Assembly: GCA_042570305.1 (NCBI GenBank)
Contig: JBHPGP010000001.1
Coordinates: 828 to 64,827, forward strand
Direction of reading: 5' to 3'
Origin: Candidatus Omnitrophota bacterium
GTDB taxonomy: Bacteria; Omnitrophota; Gorgyraeia; Gygaellales; JAHJCI01
Length of the DNA: 64,000 bases
Position 1 is the first letter of the stretch; each line of letters opens with the position of its first letter. Positions 1 to 64,000 of this stretch are shown one piece after another. The notes beneath the pieces are model-generated. The model did no database searches. It was not told the DNA's origin and saw only the letters and a program-made list of their open reading frames with translations. A program made the position numbers and the translations under genes.

Positions 1-3000
1 GTATGGCATTTGAACCTGTTTCACCCTGAAATAATCCCCATACTTGCTTTATTTCTCCTGTATCCTTATCTATCTCCTGTATTGGCGCAAAGAACTTTGT
101 CTGAGCTGTGTCTAGCTCTGGATGTCCCGCAAGTAAGGTCTTTTGCCCCTCAATATATGCTTCCTTTGCTTCAGAATCCATTTTGTCTTCTAATGTGAAA
201 TATTCTAATGGAGCGCTAAACAGGCGGGGCTGAGAAAGCTGTTCATAGGTGGCTTTCTCAAGTTCTCCTTGCTGATTAAGAACATATGTTGTCTCTCCCA
301 TTATCCGATTAATTGCGTAATCGCCTACCAACTTCTTTGTTCCCAGCCAACCCGCACCTGCTGAGACGCTGCCTAGGGTAGCTCCGGTCCCCCAAGAGAG
401 AGTGCCCTTCAATAAGGTTTGCCCACGAGAAAGCGTTCCAGTAGGACTTGCTGCTGCTGGCTTTAGTGCAAAACGGCTGTTTATCCCTTTCATCGCTGCA
501 CCCAAAGTAAGAAAACCGCCGGCGCTAAAAGTTAACAGCCCTAGATTAGCTAGAACATTTCCTCCGATTGTGCCTTTTAAGCCATCATGGTGTGCTCCAA
601 AATAGTACATAGTTGCACCTGCGCCCATTACGCCTACACCCATTGCCCCCGCCTTTACCGGATTATCCTGAACAAACCTGCTTACTGCTTTTGCATACCT
701 GTTATTTGTAGCGAACTTAGTAACCGGTCTTAAGGCACTAAATGCTGTATTGAAGAGTACTGCTGAAGATGCAACAGAATCAAAATTATAGGCCAATCTA
801 TTTGCGGATTTGCCCAAAGCACTAAAATCTCCACCGCTGCCTAAAAGAGGCATACCTAAAGCAAAGGCTGTATTAATCGCAAGGAACTTTGGTGTAGTTG
901 CTATGGCCTTACCAACAAAGTTCATTGCCTTACCAACACCAGTGAGATTTCCACCAACCAGCGGAAAACCGCCATGGCCAAACTCACCTACCATAACAAA
1001 CCCATTAGAAGATTGTTTTATATGATGCATCCTGGCATGAGATTGTATTCCCTTGCCAACATCTCTAAAACCTGTTCCTGAACCAATTAAACTACCGAAC
1101 AAATAAGCCCATTCTGCAGGGCTGGCAGGCATTATCCCAGCTGCATCAGGGCTACCAGTGGTTATGTCGCGAAGAAGATTACCTAAAGCAAGAAGTTCTT
1201 GTAATGTCTCGGGGTGAAAAGCATTCAATACTAACCCGGGAGAAGCCAGATAAAATTTGGTTAATCCAAAGGCGTAGGAAGAGGCAACTCCAACCCCAAG
1301 TATACTATTGAATGATTGCAAGACTACGCCTGTTTCTATCTGGTCTAATTTCTTCACCCTTTCTCGCAAAGGAGTAATCCCTAAAACCTGCCTGCCGCCG
1401 GCCGTTGCGATATTATTCGCTAGCGACCTGACAAAAGAAGGCTGGTAGTAATCAAATTCATCTACTTTTCCATCTGCATTAATATCTAAATCCTTGTTAT
1501 CTATTATTCCATCCTGGTTAAAATCTTCAGTAGCCACTGTTGGAGGCTTTATTTTTAATGCGTCATATGCAGCATATGGCGTACTCAGGCTATAGTAAGT
1601 AATAAAGGATGTTTTTAATGGATGCTGCATTAACTTTTGCCCTAATCCTGGGAATGCTTTACCTACTAACCAACCTCCAGCATACCCCATTTTGCTCATA
1701 ATCACGTTGGGCGCCTTATAACCAAACCTAAACAAATTCCACGTAAATTTAGGAGGCGCGACCTTAATCGGCGGCGGGGCTGAGTTGGGTTTAAATGGTG
1801 AACGCATAGCTGTAACGCCGCCAAAAACTGCTCCGATTCCAAAGTGGATTAAATCTCCCTGCCAGCCAAGGTTATACTGTTCGGGCAGGCCGAATGAGGT
1901 TAAGTAGGTGCGGGTTGAGCCTGGATTTTCAGGATCCGGTACATCGAGTAGAGGAGTAAGGCGACCTCCGGCAAGACCAACCGTACCATAAAGAAGCGAG
2001 GAACTTCCCACTTTCGCCAGTGTGCCGGAAGTCCCAGCCAACGCAGAACTAAATCTGGGAATAAACTTGAATCCCGCACCTATCGTAACGGCTAAAGCAG
2101 CTCCTGTCCCAAAATCAACCCCTGCCTGTTTCCAGCTGTAGGGCATACCCCGGAATTGGCTATCCAGGTATCCCCTGCCAACGCCTATAGTACCGCCCGT
2201 ACCTGCCATAGCTGCCCATTTAGCGCCTTGATAAACTACTGGATGAGCGCTGGCAAAAGATGCGAGCCTGCTTGAGTGGACAACTGAATTAAGACCCCTG
2301 CTCACAAGGCCTAGCCCCTTAAAGCCGACTGTCATCAATATGCCCGTCATCATAGACTGCATGGCAATTTGTCCGGACTGCTGAGGGGACAGACCTTGCC
2401 CATTACTCATTGCATTGGCCACAAGCAGGTTCACTCCTGTCAAGCCAACGCCGGTTAACAGTGCCCTTGATGACAGGCTGGCCGTCGTTGTCAATATGCT
2501 TGCAGTCCGGGAGGCTGTAGCAGCGGTTGTTGTACCCATTAACCTTAATGCGCCTGTTGCTCCAGCTCCCACAGCACACGTTCCTACAACCAGCGCTACT
2601 GTAGCAAGGTCTCCATAAGTAAAGTGGTTGGTGCTACTTCCTACCGTTGCTGTTCGCGGGTACTTCATTTCCCAGCTCAATCTTGAGAAAACCGGAATGC
2701 CCTCTCCCCATCCAGGCCTTGATTTCATCATATTATCGCGCAGTTTTTGATACGAGGATTTGGGATATGTATAGCCTCCAACAATAGTTCTGGTCTGCTT
2801 TTCGGAAAGCTTGCCTATCTCTATTCCTTTAATCTCCTCTCCGATAAGGAGGAATCCGCTGACTTCAGTAATCAGCGCGATCTTGGGAATAAATTTCTCT
2901 TCTCCCTTTTCCTGATAATAGATGCCGTCTTCGGATATTCCGGTAACATAGACAAAGTGGTCGGAATTAAGGTGTGCAATAAAAGGAATTAATTTATTGG

Positions 3001-3883
3001 TTGGTTGGTTGATGAGCTGACTGGGCAGCAGCTTAACCGGGTAGAGCTTAAGCCCTAATGACTTGGCTACCTCGCTTAATGCAAAAAAGGATGTTTTAAG
3101 CTTGCCTTTTAATTCCTTAATATTGCCGGTAAGCAGGTCAACCAGTATAACCCGCAGGGCTAATTCTTCTAACGTTATATCTATCTTATTGTACTGCAGA
3201 ATGTTATGTAAAGCATAAACGCCACAGTAATTGTCTATCTGGGTTGATGGTTCCCTTAACCATTTGTAAATCTTCTTAATAAGTGGGTAACTAATATAGA
3301 GGCTGTCTGGGCGTAACATGCTTTTACTTAAATAGAACGGCACTCCTCTTGGCCAATAATCAACAAACTTCCGGCCATGTTTGACAATATCCACTATTGT
3401 CTTTGCCGGTGCCTGGCTTTCGGCAATCTCCTTCTCTGACCTGCCATATGATATGGAAAACTCCAGCAGCCTGATTATGCTATTTAAGGATAATTCCATG
3501 CCCTTCATTACCTGAAGGGATATCTGGTCATAATAAGGGTTTAACCACCACGACGGAATATTCTCATTTGGATCCTGCGTTAAGGCATTAGAGTGATTCG
3601 GCGTCGGGGTATCTACTACCAGATTGGAGGCGATCTCAACCCGCTGCAAGGGTTTCTCAGCCAAGAAATCAAGAGAGCGGCGCACGTTCTCGGCAACAAA
3701 ATTAGCCAGATACCCTGTTTGCCCTGAACCAAGATAATAGCGCGGAGCCCAAAGCACGCTGGGATCATAACCCATTGCCCAGGCTGCCTGTTCAGGGACA
3801 AAAACAATCACCACCAACAAGGCAACTGCCCTTATCCAGCGCTTGAATTTTGACTGAGTTTCTTGTTTAATCTCTTCTTTCAT
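1..3883 (-). CDS. Giant membrane-anchored protein, 3' end outside the window (at least 1294 aa). Has an N-terminal signal-anchor, a papain-like/C39-like cysteine peptidase domain, a long Gly/Ala/Thr-rich hydrophobic region and tandem EF-hand-like Ca-binding loops.
   Basis: Absent from the supplied ORF track because it has no stop codon inside the window. Hand translation from the ATG (complement of 3881-3883) gives MKEEIKQETQSKFKRWIRAVALLVVIVFVPEQAAWAMGYDPS... I checked it codon by codon for 3883->2701 and 1561->1441 without a stop. No minus-strand ORF is listed below 3616, consistent with one open frame to base 1. Motifs: NYCGVYALHN (Cys codon 3224-3226) and NSDHFVYV (His codon 2957-2959). 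Confidence 0.8.
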   Translation of the reverse strand, partial: MKEEIKQETQSKFKRWIRAVALLVVIVFVPEQAAWAMGYDPSVLWAPRYYLGSGQTGYLANFVAENVRRSLDFLAEKPLQRVEIASNLVVDTPTPNHSNALTQDPNENIPSWWLNPYYDQISLQVMKGMELSLNSIIRLLEFSISYGRSEKEIAESQAPAKTIVDIVKHGRKFVDYWPRGVPFYLSKSMLRPDSLYISYPLIKKIYKWLREPSTQIDNYCGVYALHNILQYNKIDITLEELALRVILVDLLTGNIKELKGKLKTSFFALSEVAKSLGLKLYPVKLLPSQLINQPTNKLIPFIAHLNSDHFVYVTGISEDGIYYQEKGEEKFIPKIALITEVSGFLLIGEEIKGIEIGKLSEKQTRTIVGGYTYPKSSYQKLRDNMMKSRPGWGEGIPVFSRLSWEMKYPRTATVGSSTNHFTYGDLATVALVVGTCAVGAGATGALRLMGTTTAATASRTASILTTTASLSSRALLTGVGLTGVNLLVANAMSNGQGLSPQQSGQIAMQSMMTGILMTVGFKGLGLVSRGLNSVVHSSRLASFASAHPVVYQGAKWAAMAGTGGTIGVGRGYLDSQFRGMPYSWKQAGVDFGTGAALAVTIGAGFKFIPRFSSALAGTSGTLAKVGSSSLLYGTVGLAGGRLTPLLDVPDPENPGSTRTYLTSFGLPEQYNLGWQGDLIHFGIGAVFGGVTAMRSPFKPNSAPPPIKVAPPKFTWNLFRFGYKAPNVIMSKMGYAGGWLVGKAFPGLGQKLMQHPLKTSFITYYSLSTPYAAYDALKIKPPTVATEDFNQDGIIDNKDLDINADGKVDEFDYYQPSFVRSLANNIATAGGRQVLGITPLRERVKKLDQIETGVVLQSFNSILGVGVASSYAFGLTKFYLASPGLVLNAFHPETLQELLALGNLLRDITTGSPDAAGIMPASPAEWAYLFGSLIGSGTGFRDVGKGIQSHARMHHIKQSSNGFVMVGEFGHGGFPLVGGNLTGVGKAMNFVGKAIATTPKFLAINTAFALGMPLLGSGGDFSALGKSANRLAYNFDSVASSAVLFNTAFSALRPVTKFATNNRYAKAVSRFVQDNPVKAGAMGVGVMGAGATMYYFGAHHDGLKGTIGGNVLANLGLLTFSAGGFLTLGAAMKGINSRFALKPAAASPTGTLSRGQTLLKGTLSWGTGATLGSVSAGAGWLGTKKLVGDYAINRIMGETTYVLNQQGELEKATYEQLSQPRLFSAPLEYFTLEDKMDSEAKEAYIEGQKTLLAGHPELDTAQTKFFAPIQEIDKDTGEIKQVWGLFQGETGSNAI

Positions 3884-3915
3884 ATCTTATTGCTGCACAA
3901 AAAGTTACATACTCT

Positions 3916-4048
3916 AAAATCTCAGCGGGTTAGTGCTCCCCCGCGGCCTTCGGTAGCCTGGCTTTTTCCGATTCTGCATCGGGAACCCATGGCTTTGCGC
4001 GCCCCTAACTCCTTAGGTGTCAAGGGTTTGCCTTTTCGATGCCGTCAC
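3916..4048 (-). promoter_or_regulatory. Candidate c-di-GMP-I (GEMM-I)-like riboswitch in the 5' leader of the giant-protein gene
   Basis: The minus-strand RNA reads ...AAAAGGCAAACC-CUUGACACCUAAGGAGUUAGGGG-CGCGCAAAGCCAUGGG...GCCGCGGGGGAGCAC... GGCAAACC (4025-4032) and GCGCAAAGCC (3991-4000) flank a hairpin. From memory, these resemble the GEMM-I core (GGCAAACC...GGGACGCAAAGCC). The element ends in a GCGGG/CCCGC hairpin followed by GAUUUU. It lies in the 210-nt TadC-to-giant-ORF spacer. Confidence 0.5.
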
Positions 4049-4093
4049 AAAACAACACACTTCTTAAAAAACAATATCTATCTACAGAACGCG

Positions 4094-4957
4094 TTAAAAC
4101 TTAAGGAATCCGCCACGCGTAAACTGAATTAATATTGGCCCGGCCACAACTATCATAACCACCGGCAAAATAAATAACAGCAAAGGCGCTAAAAGTTTTA
4201 TCGGCGCCTTTAATGCCATTTCCTCGCCTTTTTGAAACCGGCGCATTCTTATCTCTTCTGACTGCATCTTTAATGTTTCTCCAATTGGAGTTCCCATACG
4301 GTCTGCCTGCAGCAGGGTGCGCACAAAAGAAATCATCTCCGGGCTGTTTATCCGGTTGGCCAAATTCTTTAATGAGTCGCGGCGGGAGCCTCCCATCTTT
4401 ATCTCGTGAATCAAAACCTTAAGCTCATCAACCAGGACGCAGGAACGGAACCCCTCAACCACGCGATTGACTGCCATCATAAAATCTAACCCGGCTCCTA
4501 CGCAAATATTTAAGAGGTCGATAATGTGCGGCAAGTCCTTTAAAACCGCAGCCTGCCTTTTCTTTATTTTACTGTTAATCCACAGGTCCGGGACAAAGTA
4601 GCCAACGCACAAAGCCAAAATGAGCATAAGCGGTTCTGGACGGAATATAATGAATACCACAAAAGGCACAGATGCCATCGCCGAAAATTTAATCGCCAGG
4701 AATTGAGCAGCCTTCATCGGCCTGCCTGCGGAGACCAACTTTCTCCTCAAGTTCTCCATAGGAATATGGACTCTTTCCAGTAAGCGTTCAGTAATCTGCG
4801 TAGGAAAACTCAAGATGCTCCTGAATCCAGATGCAGAATGCGCATCTTTAATCTCTTCCGGCAGGTGCAATCCGCCAGCCAGGCTGCGGGAGGAGAACTG
4901 ATAAGCCAGCAACCCGATACTGGAAAAGAGAAATGCGGAAATAAGCAATAGTTCCAT
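4094..4957 (-). CDS. tadC: Tad pilus inner-membrane platform protein TadC (T2SS F-family domain)
   Basis: 287 aa with TM segments and a T2SSF-type core (GLDFMMAVNRV...MGGSRRDSLKNLANR...LLQADRMGTPIGETL...). Directly follows tadB. Confidence 0.85.
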   Translation of the reverse strand: MELLLISAFLFSSIGLLAYQFSSRSLAGGLHLPEEIKDAHSASGFRSILSFPTQITERLLERVHIPMENLRRKLVSAGRPMKAAQFLAIKFSAMASVPFVVFIIFRPEPLMLILALCVGYFVPDLWINSKIKKRQAAVLKDLPHIIDLLNICVGAGLDFMMAVNRVVEGFRSCVLVDELKVLIHEIKMGGSRRDSLKNLANRINSPEMISFVRTLLQADRMGTPIGETLKMQSEEIRMRRFQKGEEMALKAPIKLLAPLLLFILPVVMIVVAGPILIQFTRGGFLKF

Positions 4958-4959
4958 AT

Positions 4960-5811
4960 TTACACCTCAACCCGGCTTAGTTTCTTGATTAAGATTACTC
5001 CGATTATTTCCGAAGCAACTGCCCACATCAGCAAGCCTTGTCCGAGTTTATCCTGCAGCATTATCTTAAAATTTTCCGGATTAACAAAATAGATAAAAAT
5101 TCCGAAGGCAATGGGCAATAAGCCCATAATTACTCCCTGCAGCCTGCCCTGGACTGTCAATGCTTTTACCCGGTCTTCCAGCTTCTTTTTCTCTCTTATG
5201 GTGGACACCAACTGGCTAAATATCTCGGTCAGGTTTCCTCCCGTCTCCCGGGAAATTCCGATAGCAGTGGTGATTAAATCCAGGTCATCCACAGGCATGC
5301 GTTTCTTAAGATGGGCCAGGCACTCCTCCAGGGCCACTCCCATTTGATTCTCTCTCATTACCAGGGAGAACTCATCGCTAATCGGTGGCGGCAATTCCTC
5401 TGCCAGCACCTCAAAGGACTGGTTTAAACTCATGCCTGCCTTAAGCGAACTGGAAAGAAGCATCAGCCCGTCAACCAGCTGGCTGCTGAATTGATTTCGC
5501 CTGCGCCCAGAAATAGTCCTGATGATTGTCGGCGGTGCGGCCAAACCAAGAAGCAATCCCGCAATAAAACCAATGGGATTGCGCATAAGAATCAGCCCGA
5601 GCAATCCCAGGCTTAATGGTACAATCATAAATATTTGAAATAGCTTGCGTTTCTCCGTGAAGATAAACATCCTGTCCAGCTGTTTGGTTACCTCGTGCAT
5701 GCGTATTTCTTGAATCTGAGAATAACGCTTCAGCAAAAGCGGAATTAGCTTAAAGGCTAAAAATACAACCGAGGCAAAGGTTAATAGAAAAATAATGCTT
5801 TTTAATACCAT
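4960..5811 (-). CDS. tadB: Tad pilus inner-membrane platform protein TadB (T2SS F-family domain)
   Basis: 283 aa. T2SSF-like core (LKAGMSLNQSFEVLAEE...AIGISRETGGNLTEIFSQL) with TM helices at both ends. Confidence 0.85.
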   Translation of the reverse strand: MVLKSIIFLLTFASVVFLAFKLIPLLLKRYSQIQEIRMHEVTKQLDRMFIFTEKRKLFQIFMIVPLSLGLLGLILMRNPIGFIAGLLLGLAAPPTIIRTISGRRRNQFSSQLVDGLMLLSSSLKAGMSLNQSFEVLAEELPPPISDEFSLVMRENQMGVALEECLAHLKKRMPVDDLDLITTAIGISRETGGNLTEIFSQLVSTIREKKKLEDRVKALTVQGRLQGVIMGLLPIAFGIFIYFVNPENFKIMLQDKLGQGLLMWAVASEIIGVILIKKLSRVEV

Positions 5812-6014
5812 TATCTCTCCCAGACTAAAGGTTTATCACCACGGGGCAGCTCGTATTGCCGGCCAAAACCAAAGACATCGGCTGATTGGCGCCAACGGCT
5901 ACATACTGCCCGTTTAATATATATCTGGATTCCCAATAACATAGCAATAACTACTGCTAACAACACAGTATATTCAATAAACGAAATCGCTTTTAAGTGT
6001 TTGCTTTTCATCAT
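5811..6014 (-). CDS. Flp-like pilin/pseudopilin (divergent, A instead of G before the xxxxEY motif)
   Basis: 67 aa. N-terminus MMKSKHLKAISFIEYTVLLAVVIAMLLGIQIYIKRAV shares the IEY + hydrophobic helix + Q.YIKR motif with the upstream pilin array. Confidence 0.6.
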   Translation of the reverse strand: MMKSKHLKAISFIEYTVLLAVVIAMLLGIQIYIKRAVCSRWRQSADVFGFGRQYELPRGDKPLVWER

Positions 6015-6015
6015 C

Positions 6016-8196
6016 TTACCTGTGCCTTTTCTTTATATAAATATCCTTGGTCCTTTTAGCAGCTTCGCCAGGAAGCTCATCGGGTTTATAAGTATACCCC
6101 GGCCCGTAATGAAAGGTTGCCTTGGCAACTATCCCGTGGTTCATGGCCAAATTCACCAATCTGGCCCTTGGCGTATTCGGGTCAGAAGGGTTGCCATACG
6201 CAAGTAATTGCTCCAGCGTTGTTGCGTCTCCGTTATTAAGAAAAGCCATGAATCTGTCGGCAGTAGGCCGCAACAGGTTTGTTACATCTGCGTTTTCAGC
6301 AAGCGCCGCATTACGGCGGAATCTGAATCTCCAGAAATTACTCAACGGGCCACGCTTGGCTAAATCCTCATCATAGCGGGCAACTGTAAGGTCAAATTCC
6401 TCCTCTGCCCATTCTATCCTCTGACAAATCCTGAATCCCCAGTTACGGCGCTTCACTGTAAGATAGGGCAATTTAAAATCTTGCGGCACATCTAATCTAA
6501 CATAAACCATATGCGCGGGGCTTTCTTTCTGTACTGTATTGCTAAACTCGTCCAAAACTACATCCTTCCAAACATAAATAGCCTCGTGAACCCATGGCTC
6601 GTCTTTCCTGCTTGCTGCCTCAAGGGCTACCTCGTTAATCCTTGTGCGAAGGCTCTCAATACTTTCTTGCATTAGTTGAAGGCGCGCGATAAAGGGCGGA
6701 ATGATAGTATTGCGATTACTATCATTGTTACAACCACAGTTATAATAGTTATCGCAAGCTGCCGATGCACAGATGCCGCCACCGGAACAATACCGCCCCA
6801 TGGCGCAATTCTGAATATAGAGAGGGCAAGCGCTGCTGCAACATCCCCTTACACCGCCGGTAGGGGTATTGCAGCTATTCTCAACCAAACAACTCGATGA
6901 ACAAAGCTGACAACAGCCCCTGCCGCCGCCGCAGCCAGCGTAAGCATCACACACGCACCACCATGAATATTCATCGTATTCCACGTGCCCGGCGCAACAA
7001 CCTCCGCCGCCCGGACCGCATGTCCAGGGGCCGGGAGACGAACAGCTGTTTACGCATGCAAGTATCTCGTTTTGCCTTTGCGCTAATTGAGCAATCCAGC
7101 CTTGCAACATTGCTTCCCACTCCAGCATATGGTCATACCAATCCTTGAAGTCATCGGTCGGCGCTTTCAGATCATCAAACTGATTCATCCAAGTCTCAAA
7201 ACTGCCAACGAGATCTTCCTTGCTGGTATTATAAATACCCTTGGCAAATATCTCAAAAAGTCTTATGTCTCTGTAAAACTGGCCCAGTTCGTCATTCTCG
7301 TAGTCGCCATTATCCGGGTCCGCAGGATCAAAGAAAGTCAAATCTTTTGTGTAATCATCCGCAAACTCAACTCCGTAGCCATGGCTCCATAACCGCACAA
7401 TAAAGGATTTAAATTCGCCTGCCAGCCAATCAGTTATTCTCCAGTTTCCATTTACCAACAAATGAACGCTATGAGCATCCCCGGTCTGGGGAACCGGCAC
7501 AATATGAAATTGAGGGCTGCCAAATAGGTATTCATAAAAATCGTCAACGAGGTCTCCTATGCGCGGCAATGAATCCAGTCTCTGGAAATACCAGTGGTTA
7601 AACCGGGAAATCTTATCTAATGTGCCGGGGAATTTATTTCCGTCTCTGTCCGCATCAAATCTATCCGGCACCAAGTCCTGGTCAGTGACCGTAGCAAAAA
7701 GCGCAAATTGAATTGCTGCCTCTGTAAGCCTCTGTTCGGTAGACATATTCTGAAATTTCTCTTTCAATGCCTGAACCAGCTGGGGGTCAATATGGGCTGC
7801 GCTAATACCTTCGGAGACTAAAAACCCGCCCGTAGCCCCTCCCATGACCAGTCCGAGTGCCACCTGGGCAATCAATGGTCCGGTAATTGCGCTTGCGGTA
7901 GCAAGGGTACAAATTGTTACTACGATTGAGGCAATAATTATTAAACATCCTATAATCAATGACCAATTAAACTCGCAAGATTCAATACTATCGCCCCACA
8001 TTTCCATCTGCTGCTTTATCCCTGTAGCCATACTGCCCAGCCCCGAGGCAAGCAAAAGACCTGCTCCGTCACAGGCATTATCAATGGCTGTCTTTTTCTG
8101 GGCTATCTGACCTATATTTATAGTAACCACAATAAACAGGAATATGGCTGCGATGGCTAAAGTGATTATAGTCGCAATCTGCGCCCTTTTTGCCAT
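6016..8196 (-). CDS. TadG-like pilus-associated protein with an internal Cys-rich module
   Basis: 726 aa. The N-terminus (AQIATIITLAIAAIFLFIVVTINIGQIAQKKTAIDNACDGAGLLLAS) resembles the TadE/G-like 'Tad' N-terminal domain. 22 Cys occur within 109 residues, encoded at 6730-7056. Confidence 0.65.
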   Translation of the reverse strand: MAKRAQIATIITLAIAAIFLFIVVTINIGQIAQKKTAIDNACDGAGLLLASGLGSMATGIKQQMEMWGDSIESCEFNWSLIIGCLIIIASIVVTICTLATASAITGPLIAQVALGLVMGGATGGFLVSEGISAAHIDPQLVQALKEKFQNMSTEQRLTEAAIQFALFATVTDQDLVPDRFDADRDGNKFPGTLDKISRFNHWYFQRLDSLPRIGDLVDDFYEYLFGSPQFHIVPVPQTGDAHSVHLLVNGNWRITDWLAGEFKSFIVRLWSHGYGVEFADDYTKDLTFFDPADPDNGDYENDELGQFYRDIRLFEIFAKGIYNTSKEDLVGSFETWMNQFDDLKAPTDDFKDWYDHMLEWEAMLQGWIAQLAQRQNEILACVNSCSSPGPWTCGPGGGGCCAGHVEYDEYSWWCVCDAYAGCGGGRGCCQLCSSSCLVENSCNTPTGGVRGCCSSACPLYIQNCAMGRYCSGGGICASAACDNYYNCGCNNDSNRNTIIPPFIARLQLMQESIESLRTRINEVALEAASRKDEPWVHEAIYVWKDVVLDEFSNTVQKESPAHMVYVRLDVPQDFKLPYLTVKRRNWGFRICQRIEWAEEEFDLTVARYDEDLAKRGPLSNFWRFRFRRNAALAENADVTNLLRPTADRFMAFLNNGDATTLEQLLAYGNPSDPNTPRARLVNLAMNHGIVAKATFHYGPGYTYKPDELPGEAAKRTKDIYIKKRHR

Positions 8197-8450
8197 TATT
8201 CATATCCTCCTTGATGGAAAACATTCAAATCAGGCTGGCGTCTATAACAACTACCGTCTTTGCAATAGAAATTTGATTTACCCGGGTCGTTTTTGCTGGT
8301 TGCAACCTCACGGGTGTCTTCGTACGCCATTTGGCGCTTCACTATATTATGATTAATCCAGACAAACAGGTTGCAGGTCAAGATAAGGAATAATATCGTG
8401 CAAACAAACGCAACGCTAAACTCAATGCTTGCCTGGGCCCTGGAGTTCAT
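8196..8450 (-). CDS. TadE-like minor pilin
   Basis: MNSRAQASIEFSVAFVCTILFLILT... is a TadE-type N-terminus. The ATG at 8448-8450 overlaps the upstream stop (ATGA), so I prefer it to the track start at 8465. Confidence 0.6.
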   Translation of the reverse strand: MNSRAQASIEFSVAFVCTILFLILTCNLFVWINHNIVKRQMAYEDTREVATSKNDPGKSNFYCKDGSCYRRQPDLNVFHQGGYE

Positions 8451-9619
8451 TTTCTTGCCTCCCAAGTAAATTTCTCGTTATCCGGACTGAATTCAGTGGT
8501 GGTATGAACAGGGTCTATTATTAACCCATAAGCAGGGTTAACTCTAGACCAGCCATTGGGTTTATTTAATCTTATTATGTGCGTAGCCCTCTGCCTTGCG
8601 TATACATTGGTGAATGAGGATATCGTACTGTCGTCTTCTGTTTTAGTCAAGTAATTATTCCTATTTTCTTTAACCAGGGTGTAAGCATTAAGCAGGCCCT
8701 GTTGCTCATCGAGCAATTCCCCGTCAAAATCCCGGTCCTTATCGTGCTCCCAGGTGCTAACCGCAAGATATCTATTATCCAGCTCGCCCTCCTGATAATC
8801 TACATATTTAAAACTCTGTATTCTGCCGCAGTAACCATTTGCATCGCAATCCCCGGTTCCCTCCTGAGTGCCCCTCACGGCAATGATCATTTCCTGCTGC
8901 CCGTCATAGTCAAGGTCAGCAGAGGATATTTTATGCTTTGGCTTCCCTGCCCCCTCTCTGAAATAGGCAAATTTTTTGTCAGGTTCTTCATCCGGGCTTG
9001 TGCGGTTTTGCACAAAGATTTGGTTGCAGGCTACCCAGCGCTCTTTAAATTGTTCTAAATCTGCGGCTCTTTCAACAGGAGTTTTTTCAAAAACCACCAT
9101 TATTGAACCACCGCAGACGGATTCGCGGTAATCCGCTGTTGTAAATGCGCCGTGGCTATAATTAATCCCTTCAATTGCCCCATCTGCCAGCTCTCTATCA
9201 GTTAAGCCTAAGGTATCGTTAATCTCGATTATTTGCAGCGGAAGATCAGAATCTACGGGGATTTCGTCATAATCGTCTATATAAAGTGCATTTGTGTTGC
9301 TGTCCCAGGTTACTGCTCCTCCGCCGCTTATTGGCGTGCGGTCAGCAAAACCCCAGGGGTCATTAGGATCGGGTATGCCTTTATCCTTTATGGTTGTCAT
9401 AGAAACGGTTGCGCCGGGTCCGGATTTATAAAAAGCCGTTTTCATTGCCTTGCGGAAAGACTGCATGACAGTATTTTGCTGATAATTTGCATGCATGCCG
9501 TATTGCAAAAGCATAGCCAGGCACAACAGCAGTATTGACCCGAAAGAAGCCAACTCCACCAATGATTGTCCCTTTTTATTATTCAAATAATTCATCCGGA
9601 AACTCCCCAAGCGTTTCAC
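8447..9619 (-). CDS. Large pseudopilin/TadE-TadF-like protein
   Basis: 390 aa. N-terminus ...NNKKGQSLVELASFGSILLLCLAMLL is a pilin-like leader plus hydrophobic helix, followed by a ~340-aa soluble domain. The start is uncertain: an internal Met sits at 9595, and the track start overlaps the upstream gene by 41 nt. Confidence 0.55.
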   Translation of the reverse strand: MKRLGSFRMNYLNNKKGQSLVELASFGSILLLCLAMLLQYGMHANYQQNTVMQSFRKAMKTAFYKSGPGATVSMTTIKDKGIPDPNDPWGFADRTPISGGGAVTWDSNTNALYIDDYDEIPVDSDLPLQIIEINDTLGLTDRELADGAIEGINYSHGAFTTADYRESVCGGSIMVVFEKTPVERAADLEQFKERWVACNQIFVQNRTSPDEEPDKKFAYFREGAGKPKHKISSADLDYDGQQEMIIAVRGTQEGTGDCDANGYCGRIQSFKYVDYQEGELDNRYLAVSTWEHDKDRDFDGELLDEQQGLLNAYTLVKENRNNYLTKTEDDSTISSFTNVYARQRATHIIRLNKPNGWSRVNPAYGLIIDPVHTTTEFSPDNEKFTWEARK

Positions 9620-9932
9620 TGCTTACTCTGCGTAGTCTTTCATTTCCCGTTACAGAGGTTGTTCTGATTCCAAAAATCTTTCCCTCTTCTGCCAGCTGGG
9701 GCGCTGAAACCTCTACCTGCCGCGATATGGTTGTGGTTGTCCCAGACTGAAAAATACTCATTACGGAATTAATATGGCCAGCATCGTATTGCCCGCCTAT
9801 TGTATCAGCCGCCTCTCGCAGCCTTCCCTGTGCGGCTCGCTTTACATAATGCTGCATAAGCAGCAGGGCAGCAGATAAGCAGACCACAAGCATGGTATAT
9901 TCAATAATTGACTGTGCTTTTTTATTTCGCAT
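9579..9932 (-). CDS. Extended Flp-like pilin paralogue
   Basis: MRNKKAQSIIEYTMLVVCLSAALLLMQHYVKRAAQGRL... has a Flp-type xxxxEY N-terminus and the shared MQxYVKRxxQGR motif. Confidence 0.65.
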   Translation of the reverse strand: MRNKKAQSIIEYTMLVVCLSAALLLMQHYVKRAAQGRLREAADTIGGQYDAGHINSVMSIFQSGTTTTISRQVEVSAPQLAEEGKIFGIRTTSVTGNERLRRVSSETLGEFPDELFE

Positions 9933-9934
9933 AT

Positions 9935-10408
9935 TTAATAGCTGTGTTCAGGCGTGTTTGGCCGAGTAACCTGGTCGTATTCCATTTTCTGAAAAGCTTC
10001 ATTATTCCTAATCATAACGCGTGTATTTTCATCAATGCGTGAAAAATGCCTGCCTTTCGTCCAGTTTCTTGTTAAGTTAGTATTGTCGAAATTGCTTAAG
10101 CTCATGGAAGGGATAGGAGGACCAAACTCCTCATCCACATTATCCTCTATGCCTATTTCCTGAATGCGCTGGGCACGAAGCTCACTTTTCCTTGCCGTTA
10201 CTTCCGAGACACTCAATCCCGGTCCAAAAGTCATATTCTCGATATAATCAGGTATAAAGCCAAACATTCCTAAGTTATCCACCGGCTCTTTTATCACTAC
10301 CTGAACCCCGCGCTGGATATAAAGGTTGATTGCCAGCAGCAGGGAGCTAATCACCCCTATAACAATCGCGTATTCAGAAACATTTTGAGCTCTCTTGTTA
10401 CTAATCAT
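9935..10408 (-). CDS. Extended Flp-like pilin paralogue
   Basis: MISNKRAQNVSEYAIVIGVISSLLLAINLYIQRGVQ... with a 157-aa body. Confidence 0.6.
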   Translation of the reverse strand: MISNKRAQNVSEYAIVIGVISSLLLAINLYIQRGVQVVIKEPVDNLGMFGFIPDYIENMTFGPGLSVSEVTARKSELRAQRIQEIGIEDNVDEEFGPPIPSMSLSNFDNTNLTRNWTKGRHFSRIDENTRVMIRNNEAFQKMEYDQVTRPNTPEHSY

Positions 10409-10754
10409 AACAATCTATCTCCTGGATACTGAGGCCGCCCCTGACGCTTTCGCCAGCAAAGTCGTCAAGCGAGCCGGAAAAAGCTATTCGTTGCCGTCCG
10501 TCCGTGTTTACCACAACATCAATTTCTCTGCCCTGTTCGGCTTTGGAATACTCGTGAACATAGTATGGCTCGTACTGGGTTATTGGCCGGGCGGAAGAGG
10601 GAGAGACCTGCCGGGCTGTTCGATCTACTAAATCAGCGTAACGACCCTGCAGGCCTCTCTTGACATATGACTGTATGGTTATCATCGCAAGTATAATTAC
10701 AGCCACGCAAATGGTGTATTCACTAACGCTTTGTCCTCTTCTCGGTATTCTCAT
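10401..10754 (-). CDS. Extended Flp-like pilin paralogue
   Basis: MRIPRRGQSVSEYTICVAVIILAMITIQSYVKRGLQGR... It shares the QYEPYYV motif with the 11126-11500 product. Confidence 0.65.
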   Translation of the reverse strand: MRIPRRGQSVSEYTICVAVIILAMITIQSYVKRGLQGRYADLVDRTARQVSPSSARPITQYEPYYVHEYSKAEQGREIDVVVNTDGRQRIAFSGSLDDFAGESVRGGLSIQEIDCYD

Positions 10755-10787
10755 AATCGCCTTAACAAGGGTTGCTGGTTTAAGCTT

Positions 10788-11105
10788 TTACTTGCTATAC
10801 AAATCCTCGTCCTCTGCCCATGCCTCAACAGATTCTGAGCCTGTTCTTGAGCTTACCTGAGCAGCCGTATGTTCTGTCCTGCCCACGCGGTCATGTACAG
10901 ATTGCTCAACCTCTGACGACTGAGTGATTGAAAAATTGCCCGTATAAACAGTCGGGTCATACTGGTCACCCATATCATCAGAAGCGCTTTTTAATCTGCC
11001 GGCAAAACCGCGTCTTACATAGTGCTGCATAAGCAAAAGACCAGCCACCACCACAGCAATAATTAAGGCATATTCTAATGTACTCTGGCCCTTACGGTTA
11101 AACAT
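10788..11105 (-). CDS. Extended Flp-like pilin paralogue
   Basis: MFNRKGQSTLEYALIIAVVVAGLLLMQHYVRRGFAGRL... A GGAGG Shine-Dalgarno sits upstream. The 5' end is identical to that of 11126-11500. Confidence 0.7.
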   Translation of the reverse strand: MFNRKGQSTLEYALIIAVVVAGLLLMQHYVRRGFAGRLKSASDDMGDQYDPTVYTGNFSITQSSEVEQSVHDRVGRTEHTAAQVSSRTGSESVEAWAEDEDLYSK

Positions 11106-11125
11106 TTCTTTTCACCTCCTCAATA

Positions 11126-11500
11126 TTAGCGGCCCGAATCATAATCGTCTCTGTGATAATCATCATCCCATGTTGTCTCATCATAGGCTCCGACCTGACG
11201 TGTTGTCGACTCGGCAATAGCTGTACGATCCGTTTCACCGCGCGCTGCAATGTCTTCTGTGAGGCTCCTGCTGCTTCCAACAGTACCTTCTGAATCAACG
11301 TAGTATGGCTCGTACTGCTTGGTAGTAAACTCTATATTTGCTCCTCCTAAAACTCCTGGTGTTGGAGCATGGTCAACAGCATCTGCTACTCTACCCTGAA
11401 GACCCCTTTTTACGTAAACCTGCATTGCCACTGCTGCGGCAATTACCAACGCAATAAGTATTGAATACTCCGCAATATTCTGGCCCTTACGGTTAAACAT
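11126..11500 (-). CDS. Extended Flp-like pilin paralogue
   Basis: MFNRKGQNIAEYSILIALVIAAAVAMQVYVKRGLQGRV... with a GGAGG Shine-Dalgarno. Confidence 0.7.
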   Translation of the reverse strand: MFNRKGQNIAEYSILIALVIAAAVAMQVYVKRGLQGRVADAVDHAPTPGVLGGANIEFTTKQYEPYYVDSEGTVGSSRSLTEDIAARGETDRTAIAESTTRQVGAYDETTWDDDYHRDDYDSGR

Positions 11501-11527
11501 TTCTTTTCACCTCCTCATTTAAAGATT

Positions 11528-11698
11528 TCAATCTGGCAACCTGCCAGCTGCGCCTTCAATAGACCCTTTAGATTCCGTGAAGACTGTGTCTACTGCGGTC
11601 GGAAGAAACGTCCTTGCCGCAACGACAACTGCAGCTATAATTGCCGTTAACACAATCACATACTCCAACACGCTCTGGCCCTTTTTTTTCCTGCGCAT
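11528..11698 (-). CDS. flp: Classical short Flp pilin (56 aa), below the ORF-track cutoff
   Basis: Hand translation gives MRRKKKGQSVLEYVIVLTAIIAAVVVAARTFLPTAVDTVFTESKGSIEGAAGRLPD*. ATG is the complement of 11696-11698 and the stop is at 11528-11530. GGAGG lies about 10 nt upstream. It carries the G/xxxxEY Flp processing motif. Confidence 0.75.
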   Translation of the reverse strand: MRRKKKGQSVLEYVIVLTAIIAAVVVAARTFLPTAVDTVFTESKGSIEGAAGRLPD

Positions 11699-11740
11699 AT
11701 CCATTCACCTCCTTTCGCTTTCCGATCTTAATATATATAA

Positions 11741-11887
11741 TTATTGCGGCTCAGCATTAATCTGGTCCTGAATCAGTTTAAAATTCGCCTGCACTGCTCG
11801 CTGTACATAGAGATGCATGGCCAGGAATGCCGCTGCCACAATAGTAATTAGTAATGCGTATTCAATTGTGCTCTGCGCTCTTCTCAT
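11741..11887 (-). CDS. Short Flp-like pilin (48 aa), below the ORF-track cutoff
   Basis: Hand translation gives MRRAQSTIEYALLITIVAAAFLAMHLYVQRAVQANFKLIQDQINAEPQ*. Its ATG overlaps the stop of the upstream gene (ATGA at 11884-11887). Confidence 0.65.
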   Translation of the reverse strand: MRRAQSTIEYALLITIVAAAFLAMHLYVQRAVQANFKLIQDQINAEPQ

Positions 11888-12090
11888 CTTAGCATATCGT
11901 CGACTGCTTGGTCAAAGGCATCATTGCAAATCTCTTTTATGCCCGGACGCTCACCGGGTCCGGGATTCGGATTGGTAAAGAATTTGCTTTTAGTAAAAAA
12001 CAAAACGATTGCCACTACGGAAATCGTTAATATACAATACTCGAATATTGACTGACCATGAATACTTTTATTAATCTTTTTAAAAGTCAT
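11884..12090 (-). CDS. Flp-like pilin, first gene of the pilin array
   Basis: MTFKKINKSIHGQSIFEYCILTISVVAIVLFF... has a G-QSxxEY motif. GGGAG lies upstream of the ATG. Confidence 0.6.
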   Translation of the reverse strand: MTFKKINKSIHGQSIFEYCILTISVVAIVLFFTKSKFFTNPNPGPGERPGIKEICNDAFDQAVDDMLR

Positions 12091-12227
12091 TATTAACTCC
12101 CAAATAAAAAACCGGCGCTACCGTTTCGGCAGCCCGGTTACAACATAAATTCCACAATAATTTTTCCCGTGGCTTTGCTATCCCCTTGTCTTGCTTAAGG
12201 GAACAACCCTTGTCGTTCGGCAGTTAA
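12091..12227 (-). promoter_or_regulatory. Structured ~135-nt leader of the pilin operon ending in a terminator-like hairpin plus U-run (possible riboswitch or attenuator)
   Basis: The minus-strand RNA contains an AAGGG-UUGUU-CCCUU hairpin (12197-12211). It also contains GGGGAUAGCAAAGCCACGGG (GCAAAGCC at 12171-12178), similar to the 3991-4000 core. A CCGGGCUGCCGAAACGGUAGCGCCGG hairpin (12112-12137) is followed by UUUUUU (12106-12111), about 15 nt before the GGGAG SD and ATG. Confidence 0.5.
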
Positions 12228-12256
12228 AGTATAACATAGGTGCAAGATGCTGTCAA
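12228..12256 (-). promoter_or_regulatory. Sigma70-type promoter of the pilin operon
   Basis: On the minus strand, TTGACA (12251-12256), a 17-nt spacer, then TATACT (12228-12233). Confidence 0.7.
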
Positions 12257-12287
12257 GCTCAAAATTAGGGGCATAGAAAGCGTTTTC

Positions 12288-13169
12288 TTAGGGCAGGTTT
12301 TTTGGCAAAATTTCCAATTTTGCATCCACCAGAACCAGTTCTTTTTCCGGACTGAATACTCGCAGGCTGTTTATCTTTTCAGCGGCATACAACAAATCCT
12401 CATGCCAGACAGCGTCATTCATCCAAGGAGAATGCTCAGGACAGAAGAATTGAACCTCTAAAAGGCCGTCTGTTTTCTTGAAATTTGCCCATAATGCATA
12501 GAAACGCTCCTGCATAGCAGGCAAACCCAGGTATTGGTATGAATGAGGAAAGAAATTTGTCTGAGCATAGGAGCTTAATTCTAAAAGGCATTCTTTATGT
12601 AACTCATTGATTTTGTTAATGTTATGGCTAAAATTAGCTCTCATTAAAGCATTATTTATCGCAGCAATTTTAATGTTTGCTAATTGCTGCAAATACTGGC
12701 TTATGCAGCCAGGAGACACTTCTTTGCCAGTAAACAGCCAAAGGCTTTTCTTATCTTTAAAAAAGGGCATATAGAGTGCGGTTTCGATTAGTGTTTGCAG
12801 GTCCTGCTCAGACCAGCCAGGAAAATAAGCAAAAAGGCCATTTGCGAGAATAGAGGTCAAGCTGAGCTGAAAATCAGCTATTTTTAAGAAAATAATGCCG
12901 CCGTACTCAATAAACACCCTTTCTTTACTGATCAATTTTATCTCAGCCGGAGCACTAAAAGCAGCCTGTTGTTTCCTGCTTCTTCTTCCTACTGGACTGC
13001 TTAAATTACTCTGTTTAATTACGCTATTTATTAATGATTTTGACAGGCTTACCTGGAATTTCTCCCTAATCAGCGGAATTAATCTTCTGCAGGATAATTC
13101 CGGACTAGCCTTCTTTTTCTCAATAATAAAGTCCTTAATTACGTTACTTAACTTGTAAGAACTGGTCAT
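12288..13169 (-). CDS. Hypothetical protein with an N-terminal helix-turn-helix-like segment
   Basis: 293 aa. The N-terminus (SPELSCRRLIPLIREKFQVSLSKSLINSVIKQSNLSSPVGRRSRK) looks like an HTH followed by a basic linker. I recognise no family for the rest. Confidence 0.35.
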   Translation of the reverse strand: MTSSYKLSNVIKDFIIEKKKASPELSCRRLIPLIREKFQVSLSKSLINSVIKQSNLSSPVGRRSRKQQAAFSAPAEIKLISKERVFIEYGGIIFLKIADFQLSLTSILANGLFAYFPGWSEQDLQTLIETALYMPFFKDKKSLWLFTGKEVSPGCISQYLQQLANIKIAAINNALMRANFSHNINKINELHKECLLELSSYAQTNFFPHSYQYLGLPAMQERFYALWANFKKTDGLLEVQFFCPEHSPWMNDAVWHEDLLYAAEKINSLRVFSPEKELVLVDAKLEILPKNLP

Positions 13170-13173
13170 TTTA

Positions 13174-13217
13174 ATTTGGACATTGATTTGGACATTGATT
13201 TATTAAATTGGACATTA
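13174..13217. repeat. Three direct copies of an ATTTGGACATTG-like motif between a candidate promoter and the 12288-13169 start codon
   Basis: ATTTGGACATTG at 13174-13185 and 13186-13197 (tandem), and AATTGGACATTA at 13206-13217. On the minus strand a TTGACA lies upstream. Confidence 0.7.
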
Positions 13218-13276
13218 ACTATAGATATAGATTAACTTATTTATTATAATTTGTCAAGTGTAATTTAAACTATATC

Positions 13277-13618
13277 TTATATAATAGTGATAATATCGCC
13301 TATTTTGGTTTGGCTTGATTTGAGCATTCCTTCAGGAAGCTCTATAGTCAAACTTGCGTTAAAATAGATGGGGCTGACCCTGAAAGGCTTTAATGAAGGA
13401 AGAACAGCAATTACCCTGCCTTTATTGTCCAGGAAGATAGCATCTATAGCAAAACGCATAAACAGCGTGTGAATAGAGTTTGAGGGCTTAAGAACCAGGG
13501 CTTCCCCTGTTTCCAGGGACTGGCGATTAAGCAATCCAACCAGCCTCCCCCAAAATGTATGCGCAATCTTTACCCTATCAGCAAGAATGGCATTATTTCT
13601 TAAATTAGTAATCTTCAT
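13277..13618 (-). CDS. DUF192 family protein
   Basis: 113 aa. ADRVKIAHTFWGRLVGLLNR...NSIHTLFMRFAIDAIFLDNKGRVI matches the DUF192 pattern as I remember it. Confidence 0.65.
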   Translation of the reverse strand: MKITNLRNNAILADRVKIAHTFWGRLVGLLNRQSLETGEALVLKPSNSIHTLFMRFAIDAIFLDNKGRVIAVLPSLKPFRVSPIYFNASLTIELPEGMLKSSQTKIGDIITII

Positions 13619-13627
13619 CTTATAAGC

Positions 13628-16600
13628 TTAATCTTGTTCATTATAACAAAATGCAAGCATATTTGCAAAATTCTTATATGCTCCCAAATGAAAATCCCTA
13701 AGCTGACGATGCCAGGAGTAGGTGGTAAAAATGTAGCTGCCCCTTCCGTAACGCGCAATAAGATAGCCTCCTTTAAGCGGAATATCCTGAGAAAAACAGG
13801 AAATTAATTCAGTATATTTGCTTGAATATTCAAAAGCAAAAGAAAGGCCCCGATCCTGCAGCCAGCCATCAAAGTCCAGCGCAGTAATTTTATTTGGGAA
13901 ATTGAACAGGGAGTGCCCGGGCTTAAGAATTACAATCTTGGCATCCTCATCAGTTACAGGATTAAACTCCATCTTAATACGATAGGGAGCATAGCTAAAC
14001 TCGGGTTGCTTCCTTAGATAAGCAGGGGCAAACACTATAAGATTGCCTCCATTTTTCACAAATTTAAGCAGGTGTTTATTGTTCGCCTTAACAAGTGCCT
14101 CATCAGAGGAATAAACCCCTTGCCCCAAAACTATGGTATCGAATTGCGATAAATCAGCTCTATTCAGGAAATCCGCATCCAGGCTCTCGAAATCACAGCC
14201 TAAAGTTTTCAGCGCAATGAACAAAAGATTGTTGTTTTCTTCAACCAAGCCTATGCGCAAAGGAGTTGCTATTTTTACGCCCGGGAGGCCTGAAGGCACG
14301 GGGGCCTGCATATCTTCAACAGGCAAAGACAGGCCTGTCTGGATTCCGTCAAGGAAAGAATATTCCTGCTGCACAGGAACACTGGATTTGGCCAATTGAT
14401 AGCTGACTTCTGCCTGCTTATACATAGTGCTCAGCCATTGCCAATCGCCCTGGCTGCGGTGTTGCCTTAATGCATCCAGGGCAATCTGGCTTATCGTTTT
14501 ATCTTCTGGCTGAATACGCTGCCTGACATCTATTGTAACCGTATCGCTATCTGTATCGTTCTTTAAACTGAATTCCTGACCGGTACGCCTCTGGTAAAAT
14601 TTAAGGGGCTGCCAGGGAAGAAGCCCCTGCTCTTGCATCTCTGGATAGGCTGCAGGGTCACCCGCCAAATCAAAAGCCTGCTCAGCTAAAATAACCAGAG
14701 CTTGATGCTGACAATGATCATCAGCGTTGAATTTATTGTGTTTAGTAATAATGATGTGCGGCTTTATAAGGCGGTAAAAATATACTAATCTTTCCAGGGT
14801 ATCCTGCTGGCCCCATACTGTAAATGCCTCTTGGGGATTACGGCAATAGCCAAAATCATGCTTACCTAAATAATAAACCCTGTTAACTCCCAGAATAGAT
14901 GCAGCCCTTTCCATCTCATCGGTACGCAAGAAGCCCAGTTCTTTATCAAGCAGCTGGTTAAGCTCGTTCTCTCCTGCTTCGCCCCGCGTAGCCAAAAGGA
15001 TATAGCTGGAACAGCCTAGCTTTCTTTTAAGATATGCCAGAGCCTGTCCATCCTCATCATCTGGATGAGCAGCCAGACAGAGTACGCGGATTGAGCCTTT
15101 ATTCCCTTGAGCCCTGATACTGTTTTTAAGGTCGCTAAACTTGGCAACTATATTCTTGAATACGCTGCCTTGCCCCCTCTGACTATCCAGCCATTCTTCA
15201 AATGCCTTTTTAAATAATTGATAGGCGCATAGCGCCTGGCTTTGATTAGAAAACATGCTTAACCATTCTATGGGTAAATCTTCAAAGGGCTTAATCTCCA
15301 GCCTGCCGTCAGAATGGATAATCACAGGGGAGAGGTCATTAGGATTAGGCGATACATAGCCTGTATTGTGTAGCTTTAAGAATAGCGCTATTATTTCTTC
15401 CTGGGATGCAACCAAAGAATCAATAATGGACTGCTTGGCCTGGCCGTCTAACCGGCTACAGGCTTCCTGCTGCCTGGCATAAGGAGAAGTTCTATTGCTT
15501 GCGCTGAACCTGGTATGCGCTTTTAATTTACCGCCGCTACCTAATCTCTCGAACTCTTTGCCGATTAAATATGCGCTGCGCGTATAGAGGTTAAGCCCAT
15601 ATTGATTGACTAAACCTCCTTCATGCTGTCCGGTAATAAACATCGGTATCCTGGAAGATTCCTGAAACTTATCTATAAACCTGGGGTCGCGCGCGTGTAT
15701 GCCAGACAGGGTATAGTTACTAAGCACCTCTCTCCAGCTGTTGAATTCTTCCTCCGTGCGGCAATAGACGTCACTAATCAGTTTTTGGGTAATCTTCTCC
15801 TCCACTGTCATATCCCTTAATAAATGACTTAAAGGCTTTCCAAAGATCCTTTCCTTTTCTGCTAATATCCTGGCAAGGGAAGCATCCAGATCTTCCTGCT
15901 TAATTCTGCCCTCCTCGATTGCTTTTTTTACATGCTTAATTATAGATGAAATGGTCTCTTTCGCATGCTGGGGAGATTTTACATAGAATATAGCAATGTC
16001 GGCTCCTGCCTGAAACGCCCTGACTACAATCTCTCCTATATACGGCTCTTTGATTTCCTGCTGCAGGGCATATTCTCTAACTGCCTGCATAACCAATAAC
16101 TCGTCAACAATGATTATTCCTTTAAACCCTAATTCCTCCCGCAGGATCCCGGTTTGGATCTGGCGGGATAGAGAAGCTAATTCCTTCTTTAAGTCAGGAT
16201 AAATTGCATGGCCAATCATTATCCAGAAATTAACCGGTTCTTTAATCAACCTCATAAAGGGCAGAAAATCTTTTTTCAGGAGCTCTTTTTTAGAAATCTT
16301 TATTTCAGGCAGCCAGACATGACTATCTGAACGACTGTGCCCTAAGCCAGGAAAGTGCTTTAATACCGGGGTTATCCCGCCTTTAGCCATGCCTTTGATT
16401 ACTGCATAGGCCAGCTCAGCTACTATGTCGGGGTCCTGGGAATAAATGCGTTTCTTTCTTGCCAGGGGAATACTGGTATCCTCAATATCATCAGCCACAT
16501 CCACCACAGGAGCAAAATTTATATTGTATCCTTGCCTTTGCATAGACCGGCTGATACTCGCCCATTCGTGCTCAAGCTGCTTAAGGTAATCTTGCGCATT

Positions 16601-17485
16601 GGAAGGCAAATACCAGAATAATTCATTATCCTCCAGCAGGGTCTCCAAATCAGCCATTTCTTTTATATCCATAAGGAGATATTCTCTTAAGGCATTGATC
16701 TTCTGCTCCTTCACCTCAACGATATCCTCTTTATAATTCGGCTCTTGAGAAAATACGTAGGAGTAAGGCGATTCCTGTTCAGGGCCGCCAAAGAAATAAT
16801 ACAATATCTCTGCCTGGTTAGTCCATCCATTCTGGCCTCCATATTCCAGTTCTTCCAAGGCCAGGTTTACAAAGTCTGTGCTTGTTGCATAATCAGGATT
16901 ATTATCTAACGGGTGGGGTAGATAAATCGTCCTGGGTTTACATTCCTGTAGAATATCCTTTATATCAAAGAGCATGTTCTCCTTTGTATACCCTTGCTTT
17001 GCCCTGTTATATGTTGCGCGATAAGCAGAGGCATAAGTTCTCGTCATATCTGAATTATAATGCACTTCGTATCTCTCCTGCCAAAGATGCGACAATCCGT
17101 TATCAGGGTAACTTAAAAATATAATATCTTCCTTATCCAGGCCTAAGCCATTGGTTGCGGATAAAGCCTGTTTCTGAAACTCCTCTGCCCGGGCAATATA
17201 ATCATTGGGGGATAAAGCTTCTGGGTTTTGATTGAAGCCGGCGCGGGAGAGGCCAAACCTGCCTTCGCCATTAGTCAAAAACACAACCTTTATTTTTTTA
17301 TTTGCTTTAACTGCCTTGAGAATCGTTCCCCCGCAACATAGGGTTGCAACACCCGGGTGCGGTGAAAAGATGATTATGTCAGTGGAGGCTTGCTTGGCAT
17401 GGGCGGGAAAAAAGAACAGGAAAAGATAAGGCAGTGCGAGGATTAAAACCCTGGCCTTTAATTTACTGAGGATCAAATAACTCAC
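13628..17485 (-). CDS. Secreted multidomain carbohydrate-active enzyme: degenerate PIG-L-like domain, GH3 (NagZ-like) domain, intact PIG-L/LmbE deacetylase domain, and a GATase1/ThuA-like C-terminal domain
   Basis: The track ORF (to 17683) overlaps cpaF by 175 nt. An in-frame GTG at 17483-17485 gives VSYLILSKLKARVLILALPYLFLFFFPAHA, which looks like a signal peptide. Motifs seen are SPHPGVATLCCGG (degenerate), KHFPGLGHSRSDSH (GH3), AAHPDDEDG...DDHCQHQA (PIG-L) and FDTIVLGQGVY...NGGNLIVF. Confidence 0.7.
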   Translation of the reverse strand: MSYLILSKLKARVLILALPYLFLFFFPAHAKQASTDIIIFSPHPGVATLCCGGTILKAVKANKKIKVVFLTNGEGRFGLSRAGFNQNPEALSPNDYIARAEEFQKQALSATNGLGLDKEDIIFLSYPDNGLSHLWQERYEVHYNSDMTRTYASAYRATYNRAKQGYTKENMLFDIKDILQECKPRTIYLPHPLDNNPDYATSTDFVNLALEELEYGGQNGWTNQAEILYYFFGGPEQESPYSYVFSQEPNYKEDIVEVKEQKINALREYLLMDIKEMADLETLLEDNELFWYLPSNAQDYLKQLEHEWASISRSMQRQGYNINFAPVVDVADDIEDTSIPLARKKRIYSQDPDIVAELAYAVIKGMAKGGITPVLKHFPGLGHSRSDSHVWLPEIKISKKELLKKDFLPFMRLIKEPVNFWIMIGHAIYPDLKKELASLSRQIQTGILREELGFKGIIIVDELLVMQAVREYALQQEIKEPYIGEIVVRAFQAGADIAIFYVKSPQHAKETISSIIKHVKKAIEEGRIKQEDLDASLARILAEKERIFGKPLSHLLRDMTVEEKITQKLISDVYCRTEEEFNSWREVLSNYTLSGIHARDPRFIDKFQESSRIPMFITGQHEGGLVNQYGLNLYTRSAYLIGKEFERLGSGGKLKAHTRFSASNRTSPYARQQEACSRLDGQAKQSIIDSLVASQEEIIALFLKLHNTGYVSPNPNDLSPVIIHSDGRLEIKPFEDLPIEWLSMFSNQSQALCAYQLFKKAFEEWLDSQRGQGSVFKNIVAKFSDLKNSIRAQGNKGSIRVLCLAAHPDDEDGQALAYLKRKLGCSSYILLATRGEAGENELNQLLDKELGFLRTDEMERAASILGVNRVYYLGKHDFGYCRNPQEAFTVWGQQDTLERLVYFYRLIKPHIIITKHNKFNADDHCQHQALVILAEQAFDLAGDPAAYPEMQEQGLLPWQPLKFYQRRTGQEFSLKNDTDSDTVTIDVRQRIQPEDKTISQIALDALRQHRSQGDWQWLSTMYKQAEVSYQLAKSSVPVQQEYSFLDGIQTGLSLPVEDMQAPVPSGLPGVKIATPLRIGLVEENNNLLFIALKTLGCDFESLDADFLNRADLSQFDTIVLGQGVYSSDEALVKANNKHLLKFVKNGGNLIVFAPAYLRKQPEFSYAPYRIKMEFNPVTDEDAKIVILKPGHSLFNFPNKITALDFDGWLQDRGLSFAFEYSSKYTELISCFSQDIPLKGGYLIARYGRGSYIFTTYSWHRQLRDFHLGAYKNFANMLAFCYNEQD

Positions 17486-17507
17486 CTGAAATTTGCCAGG
17501 CGTTGTT

Positions 17508-19679
17508 TTAGGATTTTTTCTCAAATATCTCTTTTGACAGGGGGATGCCGCGGCTTTGTATCTCGTCAAAAAAGGTAGGCAACGTTCCGGTTGGGCGGAA
17601 TTCACCTTTGATATTGCCCTGCTCGTCAACAGAAACCTGATGAAAGGAAAAGATATCCTGTAATCCGATGTGTAATTCATCAAGCATCCCGGTAACCTCG
17701 GTTATTTGCAAAATCTTTCTTGAGCCATCCGAGAGTCGCGCTGTATGCACAATAATATCGATGGCTGAAGCAATCATCTCACGAATAGCGCGTATTGGTA
17801 TCTCTATGCCGCTCATCAGAATTAAGGAATCCAGGCGCGCTAAGACATCGTGGGTGGAATTGGCATGGATGGTGGTCATTGAGCCGTCGTGGCCCGTATT
17901 CATTGCCTGAAGCATATCCAGGCTTTCCGGCCCCCGGCATTCTCCAATAATAATCCGGTCTGGCCGCATACGCAAGGAATTGCGGAATAAATCGCGTACC
18001 GTTATAGCACCCTTGCCTTCAATGTTGGGAGGCCGCGACTCAAGCCTTACCCAATGCTGATGATGAAGTTTTAATTCTGCAGCGTCCTCAATAGTAAGTA
18101 CGCGCTCGCCCTGTGAAACATATTCAGAAAGTACGTTTAAAACCGTAGTTTTACCCGAACCGGTTCCCCCTGAAACGATTATATTCTTGCGCCCTAAAAC
18201 ACAAGCCCTCAAGAATTCAGACATTACATTATCAAGTGCGTTTAATCTTGTCAAATCCGCGATTTTAAGCCTCTCTCGTCCAAACTTACGGATAGTCAGA
18301 GTGGGGCCGGTAAGGGAAAGCGGAGGGATAATCGCATTAACCCGCGAACCATCGCTGAGTCGCGCATCCACCATCGGCACTGATTCATCTATTCTCCTTC
18401 CCAACGGCGCAATAATTCTCTCAATAATCTGGCGCACCTGCTCATTAGAAACGAACCGCTTAGAAGCCAACTCCAGCCTGCCGAACCTCTCCACGTAAAT
18501 CTGACTTTTGTTGTTAACCATAATATCGGTGATCTCCGCATCGTCAATCAGATCCTCCAATGGGCCAAAGCCCAGGGCTTCGTCGGTTATTTCTTTTACC
18601 AGGCGCTCGCGCTCCTCTCGGGTAGAAATTAATGTTCCTGCCTCCTGACTCAGTGCGTTATTTACTGACTTTATTGTCCTCTGCCGTAAATTTTCAATCT
18701 TTGTCTCATCTCCCGCAAAGCGGTCTAGCCTGCGCAAATCCAGCTCTTGAATAATCCGGCGGTGAACCCGTTTTTTCAATTCATCCATTCTTTCCTCGCG
18801 GCTTATATGCTTGGCAACCGCGGTGACTTCGCCCAGATGAACGGACTCCATAGGCGTGGGCAGGTTTTCTTCCGGCTTCTTAGGATGTGCGGAAAAGATT
18901 GTCTCCAGCTCCTGGTGGGAAATAAAAAAATCAGGGTGCTCCAGCAAATCTGCCGCTAATTTAATCAGTGTAGTGCTCACCCGGGAACGGGCGCTATCTA
19001 ATACTACGGGAACACGACGGTTCAAGGCAGAGCCAACAATCCTGCCCTCAGAGGGAATACGGGCGATTATGTCGCAAGGCAGAGCCATACTTACTTCCCG
19101 CCAGGTCACTGCTCCTTGAGATTCCGCGCGATTCAATATTGCCTTCATCATTCTCAGGGGAAGTAAATAAACTGACTGCAATATTTCGATTGCTTCTTTG
19201 GCCTGATAAACTGAAAGCACATCCGGGTTAACCACTATCAGGATTAGATTTGTCTGTTCAAACAGGGTAATCTGGAGTTTGCCAAAACTGCGGCCGGAAT
19301 CAACAACAATAAATTCATAATCCTTGCTGAGGTCTTTTAAAACCTGTGAGATGAATTGATAATCTATTAATGGCGCTTCCCTAGGGTTTAAAATAACAGA
19401 AAGCAGGTCAATCTTGCCTTTTGGATAATGGCAAATACAATTACGCAACTCGGAAGCAGCGTATTTGCCCTTCTTCCACTCGGAAGCCAAATTTACCAGC
19501 GCCTTATCTGATTTTAAATTAAGCATCCGCGCCATATCTCCGGGCAGATGCAGATCGATATCCAAAAGCAAGACCTTTTTATCTTTTAGTTTTTTTGCCA
19601 GGCAAACAGCGAGGTTAGTGGCAATAAGCGTTCTGCCAACACCGCCCTTTGTGCTGAAAACAGATATAGTCTGAGCCAT
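17508..19679 (-). CDS. cpaF: Fusion of a TadZ/CpaE-like ParA/MinD-type domain with the TadA/CpaF secretion ATPase
   Basis: 723 aa. The N-terminal ~255 aa read ISVFSTKGGVGRTLIATNLA...LLLDIDL...IVVDSG, a deviant Walker A with R in place of K as in CpaE/TadZ. The C-terminal part reads VSGGTGSGKTTVLN...IIIGECRGPESLDMLQAMNTGHDGSMTTIHANS, the T2SS-E/CpaF core. Confidence 0.85.
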   Translation of the reverse strand: MAQTISVFSTKGGVGRTLIATNLAVCLAKKLKDKKVLLLDIDLHLPGDMARMLNLKSDKALVNLASEWKKGKYAASELRNCICHYPKGKIDLLSVILNPREAPLIDYQFISQVLKDLSKDYEFIVVDSGRSFGKLQITLFEQTNLILIVVNPDVLSVYQAKEAIEILQSVYLLPLRMMKAILNRAESQGAVTWREVSMALPCDIIARIPSEGRIVGSALNRRVPVVLDSARSRVSTTLIKLAADLLEHPDFFISHQELETIFSAHPKKPEENLPTPMESVHLGEVTAVAKHISREERMDELKKRVHRRIIQELDLRRLDRFAGDETKIENLRQRTIKSVNNALSQEAGTLISTREERERLVKEITDEALGFGPLEDLIDDAEITDIMVNNKSQIYVERFGRLELASKRFVSNEQVRQIIERIIAPLGRRIDESVPMVDARLSDGSRVNAIIPPLSLTGPTLTIRKFGRERLKIADLTRLNALDNVMSEFLRACVLGRKNIIVSGGTGSGKTTVLNVLSEYVSQGERVLTIEDAAELKLHHQHWVRLESRPPNIEGKGAITVRDLFRNSLRMRPDRIIIGECRGPESLDMLQAMNTGHDGSMTTIHANSTHDVLARLDSLILMSGIEIPIRAIREMIASAIDIIVHTARLSDGSRKILQITEVTGMLDELHIGLQDIFSFHQVSVDEQGNIKGEFRPTGTLPTFFDEIQSRGIPLSKEIFEKKS

Positions 19680-19681
19680 AT

Positions 19682-21316
19682 TTAGTCTATGCTATAGGTA
19701 ATCGGTATATTTATCCAAAGTTCATTTTCTTCAATTTCCGGGGAAAAGGCAGGAAAGGGAGCAATGCTTTTTATCATCCCAATTGCACTCTCATCAAGCA
19801 CCCCCCAGCCTGATGATTGGCCGATTTTGACCTCGAGAAGTTCGCCTGTTGAGGCAAGATGCAGTGATAATACGACTGACCCCTCCAGGTTTTTTTCATG
19901 CGCCTCTTGGGGATAGACAAAATTATCTTGTATGAGTCTGACTACCTTTCTGGTATAGCTGGTTACTACCGGCTTTCTTATATCAGGATATGACTCTGCT
20001 GACTTTGTAAAGATATCCTTTTGCGAGCTGCCTTCTAAACCTGCCCGCATAGGAAATGCTTCGCTAATATTAAGAATGGTTGGCGTAAGCGTAATTATCA
20101 ATTCAGTATCGCCCAGTTCACCCCGTCCGCCTCCGGCTTTAGTCTTTTTGCCTCTAAAGAACACCCCCAGCAGAGGAATATCTCCCAAGAAAGGAATCTT
20201 GCTTATTGTCTCCTCATCCTTCTGTTTAATCAGACCGCTTATTGCTAACGTCTGGCCATTGTCCAGCAATAGCTGTGTCGAAGTATTGCGCTTAATCAAC
20301 GGATAAGCCAGGGCCGTAATTACGGTGGTTGAGCTGGTGGCTGATGACTCCTCTGAGCCAAGCGTCTCTGCCTCCGTAATCTCGCTAACCTCCACATTCA
20401 AGGCAACCTGGATTCGGTTCTCTGGCATAATCTTTGGCCTTATCTTTAACTTGATCCCGTACTCCTTATATGATACTTCTGTTCCCTCTTCTCCCTGCGT
20501 GCCAAATGCTGTGGTCAAAATCGGCTTCTCCCCTCCCACCAACAGCTCTGCTTCCTTGCCGCTCTGACATACTAGGCGAGGCCGAGAGAGCGTCCTGGCC
20601 TTACCTTCCTCAACCAAATAATCTAATGTAGCTACGAGATCCTGCCTTGTCCACTTCATAAGATGGAATAAGGCATCGGGCAAATCACTTAACTTAGCTC
20701 CATACCTGCCTGCGGGCTCAGCAAGCGCAATAACTCCTTGATGACTAAAGCCCAGGTCTTTTGTTGCGTCTTTGCTGACCTCTAAAATCTGTACCTCGAT
20801 TTCAATACTTGCTGTTTCTTCTTCTATTTTTATCAGATTAACGGTTTTGTCTTTAAGCGGGCCCAATGCGGTATCAATACGCCCCAAATCATCGGCAATA
20901 CTTGTCTTTCCTAAAAGCAAGATTTTTCCTTCGCTATCAGCCCGACGGGTATAAACACCGGGCAAATCTAACTCCTTAAGCAATCTATCAACGCGCTGCT
21001 GAACCGCCTCCATATCTTCAAGGAAAACCTGCAATTGTAACGCGTGCTGACCAAGGTCGTCCCACCAGATAAGGCTAGTCGTTCCCTGCCTCTTAGCCAT
21101 AATCACCATCTCAACCTTGGTGCTTGAAGTAACATCGGCAACATCAGGGTTGTTTATCGCTATCCTTGTGGGATTAGAAACATTAAAAACCTTAATCTCT
21201 CCCACATATAAAGTAATCAACTCTCCTTCTTTATAATCCGGCTGAGCGAAGCAAAAGCCATGGCAGGCGAGAACAATAAGCAATAGTAAAAATAAAATTC
21301 TGTCGATATTTCTCAT
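19682..21316 (-). CDS. cpaC: CpaC/RcpA-type secretin with a C-terminal TonB-C-like domain
   Basis: 544 aa with a signal peptide. It has a pilus N-terminal (BON-like) segment and a secretin core (LSRPRLVCQSGKEAELLVGGE...IPFLGDIPLLGVFFR). The last ~91 aa (19682-19957) read YPQEAHEKNLEGSVVLSLHLASTGELLEVKIGQSSGWGVLDESAIGMIKSIAPFPAF, the TonB_C pattern. Confidence 0.8.
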   Translation of the reverse strand: MRNIDRILFLLLLIVLACHGFCFAQPDYKEGELITLYVGEIKVFNVSNPTRIAINNPDVADVTSSTKVEMVIMAKRQGTTSLIWWDDLGQHALQLQVFLEDMEAVQQRVDRLLKELDLPGVYTRRADSEGKILLLGKTSIADDLGRIDTALGPLKDKTVNLIKIEEETASIEIEVQILEVSKDATKDLGFSHQGVIALAEPAGRYGAKLSDLPDALFHLMKWTRQDLVATLDYLVEEGKARTLSRPRLVCQSGKEAELLVGGEKPILTTAFGTQGEEGTEVSYKEYGIKLKIRPKIMPENRIQVALNVEVSEITEAETLGSEESSATSSTTVITALAYPLIKRNTSTQLLLDNGQTLAISGLIKQKDEETISKIPFLGDIPLLGVFFRGKKTKAGGGRGELGDTELIITLTPTILNISEAFPMRAGLEGSSQKDIFTKSAESYPDIRKPVVTSYTRKVVRLIQDNFVYPQEAHEKNLEGSVVLSLHLASTGELLEVKIGQSSGWGVLDESAIGMIKSIAPFPAFSPEIEENELWINIPITYSID

Positions 21317-22257
21317 TTTTCTTCTTCGGATAATGGCATAAAGCCTCTTTCCAATCCGCGATATACTTCAATCATTGTCTGTGGTCCTGTCGCGCGAGGC
21401 TCTGCTTTCCTGACAGGACGCGTAGGATATAGATATCGAAACAACGCATCCCAATCTGCTGTTTCAACCGGCTCTATACCAACATCATCCGATGAACGAA
21501 TAACCAATTTAATCTTTCCCTGTTCCTGGACAAAAGAAAGCAGAATGGATTCCTGTGGCGCCAGGGCAAGAGTAGCGGTGCGCATGCCAACACCTGACTT
21601 CCTCGACTTATCTTGCGTATCCTCCTGGCCGAAACTGGAAGTGGTATAAAATTCGCTGCCAACTGCCAATACCTCAACCCCTTGAAAAAGCGACACCAAG
21701 CGAGGCTTCTGACTATCCTCACCTAATCCCCCCACCCCAGAAGGCGGCGTGAGCAATGCCAGGACATCAACAAAATCTCCGGGCTTAAGCAAGCCGGATA
21801 CAGTAGAAGCACTGTCTACCGTAACAGTTACTGCCCTTTTGCCTTCGGGAGTAATCTCGGATAATGTTTTTCCTATTCTGCCTGGGGGTAGCAATTTTGT
21901 TTTAAGTATCTGTTCTCCCGCGGCAATTGGCGTAGATGAAATTTGACCGATCACTGCATCAAGAGAAGTAATCGCTCCTGGCTGGATATATTTAACCGGC
22001 ATCTCCTTGATTACGAGGTCCTCGGGGGTGACCGGAGTCTGCGGAGCAATATTAGTCGCTGCCAGCAGCACTATCCCGGTTCTCTCCGGCTGCGCCTGAA
22101 CAGCCGGCTGCATTTTTTTCTGGATCTCTTTTACCCTCGCCCACATTTCAGCTTCCCTGCGGCGCAGGTAAACATTAAGCAACAATATAGCTATAATTCC
22201 GCAGACTACAGCAATAATTAACGGAGACTTTTCACGTAATTTTTCCTTCAGCTGCAT
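21313..22257 (-). CDS. cpaB: Flp pilus assembly protein CpaB/RcpC
   Basis: 314 aa with an N-terminal TM helix. SAF-like segment ITPEDLVIKEMPVKYIQPGAITSLDAVIGQ...AGEQIL and RcpC-like segment KRAVTVTVD...LKPGDFVDVLA. Confidence 0.8.
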   Translation of the reverse strand: MQLKEKLREKSPLIIAVVCGIIAILLLNVYLRRREAEMWARVKEIQKKMQPAVQAQPERTGIVLLAATNIAPQTPVTPEDLVIKEMPVKYIQPGAITSLDAVIGQISSTPIAAGEQILKTKLLPPGRIGKTLSEITPEGKRAVTVTVDSASTVSGLLKPGDFVDVLALLTPPSGVGGLGEDSQKPRLVSLFQGVEVLAVGSEFYTTSSFGQEDTQDKSRKSGVGMRTATLALAPQESILLSFVQEQGKIKLVIRSSDDVGIEPVETADWDALFRYLYPTRPVRKAEPRATGPQTMIEVYRGLERGFMPLSEEEK

Positions 22258-23169
22258 CTATTTTATTCTTTCTTCATATACTACAATTTGGGCGCCTTCC
22301 ATCAGCTGGCTGCTTAACTCCTGTAGCTTCTGCTGCTGCTTCAGGAACAAAACATTCCTTTTGATTTCGTCCCATACCTCGGATAGCGACTTTGCTTGAC
22401 CGCCCCTGACCAGCTCAACCTTGACAATATAATATCCGCGCTTATCCTTAAACACATTGCTTATCTGTCCGGCTCCCAGGGCAGGAGAAAAAACTACTTC
22501 ATCAAATCTGAGAAAATCATTTCCGCGCTGGCCCTTTTTTATAAATCCCAGGCTCCCCCCGGAAGAGGCGTTTTCTGACTGCGAGCGTTCCCGAGCCAAT
22601 TGACCAAAATCTGCACCCTTTAACAATTCAATTAAAGTTTCCTTCGCACCGGCCTCATTGTCAAGAACAATCTCCCTCACCTGCCTCTCTTCCGTCTGGC
22701 GATATTGCTCCTTATAAAGATTATAAAAATCTTCGACCTCTGAAGAGGTAACCAGTATATTTTCTGTCTTTTGCTGCAGTAACTGGTTAGCTAAAACATT
22801 AATCTCTAGGTTCCTTAAGAGTTCCTGATTCTTGGGCAGTTTATCCAAGCCTTGCTTTTTCGCCTCTTGATAAAAAAGATAGCTTCTGACCAGCTCTTCG
22901 TTCAAATAAGCCAATTTCTCTTCGCGGGCAGTAATCTGGGCTTCGGGGCTGCCTACCAACTCATTATAGCCCTGAATTGCCTGCTCTAAATATTCTAAGG
23001 TAATTGGCATGCCGTTAACCTTGGCAATAATCGTTCCCTCAACCGGCATGAATTTCTCTTTAGAAACCAATTTAGAGACAAACGGCAACTGGGCAAGCTT
23101 CTCGCATCCCGCTAATGATAAGGCTGCCGTTGCGCAAAGAACTAAAGCCAAAATTGCCTTTTTATTCAT
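22258..23169 (-). CDS. Parvulin-type peptidyl-prolyl isomerase lipoprotein (PrsA/SurA-like)
   Basis: A PpiC rotamase region is present (VREIVLDNEAGAKE...GGSLGFIKKGQ...RGYYIVKVE). The lipobox LSLAGC follows MNKKAILALVL. The ATG at 23169 with AGGAGG 8 nt upstream is preferred to the track start at 23214. Confidence 0.75.
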   Translation of the reverse strand: MNKKAILALVLCATAALSLAGCEKLAQLPFVSKLVSKEKFMPVEGTIIAKVNGMPITLEYLEQAIQGYNELVGSPEAQITAREEKLAYLNEELVRSYLFYQEAKKQGLDKLPKNQELLRNLEINVLANQLLQQKTENILVTSSEVEDFYNLYKEQYRQTEERQVREIVLDNEAGAKETLIELLKGADFGQLARERSQSENASSGGSLGFIKKGQRGNDFLRFDEVVFSPALGAGQISNVFKDKRGYYIVKVELVRGGQAKSLSEVWDEIKRNVLFLKQQQKLQELSSQLMEGAQIVVYEERIK

Positions 23170-23206
23170 GTGTTTTCCTCCTGTTTTATTCTTTTCTTTT
23201 AAACAT

Positions 23207-23234
23207 ATTATCACAAATAAAAAAATGAAGTCAA
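23207..23234 (-). promoter_or_regulatory. Sigma70-type promoter (extended -10) for the PPIase-cpaB-cpaC... operon
   Basis: On the minus strand, TTGACT (23229-23234), a 16-nt spacer, then TGtGATAAT (-10 at 23207-23212). Confidence 0.55.
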
Positions 23235-23246
23235 TACATTTTTATC

Positions 23247-23324
23247 TGGTAGCCCCAACGAGATTTGAACTCGTGCCTAATGGCTGAGAACCATTTGTCC
23301 TGAACCAGGCTAGACGATGGGGCC
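23247..23324 (-). tRNA. tRNA-Glu (anticodon CTC), CCA encoded
   Basis: The reverse complement is GGCCCCATCGTCTAGCCTGGTTCAGGACAAATGGTTCTCAGCCATTAGGCACGAGTTCAAATCTCGTTGGGGCTACCA. The anticodon stem is AATGG/CCATT with loop TTCTCAG. Confidence 0.85.
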
Positions 23325-23369
23325 GTCGCTATATTTTAATCAATAATCATACGTGGGTCAACTAATTTA

Positions 23370-23398
23370 TTGACCATGAGGGATTTTTGTATTAGAAT
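23370..23398 (+). promoter_or_regulatory. Sigma70-type promoter of the FIST-HK-RR operon, positioned for a leaderless transcript
   Basis: TTGACC (23370-23375), a 17-nt spacer, then TAGAAT (23393-23398). The ATG of the FIST gene begins 7 nt after the -10 element and has no SD. Confidence 0.55.
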
Positions 23399-23404
23399 CC
23401 TCAT

Positions 23405-24607
23405 ATGCCTTTATATGCCAGTGTGGGGGTAAGCTTTAATAAAGAGTACAAATCTGCGATTGCCGAGGCCGCCTCTCAGGCAAAGACTGACCTTAAGCAA
23501 AATAATATTTCCCTGGCTATAGTGCTCACCTCTTTTGACTTTGCCTTTCCTTATGTATTAAAGGCGATTGGCAGCCTTATAGGAGAAAACGTCCCTTTAA
23601 TCGGGACAACCAGTAATGCCATCCTGACAAAGGACGGAGCCCACCGCCATGCAGTAGCGATAATGCTGATCAGCACAGAAGACGCTTACTGTAATACCGC
23701 CGCCATCAAGGATATCTTAATAGACCTCTACGCAGGAGGCGACCGGCTGGGAAAACAATTATTATTCGGCATGAAAGAATTCCAACGGCGCTTCTGCCTC
23801 TTTTTCTCCGATGGGATGATCATGGACAGCCTCCCCCTCCTAAAAGGACTGCAGCAGAGATTAGGCATCAGCTTCCCGATAATAGGGGCCACCGCCGCCT
23901 CCGATGATATCCAGGCAAAGAAAACCCATCAGTACTTTAACCAGAGGGTATTAAATAGCTCGATTGCCGGACTGCTCTGGGCCGGTAAAATAAATTTTGG
24001 CGTGGGCATAAAACACGGCTGGAAGCCTCTCGGCAAGCCCCGCCGGGTCAACCTTGCGGATAAAACCGTCATTAAGGAAATTGAAAACAGGCCTGCTGTA
24101 TCGTTATATCAGGATTATTTTGCCAAGGACACAGCGGAATTAAGAAAGGAATTAAAACGCATATCCTGCCTGTATCCCGTGGGAATAAATATTTCAGGAG
24201 AAGAAGAATATCTCCTCAGGAACATCCTCTCCATAGAGGAAGACGGCTCGTTAGTCTGCAGGGGCGATGTGCCCGTAGGCAGCAGGGTCAGATTGATGAT
24301 TGCCACTAAAGAATCGTGCCTGGCCGCTACAGAAGAGGCCGCTCAAGACGCAAAACAGGCTTTTGCGATGCGCACATTCCCCAAACAAGAACCGATAAAC
24401 GCGATACTGGTATTTAATTCCGCTTCGAGGCTATACCTGCTGGGCAGGCAAATTACCAAGGAATTGGAAATTATCAAATCGCATTTCCCGGATACGCCGA
24501 TTATGGGCCTTTGCACTTTCGGTGAGCAGGCGCCTTTAAAGGCAACTGATTTCGCAGGCAAAACCTACTGCCATAACCAAACTATCGCTATCATAGCAAT
24601 GGGCTAA
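23405..24607 (+). CDS. FIST-domain sensor protein (FIST_N + FIST_C)
   Basis: 400 aa with typical FIST layout and motifs (...IVLTSFDF...PLIGTTS...; C-terminal GLCTFGEQAP). Confidence 0.7.
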   Translation: MPLYASVGVSFNKEYKSAIAEAASQAKTDLKQNNISLAIVLTSFDFAFPYVLKAIGSLIGENVPLIGTTSNAILTKDGAHRHAVAIMLISTEDAYCNTAAIKDILIDLYAGGDRLGKQLLFGMKEFQRRFCLFFSDGMIMDSLPLLKGLQQRLGISFPIIGATAASDDIQAKKTHQYFNQRVLNSSIAGLLWAGKINFGVGIKHGWKPLGKPRRVNLADKTVIKEIENRPAVSLYQDYFAKDTAELRKELKRISCLYPVGINISGEEEYLLRNILSIEEDGSLVCRGDVPVGSRVRLMIATKESCLAATEEAAQDAKQAFAMRTFPKQEPINAILVFNSASRLYLLGRQITKELEIIKSHFPDTPIMGLCTFGEQAPLKATDFAGKTYCHNQTIAIIAMG

Positions 24608-24609
24608 AG

Positions 24610-26109
24610 ATGAACCCGTACCCGTTCTACATACTTGGCACTGTAAGCATGCTCACGATAGCCGTCTTGAGTTTCATCCTGATACTCAAAACGGAAAGGA
24701 TAAGAAAGCTGACTTCCAGCGTCAAGCGCTTGCAGAATTCGCTCGAACAAATGGACGAACAGGCAAAGTTGATTGTGCGTACGGACCTTGAATTAAATAA
24801 AATCCAGGAGGAACTGGATAAAAAAATCTCCGGTCTTTACACGCTGCAGAAGCTCTCGCGCGCCTTTGCCTCCACGCTGGATGAAAAAGAAATATTAAAC
24901 CAGATCGGACCTGAATATATCGAAGAGCTCGGGATGCAGAAGGCTCTCGGTTTTATCTGGCAAGACAGGGAAAAGCGCTTTCTGCAGGGGCTGACGATCG
25001 GCTATAACCGGCAGGAGCTTGATAATATTATGCTGCAGGTCAATAAAAAACAAGGCCTTTATCTAAAAATAATCGAGCAGGAAAAAACCCTTTCATCGCG
25101 AATCGCTGATGCTGCGCCTATCTCTGCGGAGGAGATAAAAAGCGTATTCCGGGTAAAGGCCTTCTGCATCTCTCCCATCCTGCCCAAAGAGGGCGCTCAT
25201 GGATTTCTCTTTGTGGGCACGGACTCAGAAGAAATTCCCATAACCGAAGGCGACGAAGAGCTGATTACGATTCTCGGACGCTCTATCGGACAGGCATTCG
25301 AGAATGCAAGGCTTTTTGAGGCAAGCTGGCACGCTCAGCAGGAACTGGAAAAAAGGGTCGAGCAGAGAACCCAGGAATTAACCGCGGTGGTCAAGGAATT
25401 AAAAAACGTAAGTAAAAGAAAGAGTGATTTCGTTTCCGCCGTCTCTCATGAATTGAGGACGCCGCTTACCTCTATTAAAGGATACGCCGCCATTCTACTC
25501 AGCAAAAATCTGGGCGAGATACCCGAACCGATAAAGGAAAGGCTGGAAAGAATTAACCGGCACAGCGACGAATTGGTGCATATGGTCAATGACCTCTTGG
25601 ACATCAGCCGGCTGGAATCCGGTCGCATCGTTATGAAAAAGCAGTCCTGTAATCTGAAGGGGCTTGTGGAAGGCATAATGGAACTTCTCTCTGTTCAGAT
25701 AAAGCAAAAAGACATCGCCTTCTCGGCAGAGATTCCGGCCCAGCTTCGCGTCCTGGTGGATAAAAGCCAGATCGAGCGGGTATTTGTCAATCTCATCGGT
25801 AATGCGGTGAAATTTACTCCTGAAAAGGGAAAGATTGCCTTAACCGCGCGGCCGACGGATAATTTCGTGCAGGTAGATATTTCAGATAGCGGCATCGGCA
25901 TACCTAAAGAGGCGCAGGAAACCATATTCGAGGAATTTTATCGCGTGGATAATTCCATTAACGAACAGGTAAAGGGTACGGGCCTGGGCTTAAGCCTGGT
26001 CAAGAACATTATCGAGGCACACCAGGGCTCAATCTGGATAAAAAGCGAAACGGACGCCGGCTCGACCTTCAGCTTCCTTTTGCCTCTCGCAGATACCGGT
26101 AAAGGATAA
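24610..26109 (+). CDS. Membrane-anchored sensor histidine kinase (coiled-coil/GAF-like region, HisKA, HATPase_c)
   Basis: H-box SDFVSAVSHELRTPLTSIKGYA, N-box NLIGNAVKFT, and G-boxes DSGIGIP and GTGLGLS. Confidence 0.9.
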   Translation: MNPYPFYILGTVSMLTIAVLSFILILKTERIRKLTSSVKRLQNSLEQMDEQAKLIVRTDLELNKIQEELDKKISGLYTLQKLSRAFASTLDEKEILNQIGPEYIEELGMQKALGFIWQDREKRFLQGLTIGYNRQELDNIMLQVNKKQGLYLKIIEQEKTLSSRIADAAPISAEEIKSVFRVKAFCISPILPKEGAHGFLFVGTDSEEIPITEGDEELITILGRSIGQAFENARLFEASWHAQQELEKRVEQRTQELTAVVKELKNVSKRKSDFVSAVSHELRTPLTSIKGYAAILLSKNLGEIPEPIKERLERINRHSDELVHMVNDLLDISRLESGRIVMKKQSCNLKGLVEGIMELLSVQIKQKDIAFSAEIPAQLRVLVDKSQIERVFVNLIGNAVKFTPEKGKIALTARPTDNFVQVDISDSGIGIPKEAQETIFEEFYRVDNSINEQVKGTGLGLSLVKNIIEAHQGSIWIKSETDAGSTFSFLLPLADTGKG

Positions 26110-26112
26110 AAT

Positions 26113-27039
26113 ATGCCAGTAAAAATTCTGATTGTTGACGATGACCCGGATATACGGGATGTATTAAAATTGACTCTTGCCGAGGAAAATTACACTATCC
26201 TGGAGGCTGCTGACGGAGAGGAGGCGCTCAAAATCATCACCAGCAAGCCGTTAGACCTGGTGCTTCTGGATTATAAAATGCCGAAAGTCGACGGTAGACA
26301 GGTAGTGCAGCGGGTAAAAGAGGACTTGTTGCTGCGGCACCTGCCGATTATCATGGTCACCGGCAAGCGCGAATTACAGGATAAGGTCGTCGGCCTGGAT
26401 TCCGGTGCCGATGACTATATTACTAAGCCGTTTGAACCCAAAGAACTACTGGCCCGTATCCGTATGACTTTAAGGCGCACTGAAAGGGATTTAGAGGCCA
26501 ATCCGCTGACCAAGCTGCCGGGTAATGTCTCCATACTCAATGAGCTCTCCCTGCGCCTGGAAAGCAATGCCCTGTTTGCGGTTGCCTATATTGATTTGGA
26601 TAAATTTAAAAGCTACAACGACAAATACGGCTTTGAGCTGGGAGATGAAGTCATCCGAGAAACCGCGCGCATATTAATCAAAACAGTGCATGAACAGGGC
26701 AACCCCGGTGACTTTATCGGGCATATCGGAGGAGACGATTTTGTAGTGATCACCACCCCGGAGAAGGTAGACGGCATCTGCAAACAGGTGATTGCAGAGT
26801 TCGGGGCAAGGTCGCCTTCCTTTTACAATGAAAGCGACAGGCAAAAGGGTCATATTATTTCTCAAAACCGCAAGGGTCAGGAGGAAGAGGTTTCCCTGCT
26901 TTCTGTGTCAATAGGCGTGGTTACCAACGCATCCCGCAAGATAACTCATGTTGCCGAGATCGGAGAAATAGGTGCGGAATTAAAGGGTTATGCCAAATCC
27001 CTGGAAGGCAACAGCTACATCAAGGACAAGCGCGCATAA
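26113..27039 (+). CDS. Response regulator with REC + GGDEF-family domain (signature GGDDF)
   Basis: REC region: ILIVDDDPDI...DLVLLDYKMPKVDG...TGK. Output domain: NPLTKLPGN...YIDLDKFKSYNDKYGFELGDEVI...GHIGGDDFVVI. Confidence 0.85.
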   Translation: MPVKILIVDDDPDIRDVLKLTLAEENYTILEAADGEEALKIITSKPLDLVLLDYKMPKVDGRQVVQRVKEDLLLRHLPIIMVTGKRELQDKVVGLDSGADDYITKPFEPKELLARIRMTLRRTERDLEANPLTKLPGNVSILNELSLRLESNALFAVAYIDLDKFKSYNDKYGFELGDEVIRETARILIKTVHEQGNPGDFIGHIGGDDFVVITTPEKVDGICKQVIAEFGARSPSFYNESDRQKGHIISQNRKGQEEEVSLLSVSIGVVTNASRKITHVAEIGEIGAELKGYAKSLEGNSYIKDKRA

Positions 27040-27045
27040 AGATTC

Positions 27046-28266
27046 TTAGAGCGATAAATTAGCTTTAATAAATTTTGCTATTCGGTTTGTACCTTCGGTA
27101 ATATTGTCCATCGAAGTAGCGTAAGAAAACCTCAAATAGGCATCTGCTCCGAATGCCCCTCCGGGCACTACTGCTACTCGGGCCTGAGAAAGCAGTATAT
27201 CAGCAAAGGTAAAGGAATCCCGGATTGCCTGATTTTTATAATCCCTGCCCAGAATTCTGGAAATATCCGCAAAAACATAAAAGGCGCCCTGCGGCTTCAG
27301 GCAGGAAAAGCCATTGATGCTGTTCAGGCGCTCGGTTATACAGTCCCTGCGCTTGCGGAATTCCCCCACCATATTTTTAACCTCCGCTTGCGGGCCGCAT
27401 AAAGCGGCAATCGCTGCCTTTTGAGAAATGGACGACGGGTTAGAGGTAGAGTGACTCTGCAAATTTGCCATTGCCTGGATTACGCCTGTTGGTCCGGCGG
27501 CATAACCGATTCTCCAGCCGGTCATGGCATAGGTTTTGGAAACTCCGTTTACCACAATAGTCAGGTCTTTAATCTTCTCGCCCAGCGAGGCAATACTGAC
27601 ATGCTGCTGATTATCGTAAATAATCTTCTCATAGATTTCGTCTGACAGGCAAAAAACATTATTTTCTTCGAGAACCTTGGCTAGTACCTCTAGCTCTTCT
27701 CTTGTATAAACGCAGCCCGTAGGATTAGAGGGGGAATTAAGGATTAAGAGTTTTGTTTTGGGAGTGAGTGCCTTGTTTAACTGTTTGGGAGTTATCTTAA
27801 AGTTATTGTCCTGCCCTGTTTCTAAAACAACTAATTTTGCGCCTGCTGCCCTGACCATTTCCGGATAACTCACCCAGTAAGGCGAAGGCAAAATTACCTC
27901 GCTGGCTTCATCGCACAATGCTAGAATGGCATTAAAAAGAGAGTGCTTTGCGCCGCAGGAAACCAGAATCTCTTCCGGCTTATATTCAAGGCTGTTATCG
28001 CTCTTAAATTTTTCACGGATGGCGCCTTTTAATTCCTTGATTCCGGAGCTGGGGGTATATTTGGTAAATCCTTCGTCTAAGGCGCGCTTGGCTGCTTGCT
28101 TAATATGCTCTGGCGTATCAAAATCCGGTTCTCCGGCGCCAAAGCCGACAACGTCAATCCCTTCGGCCTTCATCGCCTTTGCCTTGGCAGTAATCGCCAA
28201 AGTCGCTGAGGCACCGATCTGGCTTATTCTCTTCGATAGAAGCATTTTTCTTGTCATCTTCTTCAT
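27046..28266 (-). CDS. PLP-dependent class I aminotransferase (aspartate aminotransferase-like)
   Basis: 406 aa. GAGEPDFDTPEHI, NSPSNPTG and SKTYAMTGWRIGY (PLP lysine). Confidence 0.85.
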   Translation of the reverse strand: MKKMTRKMLLSKRISQIGASATLAITAKAKAMKAEGIDVVGFGAGEPDFDTPEHIKQAAKRALDEGFTKYTPSSGIKELKGAIREKFKSDNSLEYKPEEILVSCGAKHSLFNAILALCDEASEVILPSPYWVSYPEMVRAAGAKLVVLETGQDNNFKITPKQLNKALTPKTKLLILNSPSNPTGCVYTREELEVLAKVLEENNVFCLSDEIYEKIIYDNQQHVSIASLGEKIKDLTIVVNGVSKTYAMTGWRIGYAAGPTGVIQAMANLQSHSTSNPSSISQKAAIAALCGPQAEVKNMVGEFRKRRDCITERLNSINGFSCLKPQGAFYVFADISRILGRDYKNQAIRDSFTFADILLSQARVAVVPGGAFGADAYLRFSYATSMDNITEGTNRIAKFIKANLSL

Positions 28267-28301
28267 AGTACACCTTTATTATACATAAAAATAACGGCCG
28301 G

Positions 28302-29339
28302 TCAAATAATCAGTGTGGCATCTCCAAAGCTGTAGAATCTGAAATTTTTTTTCATCGCGTATTGGTACGCCTTACGCACCAGCCCGATGCCGGCAAAGGC
28401 ACTGACCATAATCAGATTGGTAGAATGCGGCAGATGAAAATTAGTCAATAGCGCCTCTACCATCTTGAATTTATACCCGGGATAAATATAAAGTCCGGTT
28501 TCTGCCTGCCCGGGCCTTACTTGGTAAGGGCCATGCTGATTTTTAAAGCTTGCTGCCTCAAGGGCACGGGCCACTGTAGTGCCTACAGCAATTATCCTCC
28601 TGCCCTGCACCTTGGCTCTGTTGATGCTGTGACAGGAATGAGAATCTATCTCGTAGAATTCTGATTCCATGCGGTGAGCTCGGATATCCGCAGTCTTTAC
28701 CGGGCGAAAGGTTGCCAATCCACAATGGAGCGTGATATAAACAATCTCTGTCCCGCTGGAAATTAATCTGGCAAGTAACTCTTTGGTAAAATGCAGCCCT
28801 GCAGTCGGAGCGGCAACCGCACCCTCCTTTTGCGCATAAACAGTCTGATAGGCATCGGGCTGCCTGAGTTCTTTTTTGATGTAGTGCGGCAGGGGCATGC
28901 TGCCGTATTGATGCATCAGATCTTGGATATCCGCAGCGGAAAATCTTATCAGGCGGCCGCCGCAAGGAGTCTTAGCTTGAATTTCTGCAGAGAATCTGCC
29001 TTCGGCAAATGATATCTTCTCGCCGGGTAAGGCCTTTTTTGCCGGCTTGACCAAAGCCTCCCAGGTCTCCGGGTCTTTTTCCTTTAAAAGCAGTATCTCT
29101 AATTTCCCGCCTGTCTTTCTACGGGCAAATAATTTTGCCGGCAGGACGCGCGTATTATTGAGAACAAGCAGGTCGCTGCGTTTGATGGATTTAACTATGT
29201 CTTTAAACACTGCCTCCTGCAGGCTCTTCTTCTTCCTGTTTATCAGGAGTATTCGGGATTCGTCTCTATGCGCAACTGGCTCTTGGGCTATTAACTGGCG
29301 GGGTAAAGAAAATTCAAATTGCGTAAGTTTGAATTTCAC
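28302..29339 (-). CDS. queA: S-adenosylmethionine:tRNA ribosyltransferase-isomerase
   Basis: FEFSLPRQLIAQEPVAHRDESRIL..., LHFTKELL and TVGTTVARALE, typical of QueA. Confidence 0.9.
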   Translation of the reverse strand: MKFKLTQFEFSLPRQLIAQEPVAHRDESRILLINRKKKSLQEAVFKDIVKSIKRSDLLVLNNTRVLPAKLFARRKTGGKLEILLLKEKDPETWEALVKPAKKALPGEKISFAEGRFSAEIQAKTPCGGRLIRFSAADIQDLMHQYGSMPLPHYIKKELRQPDAYQTVYAQKEGAVAAPTAGLHFTKELLARLISSGTEIVYITLHCGLATFRPVKTADIRAHRMESEFYEIDSHSCHSINRAKVQGRRIIAVGTTVARALEAASFKNQHGPYQVRPGQAETGLYIYPGYKFKMVEALLTNFHLPHSTNLIMVSAFAGIGLVRKAYQYAMKKNFRFYSFGDATLII

Positions 29340-29372
29340 GGCTAAATCAGGGGTTTTACTGGAATCAAGAGG

Positions 29373-30275
29373 CTATTGCCTGCAGGATGCTTCATTCGGG
29401 ATAAGCATTTTCAGGGCCTGAAGATATTTCTGGGTTGTCTTTAAAACAACCTCCTGCGGCAATTCAGGGGCAGGAGGAGTTTTATCCCAGTCCAGGCCCT
29501 CTAAATAATCCCGTACGAATTGCTTATCAAAACTCGGCTGAGCCCTGCCCGGGGTATATTCATCTTTTGGCCAGAAGCGCGATGAGTCTGGGGTGAGTAT
29601 CTCGTCGATCAGCATAATGCGCTTGTCGTATATGCCGAATTCGAATTTTGTATCGGCGATAATTATGCCTTTGCCAAGCGCGTAACTGCTGGCTTTTTCA
29701 TAGAGCTTTAGGCTAATCTCCTTGAGCTTTAAGGTAATGTCCCTGCCGATCTCTTGCTCGACATAATCCTGCGAGACATTGATATCGTGTCCCTTGTCCT
29801 CTTTTGTCGCAGGCGTAAAAATGGCGTGGGGCAATTTATCTGATTCCCTCAAGCCTGCCGGTAACTTTATCCCACAGATGGATTGCGTCTTTTGATACTC
29901 CTTCCAGCCAGAGCCGGATAGATAGCCCCGGACCACGCATTCAACCGGCATGGACTTTGCCTTTTTCACCAGCATTGAGCGCCCGACAATATCCTGGCTG
30001 TATTTTAATAATTCCTTAGGGCAGGCATTGATATCGGCGGTAATCAAATGATTGGCAACGATCTCTTTGGTAAATGCGAACCAGAACAGGGAAAGCCGGG
30101 TTAAAACCTCTCCCTTCTGGGGAATAACTGTAGGCAGGATAACGTCAAAGCAGGAAATGCGGTCGGTGGAAACAATTAACAGTTTATCCCCTAAATCGTA
30201 GACGTCCCTGACCTTGCCCCTTTTGAAAAGCTGAACATCGCTAAACTGGGTTGAGCGTAGTGCTTGAACTGTCAT
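29373..30275 (-). CDS. purC: Phosphoribosylaminoimidazole-succinocarboxamide (SAICAR) synthase
   Basis: LFKRGKVRDVYDLGDKLLIVSTDRISCFDV... The ATG at 30275 is preceded by GAGGGA. The track GTG at 30290 overlaps the pckG stop. Confidence 0.88.
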   Translation of the reverse strand: MTVQALRSTQFSDVQLFKRGKVRDVYDLGDKLLIVSTDRISCFDVILPTVIPQKGEVLTRLSLFWFAFTKEIVANHLITADINACPKELLKYSQDIVGRSMLVKKAKSMPVECVVRGYLSGSGWKEYQKTQSICGIKLPAGLRESDKLPHAIFTPATKEDKGHDINVSQDYVEQEIGRDITLKLKEISLKLYEKASSYALGKGIIIADTKFEFGIYDKRIMLIDEILTPDSSRFWPKDEYTPGRAQPSFDKQFVRDYLEGLDWDKTPPAPELPQEVVLKTTQKYLQALKMLIPNEASCRQ

Positions 30276-30286
30276 AAGATTATCCC

Positions 30287-32164
30287 TCACTTATCTTTAA
30301 ATGCGGTCGGTGCAACATAGCTTCCGAATTGCTTCTCTGCTTCTTTCAGTCTCTTTTCCTGTTCTTGCAAAACGCTGAAGAAGATATCTGGCACTTGCGA
30401 GGCCTCCTGTCGATAAAGCTGGTTTATCCTCTCCAGTTTCTTGAGGTTCTGGGCTACCCTGAGGCTGAATTGTTCTAGATAGTCCTTTTTAGTATAATCT
30501 TGTGCCAGCACTTTGCGAAATAACTTTTTAAGGTCCGGGTATTTAGGCAGAAACCCAATCGGAGTTTTTATTGCCCGCACACCGCGATGAGCCCTTAATT
30601 CCATCCATTTCAACCAGACCCGCTTCTCTTGCCTGCCGGTTAAGTAATCGCCGTCTTTGCCCTTAAGAAAATAATTCACTGCGAATATCAAGGGTATATT
30701 TTTCAAATCCTTGGCAAAATCAAGATAATTCGTTATATACCTGCCCAACGGAATAGAGAGAAAATCAAGATTCGCCATTGGGTTAAATTTTCTGACTCCT
30801 TCTTTACCCAGGGTAGCAGCGGTAGTCTCTGATTCTAGGGACGCAGCCATAGTTATAATCCCGTGCGTCCAATCAAAACTCTCGCATACCAGAGGCCAGG
30901 CATCAGAATCCCTGCCTCCATAAATTATTCCTTCGACCTTAACTCCGCCGGGATTCTCTAATTCCGGGTCACAATTCTTCAGGGCGCTTAAGGCTAAGGT
31001 AAATCTGGCATTTGGATGCGCATAGGGAACGGAGTTGCCCTTCTCGTCCTTTTTGTCCTTGAACCACCTGCCCGAAAAATTTACCCCTTCCTCAGGAGTC
31101 TTCCTGCCGTCTCCCGGCCAATGGGGAACGCCGTCTCTAACCAGGATATTAGAAAAGATTACTTCGCCAGGAGTATTCAATGCCTCCCAGATTAAGGGGT
31201 CGTCCTGGCTATTCACATCTTTAATTATGCCGAATATGCCTCTCTCCACGTTAACGGCGAATACGCTGCCGCTCCTCTTTCTTAAATAGGCAATATCGTC
31301 TCCGAGTATGGTCTCGCCCCTGACCATACAGGTAGAGGTTTTTCCGCAGAGGCTGGGGAATGCTCCGGTAAAATAGGTCTTGCGGTTATTCGGGCCATGC
31401 ACCCCCATAGCAAACATATGCTCAGCCAGCCAGCCCTGTTTATCCGCCTGCCTGATTGCCAGCCTTAAAGCCAATTTTTTCAGTCCGACGGTGTTGCCTG
31501 CGTATTGGGTATTCACGCTATAGACAATATTGTCTAAAAAATCAATATAAATCCTTCTTTTATCTACGTTCCTGCTTACATTATTTTCTAATTCACCGGC
31601 TGAATGCACATATTTAAAAAATTTGACATCCGGACCCTTCTTCTTAAATACGTTATAGGCAGGCCGGTAAAGGATATCCTCCGAATGCGCAACATAAGCA
31701 GAATCAGTAATCTGCACGGCATAAATAGAGAATTCCGATTCCAGTGGCCCCAGGCAGAAGAATGCAACAAACATCTCTTTGCCCTGCATAATATTGGCCA
31801 GCAAGCGCTGCATCTCCTCCAGGCCGGCCTCCCTGCCAATGCAATTAAGGCCCGAGCCTAAATTGATTTCCTTGGTAACAAGGAATTTGGTGTTTCCTTT
31901 ATCCCGGCCCTGGTCAAGGTATCCGTCGAAATGAAAGGTATGCCCCCTGGTTTTCAGCCTTGTTTCGCCTCCCAGGGCAATCGCCTTGTCTCTTTTATAC
32001 TGGATGTCTTGCGCAGAATCGGTGCGCACAAAAACCGAGGCGGGATTGCACAGCTTGACATACTGGGCAATAAAATCGAGCAGCGCCTGGTTATTCAATG
32101 CAAGCAGCTTTTCGTAATTACCCTGACCGCATTTGGCCTTGAGTAATGTTATATTTGTTTCCAT
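30287..32164 (-). CDS. pckG: Phosphoenolpyruvate carboxykinase (GTP)
   Basis: 625 aa. GAFPSLCGKTST kinase-1a-type motif and overall GTP-PEPCK layout. Confidence 0.88.
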   Translation of the reverse strand: METNITLLKAKCGQGNYEKLLALNNQALLDFIAQYVKLCNPASVFVRTDSAQDIQYKRDKAIALGGETRLKTRGHTFHFDGYLDQGRDKGNTKFLVTKEINLGSGLNCIGREAGLEEMQRLLANIMQGKEMFVAFFCLGPLESEFSIYAVQITDSAYVAHSEDILYRPAYNVFKKKGPDVKFFKYVHSAGELENNVSRNVDKRRIYIDFLDNIVYSVNTQYAGNTVGLKKLALRLAIRQADKQGWLAEHMFAMGVHGPNNRKTYFTGAFPSLCGKTSTCMVRGETILGDDIAYLRKRSGSVFAVNVERGIFGIIKDVNSQDDPLIWEALNTPGEVIFSNILVRDGVPHWPGDGRKTPEEGVNFSGRWFKDKKDEKGNSVPYAHPNARFTLALSALKNCDPELENPGGVKVEGIIYGGRDSDAWPLVCESFDWTHGIITMAASLESETTAATLGKEGVRKFNPMANLDFLSIPLGRYITNYLDFAKDLKNIPLIFAVNYFLKGKDGDYLTGRQEKRVWLKWMELRAHRGVRAIKTPIGFLPKYPDLKKLFRKVLAQDYTKKDYLEQFSLRVAQNLKKLERINQLYRQEASQVPDIFFSVLQEQEKRLKEAEKQFGSYVAPTAFKDK

Positions 32165-32185
32165 TGATAATCCCCTTATTTTTAG

Positions 32186-32264
32186 TGGCGGGCCCGACGG
32201 GATTTGAACCCGCGATCTTCAGATCGACAATCTGACGTGTTAGACCAAGCTACACCACGGGCCC
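32186..32264 (-). tRNA. tRNA-Asp (GTC), CCA encoded
   Basis: The reverse complement is GGGCCCGTGGTGTAGCTTGGTCTAACACGTCAGATTGTCGATCTGAAGATCGCGGGTTCAAATCCCGTCGGGCCCGCCA. The anticodon loop is TTGTCGA. Confidence 0.88.
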
Positions 32265-32295
32265 GGATTTTGCTGATTGAGTTCTCGTATTATGC

Positions 32296-32372
32296 TGGTG
32301 GGCGGTAGAGGACTCGAACCCCTGACCTCGTGAATGTAAGTCACGCGTTCTAACCAGCTGAACTAACCGCCC
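32296..32372 (-). tRNA. tRNA-Val (TAC), CCA encoded
   Basis: The reverse complement is GGGCGGTTAGTTCAGCTGGTTAGAACGCGTGACTTACATTCACGAGGTCAGGGGTTCGAGTCCTCTACCGCCCACCA. Confidence 0.88.
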
Positions 32373-32441
32373 TTTAATGTAATGCAATATTATAAAATAT
32401 AAAGGCGGTGTAGTCAATTAGATTTCAATAAAGAGAGGGGA

Positions 32442-32870
32442 TTATTTGTAGTAGTCTACTCCGCGCAGAATAAATTGTTCATCCATGCGCTTAGGGGCAA
32501 AAAACCTGCGGCAAAAAAGTTTGGCCTTGCCAATATCGAATTCTTTACAGCAGTATATATCGATAGAAATAAAATTCTTCGGCGTGAGGGTATGGATAAC
32601 CACGGAGCTCTCTACAAGGGGAGCCCACCCGGAAAGCCCGGCTTTATCCGGAAAGCGTTCATCGGGAGTGCGGAATATATTAGGCGGCGCCTGCTTCTCC
32701 ATACCAAGATAACCGACAATTTCGTCTAAGAATTGATAGCATAGCGTCAAATCGTCGCAAGCCCCCTTGCGGCAATCGTATAAATCCAAAAGCAGCTCAA
32801 ATCCGAAGGCTGCCTCTTTTGCGGCTGATTTAATATTCGCCTTAACCTCTTGAGCACCCGCATTTAACAT
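32442..32870 (-). CDS. speH: S-adenosylmethionine decarboxylase proenzyme (small bacterial/archaeal class)
   Basis: GFELLLDLYDC... and LVESSVVIHTLTP, the ES/S self-cleavage site pattern. Confidence 0.75.
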   Translation of the reverse strand: MLNAGAQEVKANIKSAAKEAAFGFELLLDLYDCRKGACDDLTLCYQFLDEIVGYLGMEKQAPPNIFRTPDERFPDKAGLSGWAPLVESSVVIHTLTPKNFISIDIYCCKEFDIGKAKLFCRRFFAPKRMDEQFILRGVDYYK

Positions 32871-32973
32871 CTTTTATGCTCCTTATAACCACAAGATAAT
32901 GTGGTATTATAATTATATTAATACTACGGATATTATGGTAGAAATTTTAAAAAATGCAAGTATTTTTTTATTT

Positions 32974-35019
32974 TTATCTCTGCTGCGCGGAAAAAGCGGT
33001 TCTTAAAACATCGATGACCTTTTGCTGAAAAGCATCTACTTCCTCGGCGGTCAGGGTACGGTCTTTTGCGCGATAGATACAGGAAATGGTCAGGCTTTTA
33101 AACCCGGTGGGTATTTGCGAACCATCAAATTTGTCACTATATTTGATCTCGGATAGAGGCTTTATGCCCAGGCTTAAAATTTTTGTGATGATATCTTCAA
33201 AGGAAATATTCTCCTTGAGCATAATACTGATATCGCGCGTCACTCCGGGGTATAAAGGCCTCTTCTCGTAAATTTTCATTTTATCCATTGCGCTAAAAAG
33301 CACTTTTAGATTTAATGCCGCGGCAAAAACAACATCTTTAATATCAAACGGTTTTAAAATGCTCGGCTTAATCCTGCCTGCTGATGCACAAAGCTTGTTA
33401 TCCACTTCCAACGACAACGATATATCCTCGAAATAATAAGCCGGATGCGCTTGCGCTCTGAATTTATATTTAGCTTTAGGAATCCCCATGCGCTGACAGA
33501 GCAGTTCTAATAGGCCGCGCAGCCACGATATTTCTTCGCCTTCGTCCTTCTTTGCGCAATAGGCAATTTCCAGAAAAGGCTCTTCCCGATTGTTGCGAAA
33601 TATATCGCCGACCTCAAATAAACGGATATCCCTTCGCCGTTGATTCAGATTATATGCAATGCAATTGATAAGACCCGGGATTATGCCCGGACGCAAGACT
33701 TCCTGTTCGCTGCTTAAGGGATTGGCAACAGTCATTATTTCTGCTTCGGGGTAGCCGAATTCATCAACTAGACGCCTACTTAAGAGACTGTAGGTAACCG
33801 CCTCATTCAACCCTTGGCTAATTAGGATATTTTTTACCTGCCTTGTCTTTATCCAGGATGAATAAACCTCGGCACCCTGAGGAATAATTCTGGGCAGACA
33901 GCTGGGTATCTGATCATAACCGCTAATGCGGGCTATCTCCTCAATCAAATCAACCGGCTGATTAATGTCCGGCCTAAAGGAGGGTATGCACACCTTGTAA
34001 GTCTTGCCTGATTGCTGCCGCATGGAAAAGGATAACCCGGAGAGCGTCTGTTTGATTTCCCGCTTAGTATAATCCCTGCCTAAAATCCGCTTAATCTCCG
34101 AGCATTTTAAAGCCACTGTTTTCTTTGTTGCTTGCTTTCCCGACGCTGACTTGCGGTAAATAACCGGCTGGCCGCCTGCCAGCTGCACAATCAGCCCTTG
34201 CGCTAAGCCGACAGCAGACTCTAAAAACCCTGCATCAACGCCGCGTTCAAAACGATACGATGACTCCGAAGAAATGCCTAAGAGCCGGGAGGCCCGGCGG
34301 GTAATAATCGGGTCAAATACTGCTGCTTCCAGCAAGATTGCGCTGCTTTTTTTGCCAACCTCGCAATCAGCGCCCCCCATGATTCCAGCAATGGCAACCG
34401 GTTTTTGAGAATCTGCAATCACCAGCATCTCCTGGCTCAATTCGCACTTCTGTCCGTCGATGAGGATAATAGTTTCTGAGGGTTTAGCCCGGCGCACAAA
34501 TATACCGTTGCCCTGTAGCCTGTTTAAATCAAAGGCGTGCAGCGGCTGGCCGGTTTCCATCAACACGTAATTGGTGATATCAACAATATTATTGACGCTA
34601 CGCAGCCCCACTAATTCCAGCCGCTTTTTCAGCCAAGCCGGAGAAGGGCCGACCTTAACATCCTGAATAACCCTGGCGGTATATAGCGGACAGTCGCGCT
34701 TGTCTTCGACCTTAATGAAGAACTTCGATGCCGAATCATGGACGCGGCTGGTGCGGCTTTCTTTAGCAGAAACGGGCTTGGAATATCCGGTATGCGGTTT
34801 CAGTTTCCTGCCAATAATCGCGGCTGTTTCTCTGGCAATGCCGATTACTGACAAAAGGTCCGGCCGGTTAGAGGTAATCTCAAACTCCAAAACAACATCC
34901 CCGTCTCTGGGCTCCAGGCGCACTACCTCATGCCCAGCCATAGTCAGCTTCTCAGCCAAAGTCTCGGCAGGAATCCGGATATCCACAAAATCCTTTAACC
35001 AGTTATACGTTACCTTCAT
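32974..35019 (-). CDS. pheT: Phenylalanine-tRNA ligase beta subunit (short form, 681 aa)
   Basis: MKVTYNWLKDFVDI... N-terminus, B3/4 and B5 regions and a C-terminal FDX-ACB-like end. Directly follows pheS. Confidence 0.9.
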   Translation of the reverse strand: MKVTYNWLKDFVDIRIPAETLAEKLTMAGHEVVRLEPRDGDVVLEFEITSNRPDLLSVIGIARETAAIIGRKLKPHTGYSKPVSAKESRTSRVHDSASKFFIKVEDKRDCPLYTARVIQDVKVGPSPAWLKKRLELVGLRSVNNIVDITNYVLMETGQPLHAFDLNRLQGNGIFVRRAKPSETIILIDGQKCELSQEMLVIADSQKPVAIAGIMGGADCEVGKKSSAILLEAAVFDPIITRRASRLLGISSESSYRFERGVDAGFLESAVGLAQGLIVQLAGGQPVIYRKSASGKQATKKTVALKCSEIKRILGRDYTKREIKQTLSGLSFSMRQQSGKTYKVCIPSFRPDINQPVDLIEEIARISGYDQIPSCLPRIIPQGAEVYSSWIKTRQVKNILISQGLNEAVTYSLLSRRLVDEFGYPEAEIMTVANPLSSEQEVLRPGIIPGLINCIAYNLNQRRRDIRLFEVGDIFRNNREEPFLEIAYCAKKDEGEEISWLRGLLELLCQRMGIPKAKYKFRAQAHPAYYFEDISLSLEVDNKLCASAGRIKPSILKPFDIKDVVFAAALNLKVLFSAMDKMKIYEKRPLYPGVTRDISIMLKENISFEDIITKILSLGIKPLSEIKYSDKFDGSQIPTGFKSLTISCIYRAKDRTLTAEEVDAFQQKVIDVLRTAFSAQQR

Positions 35020-35020
35020 A

Positions 35021-36067
35021 TTAAAATTGCCTTAAAAACCATAAATCGTTCTCAAAAAACAGGCGGATATCATTGATGCGGTATTTGAGCATGGCAATGC
35101 GCTCAACGCCCATGCCAAAGGCAAACCCTGTATACTTTCCCGTAGGGTATCCGACCTGCTTAAAAACAGTAGGATGAATCATGCCGCTGCCTAATATCTC
35201 CAGCCACCCTTTGCGGCCGCAAACACTACACCCCTTGCCCTTGCAAATAATACAGGCAATATCTACCTCTGCAGACGGCTCGGTAAAAGGGAAAAAATGA
35301 GGCCGGAAACGCATCCTCGTTTCCTTGCCGAATATAGATTGGACAATAAACTCCAGCGTTCCCTTTAAATCCGCAAAGCTGATGTTGCGGTCCACCATAA
35401 AACCCTCGATCTGATGAAAAACAAACGAGTGAGATGCATCTACCGCATCCGGCCGGTAAACCCTGCCCGGCACAACTACGGCCAAAGGGGGTTTGCGCGA
35501 TTGCATTGTCCTGATCTGTACAGGCGAGGTATGACTTCTTAATAAAAGCCGCTCTTTGCCTTTTGCTGTATGAAGATAAAACGTATCAAACATATCGCGT
35601 GAGGGGTGCTCTAAGGGAATGTTTAAGGCAGTAAAGTTATTAAATTCGCTTTCTATCTCCGGGCCCTCTGTGACTACAAAACCCATTCGGATAAAGATAT
35701 CGCAAATCTCTTCAATTACTTGGGTAACCAGATGCCGGTGGCCTAATTTTGGCTCTTCCCCGGGCAAAGGGGGCAAAGTAACATCAATTCTTTTCTTGGG
35801 TCCGGCAGCGCCTGCCGAAAGCCCTTCCAGTGCCTGCTTTTTGCTTTCCAATAAACCAGAAACCCTCTGCTTGAGCTGATTAATCCCCCTGCCGAATCCG
35901 GGCTTTTCTTTGGCTGGCAGCTCAGCAATGCCGGCAGTCAGCTCGGCAATAATGCCTTTTCTGCCTAAATATTTTATGCGCAGATTCTCAAGCGCATCGA
36001 GGTCAGCAACGCCTGCGAAATCCTGGTCTATTTTTTGATTAAGATTCTCAAGATTAAAATTAGACAT
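35021..36067 (-). CDS. pheS: Phenylalanine-tRNA ligase alpha subunit
   Basis: HPLTQVIEE-like HLVTQVIEEI, class II motifs (FRPHFFPFTEPSAEVD, GFAFGMGVERIAML). Confidence 0.92.
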   Translation of the reverse strand: MSNFNLENLNQKIDQDFAGVADLDALENLRIKYLGRKGIIAELTAGIAELPAKEKPGFGRGINQLKQRVSGLLESKKQALEGLSAGAAGPKKRIDVTLPPLPGEEPKLGHRHLVTQVIEEICDIFIRMGFVVTEGPEIESEFNNFTALNIPLEHPSRDMFDTFYLHTAKGKERLLLRSHTSPVQIRTMQSRKPPLAVVVPGRVYRPDAVDASHSFVFHQIEGFMVDRNISFADLKGTLEFIVQSIFGKETRMRFRPHFFPFTEPSAEVDIACIICKGKGCSVCGRKGWLEILGSGMIHPTVFKQVGYPTGKYTGFAFGMGVERIAMLKYRINDIRLFFENDLWFLRQF

Positions 36068-36546
36068 AACACCGCCGACAGCATAATTGCCAGGCTACGC
36101 TTGGCAGGAACCACCCTCTCCTGTCTGTCCCAGCCGGGTTTTATTTTGCGCAAAGTAATTGCGTGAATATCCAAATCCCCTCCGTGCTCGGCACAGACGC
36201 GGTTAAATATGCCCCTGACCTGCAGAATATCGCCTTTGGTTTTATAGTCGCCGCTGTATTGGATGGTTTCTGCCAGTTCAAGGGGCATCCAGACGCTCAT
36301 GGAGGTTTCTCCGTCATTAATGCTCGCCCAGGCTCCGCCGCGCCGCATCATTACCTCTCCTACTACCTCGCCCTCATAGATAATCTCTTTTGCGTCATAG
36401 TCCTTGGAATGTTCTATTAGCTTTTCACCGGATACTGCCTCTTGGGCATAACAATAGCCCTGAGGAAAGAGAAAGAGGTGATAAACGAAGAGCAAAAGGG
36501 CCAAGAAAGTCATAATTCGTAATTTATGCCTCATAATCTCGACCAT
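36028..36546 (-). CDS. Hypothetical membrane-anchored protein (signal peptide/TM at both ends)
   Basis: The ATG at 36546 overlaps the trkH stop (TAATG). The product reads MVEIMRHKLRIMTFLALLLFVYHLF... and ends in a hydrophobic helix. I recognise no family. Confidence 0.45.
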   Translation of the reverse strand: MVEIMRHKLRIMTFLALLLFVYHLFLFPQGYCYAQEAVSGEKLIEHSKDYDAKEIIYEGEVVGEVMMRRGGAWASINDGETSMSVWMPLELAETIQYSGDYKTKGDILQVRGIFNRVCAEHGGDLDIHAITLRKIKPGWDRQERVVPAKRSLAIMLSAVLCLILILRILIKK

Positions 36547-38048
36547 TATTTCCCCCTCAGCGTTGCCACCAGCACCCCAAAGAGGGTAAATATGGAAACA
36601 AACTCTAGCCTCCCTACCCACATCTGAAAGATATAGGTCAGCTTCAGTATGGCCGGCATAGCGGGATTGGTCACGCCACAGGAAAGGCCTACGTTGGCTC
36701 CGGCAGAGACCGATTCAAACAAGGCCTCGCGCAAAGGATAGCCGCAAAGACAACCGATAATCGTACCCAGGATGTATAACCCCAGATACATTAAGAATAT
36801 CAGGAGGCTGAAACGAATCTGCCTGTCCTCTAAAACCACTTCCTGGATATGGTGGAATTTCTGTACCAATACCGTTGACTCCGGAAGCATAATCTTTTTC
36901 ACTTCTCCGGCCAGGGCCTTAAAAAAGATGTCCAGCCGCAATAGCTTAATGCCGCCGGTAGTCGAACAGATAGAGCCTCCCAGGCTCATTGCCATAATCA
37001 CCCCCATAAAGGCAAAGCCCAGCCATTGATGAATAAATTGCCTGGCATATATGGTCATATAGCCTGTTCCCGTATGGGCAGAGATAATATGGTAAAATCC
37101 CTTGCGAAACAAGATAATCGCCTTAGTATACAGCCCTGTACCGCTTAAACTAATTGCGGTAAGCAAAAAGATAACAGTCACGCTGATAAACAGGGTAATG
37201 ATTTCGATATTCTTGAAAATCTCTTTTCTGTTACCGGTCCAGAGGCTATAATGCAGCCTGAAATTAACCGCTCCAAAAAGCATCAACAAAACCGTAACCG
37301 TCTCAAAGGCAAAGCTGTGGTAATAGAGAATGTTCTGCGAGTAAGGGGCAAACCCCCCTGTATCAAAGGCAGCCATAAATATGCAAAGGCCGTGGAAAAA
37401 GGAGGTTCCGCGCGACATGCCTTCGGCCTGCGCAATATAACTCAAGGCTGTGCTGCCCAGGACAAGATAGACAATGCTTACCAGCCAGATAAACCGCGCA
37501 GTATGCACTACATTAGGCAGAACCCGTTCATCCCTGGCCTCGCCCACATACATTTTAAAGGCCCCGGAGAAGCCGCGCACAAAAAAAGACAGGGCAACAA
37601 TAACGATTCCCTGTCCGCCGATAAACATCATCAGGTGCCGCCAGAGGTTACAGGATAAAGACAGGTGATCTAAGTCCTGCACCAGGACCAAGCCGGTTGT
37701 GGCAAAGCCGGACATCGCGTCAAAGCAGGCATCAAGATAAGACCCCCAATGCCCGCTTAAAAATAAGGGGATTGCTCCCAGGAACATTGCCGCCAGCCAG
37801 CTAAGCGCAACCAGGCTCATGCCCTGCATCCAGTTCAAATCCTCGCGTGTTTTACAAAGCGCTGTCAGGATTAAACCGATAATTAAACTAACCAGTAAAC
37901 TGATGCCGAAATCAAACGCGGGATTTATCTCGCTGTTGGCTAAGGCCAGGGACAATGGCAATAATAAGGTCAGGCTCAGGCCGATAATAATCTTGCCGAG
38001 ATAATAGGTGACAATTTTTATGTCTTTTACCTGGGGTTTTAGTAGCAT
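36546..38048 (-). CDS. trkH: TrkH/KtrB-family potassium transporter membrane subunit
   Basis: 500 aa, polytopic, with repeated pore-loop-like segments (GFATTG, AFDTGG, AHTGTG, SAGANVG). Confidence 0.88.
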   Translation of the reverse strand: MLLKPQVKDIKIVTYYLGKIIIGLSLTLLLPLSLALANSEINPAFDFGISLLVSLIIGLILTALCKTREDLNWMQGMSLVALSWLAAMFLGAIPLFLSGHWGSYLDACFDAMSGFATTGLVLVQDLDHLSLSCNLWRHLMMFIGGQGIVIVALSFFVRGFSGAFKMYVGEARDERVLPNVVHTARFIWLVSIVYLVLGSTALSYIAQAEGMSRGTSFFHGLCIFMAAFDTGGFAPYSQNILYYHSFAFETVTVLLMLFGAVNFRLHYSLWTGNRKEIFKNIEIITLFISVTVIFLLTAISLSGTGLYTKAIILFRKGFYHIISAHTGTGYMTIYARQFIHQWLGFAFMGVIMAMSLGGSICSTTGGIKLLRLDIFFKALAGEVKKIMLPESTVLVQKFHHIQEVVLEDRQIRFSLLIFLMYLGLYILGTIIGCLCGYPLREALFESVSAGANVGLSCGVTNPAMPAILKLTYIFQMWVGRLEFVSIFTLFGVLVATLRGK

Positions 38049-38054
38049 GAAAGG

Positions 38055-38201
38055 CTAAAAGGAGGTTGCCAGAATACAAATAACAAAAGCCGCCAGCATA
38101 ATTGTAAAGGCATAGCCGATTTCCGTGACAATGCCGAATATGCCTTGGATTATGGCAATGATGACAAGTTTGACCTGCTTAAATCTTTCCCAATAGGACA
38201 T
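38055..38201 (-). CDS. Possible 48-aa hydrophobic peptide between trkA and trkH
   Basis: Hand translation gives MSYWERFKQVKLVIIAIIQGIFGIVTEIGYAFTIMLAAFVICILATSF*. It overlaps the trkA 3' end by 23 nt and has no clear SD. Confidence 0.25.
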   Translation of the reverse strand: MSYWERFKQVKLVIIAIIQGIFGIVTEIGYAFTIMLAAFVICILATSF

Positions 38202-38841
38202 TTAACAGCTTAGACTCATTGCCAATCATAGTTAAGGCAACGATGTCGTCTCCTGATTCCAGCACCGTGTCTCCGCGGGGCACAATTACCTCTCCGCCGC
38301 GCACAATGGAAACCAAAACCGAATCCGGAGGCAATTTAATATCCCCCAGGCTCTGGTTAATTACCGGCGCCTCATCCGGCAGGTCTACGCGCACGATAGC
38401 CAGCTTGCCGCGCTTAAAGCTAAGCAGATTCACAAAATCATTAAAGCTGACTTCCTCCTCAATGATTTTGGCGATAATTGCAGTTGCATCAATGGGGATA
38501 TCCACGCCTAATTCGAAAAAGATATGCTCGTTCTTCGGGTCATTCACCCTGCCGACTGTCCGCTTGACAGAAAATCTCTCTTTGGCAAGCTGGCAAATAA
38601 TCAGGTTATCCTCATCTTCCCCGGTCACGGCAGCAACTACATCGGCACGCTCAATACCCGCTTCCTTGAGCACGGCAGGGCTGCAGCCATCTCCGCAAAT
38701 CATCAAAACATCCAGCTGGCGGGTAACCCCTTCGCACACACTTTTTTCCTTATCTACCAGGGCCACGCTGTGCTTATCGCGCGCAAGCCGCTGGGCTAAA
38801 AAATAACCGACCTTTCCTGCGCCTGCAATCAATATATACAT
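38179..38841 (-). CDS. trkA: Trk system NAD-binding regulatory subunit (TrkA-N + TrkA-C)
   Basis: MYILIAGAGKVGYFLAQRL Rossmann motif and a C-terminal RCK_C-like domain. Confidence 0.88.
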   Translation of the reverse strand: MYILIAGAGKVGYFLAQRLARDKHSVALVDKEKSVCEGVTRQLDVLMICGDGCSPAVLKEAGIERADVVAAVTGEDEDNLIICQLAKERFSVKRTVGRVNDPKNEHIFFELGVDIPIDATAIIAKIIEEEVSFNDFVNLLSFKRGKLAIVRVDLPDEAPVINQSLGDIKLPPDSVLVSIVRGGEVIVPRGDTVLESGDDIVALTMIGNESKLLNVLLGKI

Positions 38842-38842
38842 T

Positions 38843-39487
38843 TTACAATTTATATTTTTTCTTCACCTTATCCAGGCTTGCGGTCTTGACGATTGCCATA
38901 ATCACGTCGTTCTTCTTTAATGCTGTCTCTGGCGTGGGAATGATCGTACCCTCCATCTGCTTTATTGCCACGACTTGGAATTCTCCTGCCAGATTAACAT
39001 CCTTAACCGCCTTATTCAACAGGCTATCCTTAACCTCCAGCTGGATAACCCCCACGTCTTTGGTTTCAATGAGATAGCCGGAAAAGCGGCTCTCAATAAT
39101 CTTATCCCTGAGCATAGCTGCAAAAAGAATAGTGCCGCTGATGATATCCAGGCCCAGGCTTTGGTAAATACGCGCTCTTTCCGGATCATACACCCTGGCA
39201 ATTACCTTGGGCACGGAAAATATCCTCTTGGCAACCTGGGCAGCAACCAGATTGGTATTATCTCCGTTAGTCAGGGCGCAGAAGGCATTTGCCTTTTCTA
39301 TGCCTGCCTCTTTTAATAAATCAGGGTCAAAACCACTGCCTACCAGGGTAAGGCCGTTGAATGTCCCTCCCAGTCGGTTAAACGCAGCGACGTTCTTGTC
39401 CACCACCACCACGTCATGACCTTCGTTGGTGAGCAGTTTAGCCAGCTCTGCGCCTACCCTGCCGCAACCTACTATAATCACATGCAT
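38843..39487 (-). CDS. trkA: Second Trk system NAD-binding regulatory subunit
   Basis: MHVIIVGCGRVGAELAKLL Rossmann motif plus an RCK_C-like C-terminus. Confidence 0.85.
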   Translation of the reverse strand: MHVIIVGCGRVGAELAKLLTNEGHDVVVVDKNVAAFNRLGGTFNGLTLVGSGFDPDLLKEAGIEKANAFCALTNGDNTNLVAAQVAKRIFSVPKVIARVYDPERARIYQSLGLDIISGTILFAAMLRDKIIESRFSGYLIETKDVGVIQLEVKDSLLNKAVKDVNLAGEFQVVAIKQMEGTIIPTPETALKKNDVIMAIVKTASLDKVKKKYKL

Positions 39488-39493
39488 ATAAGA

Positions 39494-39844
39494 TTACCCG
39501 CTTTTGGCTATTTCTATTAATTTCTTAAATGCCTGGCTATCCCTGGCTGCTAAATCAGCCAGAACCTTACGGTCCAGATTAACCTTGGCCTTTTTTAATC
39601 CGTTGATAAACTGGCTGTACTTAATCCCGGCACCGCGGCAGGCAGCGTTAATCCTGGCAATCCATAGCCGGCGAAACTCTCTTTTCTTTCTCCTGCGGTC
39701 GCGATAGGCATACGCCTGGGCGCGCGCCACAGTACGCCGCGCCTGCTGATATTGCTTGCTGCGGTCGGAATAATAGCCTTTGGCCTTTTTTAATAACCTC
39801 TTTTTGCGCTTCCGCCTCGCTGGGCTGTATCTTACTCTTGCCAT
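39494..39844 (-). CDS. rplT: 50S ribosomal protein L20
   Basis: [25 protein letters not shown]...[10 protein letters not shown]... Confidence 0.95.
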
Positions 39845-39943
39845 TTCCCCTCACTATTCTGGAGCATACAGTTTATCATTAATAACCGGCGTGCTCAAGC
39901 CGAAAACTGCGCACTCTCAACCGTAGACTCCTTGTTGCCTCTT

Positions 39944-40141
39944 CTAACTATACGGTAATAGCCGCTTAATATATTTTTTCTGGCCCAAACCCTGCAACCG
40001 GCGTAGCTTGCGTAAAGACCTCTTTCTCTTTCTTGTCTTTCCGGTCAACAGATGGCTTCGGCCACCGGCAATATATTTTACCTTGCCTGACTTGCTTATC
40101 TTAATCCTTTTGCTGATGCCCCTATGCGTCTTTAGTTTCAT
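39944..40141 (-). CDS. rpmI: 50S ribosomal protein L35
   Basis: MKLKTHRGISKRIKISKSGKVKY... Confidence 0.93.
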   Translation of the reverse strand: MKLKTHRGISKRIKISKSGKVKYIAGGRSHLLTGKTRKRKRSLRKLRRLQGLGQKKYIKRLLPYS

Positions 40142-40166
40142 TTTGTTTTGTGTTTAATGCCCCTGT

Positions 40167-40676
40167 TCACTTGTTGGGCGCAAGTACAGCTGAAATAATT
40201 CTGCCCTCTAATGAGGAACCCTTTTCTATCTTGCCTGCCTGTTGAGCATCATTAATAAAACGGTCCAGTACTTTTCTGCCCAAGTTCAGATGCTCCATCT
40301 GCCTGCCGCGGAAGAACAGGCTTACCTTGACCTTGTCCTTTTTATTTAAGAATCCGATTGCCTGCCTTAGCTTCACTTGATAATCGTGTTCGTCGATATT
40401 GGGCTTCAGGCGAATTTCCTTCAGGCGCATTCTCAACTGGTGTTTTTTTGCCTCGCGCTCCTTTTTTTCCTGGTCGTACTTAAATTTACTAAAGTCCATG
40501 ATACGGCAAACAGGCGGCTCCACCTGCGGGGCAACCTCAACCAAATCCAATTCATGCTGATTAGCCAGGCTCAGTGCTTTTTGTATGGGCAGAATGCCCA
40601 GTTGACCGCCTTGCGGACCGATAAGCCGCACCTGCGATGCGCGAATTCTTTCGTTTATGCGGATGAACTTCCTAAT
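40167..40676 (-). CDS. infC: Translation initiation factor IF-3, probable AUU start
   Basis: INERIRASQVRLIGPQGGQLGI...DLVEVAP...VCRIMDFSKFKY. The track GTG (40685) lies directly against AAGGAGG, which is too close. An in-frame ATT at 40674-40676 sits 8 nt after the SD, matching the classical infC AUU start. Confidence 0.85.
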   Translation of the reverse strand: MRKFIRINERIRASQVRLIGPQGGQLGILPIQKALSLANQHELDLVEVAPQVEPPVCRIMDFSKFKYDQEKKEREAKKHQLRMRLKEIRLKPNIDEHDYQVKLRQAIGFLNKKDKVKVSLFFRGRQMEHLNLGRKVLDRFINDAQQAGKIEKGSSLEGRIISAVLAPNK

Positions 40677-40694
40677 CGCAACCACCTCCTTTAA

Positions 40695-42440
40695 TCAGCC
40701 CCTGTTCTCTGTCTCCCGCCTAACCTTATTGATAAACTCTTCAACCGGCATTGCGCCGATATCGCCTTGACCCCTTTGCCTTACTGCCACAGCCTGAGAT
40801 TGCTCCTCCCTCTCTCCGATAACCAGAATGTAGGGAATCTTCTCTATCTCCGCCTCGCGAATCCTTTTTTGCAGCGTGAGATTGCGGCTATCCAAACTGC
40901 CCCTGATTGCATTCTCCCTGAGAGCAGCTTCTACCCGCGCCGCATAACCCTGTAGCGCAGATTTTATGGGAATGACGCGCGCCTGCACCGGAGAAAGCCA
41001 CAGCGGCAGGCTGCCCGCATAATGCTCGATAAGCACTCCGATAAAGCGCTCTAGGCTCCCCAGGATGACGCGGTGCAGCATAATCGGCTGCTGCCTCTCG
41101 CCTTGAGAATCAACGAATTCCAGGTTAAACCGCGCAGGCAAGGCAAAGTCACATTGAATAGTAGCACACTGCCATTTTCTTTTCAAGGCGTCTTTTACCT
41201 TGATGTCTATCTTGGGCCCGTAAAAGGCACCTTCCTGCGGATTAATCTCATACTCCAGCCCTCTGTCCTTCAGCGATTCTTCCAGAGCGGCTGTTGCCTT
41301 ATCCCAGTCGCTTGCTGTGCCGATAAATTTTTCAGGGCGCGTGCTCAATTCCACCGATAAATCCGAGAAGCCAAAATCCTGCATCGCCTTTAAAACAAAA
41401 TCTATTATGCCGATAATTTCTGGCTTTATCTGTTCTGGCGCACAGAATATATGCGCATCGTCTTGGGTAAAACCCCGCACGCGCAAAAGCCCGTGCAATA
41501 CACCGCCCTTTTCGTGACGGTAAACCGTACCCAACTCAAATAACCGTAAAGGCAAATCCCTGTAGCTTCTCATCTTGGATTTATAAATCAAAATGTGGCC
41601 GGGGCAGTTCATGGGCTTGAGCACGAATTCCCTATTCTCAATATTCAGTGTATACATATTGTCGTGATAATAATCATAGTGTCCGGAGGTGCGCCAGAGC
41701 CCGGCCTCTATGATATGCGGGGTAATTACCAGCTGGTAGTCCCTCTTCAGATGCTCGCGCCTGAGATAGTCCTCGATGATGGTGCGTAAAAGTGCTCCCT
41801 TGGGATGATAGAAAACCAGGCCTGCCCCCGCCTCTTCATGGTAGATATTAAAAAGCTCCAGTTGCGGACCTAGCCGACGGTGGTCGCGCTTCTTTGCCTC
41901 CTCTACATTCTTTAGATATTCGTCTAATTCCTCGCCCTTCTCAAAGCAGGTTCCGTAAATACGCTGCAGCATAGGATTGGTTTCGATCCCGTGCCAATAT
42001 GCTCCTGCCACCGACAATAACTTGAACGCCTTGACCTTGCCGGTTGACTCAACATGCGGACCGCGGCATAAGTCCACAAACTCCTTGCCTGTTCTATAAA
42101 CGGTTACCTTGTCAGCGGGCAAGGCATTAATCAATTCCACTTTATAGCTCTCGCCAAGGCCGGTGAATAGTTCAAGTGCCTCTGCCTTATTGAGTTCCTG
42201 GCGCCTGAAGGGTTCGTCGGTAGCGATAATCTCTTTCATCCTGCTTTCCACAAGCGACAATTCCTCCTCGCTGAAAGGCTCTTGTCTATCAAAATCGTAA
42301 TAAAAGCCGTCTTCAATAGAGGGGCCGATTCCCAATTTTGTCTCAGGCCAAAGCTGCTTAACTGCCGCAGCCATAATATGAGAACAGGAATGCCTTAAGA
42401 TTTCTAAACTGGTTTTCTTTCCCATCGCAATAGTCTTCAA
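40695..42440 (-). CDS. thrS: Threonine-tRNA ligase (lacks the N-terminal TGS domain)
   Basis: LRHSCSHIMAAAVKQLWP editing-domain motif and class II core (FRHEKGGVLHGLLRVRGFTQDDAHIF). The track start is a TTG at 42440. An ATG at 42425 is an alternative. Confidence 0.9.
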   Translation of the reverse strand: MKTIAMGKKTSLEILRHSCSHIMAAAVKQLWPETKLGIGPSIEDGFYYDFDRQEPFSEEELSLVESRMKEIIATDEPFRRQELNKAEALELFTGLGESYKVELINALPADKVTVYRTGKEFVDLCRGPHVESTGKVKAFKLLSVAGAYWHGIETNPMLQRIYGTCFEKGEELDEYLKNVEEAKKRDHRRLGPQLELFNIYHEEAGAGLVFYHPKGALLRTIIEDYLRREHLKRDYQLVITPHIIEAGLWRTSGHYDYYHDNMYTLNIENREFVLKPMNCPGHILIYKSKMRSYRDLPLRLFELGTVYRHEKGGVLHGLLRVRGFTQDDAHIFCAPEQIKPEIIGIIDFVLKAMQDFGFSDLSVELSTRPEKFIGTASDWDKATAALEESLKDRGLEYEINPQEGAFYGPKIDIKVKDALKRKWQCATIQCDFALPARFNLEFVDSQGERQQPIMLHRVILGSLERFIGVLIEHYAGSLPLWLSPVQARVIPIKSALQGYAARVEAALRENAIRGSLDSRNLTLQKRIREAEIEKIPYILVIGEREEQSQAVAVRQRGQGDIGAMPVEEFINKVRRETENRG

Positions 42441-42443
42441 AAA

Positions 42444-42517
42444 TGGGCGCTACAGGACTTGAACCTGTGACCCCTTCCATGTCAAGGAAGTACTCTATCC
42501 AACTGAGCTAAGCGCCC
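42444..42517 (-). tRNA. tRNA-Val (GAC)
   Basis: The reverse complement is GGGCGCTTAGCTCAGTTGGATAGAGTACTTCCTTGACATGGAAGGGGTCACAGGTTCAAGTCCTGTAGCGCCCA. Confidence 0.88.
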
Positions 42518-42533
42518 CTCAACACTCGCCTTC

Positions 42534-42616
42534 TGGGCGAGAAGGGAGTCGAACCCTTACGGTCTTGCGACCATTGGATTTTAAGTCCAACGTGTATACC
42601 ATTCCACCACTCGCCC
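42534..42616 (-). tRNA. tRNA-Leu (TAA) with a long variable arm
   Basis: The reverse complement is GGGCGAGTGGTGGAATGGTATACACGTTGGACTTAAAATCCAATGGTCGCAAGACCGTAAGGGTTCGACTCCCTTCTCGCCCA. Confidence 0.85.
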
Positions 42617-42637
42617 GTTAATATCAAAAGCCTTAAC

Positions 42638-42709
42638 AGGCGCGGAGCGGATTCGAACCGCTGAATAAAGGTTTTGCAGACCTCTGCCTTGCCACTTGGC
42701 TACCGCGCC
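42638..42709 (-). tRNA. tRNA-Cys (GCA)
   Basis: The reverse complement is GGCGCGGTAGCCAAGTGGCAAGGCAGAGGTCTGCAAAACCTTTATTCAGCGGTTCGAATCCGCTCCGCGCCT. Confidence 0.85.
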
Positions 42710-42710
42710 G

Positions 42711-43256
42711 TTATTTCAACAACCTCTTTACTTGCCTGACTATTGTCTCAACCTCTGCAAGGCGCCCTACGCCAATATCCCCGCAGGCAAGCCTGCCTGT
42801 TTCTGCTCCTATAAATTTAAAGCCCAGTCCCTTGAGCTTGCGAATATTCTCCTGGACAATTTTATTCTTATACATGTTCTCGTTCATTGCCGGAGCAATC
42901 AAAACCGGGGCGCGCGTAGCCATAACGGTTGTACTTAATAAATCATCGGCGATCCCGCTGGCGATCTTTCCGATAATATTCGCGGTTGCCGGGGCAATCA
43001 AAAGCAGGTCTGCCTTTTTTGCCAAAGAAATATGCTCTATGTCCCAATCAGCCGGATGCTGAAATTCATCGCAGTAAACCGGCCCGCCGACCAAGGAAGA
43101 AAAAACCCGTGCAGATATCAGCCGCGCAGCATGCCCTGTCATTACCACGCTCACGGTAAAATCGCCCTCAAGCAGCCTGCTGGCAATCTCACAAGCTTTA
43201 TATATAGCTATGCTCGCCGTTACTCCCAGCAAAATGTTTTTTCTTTTTACGGCCAT
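42711..43256 (-). CDS. coaC: Phosphopantothenoylcysteine decarboxylase-type flavoprotein (CoaC half only)
   Basis: 181 aa. ILLGVTASIAIYKA, APATANIIGKIASGIADDLL and APAMNENMY match the Dfp N-terminal half. No CoaB half is adjacent. Confidence 0.75.
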   Translation of the reverse strand: MAVKRKNILLGVTASIAIYKACEIASRLLEGDFTVSVVMTGHAARLISARVFSSLVGGPVYCDEFQHPADWDIEHISLAKKADLLLIAPATANIIGKIASGIADDLLSTTVMATRAPVLIAPAMNENMYKNKIVQENIRKLKGLGFKFIGAETGRLACGDIGVGRLAEVETIVRQVKRLLK

Positions 43257-43263
43257 CTCAAGA

Positions 43264-43458
43264 CTACCGCTTTAAGCTTACCTTGCCCTCGGCAATCTCC
43301 GCCAGCGCCACGCTGGAGGGCTTAAGCGAGGAATTGCCCTCAACGAGCCTAGGTTTGCCTTCAGCAATTTCTAAGGTCCTTTTTGCCGCCAGGATTACTA
43401 ATTTATATATTGAATTGTCTGTTTTATCTAAAAGCTGTTCTATCGGGATATAGCCCAT
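43264..43458 (-). CDS. rpoZ: DNA-directed RNA polymerase subunit omega
   Basis: NSIYKLVILAAKRTLEIAEG is the typical omega core. It lies next to gmk, as in many bacteria. Confidence 0.85.
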   Translation of the reverse strand: MGYIPIEQLLDKTDNSIYKLVILAAKRTLEIAEGKPRLVEGNSSLKPSSVALAEIAEGKVSLKR

Positions 43459-44048
43459 TGTATTATCCTCACGACCTCTCCGAGCGTCTGATTTAAATTA
43501 TCGTTTACGAGGTAATAATCATACTGCCTGGCGTAGCTTAGCTCGTGAGCGGCTAGGCGCAGGCGCCCCTTGACTTCCTCTGGCCTGGTTTTTGCACAAC
43601 GGCGCACAATCCGTTGCCTGGCAATACTCAACGAGGGCGGCTTAACAAAAATGGTCACCGCCCTCTTATGGAATGCCCTTTTAACAAAAATGGCGCCCTT
43701 GATATCCAGACAGAGAATGACGTTTATCCCCTTCTTCACCGCCTCTGTCAGGAAATCTCGCGGCGTTCCGTAATCATATCCTAAATAACGCGTGTGTTCA
43801 AGGATTTTTTTTGCCCTTAGCAGGCGGCGAAATTCTTCTTTAGAGACAAAAAGGTAATCCCTGCCCTGCCTTTCCCCCTGCCTTTTGGGACGGGTGGTAA
43901 AAGAAACCGGCTTAATAAATTTGCCTTTAAATTGCGGGTGTTGGAGTATTTTTTGGGCGAGCGTAGTTTTGCCTGAGCCGGAAGGACCGGAGATAACAAA
44001 TACAAAGCCTTGGGCTGATTGTTTAGCCCGACCCGTTGCTGAGCTCAT
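43440..44048 (-). CDS. gmk: Guanylate kinase
   Basis: VISGPSGSGKTTL P-loop and TTRPKRQGERQGRDYLFVS. Confidence 0.92.
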   Translation of the reverse strand: MSSATGRAKQSAQGFVFVISGPSGSGKTTLAQKILQHPQFKGKFIKPVSFTTRPKRQGERQGRDYLFVSKEEFRRLLRAKKILEHTRYLGYDYGTPRDFLTEAVKKGINVILCLDIKGAIFVKRAFHKRAVTIFVKPPSLSIARQRIVRRCAKTRPEEVKGRLRLAAHELSYARQYDYYLVNDNLNQTLGEVVRIIQWAISR

Positions 44049-44054
44049 CGGGAT

Positions 44055-44879
44055 TCATTCCACATTCTGAACCTGCTCGCGCATCTTTTCAATTGCGTCT
44101 TTCATGCCGATTACCTTACCAGAGACAATCGCGTCTATGGACTTTGCCCCCACCGTATTGGCTTCGCGCTGCATTTCCTGCAGAATAAAATCCAGCTCCT
44201 TACCCACTGCCTTGTTGTTCCTAAGGCACCGGGATAAGTTTTTTAAATGAAAACTCAGGCGGACAATCTCCTCATTGATATCCGAGCTTTTTAGAAACGC
44301 GTTTTTTTCCTCCTCTGTTTCGTATAAGCCGAGCCTCTGCTTGATGGCTGTCCGGGACCTCAGCCTGATTGCTGCCAGGAGCCTTTCCAGTTTATCCACC
44401 TTGAGCCGCAGGTCTTTATAAAGGGCCCTGCCCTCCTGCTGGCGTTTGCGCACCAGCGTATCAAGCGCTTCTTTTAACAGGGGCCGCAGCCTTCCCCAGC
44501 TAAAAGACAGGTGCGGGTGAGTCTGCACAGACCATACCCCTGGAAGCGCTGCCAGGGCATTGATATCAATATCCTGTTTAAGTTGGAATTTGCGCGATAT
44601 CTGCTTCAGAGAAACATAATATTCCTGAATCAGCTGTTTATTCAAGAAGGGCTTTTTAAGATGGGAGGTGTTGATCTCGATCCTGCAAAGTATATGCCCC
44701 CGTTTGATGCGCCTTGAGATTTCGTCCCTGATCTTTTGCTCTAAATAAAAAAATCCGTCAGGAAAATGCAGCACGATATCTAAAAACCGGTGATTTACGC
44801 TGCGTATTTCCAGGCTTACCCTGCCCCAGGGTGAGACCATCCTCCTTGCCCTTGCAAACCCGGTCATGCTTTTTATCAT
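44055..44879 (-). CDS. yicC: YicC-family stress-induced protein
   Basis: MIKSMTGFARA...SVNHRFLD...REANTVGAKS, typical of YicC. Confidence 0.88.
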   Translation of the reverse strand: MIKSMTGFARARRMVSPWGRVSLEIRSVNHRFLDIVLHFPDGFFYLEQKIRDEISRRIKRGHILCRIEINTSHLKKPFLNKQLIQEYYVSLKQISRKFQLKQDIDINALAALPGVWSVQTHPHLSFSWGRLRPLLKEALDTLVRKRQQEGRALYKDLRLKVDKLERLLAAIRLRSRTAIKQRLGLYETEEEKNAFLKSSDINEEIVRLSFHLKNLSRCLRNNKAVGKELDFILQEMQREANTVGAKSIDAIVSGKVIGMKDAIEKMREQVQNVE

Positions 44880-44931
44880 AGAAATCGGCTCCTTATCTCC
44901 TAAGCGTCATCCCTGCCTTCAGGCTTAAACC

Positions 44932-45441
44932 TCATGATGACGCCCAAACCGTAACTTTTTGTTTTTCCTTGACCGCTTCTTTTACCGGATATAAATCCAC
45001 AATGATGTCTTTAGGGTCAAACCACAATTTAATCTCCCGCTCGGCGTCGGTTTTGTTGGCGGAAACATGTATAACATTTTCGTACAGCCCGGAGGTAGTG
45101 ATCCTGCCATATGCCCCCCGGATGGAAGTTGCCTCTGCCTCTTCGGGATTAGTTGCCCCAGCTAACTGGCGGCATTTGATAATAGCATCCTTACCCCAAT
45201 AACACAGGGCCATGACCTTACGGCGGTCATGCAATGTGCCCTGAATATATTTAATCAAATCCGGAAAGAATGGCTTATCCTTAAGATGCGCATAATGCAT
45301 TTCTGCTAATTCTCTGGAGGCCCGCACTACCTTTGCGGCTACAATCTCTAATTTAGTTTCAGACAGGCGGGTCAATATATTGCCAGTCAAAGATTTTTTT
45401 AACCCGTCGGGCTTAATTAAAATTAGGGTTGCTTCGCTCAT
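44932..45441 (-). CDS. ndk: Nucleoside-diphosphate kinase (with a C-terminal extension)
   Basis: EATLILIKPDG...KPFFPDLIKYI...NVIHVS. The ATG at 45441 avoids overlap with parB. Confidence 0.8.
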   Translation of the reverse strand: MSEATLILIKPDGLKKSLTGNILTRLSETKLEIVAAKVVRASRELAEMHYAHLKDKPFFPDLIKYIQGTLHDRRKVMALCYWGKDAIIKCRQLAGATNPEEAEATSIRGAYGRITTSGLYENVIHVSANKTDAEREIKLWFDPKDIIVDLYPVKEAVKEKQKVTVWASS

Positions 45442-45448
45442 TATATTC

Positions 45449-46297
45449 CTATGCTCCACTTAATTGGCTTACAATTCTTTCCAAATCTTCCTGCGAAAAG
45501 AATTCGATTAACACATAGCCGCGCTTTTTTTTCTTGTGTATTCTTACCTTGGTAGCCAAAATCCGCTGTAGTTCCTCTTCCCACACGCTTAAGCGGATAT
45601 CTCGCTGGGCAGCGCTGGAAGAGTGCTTCTGTGTTTTGGGCCTAAGCCTCTTGATTAAATTCTCTAACTCATTGACAGACAAGCGCTTAGCAATAATCAT
45701 TTCTGCCAAGCGACGCTGCTGCTTAACATCGTCAACCTCCAACAGCGCACGGCCATGCGCAAAAGAAAGACGATTATTTTTAATCTCCTGCTGAATTTCC
45801 TGTGGCAGCCTTAAAAGCCGCAATACATTAGTCACGGAAACCCGGGCCTTGCCCAGCACTTCGCTTATCTTCTCTTGTGTAAGGTTGAATTTTTCCATCA
45901 GGTATTTGTATGCGCGCGCCTCCTCAATGGAATTCAGCTCCTGCCTCTGAATATTCTCGATTAAAGATAGCTCTAGGGAATCGCGGTCATCAACATCTTT
46001 GATTATAACTGGCAGCTCCTGAAGATTAAGCAAGCTGGCTGCCCTAAACCGTCTCTCTCCGGCAATAATCTCGTAATGATCTCCCTTGCGTCTTACAAGT
46101 ATGGGCTGAATCACTCCCTTTTCTTTAATGGATTGCGCAAGTTCCGCCAGGTGTTCGCTGTCGAAATCCTCTCGCGGCTGAAAAGAACTGGCTCTGAGCT
46201 GGTCTATCTTGACAAAAAGGATCCTGGCTCCCTTTTCCTCATGTTCTGTTTCAGGAATTAAAGCGCTAATTCCTTTCCCTAAGGCTTTTCTTTCCAT
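45449..46297 (-). CDS. parB: Chromosome partitioning protein ParB
   Basis: QPREDFD...GVIQPILVRR...YEIIAGERRFRA and an HTH region. Confidence 0.92.
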   Translation of the reverse strand: MERKALGKGISALIPETEHEEKGARILFVKIDQLRASSFQPREDFDSEHLAELAQSIKEKGVIQPILVRRKGDHYEIIAGERRFRAASLLNLQELPVIIKDVDDRDSLELSLIENIQRQELNSIEEARAYKYLMEKFNLTQEKISEVLGKARVSVTNVLRLLRLPQEIQQEIKNNRLSFAHGRALLEVDDVKQQRRLAEMIIAKRLSVNELENLIKRLRPKTQKHSSSAAQRDIRLSVWEEELQRILATKVRIHKKKKRGYVLIEFFSQEDLERIVSQLSGA

Positions 46298-46301
46298 GGT
46301 C

Positions 46302-47141
46302 TTACTCCTTTTTAGGTTCGCTGAAATCTATATCTTGTTCGACAGGGAAATCTGCAGGGCTGATTCTCTGAGGCGGTGATAATGGTATGCCCAATATCTC
46401 CTGGGTAAGCTCATCGTATTTTTGGGCGCCTATAGAATTTTTATCATAGAGGGCTATGGGCTTGCCAAAACTGGGTGATTCCGATAAACGAATACTACGG
46501 GGGATAATTGTCTCATAAACCCTTTCTTTAACATAAGTCCTGGCTTCCTGAATAACCTCTCGAGTTAGATTAGTACGGTAATCTGCCATCGTAAGAATCA
46601 CTCCTTCGACAGCCAGCTGCTGATTGAGATTATCTCTCACAAGTCTAATAGTATTAAAGAGTTGCGTTAGTCCTTCTAAGGCATAATACTCACACTGCAC
46701 TGGAATCAGCACTGAATCTGCTGCGCACAAAGCATTTATGGTTAACAACCCTAAAGAGGGCGGCGAGTCAATGAGTATGAAGTCAAAATTATCCTTGTTT
46801 TTAGCCAGGGCTTTTTTTAACCTGTGCTCCCTGCCCATGGCACCCACTAGCTCTACCTCTGCTCCTGTAAGGTCTAAATTAGAGGGCGCTAAATATAGGT
46901 TGTTAATGGCTGTTTTTTGCCAAATTTCATTTATGTCCAATTCTTCCAGCAATACATGGTATGTGCTTTGCTTAATGTTATGCCTGTTGATGCCTGCGCC
47001 GCTAGTAGCATTGGCTTGAGGGTCTAAGTCAACCAGTAATACCCTTTGTCCTTTTAAGGCTAAATAAGCTGCGATATTGATAGCAGAAGTGGTTTTGCCT
47101 GTTCCTCCCTTCTGATTACAGATGGCAATAATCTTACTCAT
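46302..47141 (-). CDS. parA: Chromosome partitioning ATPase ParA/Soj
   Basis: MSKIIAICNQKGGTGKTT deviant Walker A. The internal ATG at 47141 is preferred to the track start at 47186. Confidence 0.92.
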   Translation of the reverse strand: MSKIIAICNQKGGTGKTTSAINIAAYLALKGQRVLLVDLDPQANATSGAGINRHNIKQSTYHVLLEELDINEIWQKTAINNLYLAPSNLDLTGAEVELVGAMGREHRLKKALAKNKDNFDFILIDSPPSLGLLTINALCAADSVLIPVQCEYYALEGLTQLFNTIRLVRDNLNQQLAVEGVILTMADYRTNLTREVIQEARTYVKERVYETIIPRSIRLSESPSFGKPIALYDKNSIGAQKYDELTQEILGIPLSPPQRISPADFPVEQDIDFSEPKKE

Positions 47142-47195
47142 TGTCAATACAGTAGTTACGCTATGTTCCATGCGGAACAATATCAAATAAGCCTG

Positions 47196-47384
47196 TTAAA
47201 CAGGCTGTTTACGGGTGACCCTGACTTTAGCTGGCCTACCCCCTGGCATGCCAAAAAGCCCTTTTTCACCTTCAAACAGTATTTCTATTTCTACCTGATT
47301 ACGCGGAAGATTCAACTGTTGTAAGGCGGTTTTTATTGCGGCCTCAACTGTTTTACCCTCAATTTCAATGCTTGGCTGATTCAT
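47196..47384 (-). CDS. Jag_N-domain-only protein (truncated Jag/KhpB-like)
   Basis: 62 aa. IEIEGKTVEAAIKTALQQLNLPRNQVEIEILFEGEKGLFG...AKVRV. Sits in the conserved position after yidC. Confidence 0.65.
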   Translation of the reverse strand: MNQPSIEIEGKTVEAAIKTALQQLNLPRNQVEIEILFEGEKGLFGMPGGRPAKVRVTRKQPV

Positions 47385-48879
47385 GGGTTACTTTCATTTT
47401 CCTTTGATAAACAAACATTAACAAGCTATTCACAAACCAATACATAACCAGGCCAGATGGCATACGATAAAATATAAAGCCAAATAAAATTGGAAATAGC
47501 AGAGACATTAATTTTTGCTGTTCCCCTGAAGAACCAGTTCCAGGCATCATAGTAAATTTTTGCTGTAAAAACATGGTTATTGCCATTAAAATTGGCAATA
47601 TATTAATTTCCGGGGAGGCAATAAAACGGTCTGGCTCTGATAAGTCCTTAATCCACAAGAAATGAGCGCCTTTGAGTTCAATGGAGCGGATTAAGGCTTG
47701 ATACAATGAGAAAAATATGGGTATTTGTAAAACCAAGGGCAAACACCCGCCCAAGGGATTGATTTTATGCCTGCGATATAATTCTAATACTTCTTTGTTT
47801 AATCTTTGTGGATTGTCTTTATAGAGGCTGCGTAATTCTTCTATTTTAGGCTGCAGGGCTTGCATGTCTCTTGCAGAACGCATTTGCTTTGCAGAAAGTG
47901 GGAATACAATAAAAAATATAAAAATGCTTAGCGCTATTATAGCCCAACCCCAATTGTGGAATAAGCGAGAAAAAAAGTATAGAATTTGCAAAAGGAGCTT
48001 GGCAATAGGGTCAAACACTCCATAGTAAATGATTGCTTCGGCTCCATTATAAAATGCGCGCAAAGGCTCTGCCTGTTGAGGCCCAAGGTAAATCCTATAT
48101 TGCAAGTGCGCAGATTGTTGTACAGGCAATTGTACCGTCGGGCGCGATAAGATTAACTGGCTTTGCGTGCGGCTGGATCGGATAATCTGCAATTTTTCAG
48201 GAAAGGACATTGGCATTATTATAGCACAAAAATATCGTTCGCGAAAGCCAAAAAAATCGCCTTCATAAGCAAATTTAGTTGCCTTGCCCGGGCTTAAGCG
48301 CACAATCTTATCCGGTTGTTTTACAAAAATTTCCTTAAATCTGCTTTCCAGGCCTTTGGAATTCAGGTCCATGGACGCTAAGACTAAATCAGTCTGAAAG
48401 GCAAGGGGCTGCTCAGAAAGGTTCTCAATTTCTATGTCTAGTGTTATACCGCTGGCAGGTTCAGAATAATCAAAGCGTTTGGTAATTTTTATTTGTGCAT
48501 CTTCATGCACAAATATTGCCTGCTCAGGACCGAGTTGTTGCTGCTCAAATACAAGGTTTTTATCAGCCAAGCAAAAGCCTGTTTCTAACAACAGCTCGTG
48601 GTCATTCATCTGGGTGAAAACAACCTTGCGCAAAGAGGCAGAAGGAAGGTTAAATACAAGCTCCTGATTATTAGTTTTGGCGCTAACTGTAACCTGGTCT
48701 TGAGCTGTTGTTTGTTGTGACACAACAGGGAGAGGCGCAGCTTGCGATAGAGGCTGATGTTGCGATATTTCTGTTGTAACATCTTGTGTATCAACAGGAT
48801 ATAACTTTTGGGTAATCCTGGACCACGTTACCATTATCAGAAAGGAAAGGGCTATGGCTAAAACAAGATTTTTGTTCAT
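47365..48879 (-). CDS. yidC: Membrane protein insertase YidC
   Basis: 504 aa. C-terminal 60-kDa IMP core (LSAKQMRSARDMQALQPKIEELR...INPLGGCLPLVLQIPIFFSLY). Confidence 0.92.
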   Translation of the reverse strand: MNKNLVLAIALSFLIMVTWSRITQKLYPVDTQDVTTEISQHQPLSQAAPLPVVSQQTTAQDQVTVSAKTNNQELVFNLPSASLRKVVFTQMNDHELLLETGFCLADKNLVFEQQQLGPEQAIFVHEDAQIKITKRFDYSEPASGITLDIEIENLSEQPLAFQTDLVLASMDLNSKGLESRFKEIFVKQPDKIVRLSPGKATKFAYEGDFFGFRERYFCAIIMPMSFPEKLQIIRSSRTQSQLILSRPTVQLPVQQSAHLQYRIYLGPQQAEPLRAFYNGAEAIIYYGVFDPIAKLLLQILYFFSRLFHNWGWAIIALSIFIFFIVFPLSAKQMRSARDMQALQPKIEELRSLYKDNPQRLNKEVLELYRRHKINPLGGCLPLVLQIPIFFSLYQALIRSIELKGAHFLWIKDLSEPDRFIASPEINILPILMAITMFLQQKFTMMPGTGSSGEQQKLMSLLFPILFGFIFYRMPSGLVMYWFVNSLLMFVYQRKMKVTHESAKH

Positions 48880-48886
48880 CGTATAT

Positions 48887-49090
48887 TTACTTTAACGGAT
48901 CGTATCCATGGGCACCAGAAAAGGGATGACACCTGAAAAGCCTTCGGACGGTCATCCACGCTCCCCGGGTTAGGCCGTATTTGAAGATTGCCTGCTTAGC
49001 ATACTCTGAACAGCTCGGGAAAAACCGGCATGCACACGGCAGGCATCTGCTGACATATTGCTGATAGAAGTTGAGCAGGCTAATAATCAC
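48887..49090 (-). CDS. yidD: Membrane protein insertion efficiency factor YidD
   Basis: CRFFPSCSEYAKQAIFKYGLTRGAWMTVRRLFRCHPF..GYDP. An in-frame GTG at 49088-49090, just after the rpmH stop, is preferred to the track ATG at 49171, which overlaps rpmH. Confidence 0.8.
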   Translation of the reverse strand: MIISLLNFYQQYVSRCLPCACRFFPSCSEYAKQAIFKYGLTRGAWMTVRRLFRCHPFSGAHGYDPLK

Positions 49091-49107
49091 AACTCGATTG
49101 AGGGATC

Positions 49108-49245
49108 TTAAATACAAAGTCGTTTTCGAGCTTTTTGGCGCCGCCGCTTTAAAACCTTCCGGCCCTGGCAAGACTTACTGCGTCGACGAAATCCGTGCTT
49201 TCGTTTACCCTTTATATTGCTCGGGGTTTTCAGATGTTTTTTCAT
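49108..49245 (-). CDS. rpmH: 50S ribosomal protein L34
   Basis: MKKHLKTPSNIKGKRKHGFRRRSKSCQGRKVLKRRRQKARKRLCI. The internal Met of the track ORF 49108-49311 is used as the start. Confidence 0.9.
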   Translation of the reverse strand: MKKHLKTPSNIKGKRKHGFRRRSKSCQGRKVLKRRRQKARKRLCI

Positions 49246-49273
49246 GGCTCTCCCTTTGTGGTAATTGTGAAAG

Positions 49274-49301
49274 ATTATAACACAAAACTTAATCTGGTCA
49301 A
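49274..49301 (-). promoter_or_regulatory. rpmH promoter (sigma70 type, extended -10)
   Basis: On the minus strand, TTGACC (49296-49301), a 16-nt spacer, then TGtTATAAT (-10 at 49274-49279). Confidence 0.6.
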
Positions 49302-49512
49302 GATAAATCAACCGCCGTTGAAAATATTGGATTGATTTTCCTTGCCCTTCTGAAGAATAATGCTATAATAAAAAAATTGTCCGGCAGTTGCTTCGGTAAC
49401 TGACCATTTTATAGACGCGATGTCTTTGCATATACAGGGTCTCGTCATCCCGATTCTGTTAATCCGAGCTGTTGCTAACAGAGAATTTTTTGAGAATAAA
49501 ATTTTGCAGGGC

Positions 49513-49540
49513 TTGCAATATTGCAAACTTCTGCTATAAT
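49513..49540 (+). promoter_or_regulatory. Candidate dnaA promoter overlapping a 14-bp palindrome
   Basis: TTGCAA (49513-49518), a 16-nt spacer, then TATAAT (49535-49540). The -35 lies inside the perfect palindrome TTGCAATATTGCAA (49513-49526). Confidence 0.55.
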
Positions 49541-49643
49541 TAAAACCCGTCAAGCAGGCTGCTGGTATGTGTATAATGACGGCTGTACGGACGGCGGATT
49601 TGAATTGTCTTATCAATAAGGTCTATCGGTGGATTTGGGTGTC

Positions 49644-49672
49644 TGTGGATAAGCTGTGAAAACTGTGGAAAA
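49644..49672 (+). promoter_or_regulatory. DnaA boxes flanking the dnaA start codon
   Basis: TGTGGATAA at 49644-49652 is the perfect complement of TTATCCACA. TGTGGAAAA at 49664-49672 has one mismatch. Weaker matches are TTATCAATA (49610-49618) and GGTGGATTT (49629-49637). Confidence 0.7.
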
Positions 49673-51026
49673 AGCCCACTTGGTTACAATCTGGCAGGAA
49701 ACCCTTCCTAAGCTGAAAGATATACTGGGCGAAACTATATTTGACACCTGGATTGCGCCCTTAGCCTTGCAGGAAAAACAATCTCAACAAGCTCAACAAT
49801 TGATCCTGGAGGCGCCAGATCCGTTCTTTAAAAATTGGGTATCCAAAAACTATCTAGGTTTAATCCGCAAGACCATCGGGATGCCCGGCTTCCCGGACGC
49901 CGGGCAGGAGGGCCTGAAAATAACCATAACCTCTAAAGATCAACTGGTTGGTCCGGAAGTCAATATCAAGGACTTTCAGAATCATATACTCGGAGAGCAA
50001 AGGGAAGGCTTTATCCTGAATCCGCGTTTTACGTTTGAGAATTTTGTGGTTGGCTCGTCTAACCGTTTTGCTCACGCCGCTTCTATGGCTGTTGCCGAAT
50101 CGCCGGCAAGAGCCTATAACCCGCTGTTTATCTACGGGGGGGTGGGTCTTGGCAAAACCCATCTTATGCAAGCTATCTGCCATTATGCGCGCAGCAAAGA
50201 CAAGACAACGCGTATATGCTATATGCCTTCGGAAAGATTCACCAACGAACTTATCAACGCCATACAGCACCATTCGACTTCGGCCTTCCGCCAGAAATAC
50301 CGGAATATGGACATTCTGCTGGTAGACGATATTCACTTTATTGCGGGTAAGGAATCTACGCAGGAAGAGTTTTTCCACACATTCAACTGCCTGTATGACG
50401 CGCACAAGCAAATTATTATTTGCTCTGACCGCCCGCCTCGCGAAATCTTGAAGCTGGAAGAGCGCCTGGTGTCGCGATTCAGCTGGGGTTTAATCACCGA
50501 TATTCAGCCCCCTGATTTTGAAACCCGCGTGGCGATACTCAAAAAAAAGATAGAGAGAGAGCCGGTCTATATTTCCGACGAAGTGATCTTTCTGATTGCG
50601 CAAATTATCAAAACCAACATCAGGGAGCTGGAGGGTGCCTTGATCAGGGTAGCGGCTTGCTCTTTGCTGGAGGAAAAACCAATAACGGTAGATTTGGCCA
50701 AAGAGGTTTTAAGGGATTGCATACAGCGTGAGTCTAAGCCAGTCAATTTTCAAAAGATACAGCAATATGTGGCGGATGAGTTTGGCATATCGTTGGTTGA
50801 ACTAAAAAATAAGCGTCGGAGTAAAAATATCGTCTTACCCAGACAGGTGGCTATGTATCTGAGCCGTCAATTAACCGAGGCCTCTTTGCCGGAAATCGCA
50901 AGGTTTTTTGGTGGCAAAGACCACACAACTGTATTATACGCATACAATAAAATAAAGTCTGATTTGGAGAAAAACACCTCTTTAAGGCAGAGGGTTGATA
51001 AAATTATTCAAGCTATTAAACAATAA
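49656..51026 (+). CDS. dnaA: Chromosomal replication initiator protein DnaA
   Basis: 456 aa. AAA+ core (NPLFIYGGVGLGKTHLMQAI, LLVDDIHF) and C-terminal DNA-binding domain (RQVAMYLSRQLT...FGGKDHTTVLYA). GTG start. Confidence 0.95.
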   Translation: MKTVEKAHLVTIWQETLPKLKDILGETIFDTWIAPLALQEKQSQQAQQLILEAPDPFFKNWVSKNYLGLIRKTIGMPGFPDAGQEGLKITITSKDQLVGPEVNIKDFQNHILGEQREGFILNPRFTFENFVVGSSNRFAHAASMAVAESPARAYNPLFIYGGVGLGKTHLMQAICHYARSKDKTTRICYMPSERFTNELINAIQHHSTSAFRQKYRNMDILLVDDIHFIAGKESTQEEFFHTFNCLYDAHKQIIICSDRPPREILKLEERLVSRFSWGLITDIQPPDFETRVAILKKKIEREPVYISDEVIFLIAQIIKTNIRELEGALIRVAACSLLEEKPITVDLAKEVLRDCIQRESKPVNFQKIQQYVADEFGISLVELKNKRRSKNIVLPRQVAMYLSRQLTEASLPEIARFFGGKDHTTVLYAYNKIKSDLEKNTSLRQRVDKIIQAIKQ

Positions 51027-51172
51027 TTACAGAGCTTATTCAGAGTTGTAATATAACATAACTATTACTCTTACAGTCTATTTTTATATTTATAAACAGA
51101 TTTTGCCTTTGATTACTACTTTTATTACTATTTTATATTATTAAAATAGTAAAGAATCCGGAGGATAGGTAG
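51027..51172. other. AT-rich dnaA-dnaN spacer, candidate DNA-unwinding part of oriC
   Basis: The 146-bp spacer is visibly AT-rich with repeated ATTACT-containing units (ctATTACTctt, gATTACTactttt, ATTACTatttt). I saw no perfect DnaA box. Confidence 0.35.
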
Positions 51173-52264
51173 ATGAAATTTATTGTTAACAAAGAGAATT
51201 TAACAAAGGGAATTCAGTCAGTACAAAATATAATCAGCCAAAGAGCTAATTTACCGATATTATCCTATCTTTTACTTGAAACAAACAAAGATAATATACG
51301 CCTTACTACTACTGATTTGGATATCGGAATAATTAGAGAAATACCAGCGCAAATTGAAGAACCCGGGAGTATTGTTCTACCGGCAAAGAAGTTTGGGGAT
51401 ATTATAAAAGAGTTTCCAGAAGAAACAATTAATATCAATACCAAAAAAAACAACCTTACCTTTATTGAAACCAAACAATGCCAATTTAAACTTATGGGTC
51501 TACCATGCGAGGAGTTTCCTAAATTACCCAAATTTACCAATCAGGAAGTCATTAAAATCAATCAAGGAGACTTTAAGCAGATATTATCCCTGGTGTCTTT
51601 TGCGGTTTCCTATGACGAAACCCGGTATATTCTCAACGGACTCCTCTGCCAGATAAAAAAAGATAATATTGGCCTGGTTGCTACTGACGGCAAAAGACTC
51701 GCCCTGTATCAAAAGAAGCTTACCCAGGGGGTCAACCAACCAGTTCAGATTACCATCCCCATAAAAACCATTCAGGAGTTAAATCGTAATTTAAGCGAAG
51801 AAGGCGAGATGTTTCTGGGCATAGGCGGCAACCAGATCCTGTTTGATTTAGGGAAAACCCAGATTATTTCGAGGCTGATTGAAGGCGAATTTCCCGACTA
51901 TAAACAAGTGATTCCTCCTGCCTCGTCCAGTAAAATCAAGGTTGAACGGGAACAATGCCTATTAGCCGTCAAAAGGGCAGCATTGTTGTCCACCCCGGAT
52001 TATCAGGCAATCAAGCTGGAGGTTTTTAAGAACAGATTGGTTATCTCGAAATCCACTCCGAATATGGGGGAATCACGCGAAGAACTTCCCTGTGAGTATA
52101 ACGGCAAAGATATGATTATAGGCTTTAACCCCAATTACCTCATGGATGTTTTAAAAAACTTAGATGACCAAACAGTAGAATTGGAGGTCACTGATAGCGA
52201 GAAGCCCGGAGTAATCCGCAGCAACGGGTATATTTATATTGTTCTTCCCATGAGGCTGACATAA
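51173..52264 (+). CDS. dnaN: DNA polymerase III beta sliding clamp
   Basis: 363 aa. MKFIVNKENLTKGIQSVQNIIS...LPILSYLLLE...ATDGKRLA... GGAGG lies upstream. Confidence 0.93.
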   Translation: MKFIVNKENLTKGIQSVQNIISQRANLPILSYLLLETNKDNIRLTTTDLDIGIIREIPAQIEEPGSIVLPAKKFGDIIKEFPEETININTKKNNLTFIETKQCQFKLMGLPCEEFPKLPKFTNQEVIKINQGDFKQILSLVSFAVSYDETRYILNGLLCQIKKDNIGLVATDGKRLALYQKKLTQGVNQPVQITIPIKTIQELNRNLSEEGEMFLGIGGNQILFDLGKTQIISRLIEGEFPDYKQVIPPASSSKIKVEREQCLLAVKRAALLSTPDYQAIKLEVFKNRLVISKSTPNMGESREELPCEYNGKDMIIGFNPNYLMDVLKNLDDQTVELEVTDSEKPGVIRSNGYIYIVLPMRLT

Positions 52265-52269
52265 ACGGC

Positions 52270-55027
<2,758 letters not shown>

Positions 55028-55029
55028 CC

Positions 55030-57474
55030 ATGTATACCAAAGACGAAAAGATAATCCCCCGTGATATAGAGCAGGAAGTCAAGGACTCCTTTCTAAACTA
55101 TGCGATGAGCGTAATTGTCAGCCGCGCCCTTCCGGATGTCAAGGATGGCCTAAAGCCGGTGCACCGCAGGATTCTCTACGCCATGTATGAAGACGGGCTA
55201 GTGCATAATAAGCCGTTCCGCAAGAGCGCTACAGTGGTAGGTAATGTCATCGGCCGTTATCACCCGCATGGCGACCTGGCTGTCTATGACGCACTGGTGC
55301 GCCTGGCCCAGGATTGGAATATGCGTTACCTACTGATTGGCAGCCAGGGTAACTTTGGCTCCATCGACGGAGACCCCGCAGCAGCTTATCGCTATACCGA
55401 AGCCCGTCTGAATACCCTTGCCGAGGAGATGCTCGCCGATATTGAAAAAGATACAGTTAAATTTATGCCCAATTTTGATAATTCCCGCTCCGAGCCAGAG
55501 GTATTGCCGGGCCGGGTTCCCAATCTCCTGGTTAACGGTTGTTCGGGTATTGCCGTTGGCATGGCCACTAATATGCCTCCCCATAATCTGGGGGAGGTTT
55601 TGGATGCGGTAATTTACCTGATAGATAACCCTACAGCGGAAATAAAAGACCTTATGCGTCATGTCCGCGGACCGGACTTTCCAACCGGGGGACTTCTCTG
55701 CGGCAGAGAAGGCATTAAAGGGGCCTATCAAACCGGAAAAGGCAAGCTGACCATCAGGGCAGTTGCTTCCATCGAACATGTAAAACAGGGCAAGAGCTCC
55801 ATAGTGATTACGGAAATTCCCTATCAGGTCAATAAGGCCAATTTGATTAGTGCGATTGCCTCTCTGGCAGAAGAGAGAAAGATCGAAGGGATTACGGACA
55901 TTCGCGATGAGTCGGATAAGGAAGGCATACGCATCGTCGTGGAGCTAAAGCGCGATGTTGAGCCTCAGATAGTCCTGAACCAGCTGTTTAAACATACACA
56001 GCTGGAGATTACCTTTGGCATCATTAATTTGGCGCTGGTAAACGGGCGCCCGGAGGTGTTAAATTTAAAACAGCTCCTTTTGCTGTTTCTTAACCACCGC
56101 AAGGATATTGTTCGCCGAAGAACGCAGTTTGATCTGGCTAAGGCCGAGAGGCGCGCACACATTCTGGAAGGCCTGAAGATCGCCCTAAAACATATTGACC
56201 GGATTATCAAAACCATCAAATCGTCCAAGAATACTTCGGAGGCAAAGCAGAGATTAATTAAGGAATTCGGCTTAACTGATGTGCAGGCGCAGGCAATCCT
56301 GGAAATGCAGCTGCAAAGGCTGACGGCTCTGGAGCGCGGAAAAATCGAATCAGAATATCTGCAGCTGATTAAGCAGATAGAGCTGTATAAGTCCATTCTT
56401 GCCTCCGAGCAAAAGATAGAGGAGATTATTAAAGAAGAATGCCGTGAGCTCAAGAAAAAATTTGCAGATGAGAGACGCACGCAGATTGTGGCTGAGACAG
56501 AAGACATCGAGCTGGAAGACTTGATTGCCGAAGAGGACATGGTGATTACCATATCCCATCTGGGATATATTAAGCGGCTGTCGGTCAGCAGTTATCGTAA
56601 GCAGAGAAGGGGCGGCCGGGGCGTTACCGCAATGGAAACCAGGGATGAGGATTTTGTCAAGCACCTCTTTGTTGCCTCCAGCAAAGACTATCTCCTGGTT
56701 TTTAGCAATACCGGCAAAGCCTATTGGCTTAAGGTTTATGAGATCCCAGAGGCCTCTCGTACAGCTAAGGGTAAGGCAGTCGTTAATCTTCTGGCTTTCA
56801 GTGCAGGCGAAAGAATAAGTTCGGTAGTGGCTGTCAAGGAATTCAGCGAGGATAAGTATCTATTTATGTGCACCCGGCAGGGCTTGGTCAAAAAGACCAA
56901 GTTATCTGCTTTTGCCAATCCCCGTAAGGGCGGCATCATCGGCATAGGCCTGGCTAAAGACGATTACCTGGTCCAGATCGGGCTGACCGACGGCAACCAC
57001 CGGATTATGCTGGCTACGCGAAAAGGCAAGTCAATACTGTTTAAGGAAAAGGAAATCCGGGATATGGGCAGGTCCGCACGCGGCGTGCGGGGCATCAGAT
57101 TACAAAAAAAGGATGAAATTGTCGGCATGGAGGTCATTCCCGCGGAAGCGGAAAAGATGAAGATGGCTCTGCTTACGGTTACAACCGGCGGTTTTGCCAA
57201 GCGCACTGCCTTTGAGGAATACAGGCTTCAGTCGCGCGGCGGAGCAGGCACTATTAATATCAAGACTACCTCGCGCAACGGGGACGTTGCCGGGGTCGAC
57301 TCGGTTAATAATGATGATGAAATTATGTCTGTGACTCAAAAGGGGATGATTGTTCGCTGCCCGGTGAAGGATATACGCCAGACCGGCAGGAATACGCAGG
57401 GCGTGCGCCTGATCAGCCTGGAGAAGAGCGATACGGTTGCCTGCGTTGCCAAGGTAGTGTCCAAAGAAGACTGA
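55030..57474 (+). CDS. gyrA: DNA gyrase subunit A
   Basis: [34 protein letters not shown] and C-terminal beta-pinwheel repeats. Confidence 0.95.
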
Positions 57475-57481
57475 TGCCTTC

Positions 57482-57555
57482 GACCCCATCGTCTAGCCTG
57501 GTTAGGACAAGAGCTTTTCAAGCTCTCGACACCGGTTCAAATCCGGTTGGGGTCG
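57482..57555 (+). tRNA. tRNA-Glu (TTC), CCA not encoded
   Basis: GACCCCATCGTCTAGCCTGGTTAGGACAAGAGCTTTTCAAGCTCTCGACACCGGTTCAAATCCGGTTGGGGTCG. The anticodon loop is TTTTCAA. Confidence 0.88.
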
Positions 57556-57569
57556 CTTACATTTATTAA

Positions 57570-59402
57570 ATGTGCGGAATAATCGGATATATCGGAGATA
57601 AGCAAGCACAGCCGCTGCTTCTGGCCGGCTTAAAGCGCCTGGAGTACCGCGGCTATGATTCGGCCGGCATGTGCGTCTTCACGGAGAAGAAGAGTGCGCT
57701 GTCATTGAGAAAGCTCCCCGGCAAGGTAAAGGCACTGGAGGGGCTACTGAAAAAGAAGCCACTATATGGCTGCCTGGGGGTTTCTCACACGCGCTGGAGT
57801 ACCCACGGCATTCCTAATCAGGTTAATGCCCATCCGCACCTGGACTGTGAGGGGGAGGTCGTGGTTGTGCATAACGGCATTATCGAGAATTACGCCGAAT
57901 TAAAACAAAGATTGGCCAAGGACGGACACAGGTTTAAAAGCCAGACCGATACCGAAGTCATTCCGCACCTGATTGAAAAGTTTTATAAGGATATACCTCT
58001 TGAAGAGGCAGTAAGAAAGGCAGTGGGCTTGCTTTGCGGCTCATTTGCTATCGGCGTAATTTCCAAGAGAGAACCCGACAAGCTGGTAGGCGCCCGTTGC
58101 GGAAGCCCTTTGATTATCGGGCGGGGTAAGGGCGAGAACTTTTTAGCTTCGGATATCCCCGCGGTCTTGGACTACACACAGGAGATAATCTTTCTGGAAG
58201 AAAATGAAATTGCAGTGCTTACAAAGGACGCGATAAAAGTAAGCGATTTTTCCGGACAGAGAATCCAGCGCAGTCCGACAAGCGTTACCTGGGATGCAAG
58301 CCAGGCGCAGAAAGCCGGATTTGCGCACTTTATGCTTAAGGAGATTAACGAGCAGCCGGATATTTTAGAGAGTATTCTTAAATACCGCATCAGGGATTCT
58401 CAAGTTGTTTTTGAGGAATTGTCGATATCCCGCGAGAGGCTGTCCAGAATAAAAGACATAGTAATTATTGCTTGCGGGACCGCCTATCATGCCGGGTTAG
58501 TAGGCAAGTATGTATTGGAAGAATTGGTAGGTCTGCCGGTCAGCGTGGACCTATCCAGCGAATTCCGTTACCGCCGGGTTTTTCTGGATAAGCAGACGCT
58601 GGTTCTTGCTATCAGTCAGTCTGGCGAAACTGCCGATACGCTGGCTGCACTGCGCCGCGCCAAGGAGATGGGGGTATTAACGCTGGGCATTTGTAATGTC
58701 CTGGGCTCGAGCCTAACGCGTGAATGCGCAGGCGTAATCTATACTCACGCAGGGCCTGAAATCAGCGTTGCCTCAACCAAGGCTTATACCGCGCAGCTGG
58801 CGATTCTCTATCTATTTGCCATTTATCTGGCGGGGATACAGTCTAAGATTGCCTCTCAGTCCGGGCAGGGATGTTTAGCTGAGTTCAGGCAGATACCGCG
58901 TCTACAGCGCCGGGTGTTAGCTAATCAGGCCTTGATTCGCCGGTTAGCCCAGAGGCACTCGCATTTCGGCTCATTCCTGTTTCTGGGCAGAAATATCAAT
59001 TATCCTTCGGCGCTGGAAGGGGCGCTGAAACTAAAGGAAATTTCTTATATACCGGCCGAGGGATATGCTGCCGGAGAAATGAAACACGGACCGATTGCGC
59101 TGATTGATGAATATCGGGCAGTTGTTTGTATCTGCCCTCAATCCAGAATTTACGAGAAGATGCTTTCTAATATCCAGGAGATTCGTGCCCGCCGCGGCAG
59201 ACTGATTATTCTCGCTACCGAGGGGGATAAAGAAATAAGACAGCTCTCCAAAGAGGTTATCTATGTTCCCAGGCTAGACGAATTTTTCTCTCCTCTCCTG
59301 GTGATTCTGCCCTTGCAATTAGCCGCTTATTTTATCGCAGTGAAGCGCGGCTGCGATGTAGACCAGCCGCGCAATCTGGCAAAGTCAGTCACTGTGGAAT
59401 AA
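57570..59402 (+). CDS. glmS: Glutamine-fructose-6-phosphate aminotransferase
   Basis: MCGIIGYIG N-terminal nucleophile, two SIS domains, and a C-terminal ...NLAKSVTVE. Confidence 0.95.
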   Translation: MCGIIGYIGDKQAQPLLLAGLKRLEYRGYDSAGMCVFTEKKSALSLRKLPGKVKALEGLLKKKPLYGCLGVSHTRWSTHGIPNQVNAHPHLDCEGEVVVVHNGIIENYAELKQRLAKDGHRFKSQTDTEVIPHLIEKFYKDIPLEEAVRKAVGLLCGSFAIGVISKREPDKLVGARCGSPLIIGRGKGENFLASDIPAVLDYTQEIIFLEENEIAVLTKDAIKVSDFSGQRIQRSPTSVTWDASQAQKAGFAHFMLKEINEQPDILESILKYRIRDSQVVFEELSISRERLSRIKDIVIIACGTAYHAGLVGKYVLEELVGLPVSVDLSSEFRYRRVFLDKQTLVLAISQSGETADTLAALRRAKEMGVLTLGICNVLGSSLTRECAGVIYTHAGPEISVASTKAYTAQLAILYLFAIYLAGIQSKIASQSGQGCLAEFRQIPRLQRRVLANQALIRRLAQRHSHFGSFLFLGRNINYPSALEGALKLKEISYIPAEGYAAGEMKHGPIALIDEYRAVVCICPQSRIYEKMLSNIQEIRARRGRLIILATEGDKEIRQLSKEVIYVPRLDEFFSPLLVILPLQLAAYFIAVKRGCDVDQPRNLAKSVTVE

Positions 59403-59412
59403 TACATATTAC

Positions 59413-60066
59413 ATGCTTTATATTGTTGCAACCCCGATCGGCAACCTCAAGGATATCAGCCTGCGCGCAGTCGAGGCCCTAAAAAGCGTCGATTTAATTG
59501 CCTGCGAGGATACACGCCACAGCCGGATTCTGCTTAAGTCCTATAATATTAATGTCCCCACTACAAGTTATTACCAGCACAACCGTTTTATCAAGGCGCA
59601 ATACCTGCTTGGCAGGCTCAAGGAAAATGCCGATATCGCGCTGATTTCTGATGCGGGTACACCCGGCATATTAGACCCGGGGTACCATTTGATCAATCTT
59701 GCCATCAAGAATAATATCCCTATTACAGCAATACCGGGGTCTTGCGCCCTGATTATTGCCCTGGTCCTATCCGGCAAACCAGCTCACAAATTCATCTTTG
59801 AAGGATTCCTGCCCAATAAATCCGCTGCCAGGCGCCGCCGCCTGGAGGAATTAAAGGGCTTAAACTACACCCTGGTGTTTTATGAATCCTGCCACCGCAT
59901 TGTTGCGTGTCTTTCGGATATCCAGGACATATTCGGCGATAGACCCATAGCAGTGAGCCGCGAACTTACCAAGAAATTTGAGGAAACCGTACGCTCAAAG
60001 GCAAGCAATATACGCGAGCAATTCATGAAGAGAAGACCGCGCGGGGAGTTCGTAGTCGTGATTTAG
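59413..60066 (+). CDS. rsmI: 16S rRNA (cytidine1402-2'-O)-methyltransferase
   Basis: MLYIVATPIGNLKDISLRAVEALKSVDLIACEDTRHS...SDAGTPGILDPG. Confidence 0.88.
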   Translation: MLYIVATPIGNLKDISLRAVEALKSVDLIACEDTRHSRILLKSYNINVPTTSYYQHNRFIKAQYLLGRLKENADIALISDAGTPGILDPGYHLINLAIKNNIPITAIPGSCALIIALVLSGKPAHKFIFEGFLPNKSAARRRRLEELKGLNYTLVFYESCHRIVACLSDIQDIFGDRPIAVSRELTKKFEETVRSKASNIREQFMKRRPRGEFVVVI

Positions 60067-60078
60067 GCCCACCCCTTG

Positions 60079-60849
60079 CTAAAAACTGAAACAGAAGCGG
60101 CTGGAGATTTGCAGGTCATCGGCACCGTCAGAAATGCCGGATGCCAACCCCAGCTTGACAAACAGGCGCTGGTTGATTTCATAGCCCAGGCTCAGGGCTC
60201 CTATACAGACATTGTCATTGAAGTTGCGTTCAAACTCTATCTCGCCGTAAAGTTCAGCGTACAGATAGAATGCTTCTTTAAATCCGCCGGTTATACCAGC
60301 GCTATAGATGAATACGTCATCTGCATCTTTGCCGCCGGAAAAGTAATACCCCAGGTTCAAATCAAGCCAGAGGTTTTCTTTGAGGGTCTTGCTGAAAATG
60401 CTGTTTAGCCAGAGATCTTCATCGCCGCTACCTAAGGATTTGGCTTCATTTGCAGAGCTCGTAAAGAACTCAAGGAAAATGGCAAGGGAAGGCAGAAGAT
60501 TAGTTTCTTCCGACAGGCGGATTTTAGTTTCTATGTCTAAATCCATAAAGCCGTTATGCTTTGTTGCCCGGTCGTAGTTGATAAAACCGTAGGGCATGGT
60601 CATGCCGATATCCCAGTTATCCGCCAGGCCATACAAGAGGTATAAGTACAGAATGGTTTCCCGGCTCCTGGTTTTGTAATCCTCATCGTAGTCGTATTGC
60701 GTATCCTTATAATAGTCAACGCCGTATTCCAGCTCAAAATGACCTTTGTCCGTAGTCCAAGTGTCATCTGTAAAAAGCGCGGCCTCTGCATAAGCAGCCG
60801 GGCCTGCAGATATTAAGAGGATTGCTATAATAATCAGGCTCAAACGCAT
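60079..60849 (-). CDS. Outer-membrane beta-barrel protein (MetA-pathway/transporter-like)
   Basis: Signal peptide MRLSLIIIAILLISAGPAAYA, alternating amphipathic strands rich in Y/D/G, and a C-terminal ...RFCFSF aromatic terminus. Confidence 0.55.
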   Translation of the reverse strand: MRLSLIIIAILLISAGPAAYAEAALFTDDTWTTDKGHFELEYGVDYYKDTQYDYDEDYKTRSRETILYLYLLYGLADNWDIGMTMPYGFINYDRATKHNGFMDLDIETKIRLSEETNLLPSLAIFLEFFTSSANEAKSLGSGDEDLWLNSIFSKTLKENLWLDLNLGYYFSGGKDADDVFIYSAGITGGFKEAFYLYAELYGEIEFERNFNDNVCIGALSLGYEINQRLFVKLGLASGISDGADDLQISSRFCFSF

Positions 60850-60882
60850 GGTATACGGCTATATTACGGACAGGTGGCTTAT

Positions 60883-60939
60883 TTGTCAAGACAATATAAG
60901 GCAATTGTCCTTGACAAGGGGTAGTTTATGTGCTATTTT
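60883..60939 (+). promoter_or_regulatory. pyr operon promoter with an overlapping inverted repeat
   Basis: TTGACA (60911-60916), a 17-nt spacer, then TATTTT (60934-60939). The imperfect inverted repeat TTGTCAAGACAAT (60883-60895) / ATTGTCCTTGACAA (60904-60917) covers the -35. Confidence 0.55.
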
Positions 60940-60998
60940 TAATTACTTTAACTTGAGTCCTTTAAGCCTGACCCGGCGAGGTCGGCAAGGAGTAATCA

Positions 60999-61603
<605 letters not shown>

Positions 61604-61608
61604 GCAGC

Positions 61609-62565
61609 ATGCTCTGGACAAAAAAGGATTTACTGGGCCTGGAGGATTTAACCAAAGAGGAGATAGAGCTGATTATCGCCACTGCCGAGTCTTTTAAGGA
61701 TGTTTCGCGCAGGGCGATTAAGAAGGTCCCTGCGCTGCGCGGCAAAACAGCAGTGAATCTGTTTTATGAACCCTCCACCCGCACGCGAGTTTCTTTTGAG
61801 ATCGCTGCCAAGAGATTGTCCGCGGATGTAATCAACATTATGACCGAGACCTCAAGCGTGAAAAAGGGGGAAACCCTGATAGATACCGGAACAAACATCC
61901 AGGCCTTGAAAACCGATATTATTATTATCCGGCATAACTGTTCAGGCGCTGCCAGAATGCTGGCGCGCCACGTGGATATGAGCGTAGTTAATGCCGGAGA
62001 CGGATGGCATGAGCACCCCACACAGGCCTTGCTGGATATGCTCACACTAAAGGAGAGGCTGGGCAGGATTGAAGGACTTAACATAACAATCGTAGGCGAC
62101 ATTGCTCATTCTCGGGTTGCGCGCTCCAACATCTGGGGCCTGACTAAGCTGGGGGCGCAGGTGACAGTTTGCGCTCCCAAGATGCTTATACCAGTAGCCA
62201 TAGAGCAAATGGGCGTGCGGGTAGCCTCTGATATAGACCAGGCCCTGAAAGATGCCGATGCAGTCAATGTTTTAAGGATGCAATTTGAGCGCGATGAAAA
62301 AAATGCCTTTCCCAGCCAGATAGAATACTTTAGGCAATTCGGCATAACCAGCGAGAGGATAAAAAAGGCAAAGAAAGATATTATTGTGATGCACCCAGGA
62401 CCGCTTAACCGGGGAGTGGAAATATCCAGCGCGGTGGCAGACGGGGTTAATTCAGTGATACTGGAGCAGGTTACCAACGGCATAGCCGTAAGAATGGCAG
62501 TGCTTTTTCTGGTTTCCCAGGCAAGAGATGCCGCAGAGGCAGGCGAGGAAGATCAAAAACAATGA
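61609..62565 (+). CDS. pyrB: Aspartate carbamoyltransferase catalytic subunit
   Basis: FYEPSTRTRVSFE, HPTQALLD and HPGPLNRG motifs. Confidence 0.95.
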   Translation: MLWTKKDLLGLEDLTKEEIELIIATAESFKDVSRRAIKKVPALRGKTAVNLFYEPSTRTRVSFEIAAKRLSADVINIMTETSSVKKGETLIDTGTNIQALKTDIIIIRHNCSGAARMLARHVDMSVVNAGDGWHEHPTQALLDMLTLKERLGRIEGLNITIVGDIAHSRVARSNIWGLTKLGAQVTVCAPKMLIPVAIEQMGVRVASDIDQALKDADAVNVLRMQFERDEKNAFPSQIEYFRQFGITSERIKKAKKDIIVMHPGPLNRGVEISSAVADGVNSVILEQVTNGIAVRMAVLFLVSQARDAAEAGEEDQKQ

Positions 62566-63851
62566 AGCTATTGATTAAGGGCGGACGCGTAATTAACCCA
62601 GCCAACAATGCCGACGACATATTGGATATTCTCATTGAGCAATCTAAGATTGTCCAAGTCGCCAAAGGCATCCCATCAGAGGCAGGGCGGATAATCGATG
62701 CTACCGGAAAGCTGGTTATGCCTGGCCTGGTAGATATGCATGTGCATTTCAGAGAGCCCGGCAGAGAGGATAAGGAAACTGTTTTAACCGGCACCTGCGC
62801 GGCTCTCAGGGGCGGCATTACCTCATGTTTGGCAATGCCCAATACGCTGCCCGCCGTTGATTGTGTTGAGGCCGTCGGTTCGCTAAAGGAGATTATTAAA
62901 AAAACCGCAAAGGCCAATGTATTTATCTGCGCAGCTATTAGCAAGGGGCGTCAGGGCCAGGAGATGACTGATATGGCCGCTCTCAAAAAGGCTGGAGCCC
63001 TGGCGGTTACTGATGACGGCTGTTCCGTGGACTGCGATTCACTATTACTTAAGGCCTTGCAGGCTGCCGGGAAAAACCGGGTTTTGGTAATCTGTCATAG
63101 TGAGGATAAATCTCTCTCGGCAGGCGGCGTGGTTAACCTGGGAATCGTCTCAACCCGTATGGGGCTACGAGGGATTTCCAAGGAATCAGAGTATAAAAGG
63201 GTTATGCGGGATATCCAGTTGGCAAAACAGGCCGGCGTATCCATACACATCGCCCATGTCAGTTGCCGCGAATCCGTAGAGATTATTGCCAATGCCAAGA
63301 AGGAGGGAGTGGCGGTAAGCGCAGAAACCGCCCCGCATTATTTTTCTCTGACTGATGCACAGGCTCTGGGTTATGATACCAACATGAAGGTTAATCCACC
63401 GCTGCGCAGCCAAGATGACGTAGAGGCGATAAGGCAGGGTTTGGCAAGCGGGGCAATCGATGCGATTGCCTCAGACCACGCACCACATACCGAGAATGAA
63501 AAGGATATAGAATTTGAACACGCTGCATTCGGCAGCATAGGCCTGGAAACGGAATTAGCAGTGAGCATAACGGAATTAGTCAAGACCGGGGTTTTGGATT
63601 GGATAAGCCTGGCTAGAAAGTTGTCGCTTAATCCAGCCAGCATTCTAGGATTGGGCAAAGGGGATTTGTCTATCGGAAAGGACGCCGATATAATCATTAT
63701 CGACCCAGAGCGGGCATGGACAGTGACCAGAGAGGGTTTTTTATCTAAGTCCAGGAATTGTGCTTTTCTAGGAAAAGGCTTAAGGGGCTTAGTTGAATAC
63801 ACCATTTGTAACGGCAGGGTTGCGTATGCCGAGAGTAGTAAATCTTTCTAA
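62562..63851 (+). CDS. pyrC: Dihydroorotase
   Basis: PGLVDMHVHFREPG, ...HIAHVS... and ASDHAPH motifs. Confidence 0.92.
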   Translation: MKLLIKGGRVINPANNADDILDILIEQSKIVQVAKGIPSEAGRIIDATGKLVMPGLVDMHVHFREPGREDKETVLTGTCAALRGGITSCLAMPNTLPAVDCVEAVGSLKEIIKKTAKANVFICAAISKGRQGQEMTDMAALKKAGALAVTDDGCSVDCDSLLLKALQAAGKNRVLVICHSEDKSLSAGGVVNLGIVSTRMGLRGISKESEYKRVMRDIQLAKQAGVSIHIAHVSCRESVEIIANAKKEGVAVSAETAPHYFSLTDAQALGYDTNMKVNPPLRSQDDVEAIRQGLASGAIDAIASDHAPHTENEKDIEFEHAAFGSIGLETELAVSITELVKTGVLDWISLARKLSLNPASILGLGKGDLSIGKDADIIIIDPERAWTVTREGFLSKSRNCAFLGKGLRGLVEYTICNGRVAYAESSKSF

Positions 63852-63868
63852 GTTTTACTTCGGCAAGC

Positions 63869-64000
63869 ATGAAATTTCTTGTAACTCCTGAATTGGGCAG
63901 GCTTGCAAAATGGCTGAGAATTTTAGGTTTTGATGCAGCCTATACCTCCAAGGCCAATTTTTCCTTCTTACTGATTCAGGCGCTGCGAGATAGGCGCGTT
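63869..64000 (+). CDS. Mut7-C/DUF82-like (PIN-related) protein, 5' fragment running off the window
   Basis: Hand translation gives MKFLVTPELGRLAKWLRILGFDAAYTSKANFSFLLIQALRDRRV..., resembling the LGRLARWLRxLGYD N-terminus of DUF82 proteins. Not in the track because it has no stop. Confidence 0.5.
   Translation, partial: MKFLVTPELGRLAKWLRILGFDAAYTSKANFSFLLIQALRDRRV

What the first reader, a model, noticed from the sequence alone, without database searches (positions are those of the whole stretch)
19682..19957. Tad secretin carrying a C-terminal TonB-C-like domain
The CpaC/RcpA-type secretin ends with about 91 extra residues: YTRKVVRLIQDNFVYPQEAHEKNLEGSVVLSLHLASTGELLEVKIGQSSGWGVLDESAIGMIKSIAPFPAFSPEIEENELWINIPITYSID. 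This matches the TonB_C signature (YP..A...EG.V.......G....v.i..SSG...LD..A........F.P). I am not aware of TonB-C domains fused to Tad secretins. The domain could anchor the secretin to peptidoglycan or to a partner beta-barrel, or replace a missing pilotin or TadD.
Basis: partly seen in the sequence, partly recalled or inferred. Interest (0 to 1): 0.65.

Follow-up and report, generated by a model that had tools for sequence, protein, structure and literature searches.

The report
Tad pilus secretin fused to TonB domain
The outer-membrane pore protein of an adhesion-pilus (Tad) machine in an uncultured Omnitrophota bacterium really does end in a TonB-type binding domain on a flexible tether. 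The fusion is conserved in every related Omnitrophota Tad locus examined and appears undescribed, and it probably acts as a built-in anchor or assembly aid.

Summary
Confirmed. Window 19682-21316 (- strand) is one uninterrupted 544-aa gene with these parts:
- signal peptide
- Tad-type N-domain (PF13629)
- secretin core (PF00263)
- about 32 aa of disordered linker
- a 96-aa TonB C-terminal domain (PF03544, 53-58 bits against a cut-off of 24.6; TIGR01352). The model is confident here (pLDDT 93-97) and superposes on solved TonB domains.

It is not a frameshift or a one-off.
- More than 800 database homologues exist, and all 120 shown in each of two searches carry the same architecture.
- All 62 related loci from species-representative genomes carry it too. 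They are labelled Omnitrophota or are ENA bins with placeholder names.
- Some variants carry two tandem TonB domains.
- The domain is under selection (48% mean identity). The linker is not (14%), varies from 11 to 158 aa and is K/E/A/P-rich, like TonB's own spacer.

The conserved operon is PPIase lipoprotein, RcpC, secretin-TonB_C, then a TadZ-TadA fusion. It has no TadD or CpaD pilotin. In Pseudomonas RcpA the C-terminal tip is the pilotin-binding site.

Most likely the domain is a passive periplasmic tether. It would capture a partner strand, or possibly peptidoglycan, to help assemble or anchor the secretin. It is not an energy transducer. The partner is unknown. NCBI labels these proteins "TonB family protein", and I found no paper describing the fusion. 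This is a new variant of a known kind, of moderate interest.

The parts
19682..21316 (-). Whole gene: Tad (CpaC/RcpA-type) secretin with a C-terminal TonB_C domain, 544 aa
   Evidence: Single ORF. Pfam PF13629+PF00263+PF03544. Identical protein P0001 is in NCBI as 'TonB family protein [Candidatus Omnitrophota bacterium]'.
21245..21316 (-). Signal peptide (about aa 1-24, MRNIDRILFLLLLIVLACHGFCFA)
   Evidence: Read from the sequence. AF2 predicts a helix at 4-18 followed by a low-confidence segment at 20-27. A lipobox-like motif occurs in only 6 of 102 homologues, so the protein is not generally a lipoprotein.
21026..21217 (-). N0 domain, 'pilus formation protein N-terminal region' (aa 34-97), the hallmark of Tad secretins
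   Evidence: PF13629, 50 bits against a cut-off of 23. All-beta with pLDDT above 90.
20822..21019 (-). Second periplasmic alpha/beta (N1-like) domain, aa 100-165
   Evidence: AF2 secondary structure H103-116, E121-138, H141-157, E158-164, with pLDDT 93-96.
20069..20809 (-). Secretin beta-barrel core, aa 170-416 (Pfam match 234-415)
   Evidence: PF00263, 130 bits. Best solved relatives are 8jvb/9wfd (A. caldus) and 8odn RcpA.
19973..20068 (-). Flexible linker, aa 417-448
   Evidence: pLDDT below 50 at 419-447. In 102 homologues its length is 11-158 aa, mean pairwise identity is 14%, and its composition is K 16%, E 14%, A 14%, P 12%.
19685..19972 (-). TonB C-terminal domain (aa 449-544): helix, short helix with the YP motif, two strands, helix, strand
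   Evidence: PF03544 58 bits and TIGR01352 54.5 bits. pLDDT 93-97. Foldseek matches to 5lw8 (rmsd 2.8 A, TM 0.69), 9dc4_T (rmsd 1.9 A, TM 0.73) and 7zc8 FusB. Invariant or nearly invariant residues are Y454, Y468, P469, A472, G479, G491, S501-S502-G503, D508, P522, F524, P538 and Y541.
21313..22257 (-). RcpC/CpaB alignment-complex protein, overlapping the secretin start by 4 nt
   Evidence: PF16976, 80.5 bits, plus SAF. Directly upstream of the secretin in 55 related loci.
22258..23214 (-). PpiC/SurA_N-like PPIase lipoprotein (probable true start at MNKKAIL, about 23169; lipobox LAGC)
   Evidence: Rotamase_2, Rotamase and SurA_N hits. First gene of the conserved module in 52 loci. A lipobox is detected in 38 of 52 homologues by one motif and in 41 by a slightly broader one.
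17508..19679 (-). TadZ/CpaE-like ParA domain fused to the TadA/CpaF ATPase, starting 2 nt after the secretin stop
   Evidence: AAA_31, CbiA and ParA at 3-188 plus T2SSE at 369-648. Conserved as about 720 aa in 54 loci.
8196..12090 (-). Array of Flp-type pilin and TadE-like pseudopilin genes
   Evidence: Nine or more ORFs with the N-terminal G/A-Q-S-x-x-E-Y/F motif followed by a hydrophobic helix. The pilin cluster is found in 33 loci.
4094..5811 (-). TadB and TadC platform proteins
   Evidence: PF00482 T2SSF, 65 and 55 bits.

Best explanation
The gene encodes the outer-membrane secretin of a Tad (Flp) pilus machine. A TonB-type C-terminal domain has been grafted onto its C-terminus through a flexible, TonB-like K/E/A/P-rich spacer. 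That C-terminus lies in the periplasm, on the outside of the barrel. A 13-14-mer ring, by analogy with RcpA, would therefore carry 13-14 tethered TonB domains under the outer membrane. I propose that each domain does what solved TonB, HasB and TolA C-terminal domains do: it captures an exposed beta-strand (a 'TonB-box'-like peptide) of another envelope protein by strand addition. Used passively, this would hold the secretin to an envelope partner and help it assemble or stay in place. It would take over the job done in classical Tad systems by the TadD pilotin, which binds the secretin's C-terminal tip. It cannot be an energy transducer, because it has no inner-membrane anchor and no ExbB/ExbD partner nearby. 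Shown: the architecture, the fold, conservation across all related loci found, absence of TadD/CpaD from the conserved locus, and the operon context. Inferred: periplasmic location, ring stoichiometry, strand-capture binding, the existence of a partner, and the assembly or anchoring role.
For: - Architecture and fold.
- One conserved gene, not an artefact: all 120 listed hits; 62 of 62 related loci with the domain; independent gene calls.
- Selection acts on the domain but not the linker: mean identity is 48% for the domain, 14% for the linker and 53-63% for the other domains.
- The linker's length (11-158 aa) and K/E/A/P composition resemble a periplasmic spacer.
- The nearest non-Omnitrophota Tad secretin (L063, a proteobacterial MAG) stops 4 residues after the shared ...TLTPTIVEN motif and has no domain.
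- No TPR/TadD, CpaD, ExbB, ExbD or TonB-dependent receptor was found by Pfam among the 49 ORFs scanned, i.e. nearly all ORFs of at least 150 aa in the window. None appears in the precomputed Pfam of three other loci.
- No second TonB_C-containing ORF was found in about 0.93 Mb of related loci or in the window.
- Strand capture of a TonB box is the established activity of TonB C-terminal domains. This rests on my knowledge of the BtuB-, FhuA- and FoxA-TonB complexes, and 9dc4 TbpA-TonB is among the fold matches.
Against: - No partner was identified. Nothing in the conserved locus carries a convincing TonB box.
- The 'GTVVAKVN' motif of the neighbouring lipoprotein is simply the first strand of the SurA_N fold.
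- That lipoprotein mostly has D, E or Q at position +2, which in E. coli would mean inner-membrane retention. It is therefore not an obvious outer-membrane pilotin.
- Four related loci carry a small secreted TPR protein and still keep the TonB domain, so the domain and TPR proteins are not strictly alternatives.
- A TadD encoded elsewhere in the genome cannot be excluded from a 64-kb window.
- Variants with two tandem domains, and unrelated proteins with 2-7 tandem TonB_C repeats, suggest multivalent binding to a polymer such as peptidoglycan rather than to one peptide.
- There are no experimental data for any member.
Confidence: 0.4

Rival explanations
1. Peptidoglycan anchor. The tethered TonB domains bind the cell wall and fix the secretin ring against the pulling force of pilus retraction. 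PilQ AMIN domains and the TsaP LysM ring play this role for type IVa pili, and ordinary Tad secretins lack such a module.
For: - The spacer is long, flexible and variable in length, which would let the domain reach the wall.
- Multivalency is typical of wall-binding modules: 13-14 copies per ring, variants with two tandem domains, and unrelated secreted proteins with 2-7 tandem TonB_C domains.
- No AMIN, LysM, OmpA or other wall-binding domain is present in the secretin or its neighbours.
- The Tad field notes that no peptidoglycan-related factor is known for Tad machines (PMC12307814).
- In vitro peptidoglycan binding by E. coli TonB has been reported. This is from my own recollection of Kaserer et al. 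2008 and was not checked here.
Against: - Peptidoglycan binding is not an established general property of TonB_C domains. All solved complexes show peptide strand capture.
- The conserved residues are the ordinary TonB_C fold determinants, with no added wall-binding signature.
Confidence: 0.25
2. Intra-machine clamp. The domain binds another part of the same Tad apparatus and stabilises the ring or the trans-periplasmic conduit. Candidates are a neighbouring secretin subunit, the N0 domain, the RcpC ring or the co-encoded PPIase lipoprotein. The S-domain of type II secretins staples adjacent subunits in a comparable way.
For: - Operon coupling of PPIase lipoprotein, RcpC, secretin and TadZ-TadA is strict in more than 50 loci.
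- RcpC-RcpA contacts in Pseudomonas are themselves made by beta-strand addition (PMC12307814), so strand-exchange interfaces are already used in this machine.
- The C-terminal position matches that of S-domains.
Against: - The linker is unconserved (14% identity) and ranges from 11 to 158 aa. That is hard to reconcile with a fixed intra-complex geometry.
- No conserved peptide motif was found in the linker or in the lipoprotein tether.
- The monomer model gives no information about contacts (pTM 0.48).
Confidence: 0.15
3. Functional link to a Ton/Tol-type system. The secretin's TonB domains would engage TonB boxes of TonB-dependent transporters, or compete with the cell's own TonB. This would co-localise or regulate transport, or couple the secretin to a proton-motive-force-driven motor.
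For: The domain is a full-scoring TonB_C with the YP and SSG motifs. TonB_C domains are used in non-transport machines such as Myxococcus GltG/GltJ (bioRxiv 10.1101/2020.07.22.216333).
Against: - The protein has no N-terminal membrane anchor.
- No ExbB, ExbD or TonB-dependent receptor was found in the 64-kb window or in the other loci inspected.
- No further TonB_C protein was found in about 0.93 Mb of related loci.
- A domain fixed to the outer membrane cannot transmit inner-membrane energy.
Confidence: 0.05
4. Artefact: a frameshift, misassembly or read-through joins a secretin gene to a separate downstream TonB-like gene.
For: None found.
Against: The frame is continuous. The architecture is identical in hundreds of independently assembled homologues and in 62 species-representative genomes. 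The next gene starts 2 nt after the stop codon.
Confidence: 0.01

Closest known systems
RcpA / CpaC Tad secretins (for example P. aeruginosa RcpA, PDB 8ODN; PMC10499894)
   Same: Shares the PF13629 N-domain and the PF00263 secretin core. Profile E-value to 8odn is 6.5e-40. It sits in an operon with rcpC/cpaB, tadZ, tadA, tadB, tadC and Flp pilins.
   Different: RcpA ends a few residues after the last barrel strand, and its last four residues dock into the TadD lipoprotein pilotin. Here that tip is replaced by a 30-160 aa spacer plus one or two TonB_C domains. No TadD or CpaD is encoded in the conserved locus.
TonB energy transducers (C-terminal domains of H. pylori TonB 5LW8/6SLY, Neisseria TonB in 9DC4, FusB 7ZC8, HasB 2M2K)
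   Same: Shares the C-terminal domain by sequence (PF03544, TIGR01352) and predicted fold (rmsd 1.9-2.8 A). It is preceded by a charged, proline-containing flexible spacer.
   Different: It has no N-terminal transmembrane helix and no ExbB/ExbD context. It is attached to an outer-membrane channel, so the polarity of the tether is reversed. The NCBI name 'TonB family protein' is therefore misleading.
Secretin accessory modules: the S-domain with its pilotin (GspD-PulS/AspS, InvG-InvH), and the AMIN domains of PilQ or the TsaP LysM ring
   Same: An extra module on a secretin that serves targeting, ring stabilisation or wall anchoring. Like the S-domain, it is C-terminal.
   Different: The fold is different (TonB_C rather than a helical S-domain, AMIN or LysM). 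It sits on a long disordered tether. Its ligand is unknown.
TonB_C domains in other non-transport contexts: Myxococcus gliding proteins GltG/GltJ and BlaR1-like M56-TonB_C proteins
   Same: The TonB_C domain is used as a portable periplasmic binding module outside classical iron or vitamin uptake.
   Different: Those proteins are anchored in the inner membrane. This one is anchored in the outer membrane through a secretin.

Membership tests
Tad secretin (RcpA/CpaC, KEGG K02280) | N-terminal 'pilus formation protein N-terminal region' domain (PF13629) | tested here: met
   50 bits against a cut-off of 23, residues 34-97.
Tad secretin (RcpA/CpaC, KEGG K02280) | Secretin core domain (PF00263) most similar to solved Tad-type secretins | tested here: met
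   130 bits. Family profile against PDB gives 8jvb at 1.8e-50 and 8odn RcpA at 6.5e-40. Foldseek confirms.
Tad secretin (RcpA/CpaC, KEGG K02280) | Encoded in a tad/cpa locus with RcpC/CpaB, TadZ, TadA, TadB, TadC and Flp pilins | tested here: met
   The same order is seen in more than 50 related loci.
Tad secretin (RcpA/CpaC, KEGG K02280) | Free C-terminal tip that binds a TadD (TPR lipoprotein) pilotin encoded in the locus | tested here: not met
   The C-terminus continues into the linker and TonB_C. No TPR/TadD or CpaD family hit appears in the window or in the other loci. A TadD elsewhere in the genome is not excluded.
Tad secretin (RcpA/CpaC, KEGG K02280) | Forms a 13-14-mer outer-membrane ring | not testable with these tools
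   Only monomer prediction is available.
TonB family energy transducer | C-terminal TonB domain (PF03544 / TIGR01352) with the corresponding fold | tested here: met
TonB family energy transducer | Extended proline- and charge-rich periplasmic spacer | tested here: inconclusive
   The linker is disordered, 11-158 aa long and K/E/A/P-rich. It has no regular (EP)n/(KP)n repeat.
TonB family energy transducer | N-terminal inner-membrane anchor that couples to ExbB/ExbD | tested here: not met
   The N-terminus is a cleavable signal peptide followed by secretin domains.
TonB family energy transducer | ExbB/ExbD and TonB-dependent receptors in the genome or neighbourhood | tested here: not met
   None among the 49 ORFs scanned, i.e. 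nearly all ORFs of at least 150 aa in the 64-kb window, nor in three other loci. The rest of the genome was not available.
TonB family energy transducer | Binds a TonB box by beta-strand addition | not testable with these tools
   No multimer modelling or binding assay is available.
Secretin S-domain / pilotin-binding domain | C-terminal helical S-domain recognised by a small outer-membrane lipoprotein | tested here: not met
   The C-terminal module has a TonB_C alpha/beta fold. The only conserved neighbouring lipoprotein is a PPIase, mostly with D, E or Q at position +2.
Peptidoglycan-binding secretin modules (AMIN, LysM, OmpA-like, SPOR) | Presence of one of these domains | tested here: not met
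   No such Pfam hit in the secretin or its neighbours.

The most novel reading that the evidence does not exclude
A 'reverse TonB'. Throughout the Omnitrophota, whose members include ultra-small, host-dependent bacteria, the Tad secretin has dispensed with a pilotin. It instead carries 13-28 outer-membrane-tethered TonB domains. These would capture TonB-box-like strands on a partner reaching up from the inner membrane or the cell wall, linking the outer-membrane pore mechanically to the rest of the envelope during pilus extension and retraction. This would establish TonB_C as a general, portable strand-capture module for building trans-envelope machines, independent of energy transduction.
Probability: 0.12. 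Interest if true: 0.8.

Novelty: new variant of a known kind. Interest (0 to 1): 0.5.

Why it matters
How secretins are targeted, assembled and anchored is a central question for type II and III secretion, type IV pili and Tad pili. For Tad systems the only known solution is the TadD pilotin binding the secretin's C-terminal tip.

Every related Omnitrophota Tad locus recovered here has put a TonB-type domain at that position and shows no pilotin in the locus. This offers a natural experiment on pilotin-independent secretin assembly or anchoring. It is also a clear case of a TonB domain working outside energy transduction.

The phylum is thought to use Tad pili for attachment to, or predation on, host cells (PMC10066038). 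The feature may therefore be tied to that lifestyle.

There is a practical consequence too. These proteins are auto-annotated as 'TonB family protein'. That can make genome surveys miscount both TonB systems and Tad secretins. A 2026 Omnitrophota preprint, for example, lists two 'TonB-domain' genes among the genes flanking giant-protein loci. Those genes were not examined here.

Tried and rejected
- Exact-sequence contig look-up of the window protein found nothing on record. Context therefore came from homologues and the genome scan.
- Eight literature searches found no description of the fusion. They combined Omnitrophota, secretin, TonB, CpaC, TonB_C, Tad, TonB-like and Velamenicoccus. The Omnitrophota Tad paper does not mention TonB.
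- The genome scan used one narrow peptide pattern, ELxITLTP[TK]I. It shows that the fusion is universal in this lineage but cannot show that it is absent from other phyla.
- About a dozen hits carry ENA placeholder names such as 'uncultured Planctomycetales'. I treat these as unresolved taxonomy, although they share the same synteny.
- The representative-library search with the domain alone was half filled by unrelated multi-repeat TonB_C proteins, so it did not delimit the family. It did reveal the two-domain secretin variants.
- The cluster look-up gave almost no taxonomy for those variants.
- I considered the neighbouring PPIase lipoprotein as a pilotin with a TonB box ('GTVVAKVN'). I rejected this because the motif is the first strand of the SurA_N fold, and position +2 is mostly D, E or Q.
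- I considered the secretin being a lipoprotein. The lipobox-like motif is not conserved (6 of 102).
- I looked for a conserved 'self TonB box' in the linker. There is none (14% identity).
- I looked for further TonB_C proteins near the Tad loci. There are none.
- Complex modelling of the domain with candidate partners was not possible, because only monomers of window or database sequences can be submitted and no contact output is returned.
Full report
**1. The observation**

Window 19682-21316 on the minus strand is a single 544-codon ORF with an ATG start and a TAA stop. It overlaps the upstream rcpC gene by 4 nt. The next gene starts 2 nt after its stop codon.

Pfam places three domains in the protein:
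- the Tad-specific N-domain PF13629 at residues 34-97 (50 bits)
- the secretin core PF00263 at 234-415 (130 bits)
- TonB_C PF03544 at 465-542 (53.5 bits against a cut-off of 24.6)

On their own they score 58 bits (E 1.2e-15). NCBIfam TIGR01352 (tonB_Cterm) agrees, at 49.7-54.5 bits against a cut-off of 27.1.

By sequence, the nearest solved chains to the tail are the Helicobacter pylori TonB C-terminal domains 6sly and 5lw8.

An AlphaFold2 model built on 102 homologues has a mean pLDDT of 81.
- The N-domains are confident, as is most of the barrel. Parts of the barrel (about residues 180-240 and 320-340) fall to pLDDT 51-70.
- Residues 419-447 are disordered (pLDDT below 50).
- Residues 449-544 form a very confident alpha-alpha-beta-beta-alpha-beta domain (pLDDT 93-97).

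Foldseek matches the body of the model to secretins (9wfd/8jvb and 8odn RcpA). It matches the tail to TonB domains: 5lw8 at rmsd 2.8 A, 9dc4 chain T at rmsd 1.9 A, and FusB 7zc8.

The addition is about 128 residues (linker plus domain), not 91.

**2. Not an artefact, and not unique**

The identical protein is in NCBI as "TonB family protein [Candidatus Omnitrophota bacterium]". Two homologue searches returned 682 hits (E at most 1e-3) and 829 hits (E at most 1e-20). All 120 hits listed in each search carry PF13629, PF00263 and PF03544 together, at 44-73% identity to the window protein in the first search.

A scan of one genome per GTDB species gave 64 loci.
- 62 of them cover both the secretin end and the TonB domain. 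They are labelled Omnitrophota, Omnitrophica, or ENA placeholder names such as "uncultured Planctomycetales".
- The two proteobacterial hits match the secretin part only. One of them, L063, ends four residues after the shared TLTPTIVEN motif.

Independent gene calls on three other contigs show the same single gene.

The scan used one narrow peptide pattern. It therefore establishes universality in this lineage, not absence elsewhere.

**3. Anatomy across the family**

Mean pairwise identity by region:

| Region | Mean identity |
|---|---|
| N0 domain | 53% |
| N1 domain | 55% |
| Barrel | 63% |
| TonB domain | 48% |
| Linker | 14% |

The invariant or nearly invariant residues of the domain are the classical TonB_C determinants: the YP motif, G479, G491, SSG, D508, P-x-F-P, P538 and Y541.

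The linker ranges from 11 to 158 residues. It is made mostly of K, E, A and P, which resembles the periplasm-spanning spacer of TonB or TolA.

Searching the 50%-identity representative library with the domain alone found many further secretin fusions. It also found variants with two tandem TonB_C domains (for example P0125, P0132 and P0138, up to 1091 aa). One of these, P0132, lies in the same conserved synteny. The same search shows that TonB_C occurs widely as a repeated periplasmic module. Examples are secreted proteins with 2-7 copies and BlaR1-like M56 proteins with 3-4 copies.

**4. Context**

The window is chromosomal and lies near the replication origin, judging by dnaA, dnaN, gyrB, gyrA, parAB and yidC.

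The Tad locus is entirely on the minus strand. In order of transcription it contains:
- a PpiC/SurA_N-like PPIase lipoprotein
- RcpC
- the secretin-TonB_C
- a TadZ-TadA fusion
- a secreted GH3 plus PIG-L protein
- DUF192
- an HTH-like protein
- nine or more Flp-type pilins and pseudopilins
- a Cys-rich TadG-like protein
- TadB and TadC

Clustering ORFs from 64 related loci shows that the core module is conserved in 52-55 loci. That module is PPIase lipoprotein, RcpC, secretin-TonB_C and TadZ-TadA, usually followed by DUF192.

No TadD (TPR lipoprotein), CpaD, ExbB, ExbD or TonB-dependent receptor was detected among the 49 ORFs scanned, which are nearly all ORFs of at least 150 aa in the window. 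None appears in the three loci that have precomputed Pfam. A profile of the domain finds no second TonB_C protein in about 0.93 Mb of related loci.

**5. Mechanism**

In P. aeruginosa the last four residues of RcpA insert into the groove of the TadD lipoprotein pilotin. Without that contact the secretin does not assemble (PMC10499894). Secretin C-termini in general are where pilotin-binding S-domains sit.

In this family that position is occupied by a flexible spacer and a TonB domain, and the locus has no pilotin. The established activity of TonB, HasB and TolA C-terminal domains is capture of an exposed peptide by beta-strand addition.

My best explanation (confidence about 0.4) is therefore that the ring carries 13-14 tethered strand-capture modules. 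Used passively, they would bind an envelope partner and so assist assembly or anchoring in place of TadD. The domain cannot transduce energy, because the protein has no inner-membrane anchor and no ExbBD.

The main rival (about 0.25) is anchoring to peptidoglycan. The multivalency, the tandem-domain variants and the lack of any wall-binding module in Tad machines favour it. Peptidoglycan binding by TonB domains, however, is weakly established.

A third possibility (about 0.15) is an intra-machine clamp onto RcpC, a neighbouring subunit or the co-encoded lipoprotein. The unconserved, highly variable linker argues against a fixed geometry.

A functional link to Ton systems is unlikely (about 0.05). 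An artefact is excluded.

The partner was not identified. The apparent TonB-box-like motif in the PPIase lipoprotein is just the first strand of the SurA_N fold.

**6. Comparison and novelty**

The protein is a member of the Tad secretin family on every feature tested except the TadD-binding tip. It is not a TonB-family energy transducer, despite its NCBI name.

Analogous accessory modules exist on other secretins, namely S-domains, AMIN domains and the TsaP LysM ring. TonB_C is also used outside transport, in GltG/GltJ.

I found no description of a secretin-TonB_C fusion in eight literature searches. The main paper on Omnitrophota Tad systems discusses RcpA phylogeny without mentioning it. 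A 2026 preprint lists "TonB-domain" genes among the flanks of giant-protein loci, and notes a Tad cassette at another such locus, without comment.

I rate this a new variant of a known kind. It is real, conserved in every related locus recovered, and easily testable. It is already present, though mislabelled, in databases, and its function is unproven. Interest: 0.5.

Noticed in passing
window 17508-19679 (-): The TadZ/CpaE-like ParA/MinD domain (residues 3-188) is fused to the TadA/CpaF ATPase (T2SSE, 369-648) in one 723-aa protein. In model Tad systems these are separate genes. The fusion is conserved at about 720 aa in 54 related loci.
   Followed up: partly
window 22258-23214 (-): A PpiC/SurA_N-like PPIase lipoprotein (lipobox LAGC; position +2 mostly D, E or Q in homologues) is the first gene of the conserved Tad module in 52 loci, directly upstream of rcpC. 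It may be a dedicated folding factor for the secretin.
   Followed up: partly
window 13628 to about 17490 (-): A roughly 1300-aa secreted protein with a GH3 (NagZ-like) domain and two PIG-L deacetylase domains lies inside the Tad locus. It is found at this position in 7 related loci. It could remodel the cell's own or the host's cell wall, and no peptidoglycan enzyme is known for Tad machines. The listed TTG start overlaps the ATPase gene and is probably too far upstream.
   Followed up: no
window 5811-12090 (-): An unusually large set of Flp-type pilin and TadE-like pseudopilin genes: at least 9 ORFs of 48-390 aa with the G/A-Q-S-x-x-E-Y motif. There is also a 726-aa Cys-rich TadG-like protein at 6016-8196.
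   Followed up: no
window 3949-4042 (-) and 1 to about 3886 (-): A c-di-GMP-I riboswitch (Rfam RF01051, 41.8 bits against a gathering score of 35) sits just downstream of tadC. It lies upstream of an ORF of at least 1295 codons that runs off the window start, which is why the ORF tool does not list it.
   Followed up: partly
window 23405-27039 (+): A FIST-domain protein, a GAF histidine kinase and a response regulator with a GGDEF diguanylate cyclase domain flank the Tad locus divergently. They are conserved there in 17-19 related loci. Together with the riboswitch, this suggests c-di-GMP control of the locus or of the giant gene.
   Followed up: no
P0125, P0132, P0133, P0137, P0138, P0145; L049 45-1163; L067 10001-12394: Variants of the same secretin carry two tandem TonB_C domains and reach 1091 aa. 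L067 has the same PPIase, RcpC, secretin, TadZ-TadA and DUF192 synteny.
   Followed up: partly
P0121, P0130, P0128, P0174 (representative-library hits): Proteins made of 2-7 tandem TonB_C domains behind a signal peptide, and BlaR1-like M56 proteins with 3-4 TonB_C domains. TonB_C is evidently a widely reused periplasmic module without a TonB anchor.
   Followed up: no
L003, L007, L011, L012 (cluster c20, for example L011 13636-14187): A small secreted TPR protein of about 183 aa (signal peptide, no lipobox) follows the GH3 gene in four related loci that still keep the TonB_C fusion. It may be a TadD-like factor in a subclade. It is absent from this window.
   Followed up: no
window 13277-13618 (-) and 12288-13169 (-): A DUF192 protein (in 37 loci) and an uncharacterised protein with an N-terminal HTH-like region (in 42 loci, usually about 520 aa but 293 aa here) are conserved parts of the Omnitrophota Tad locus. 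Their roles are unknown.
   Followed up: no
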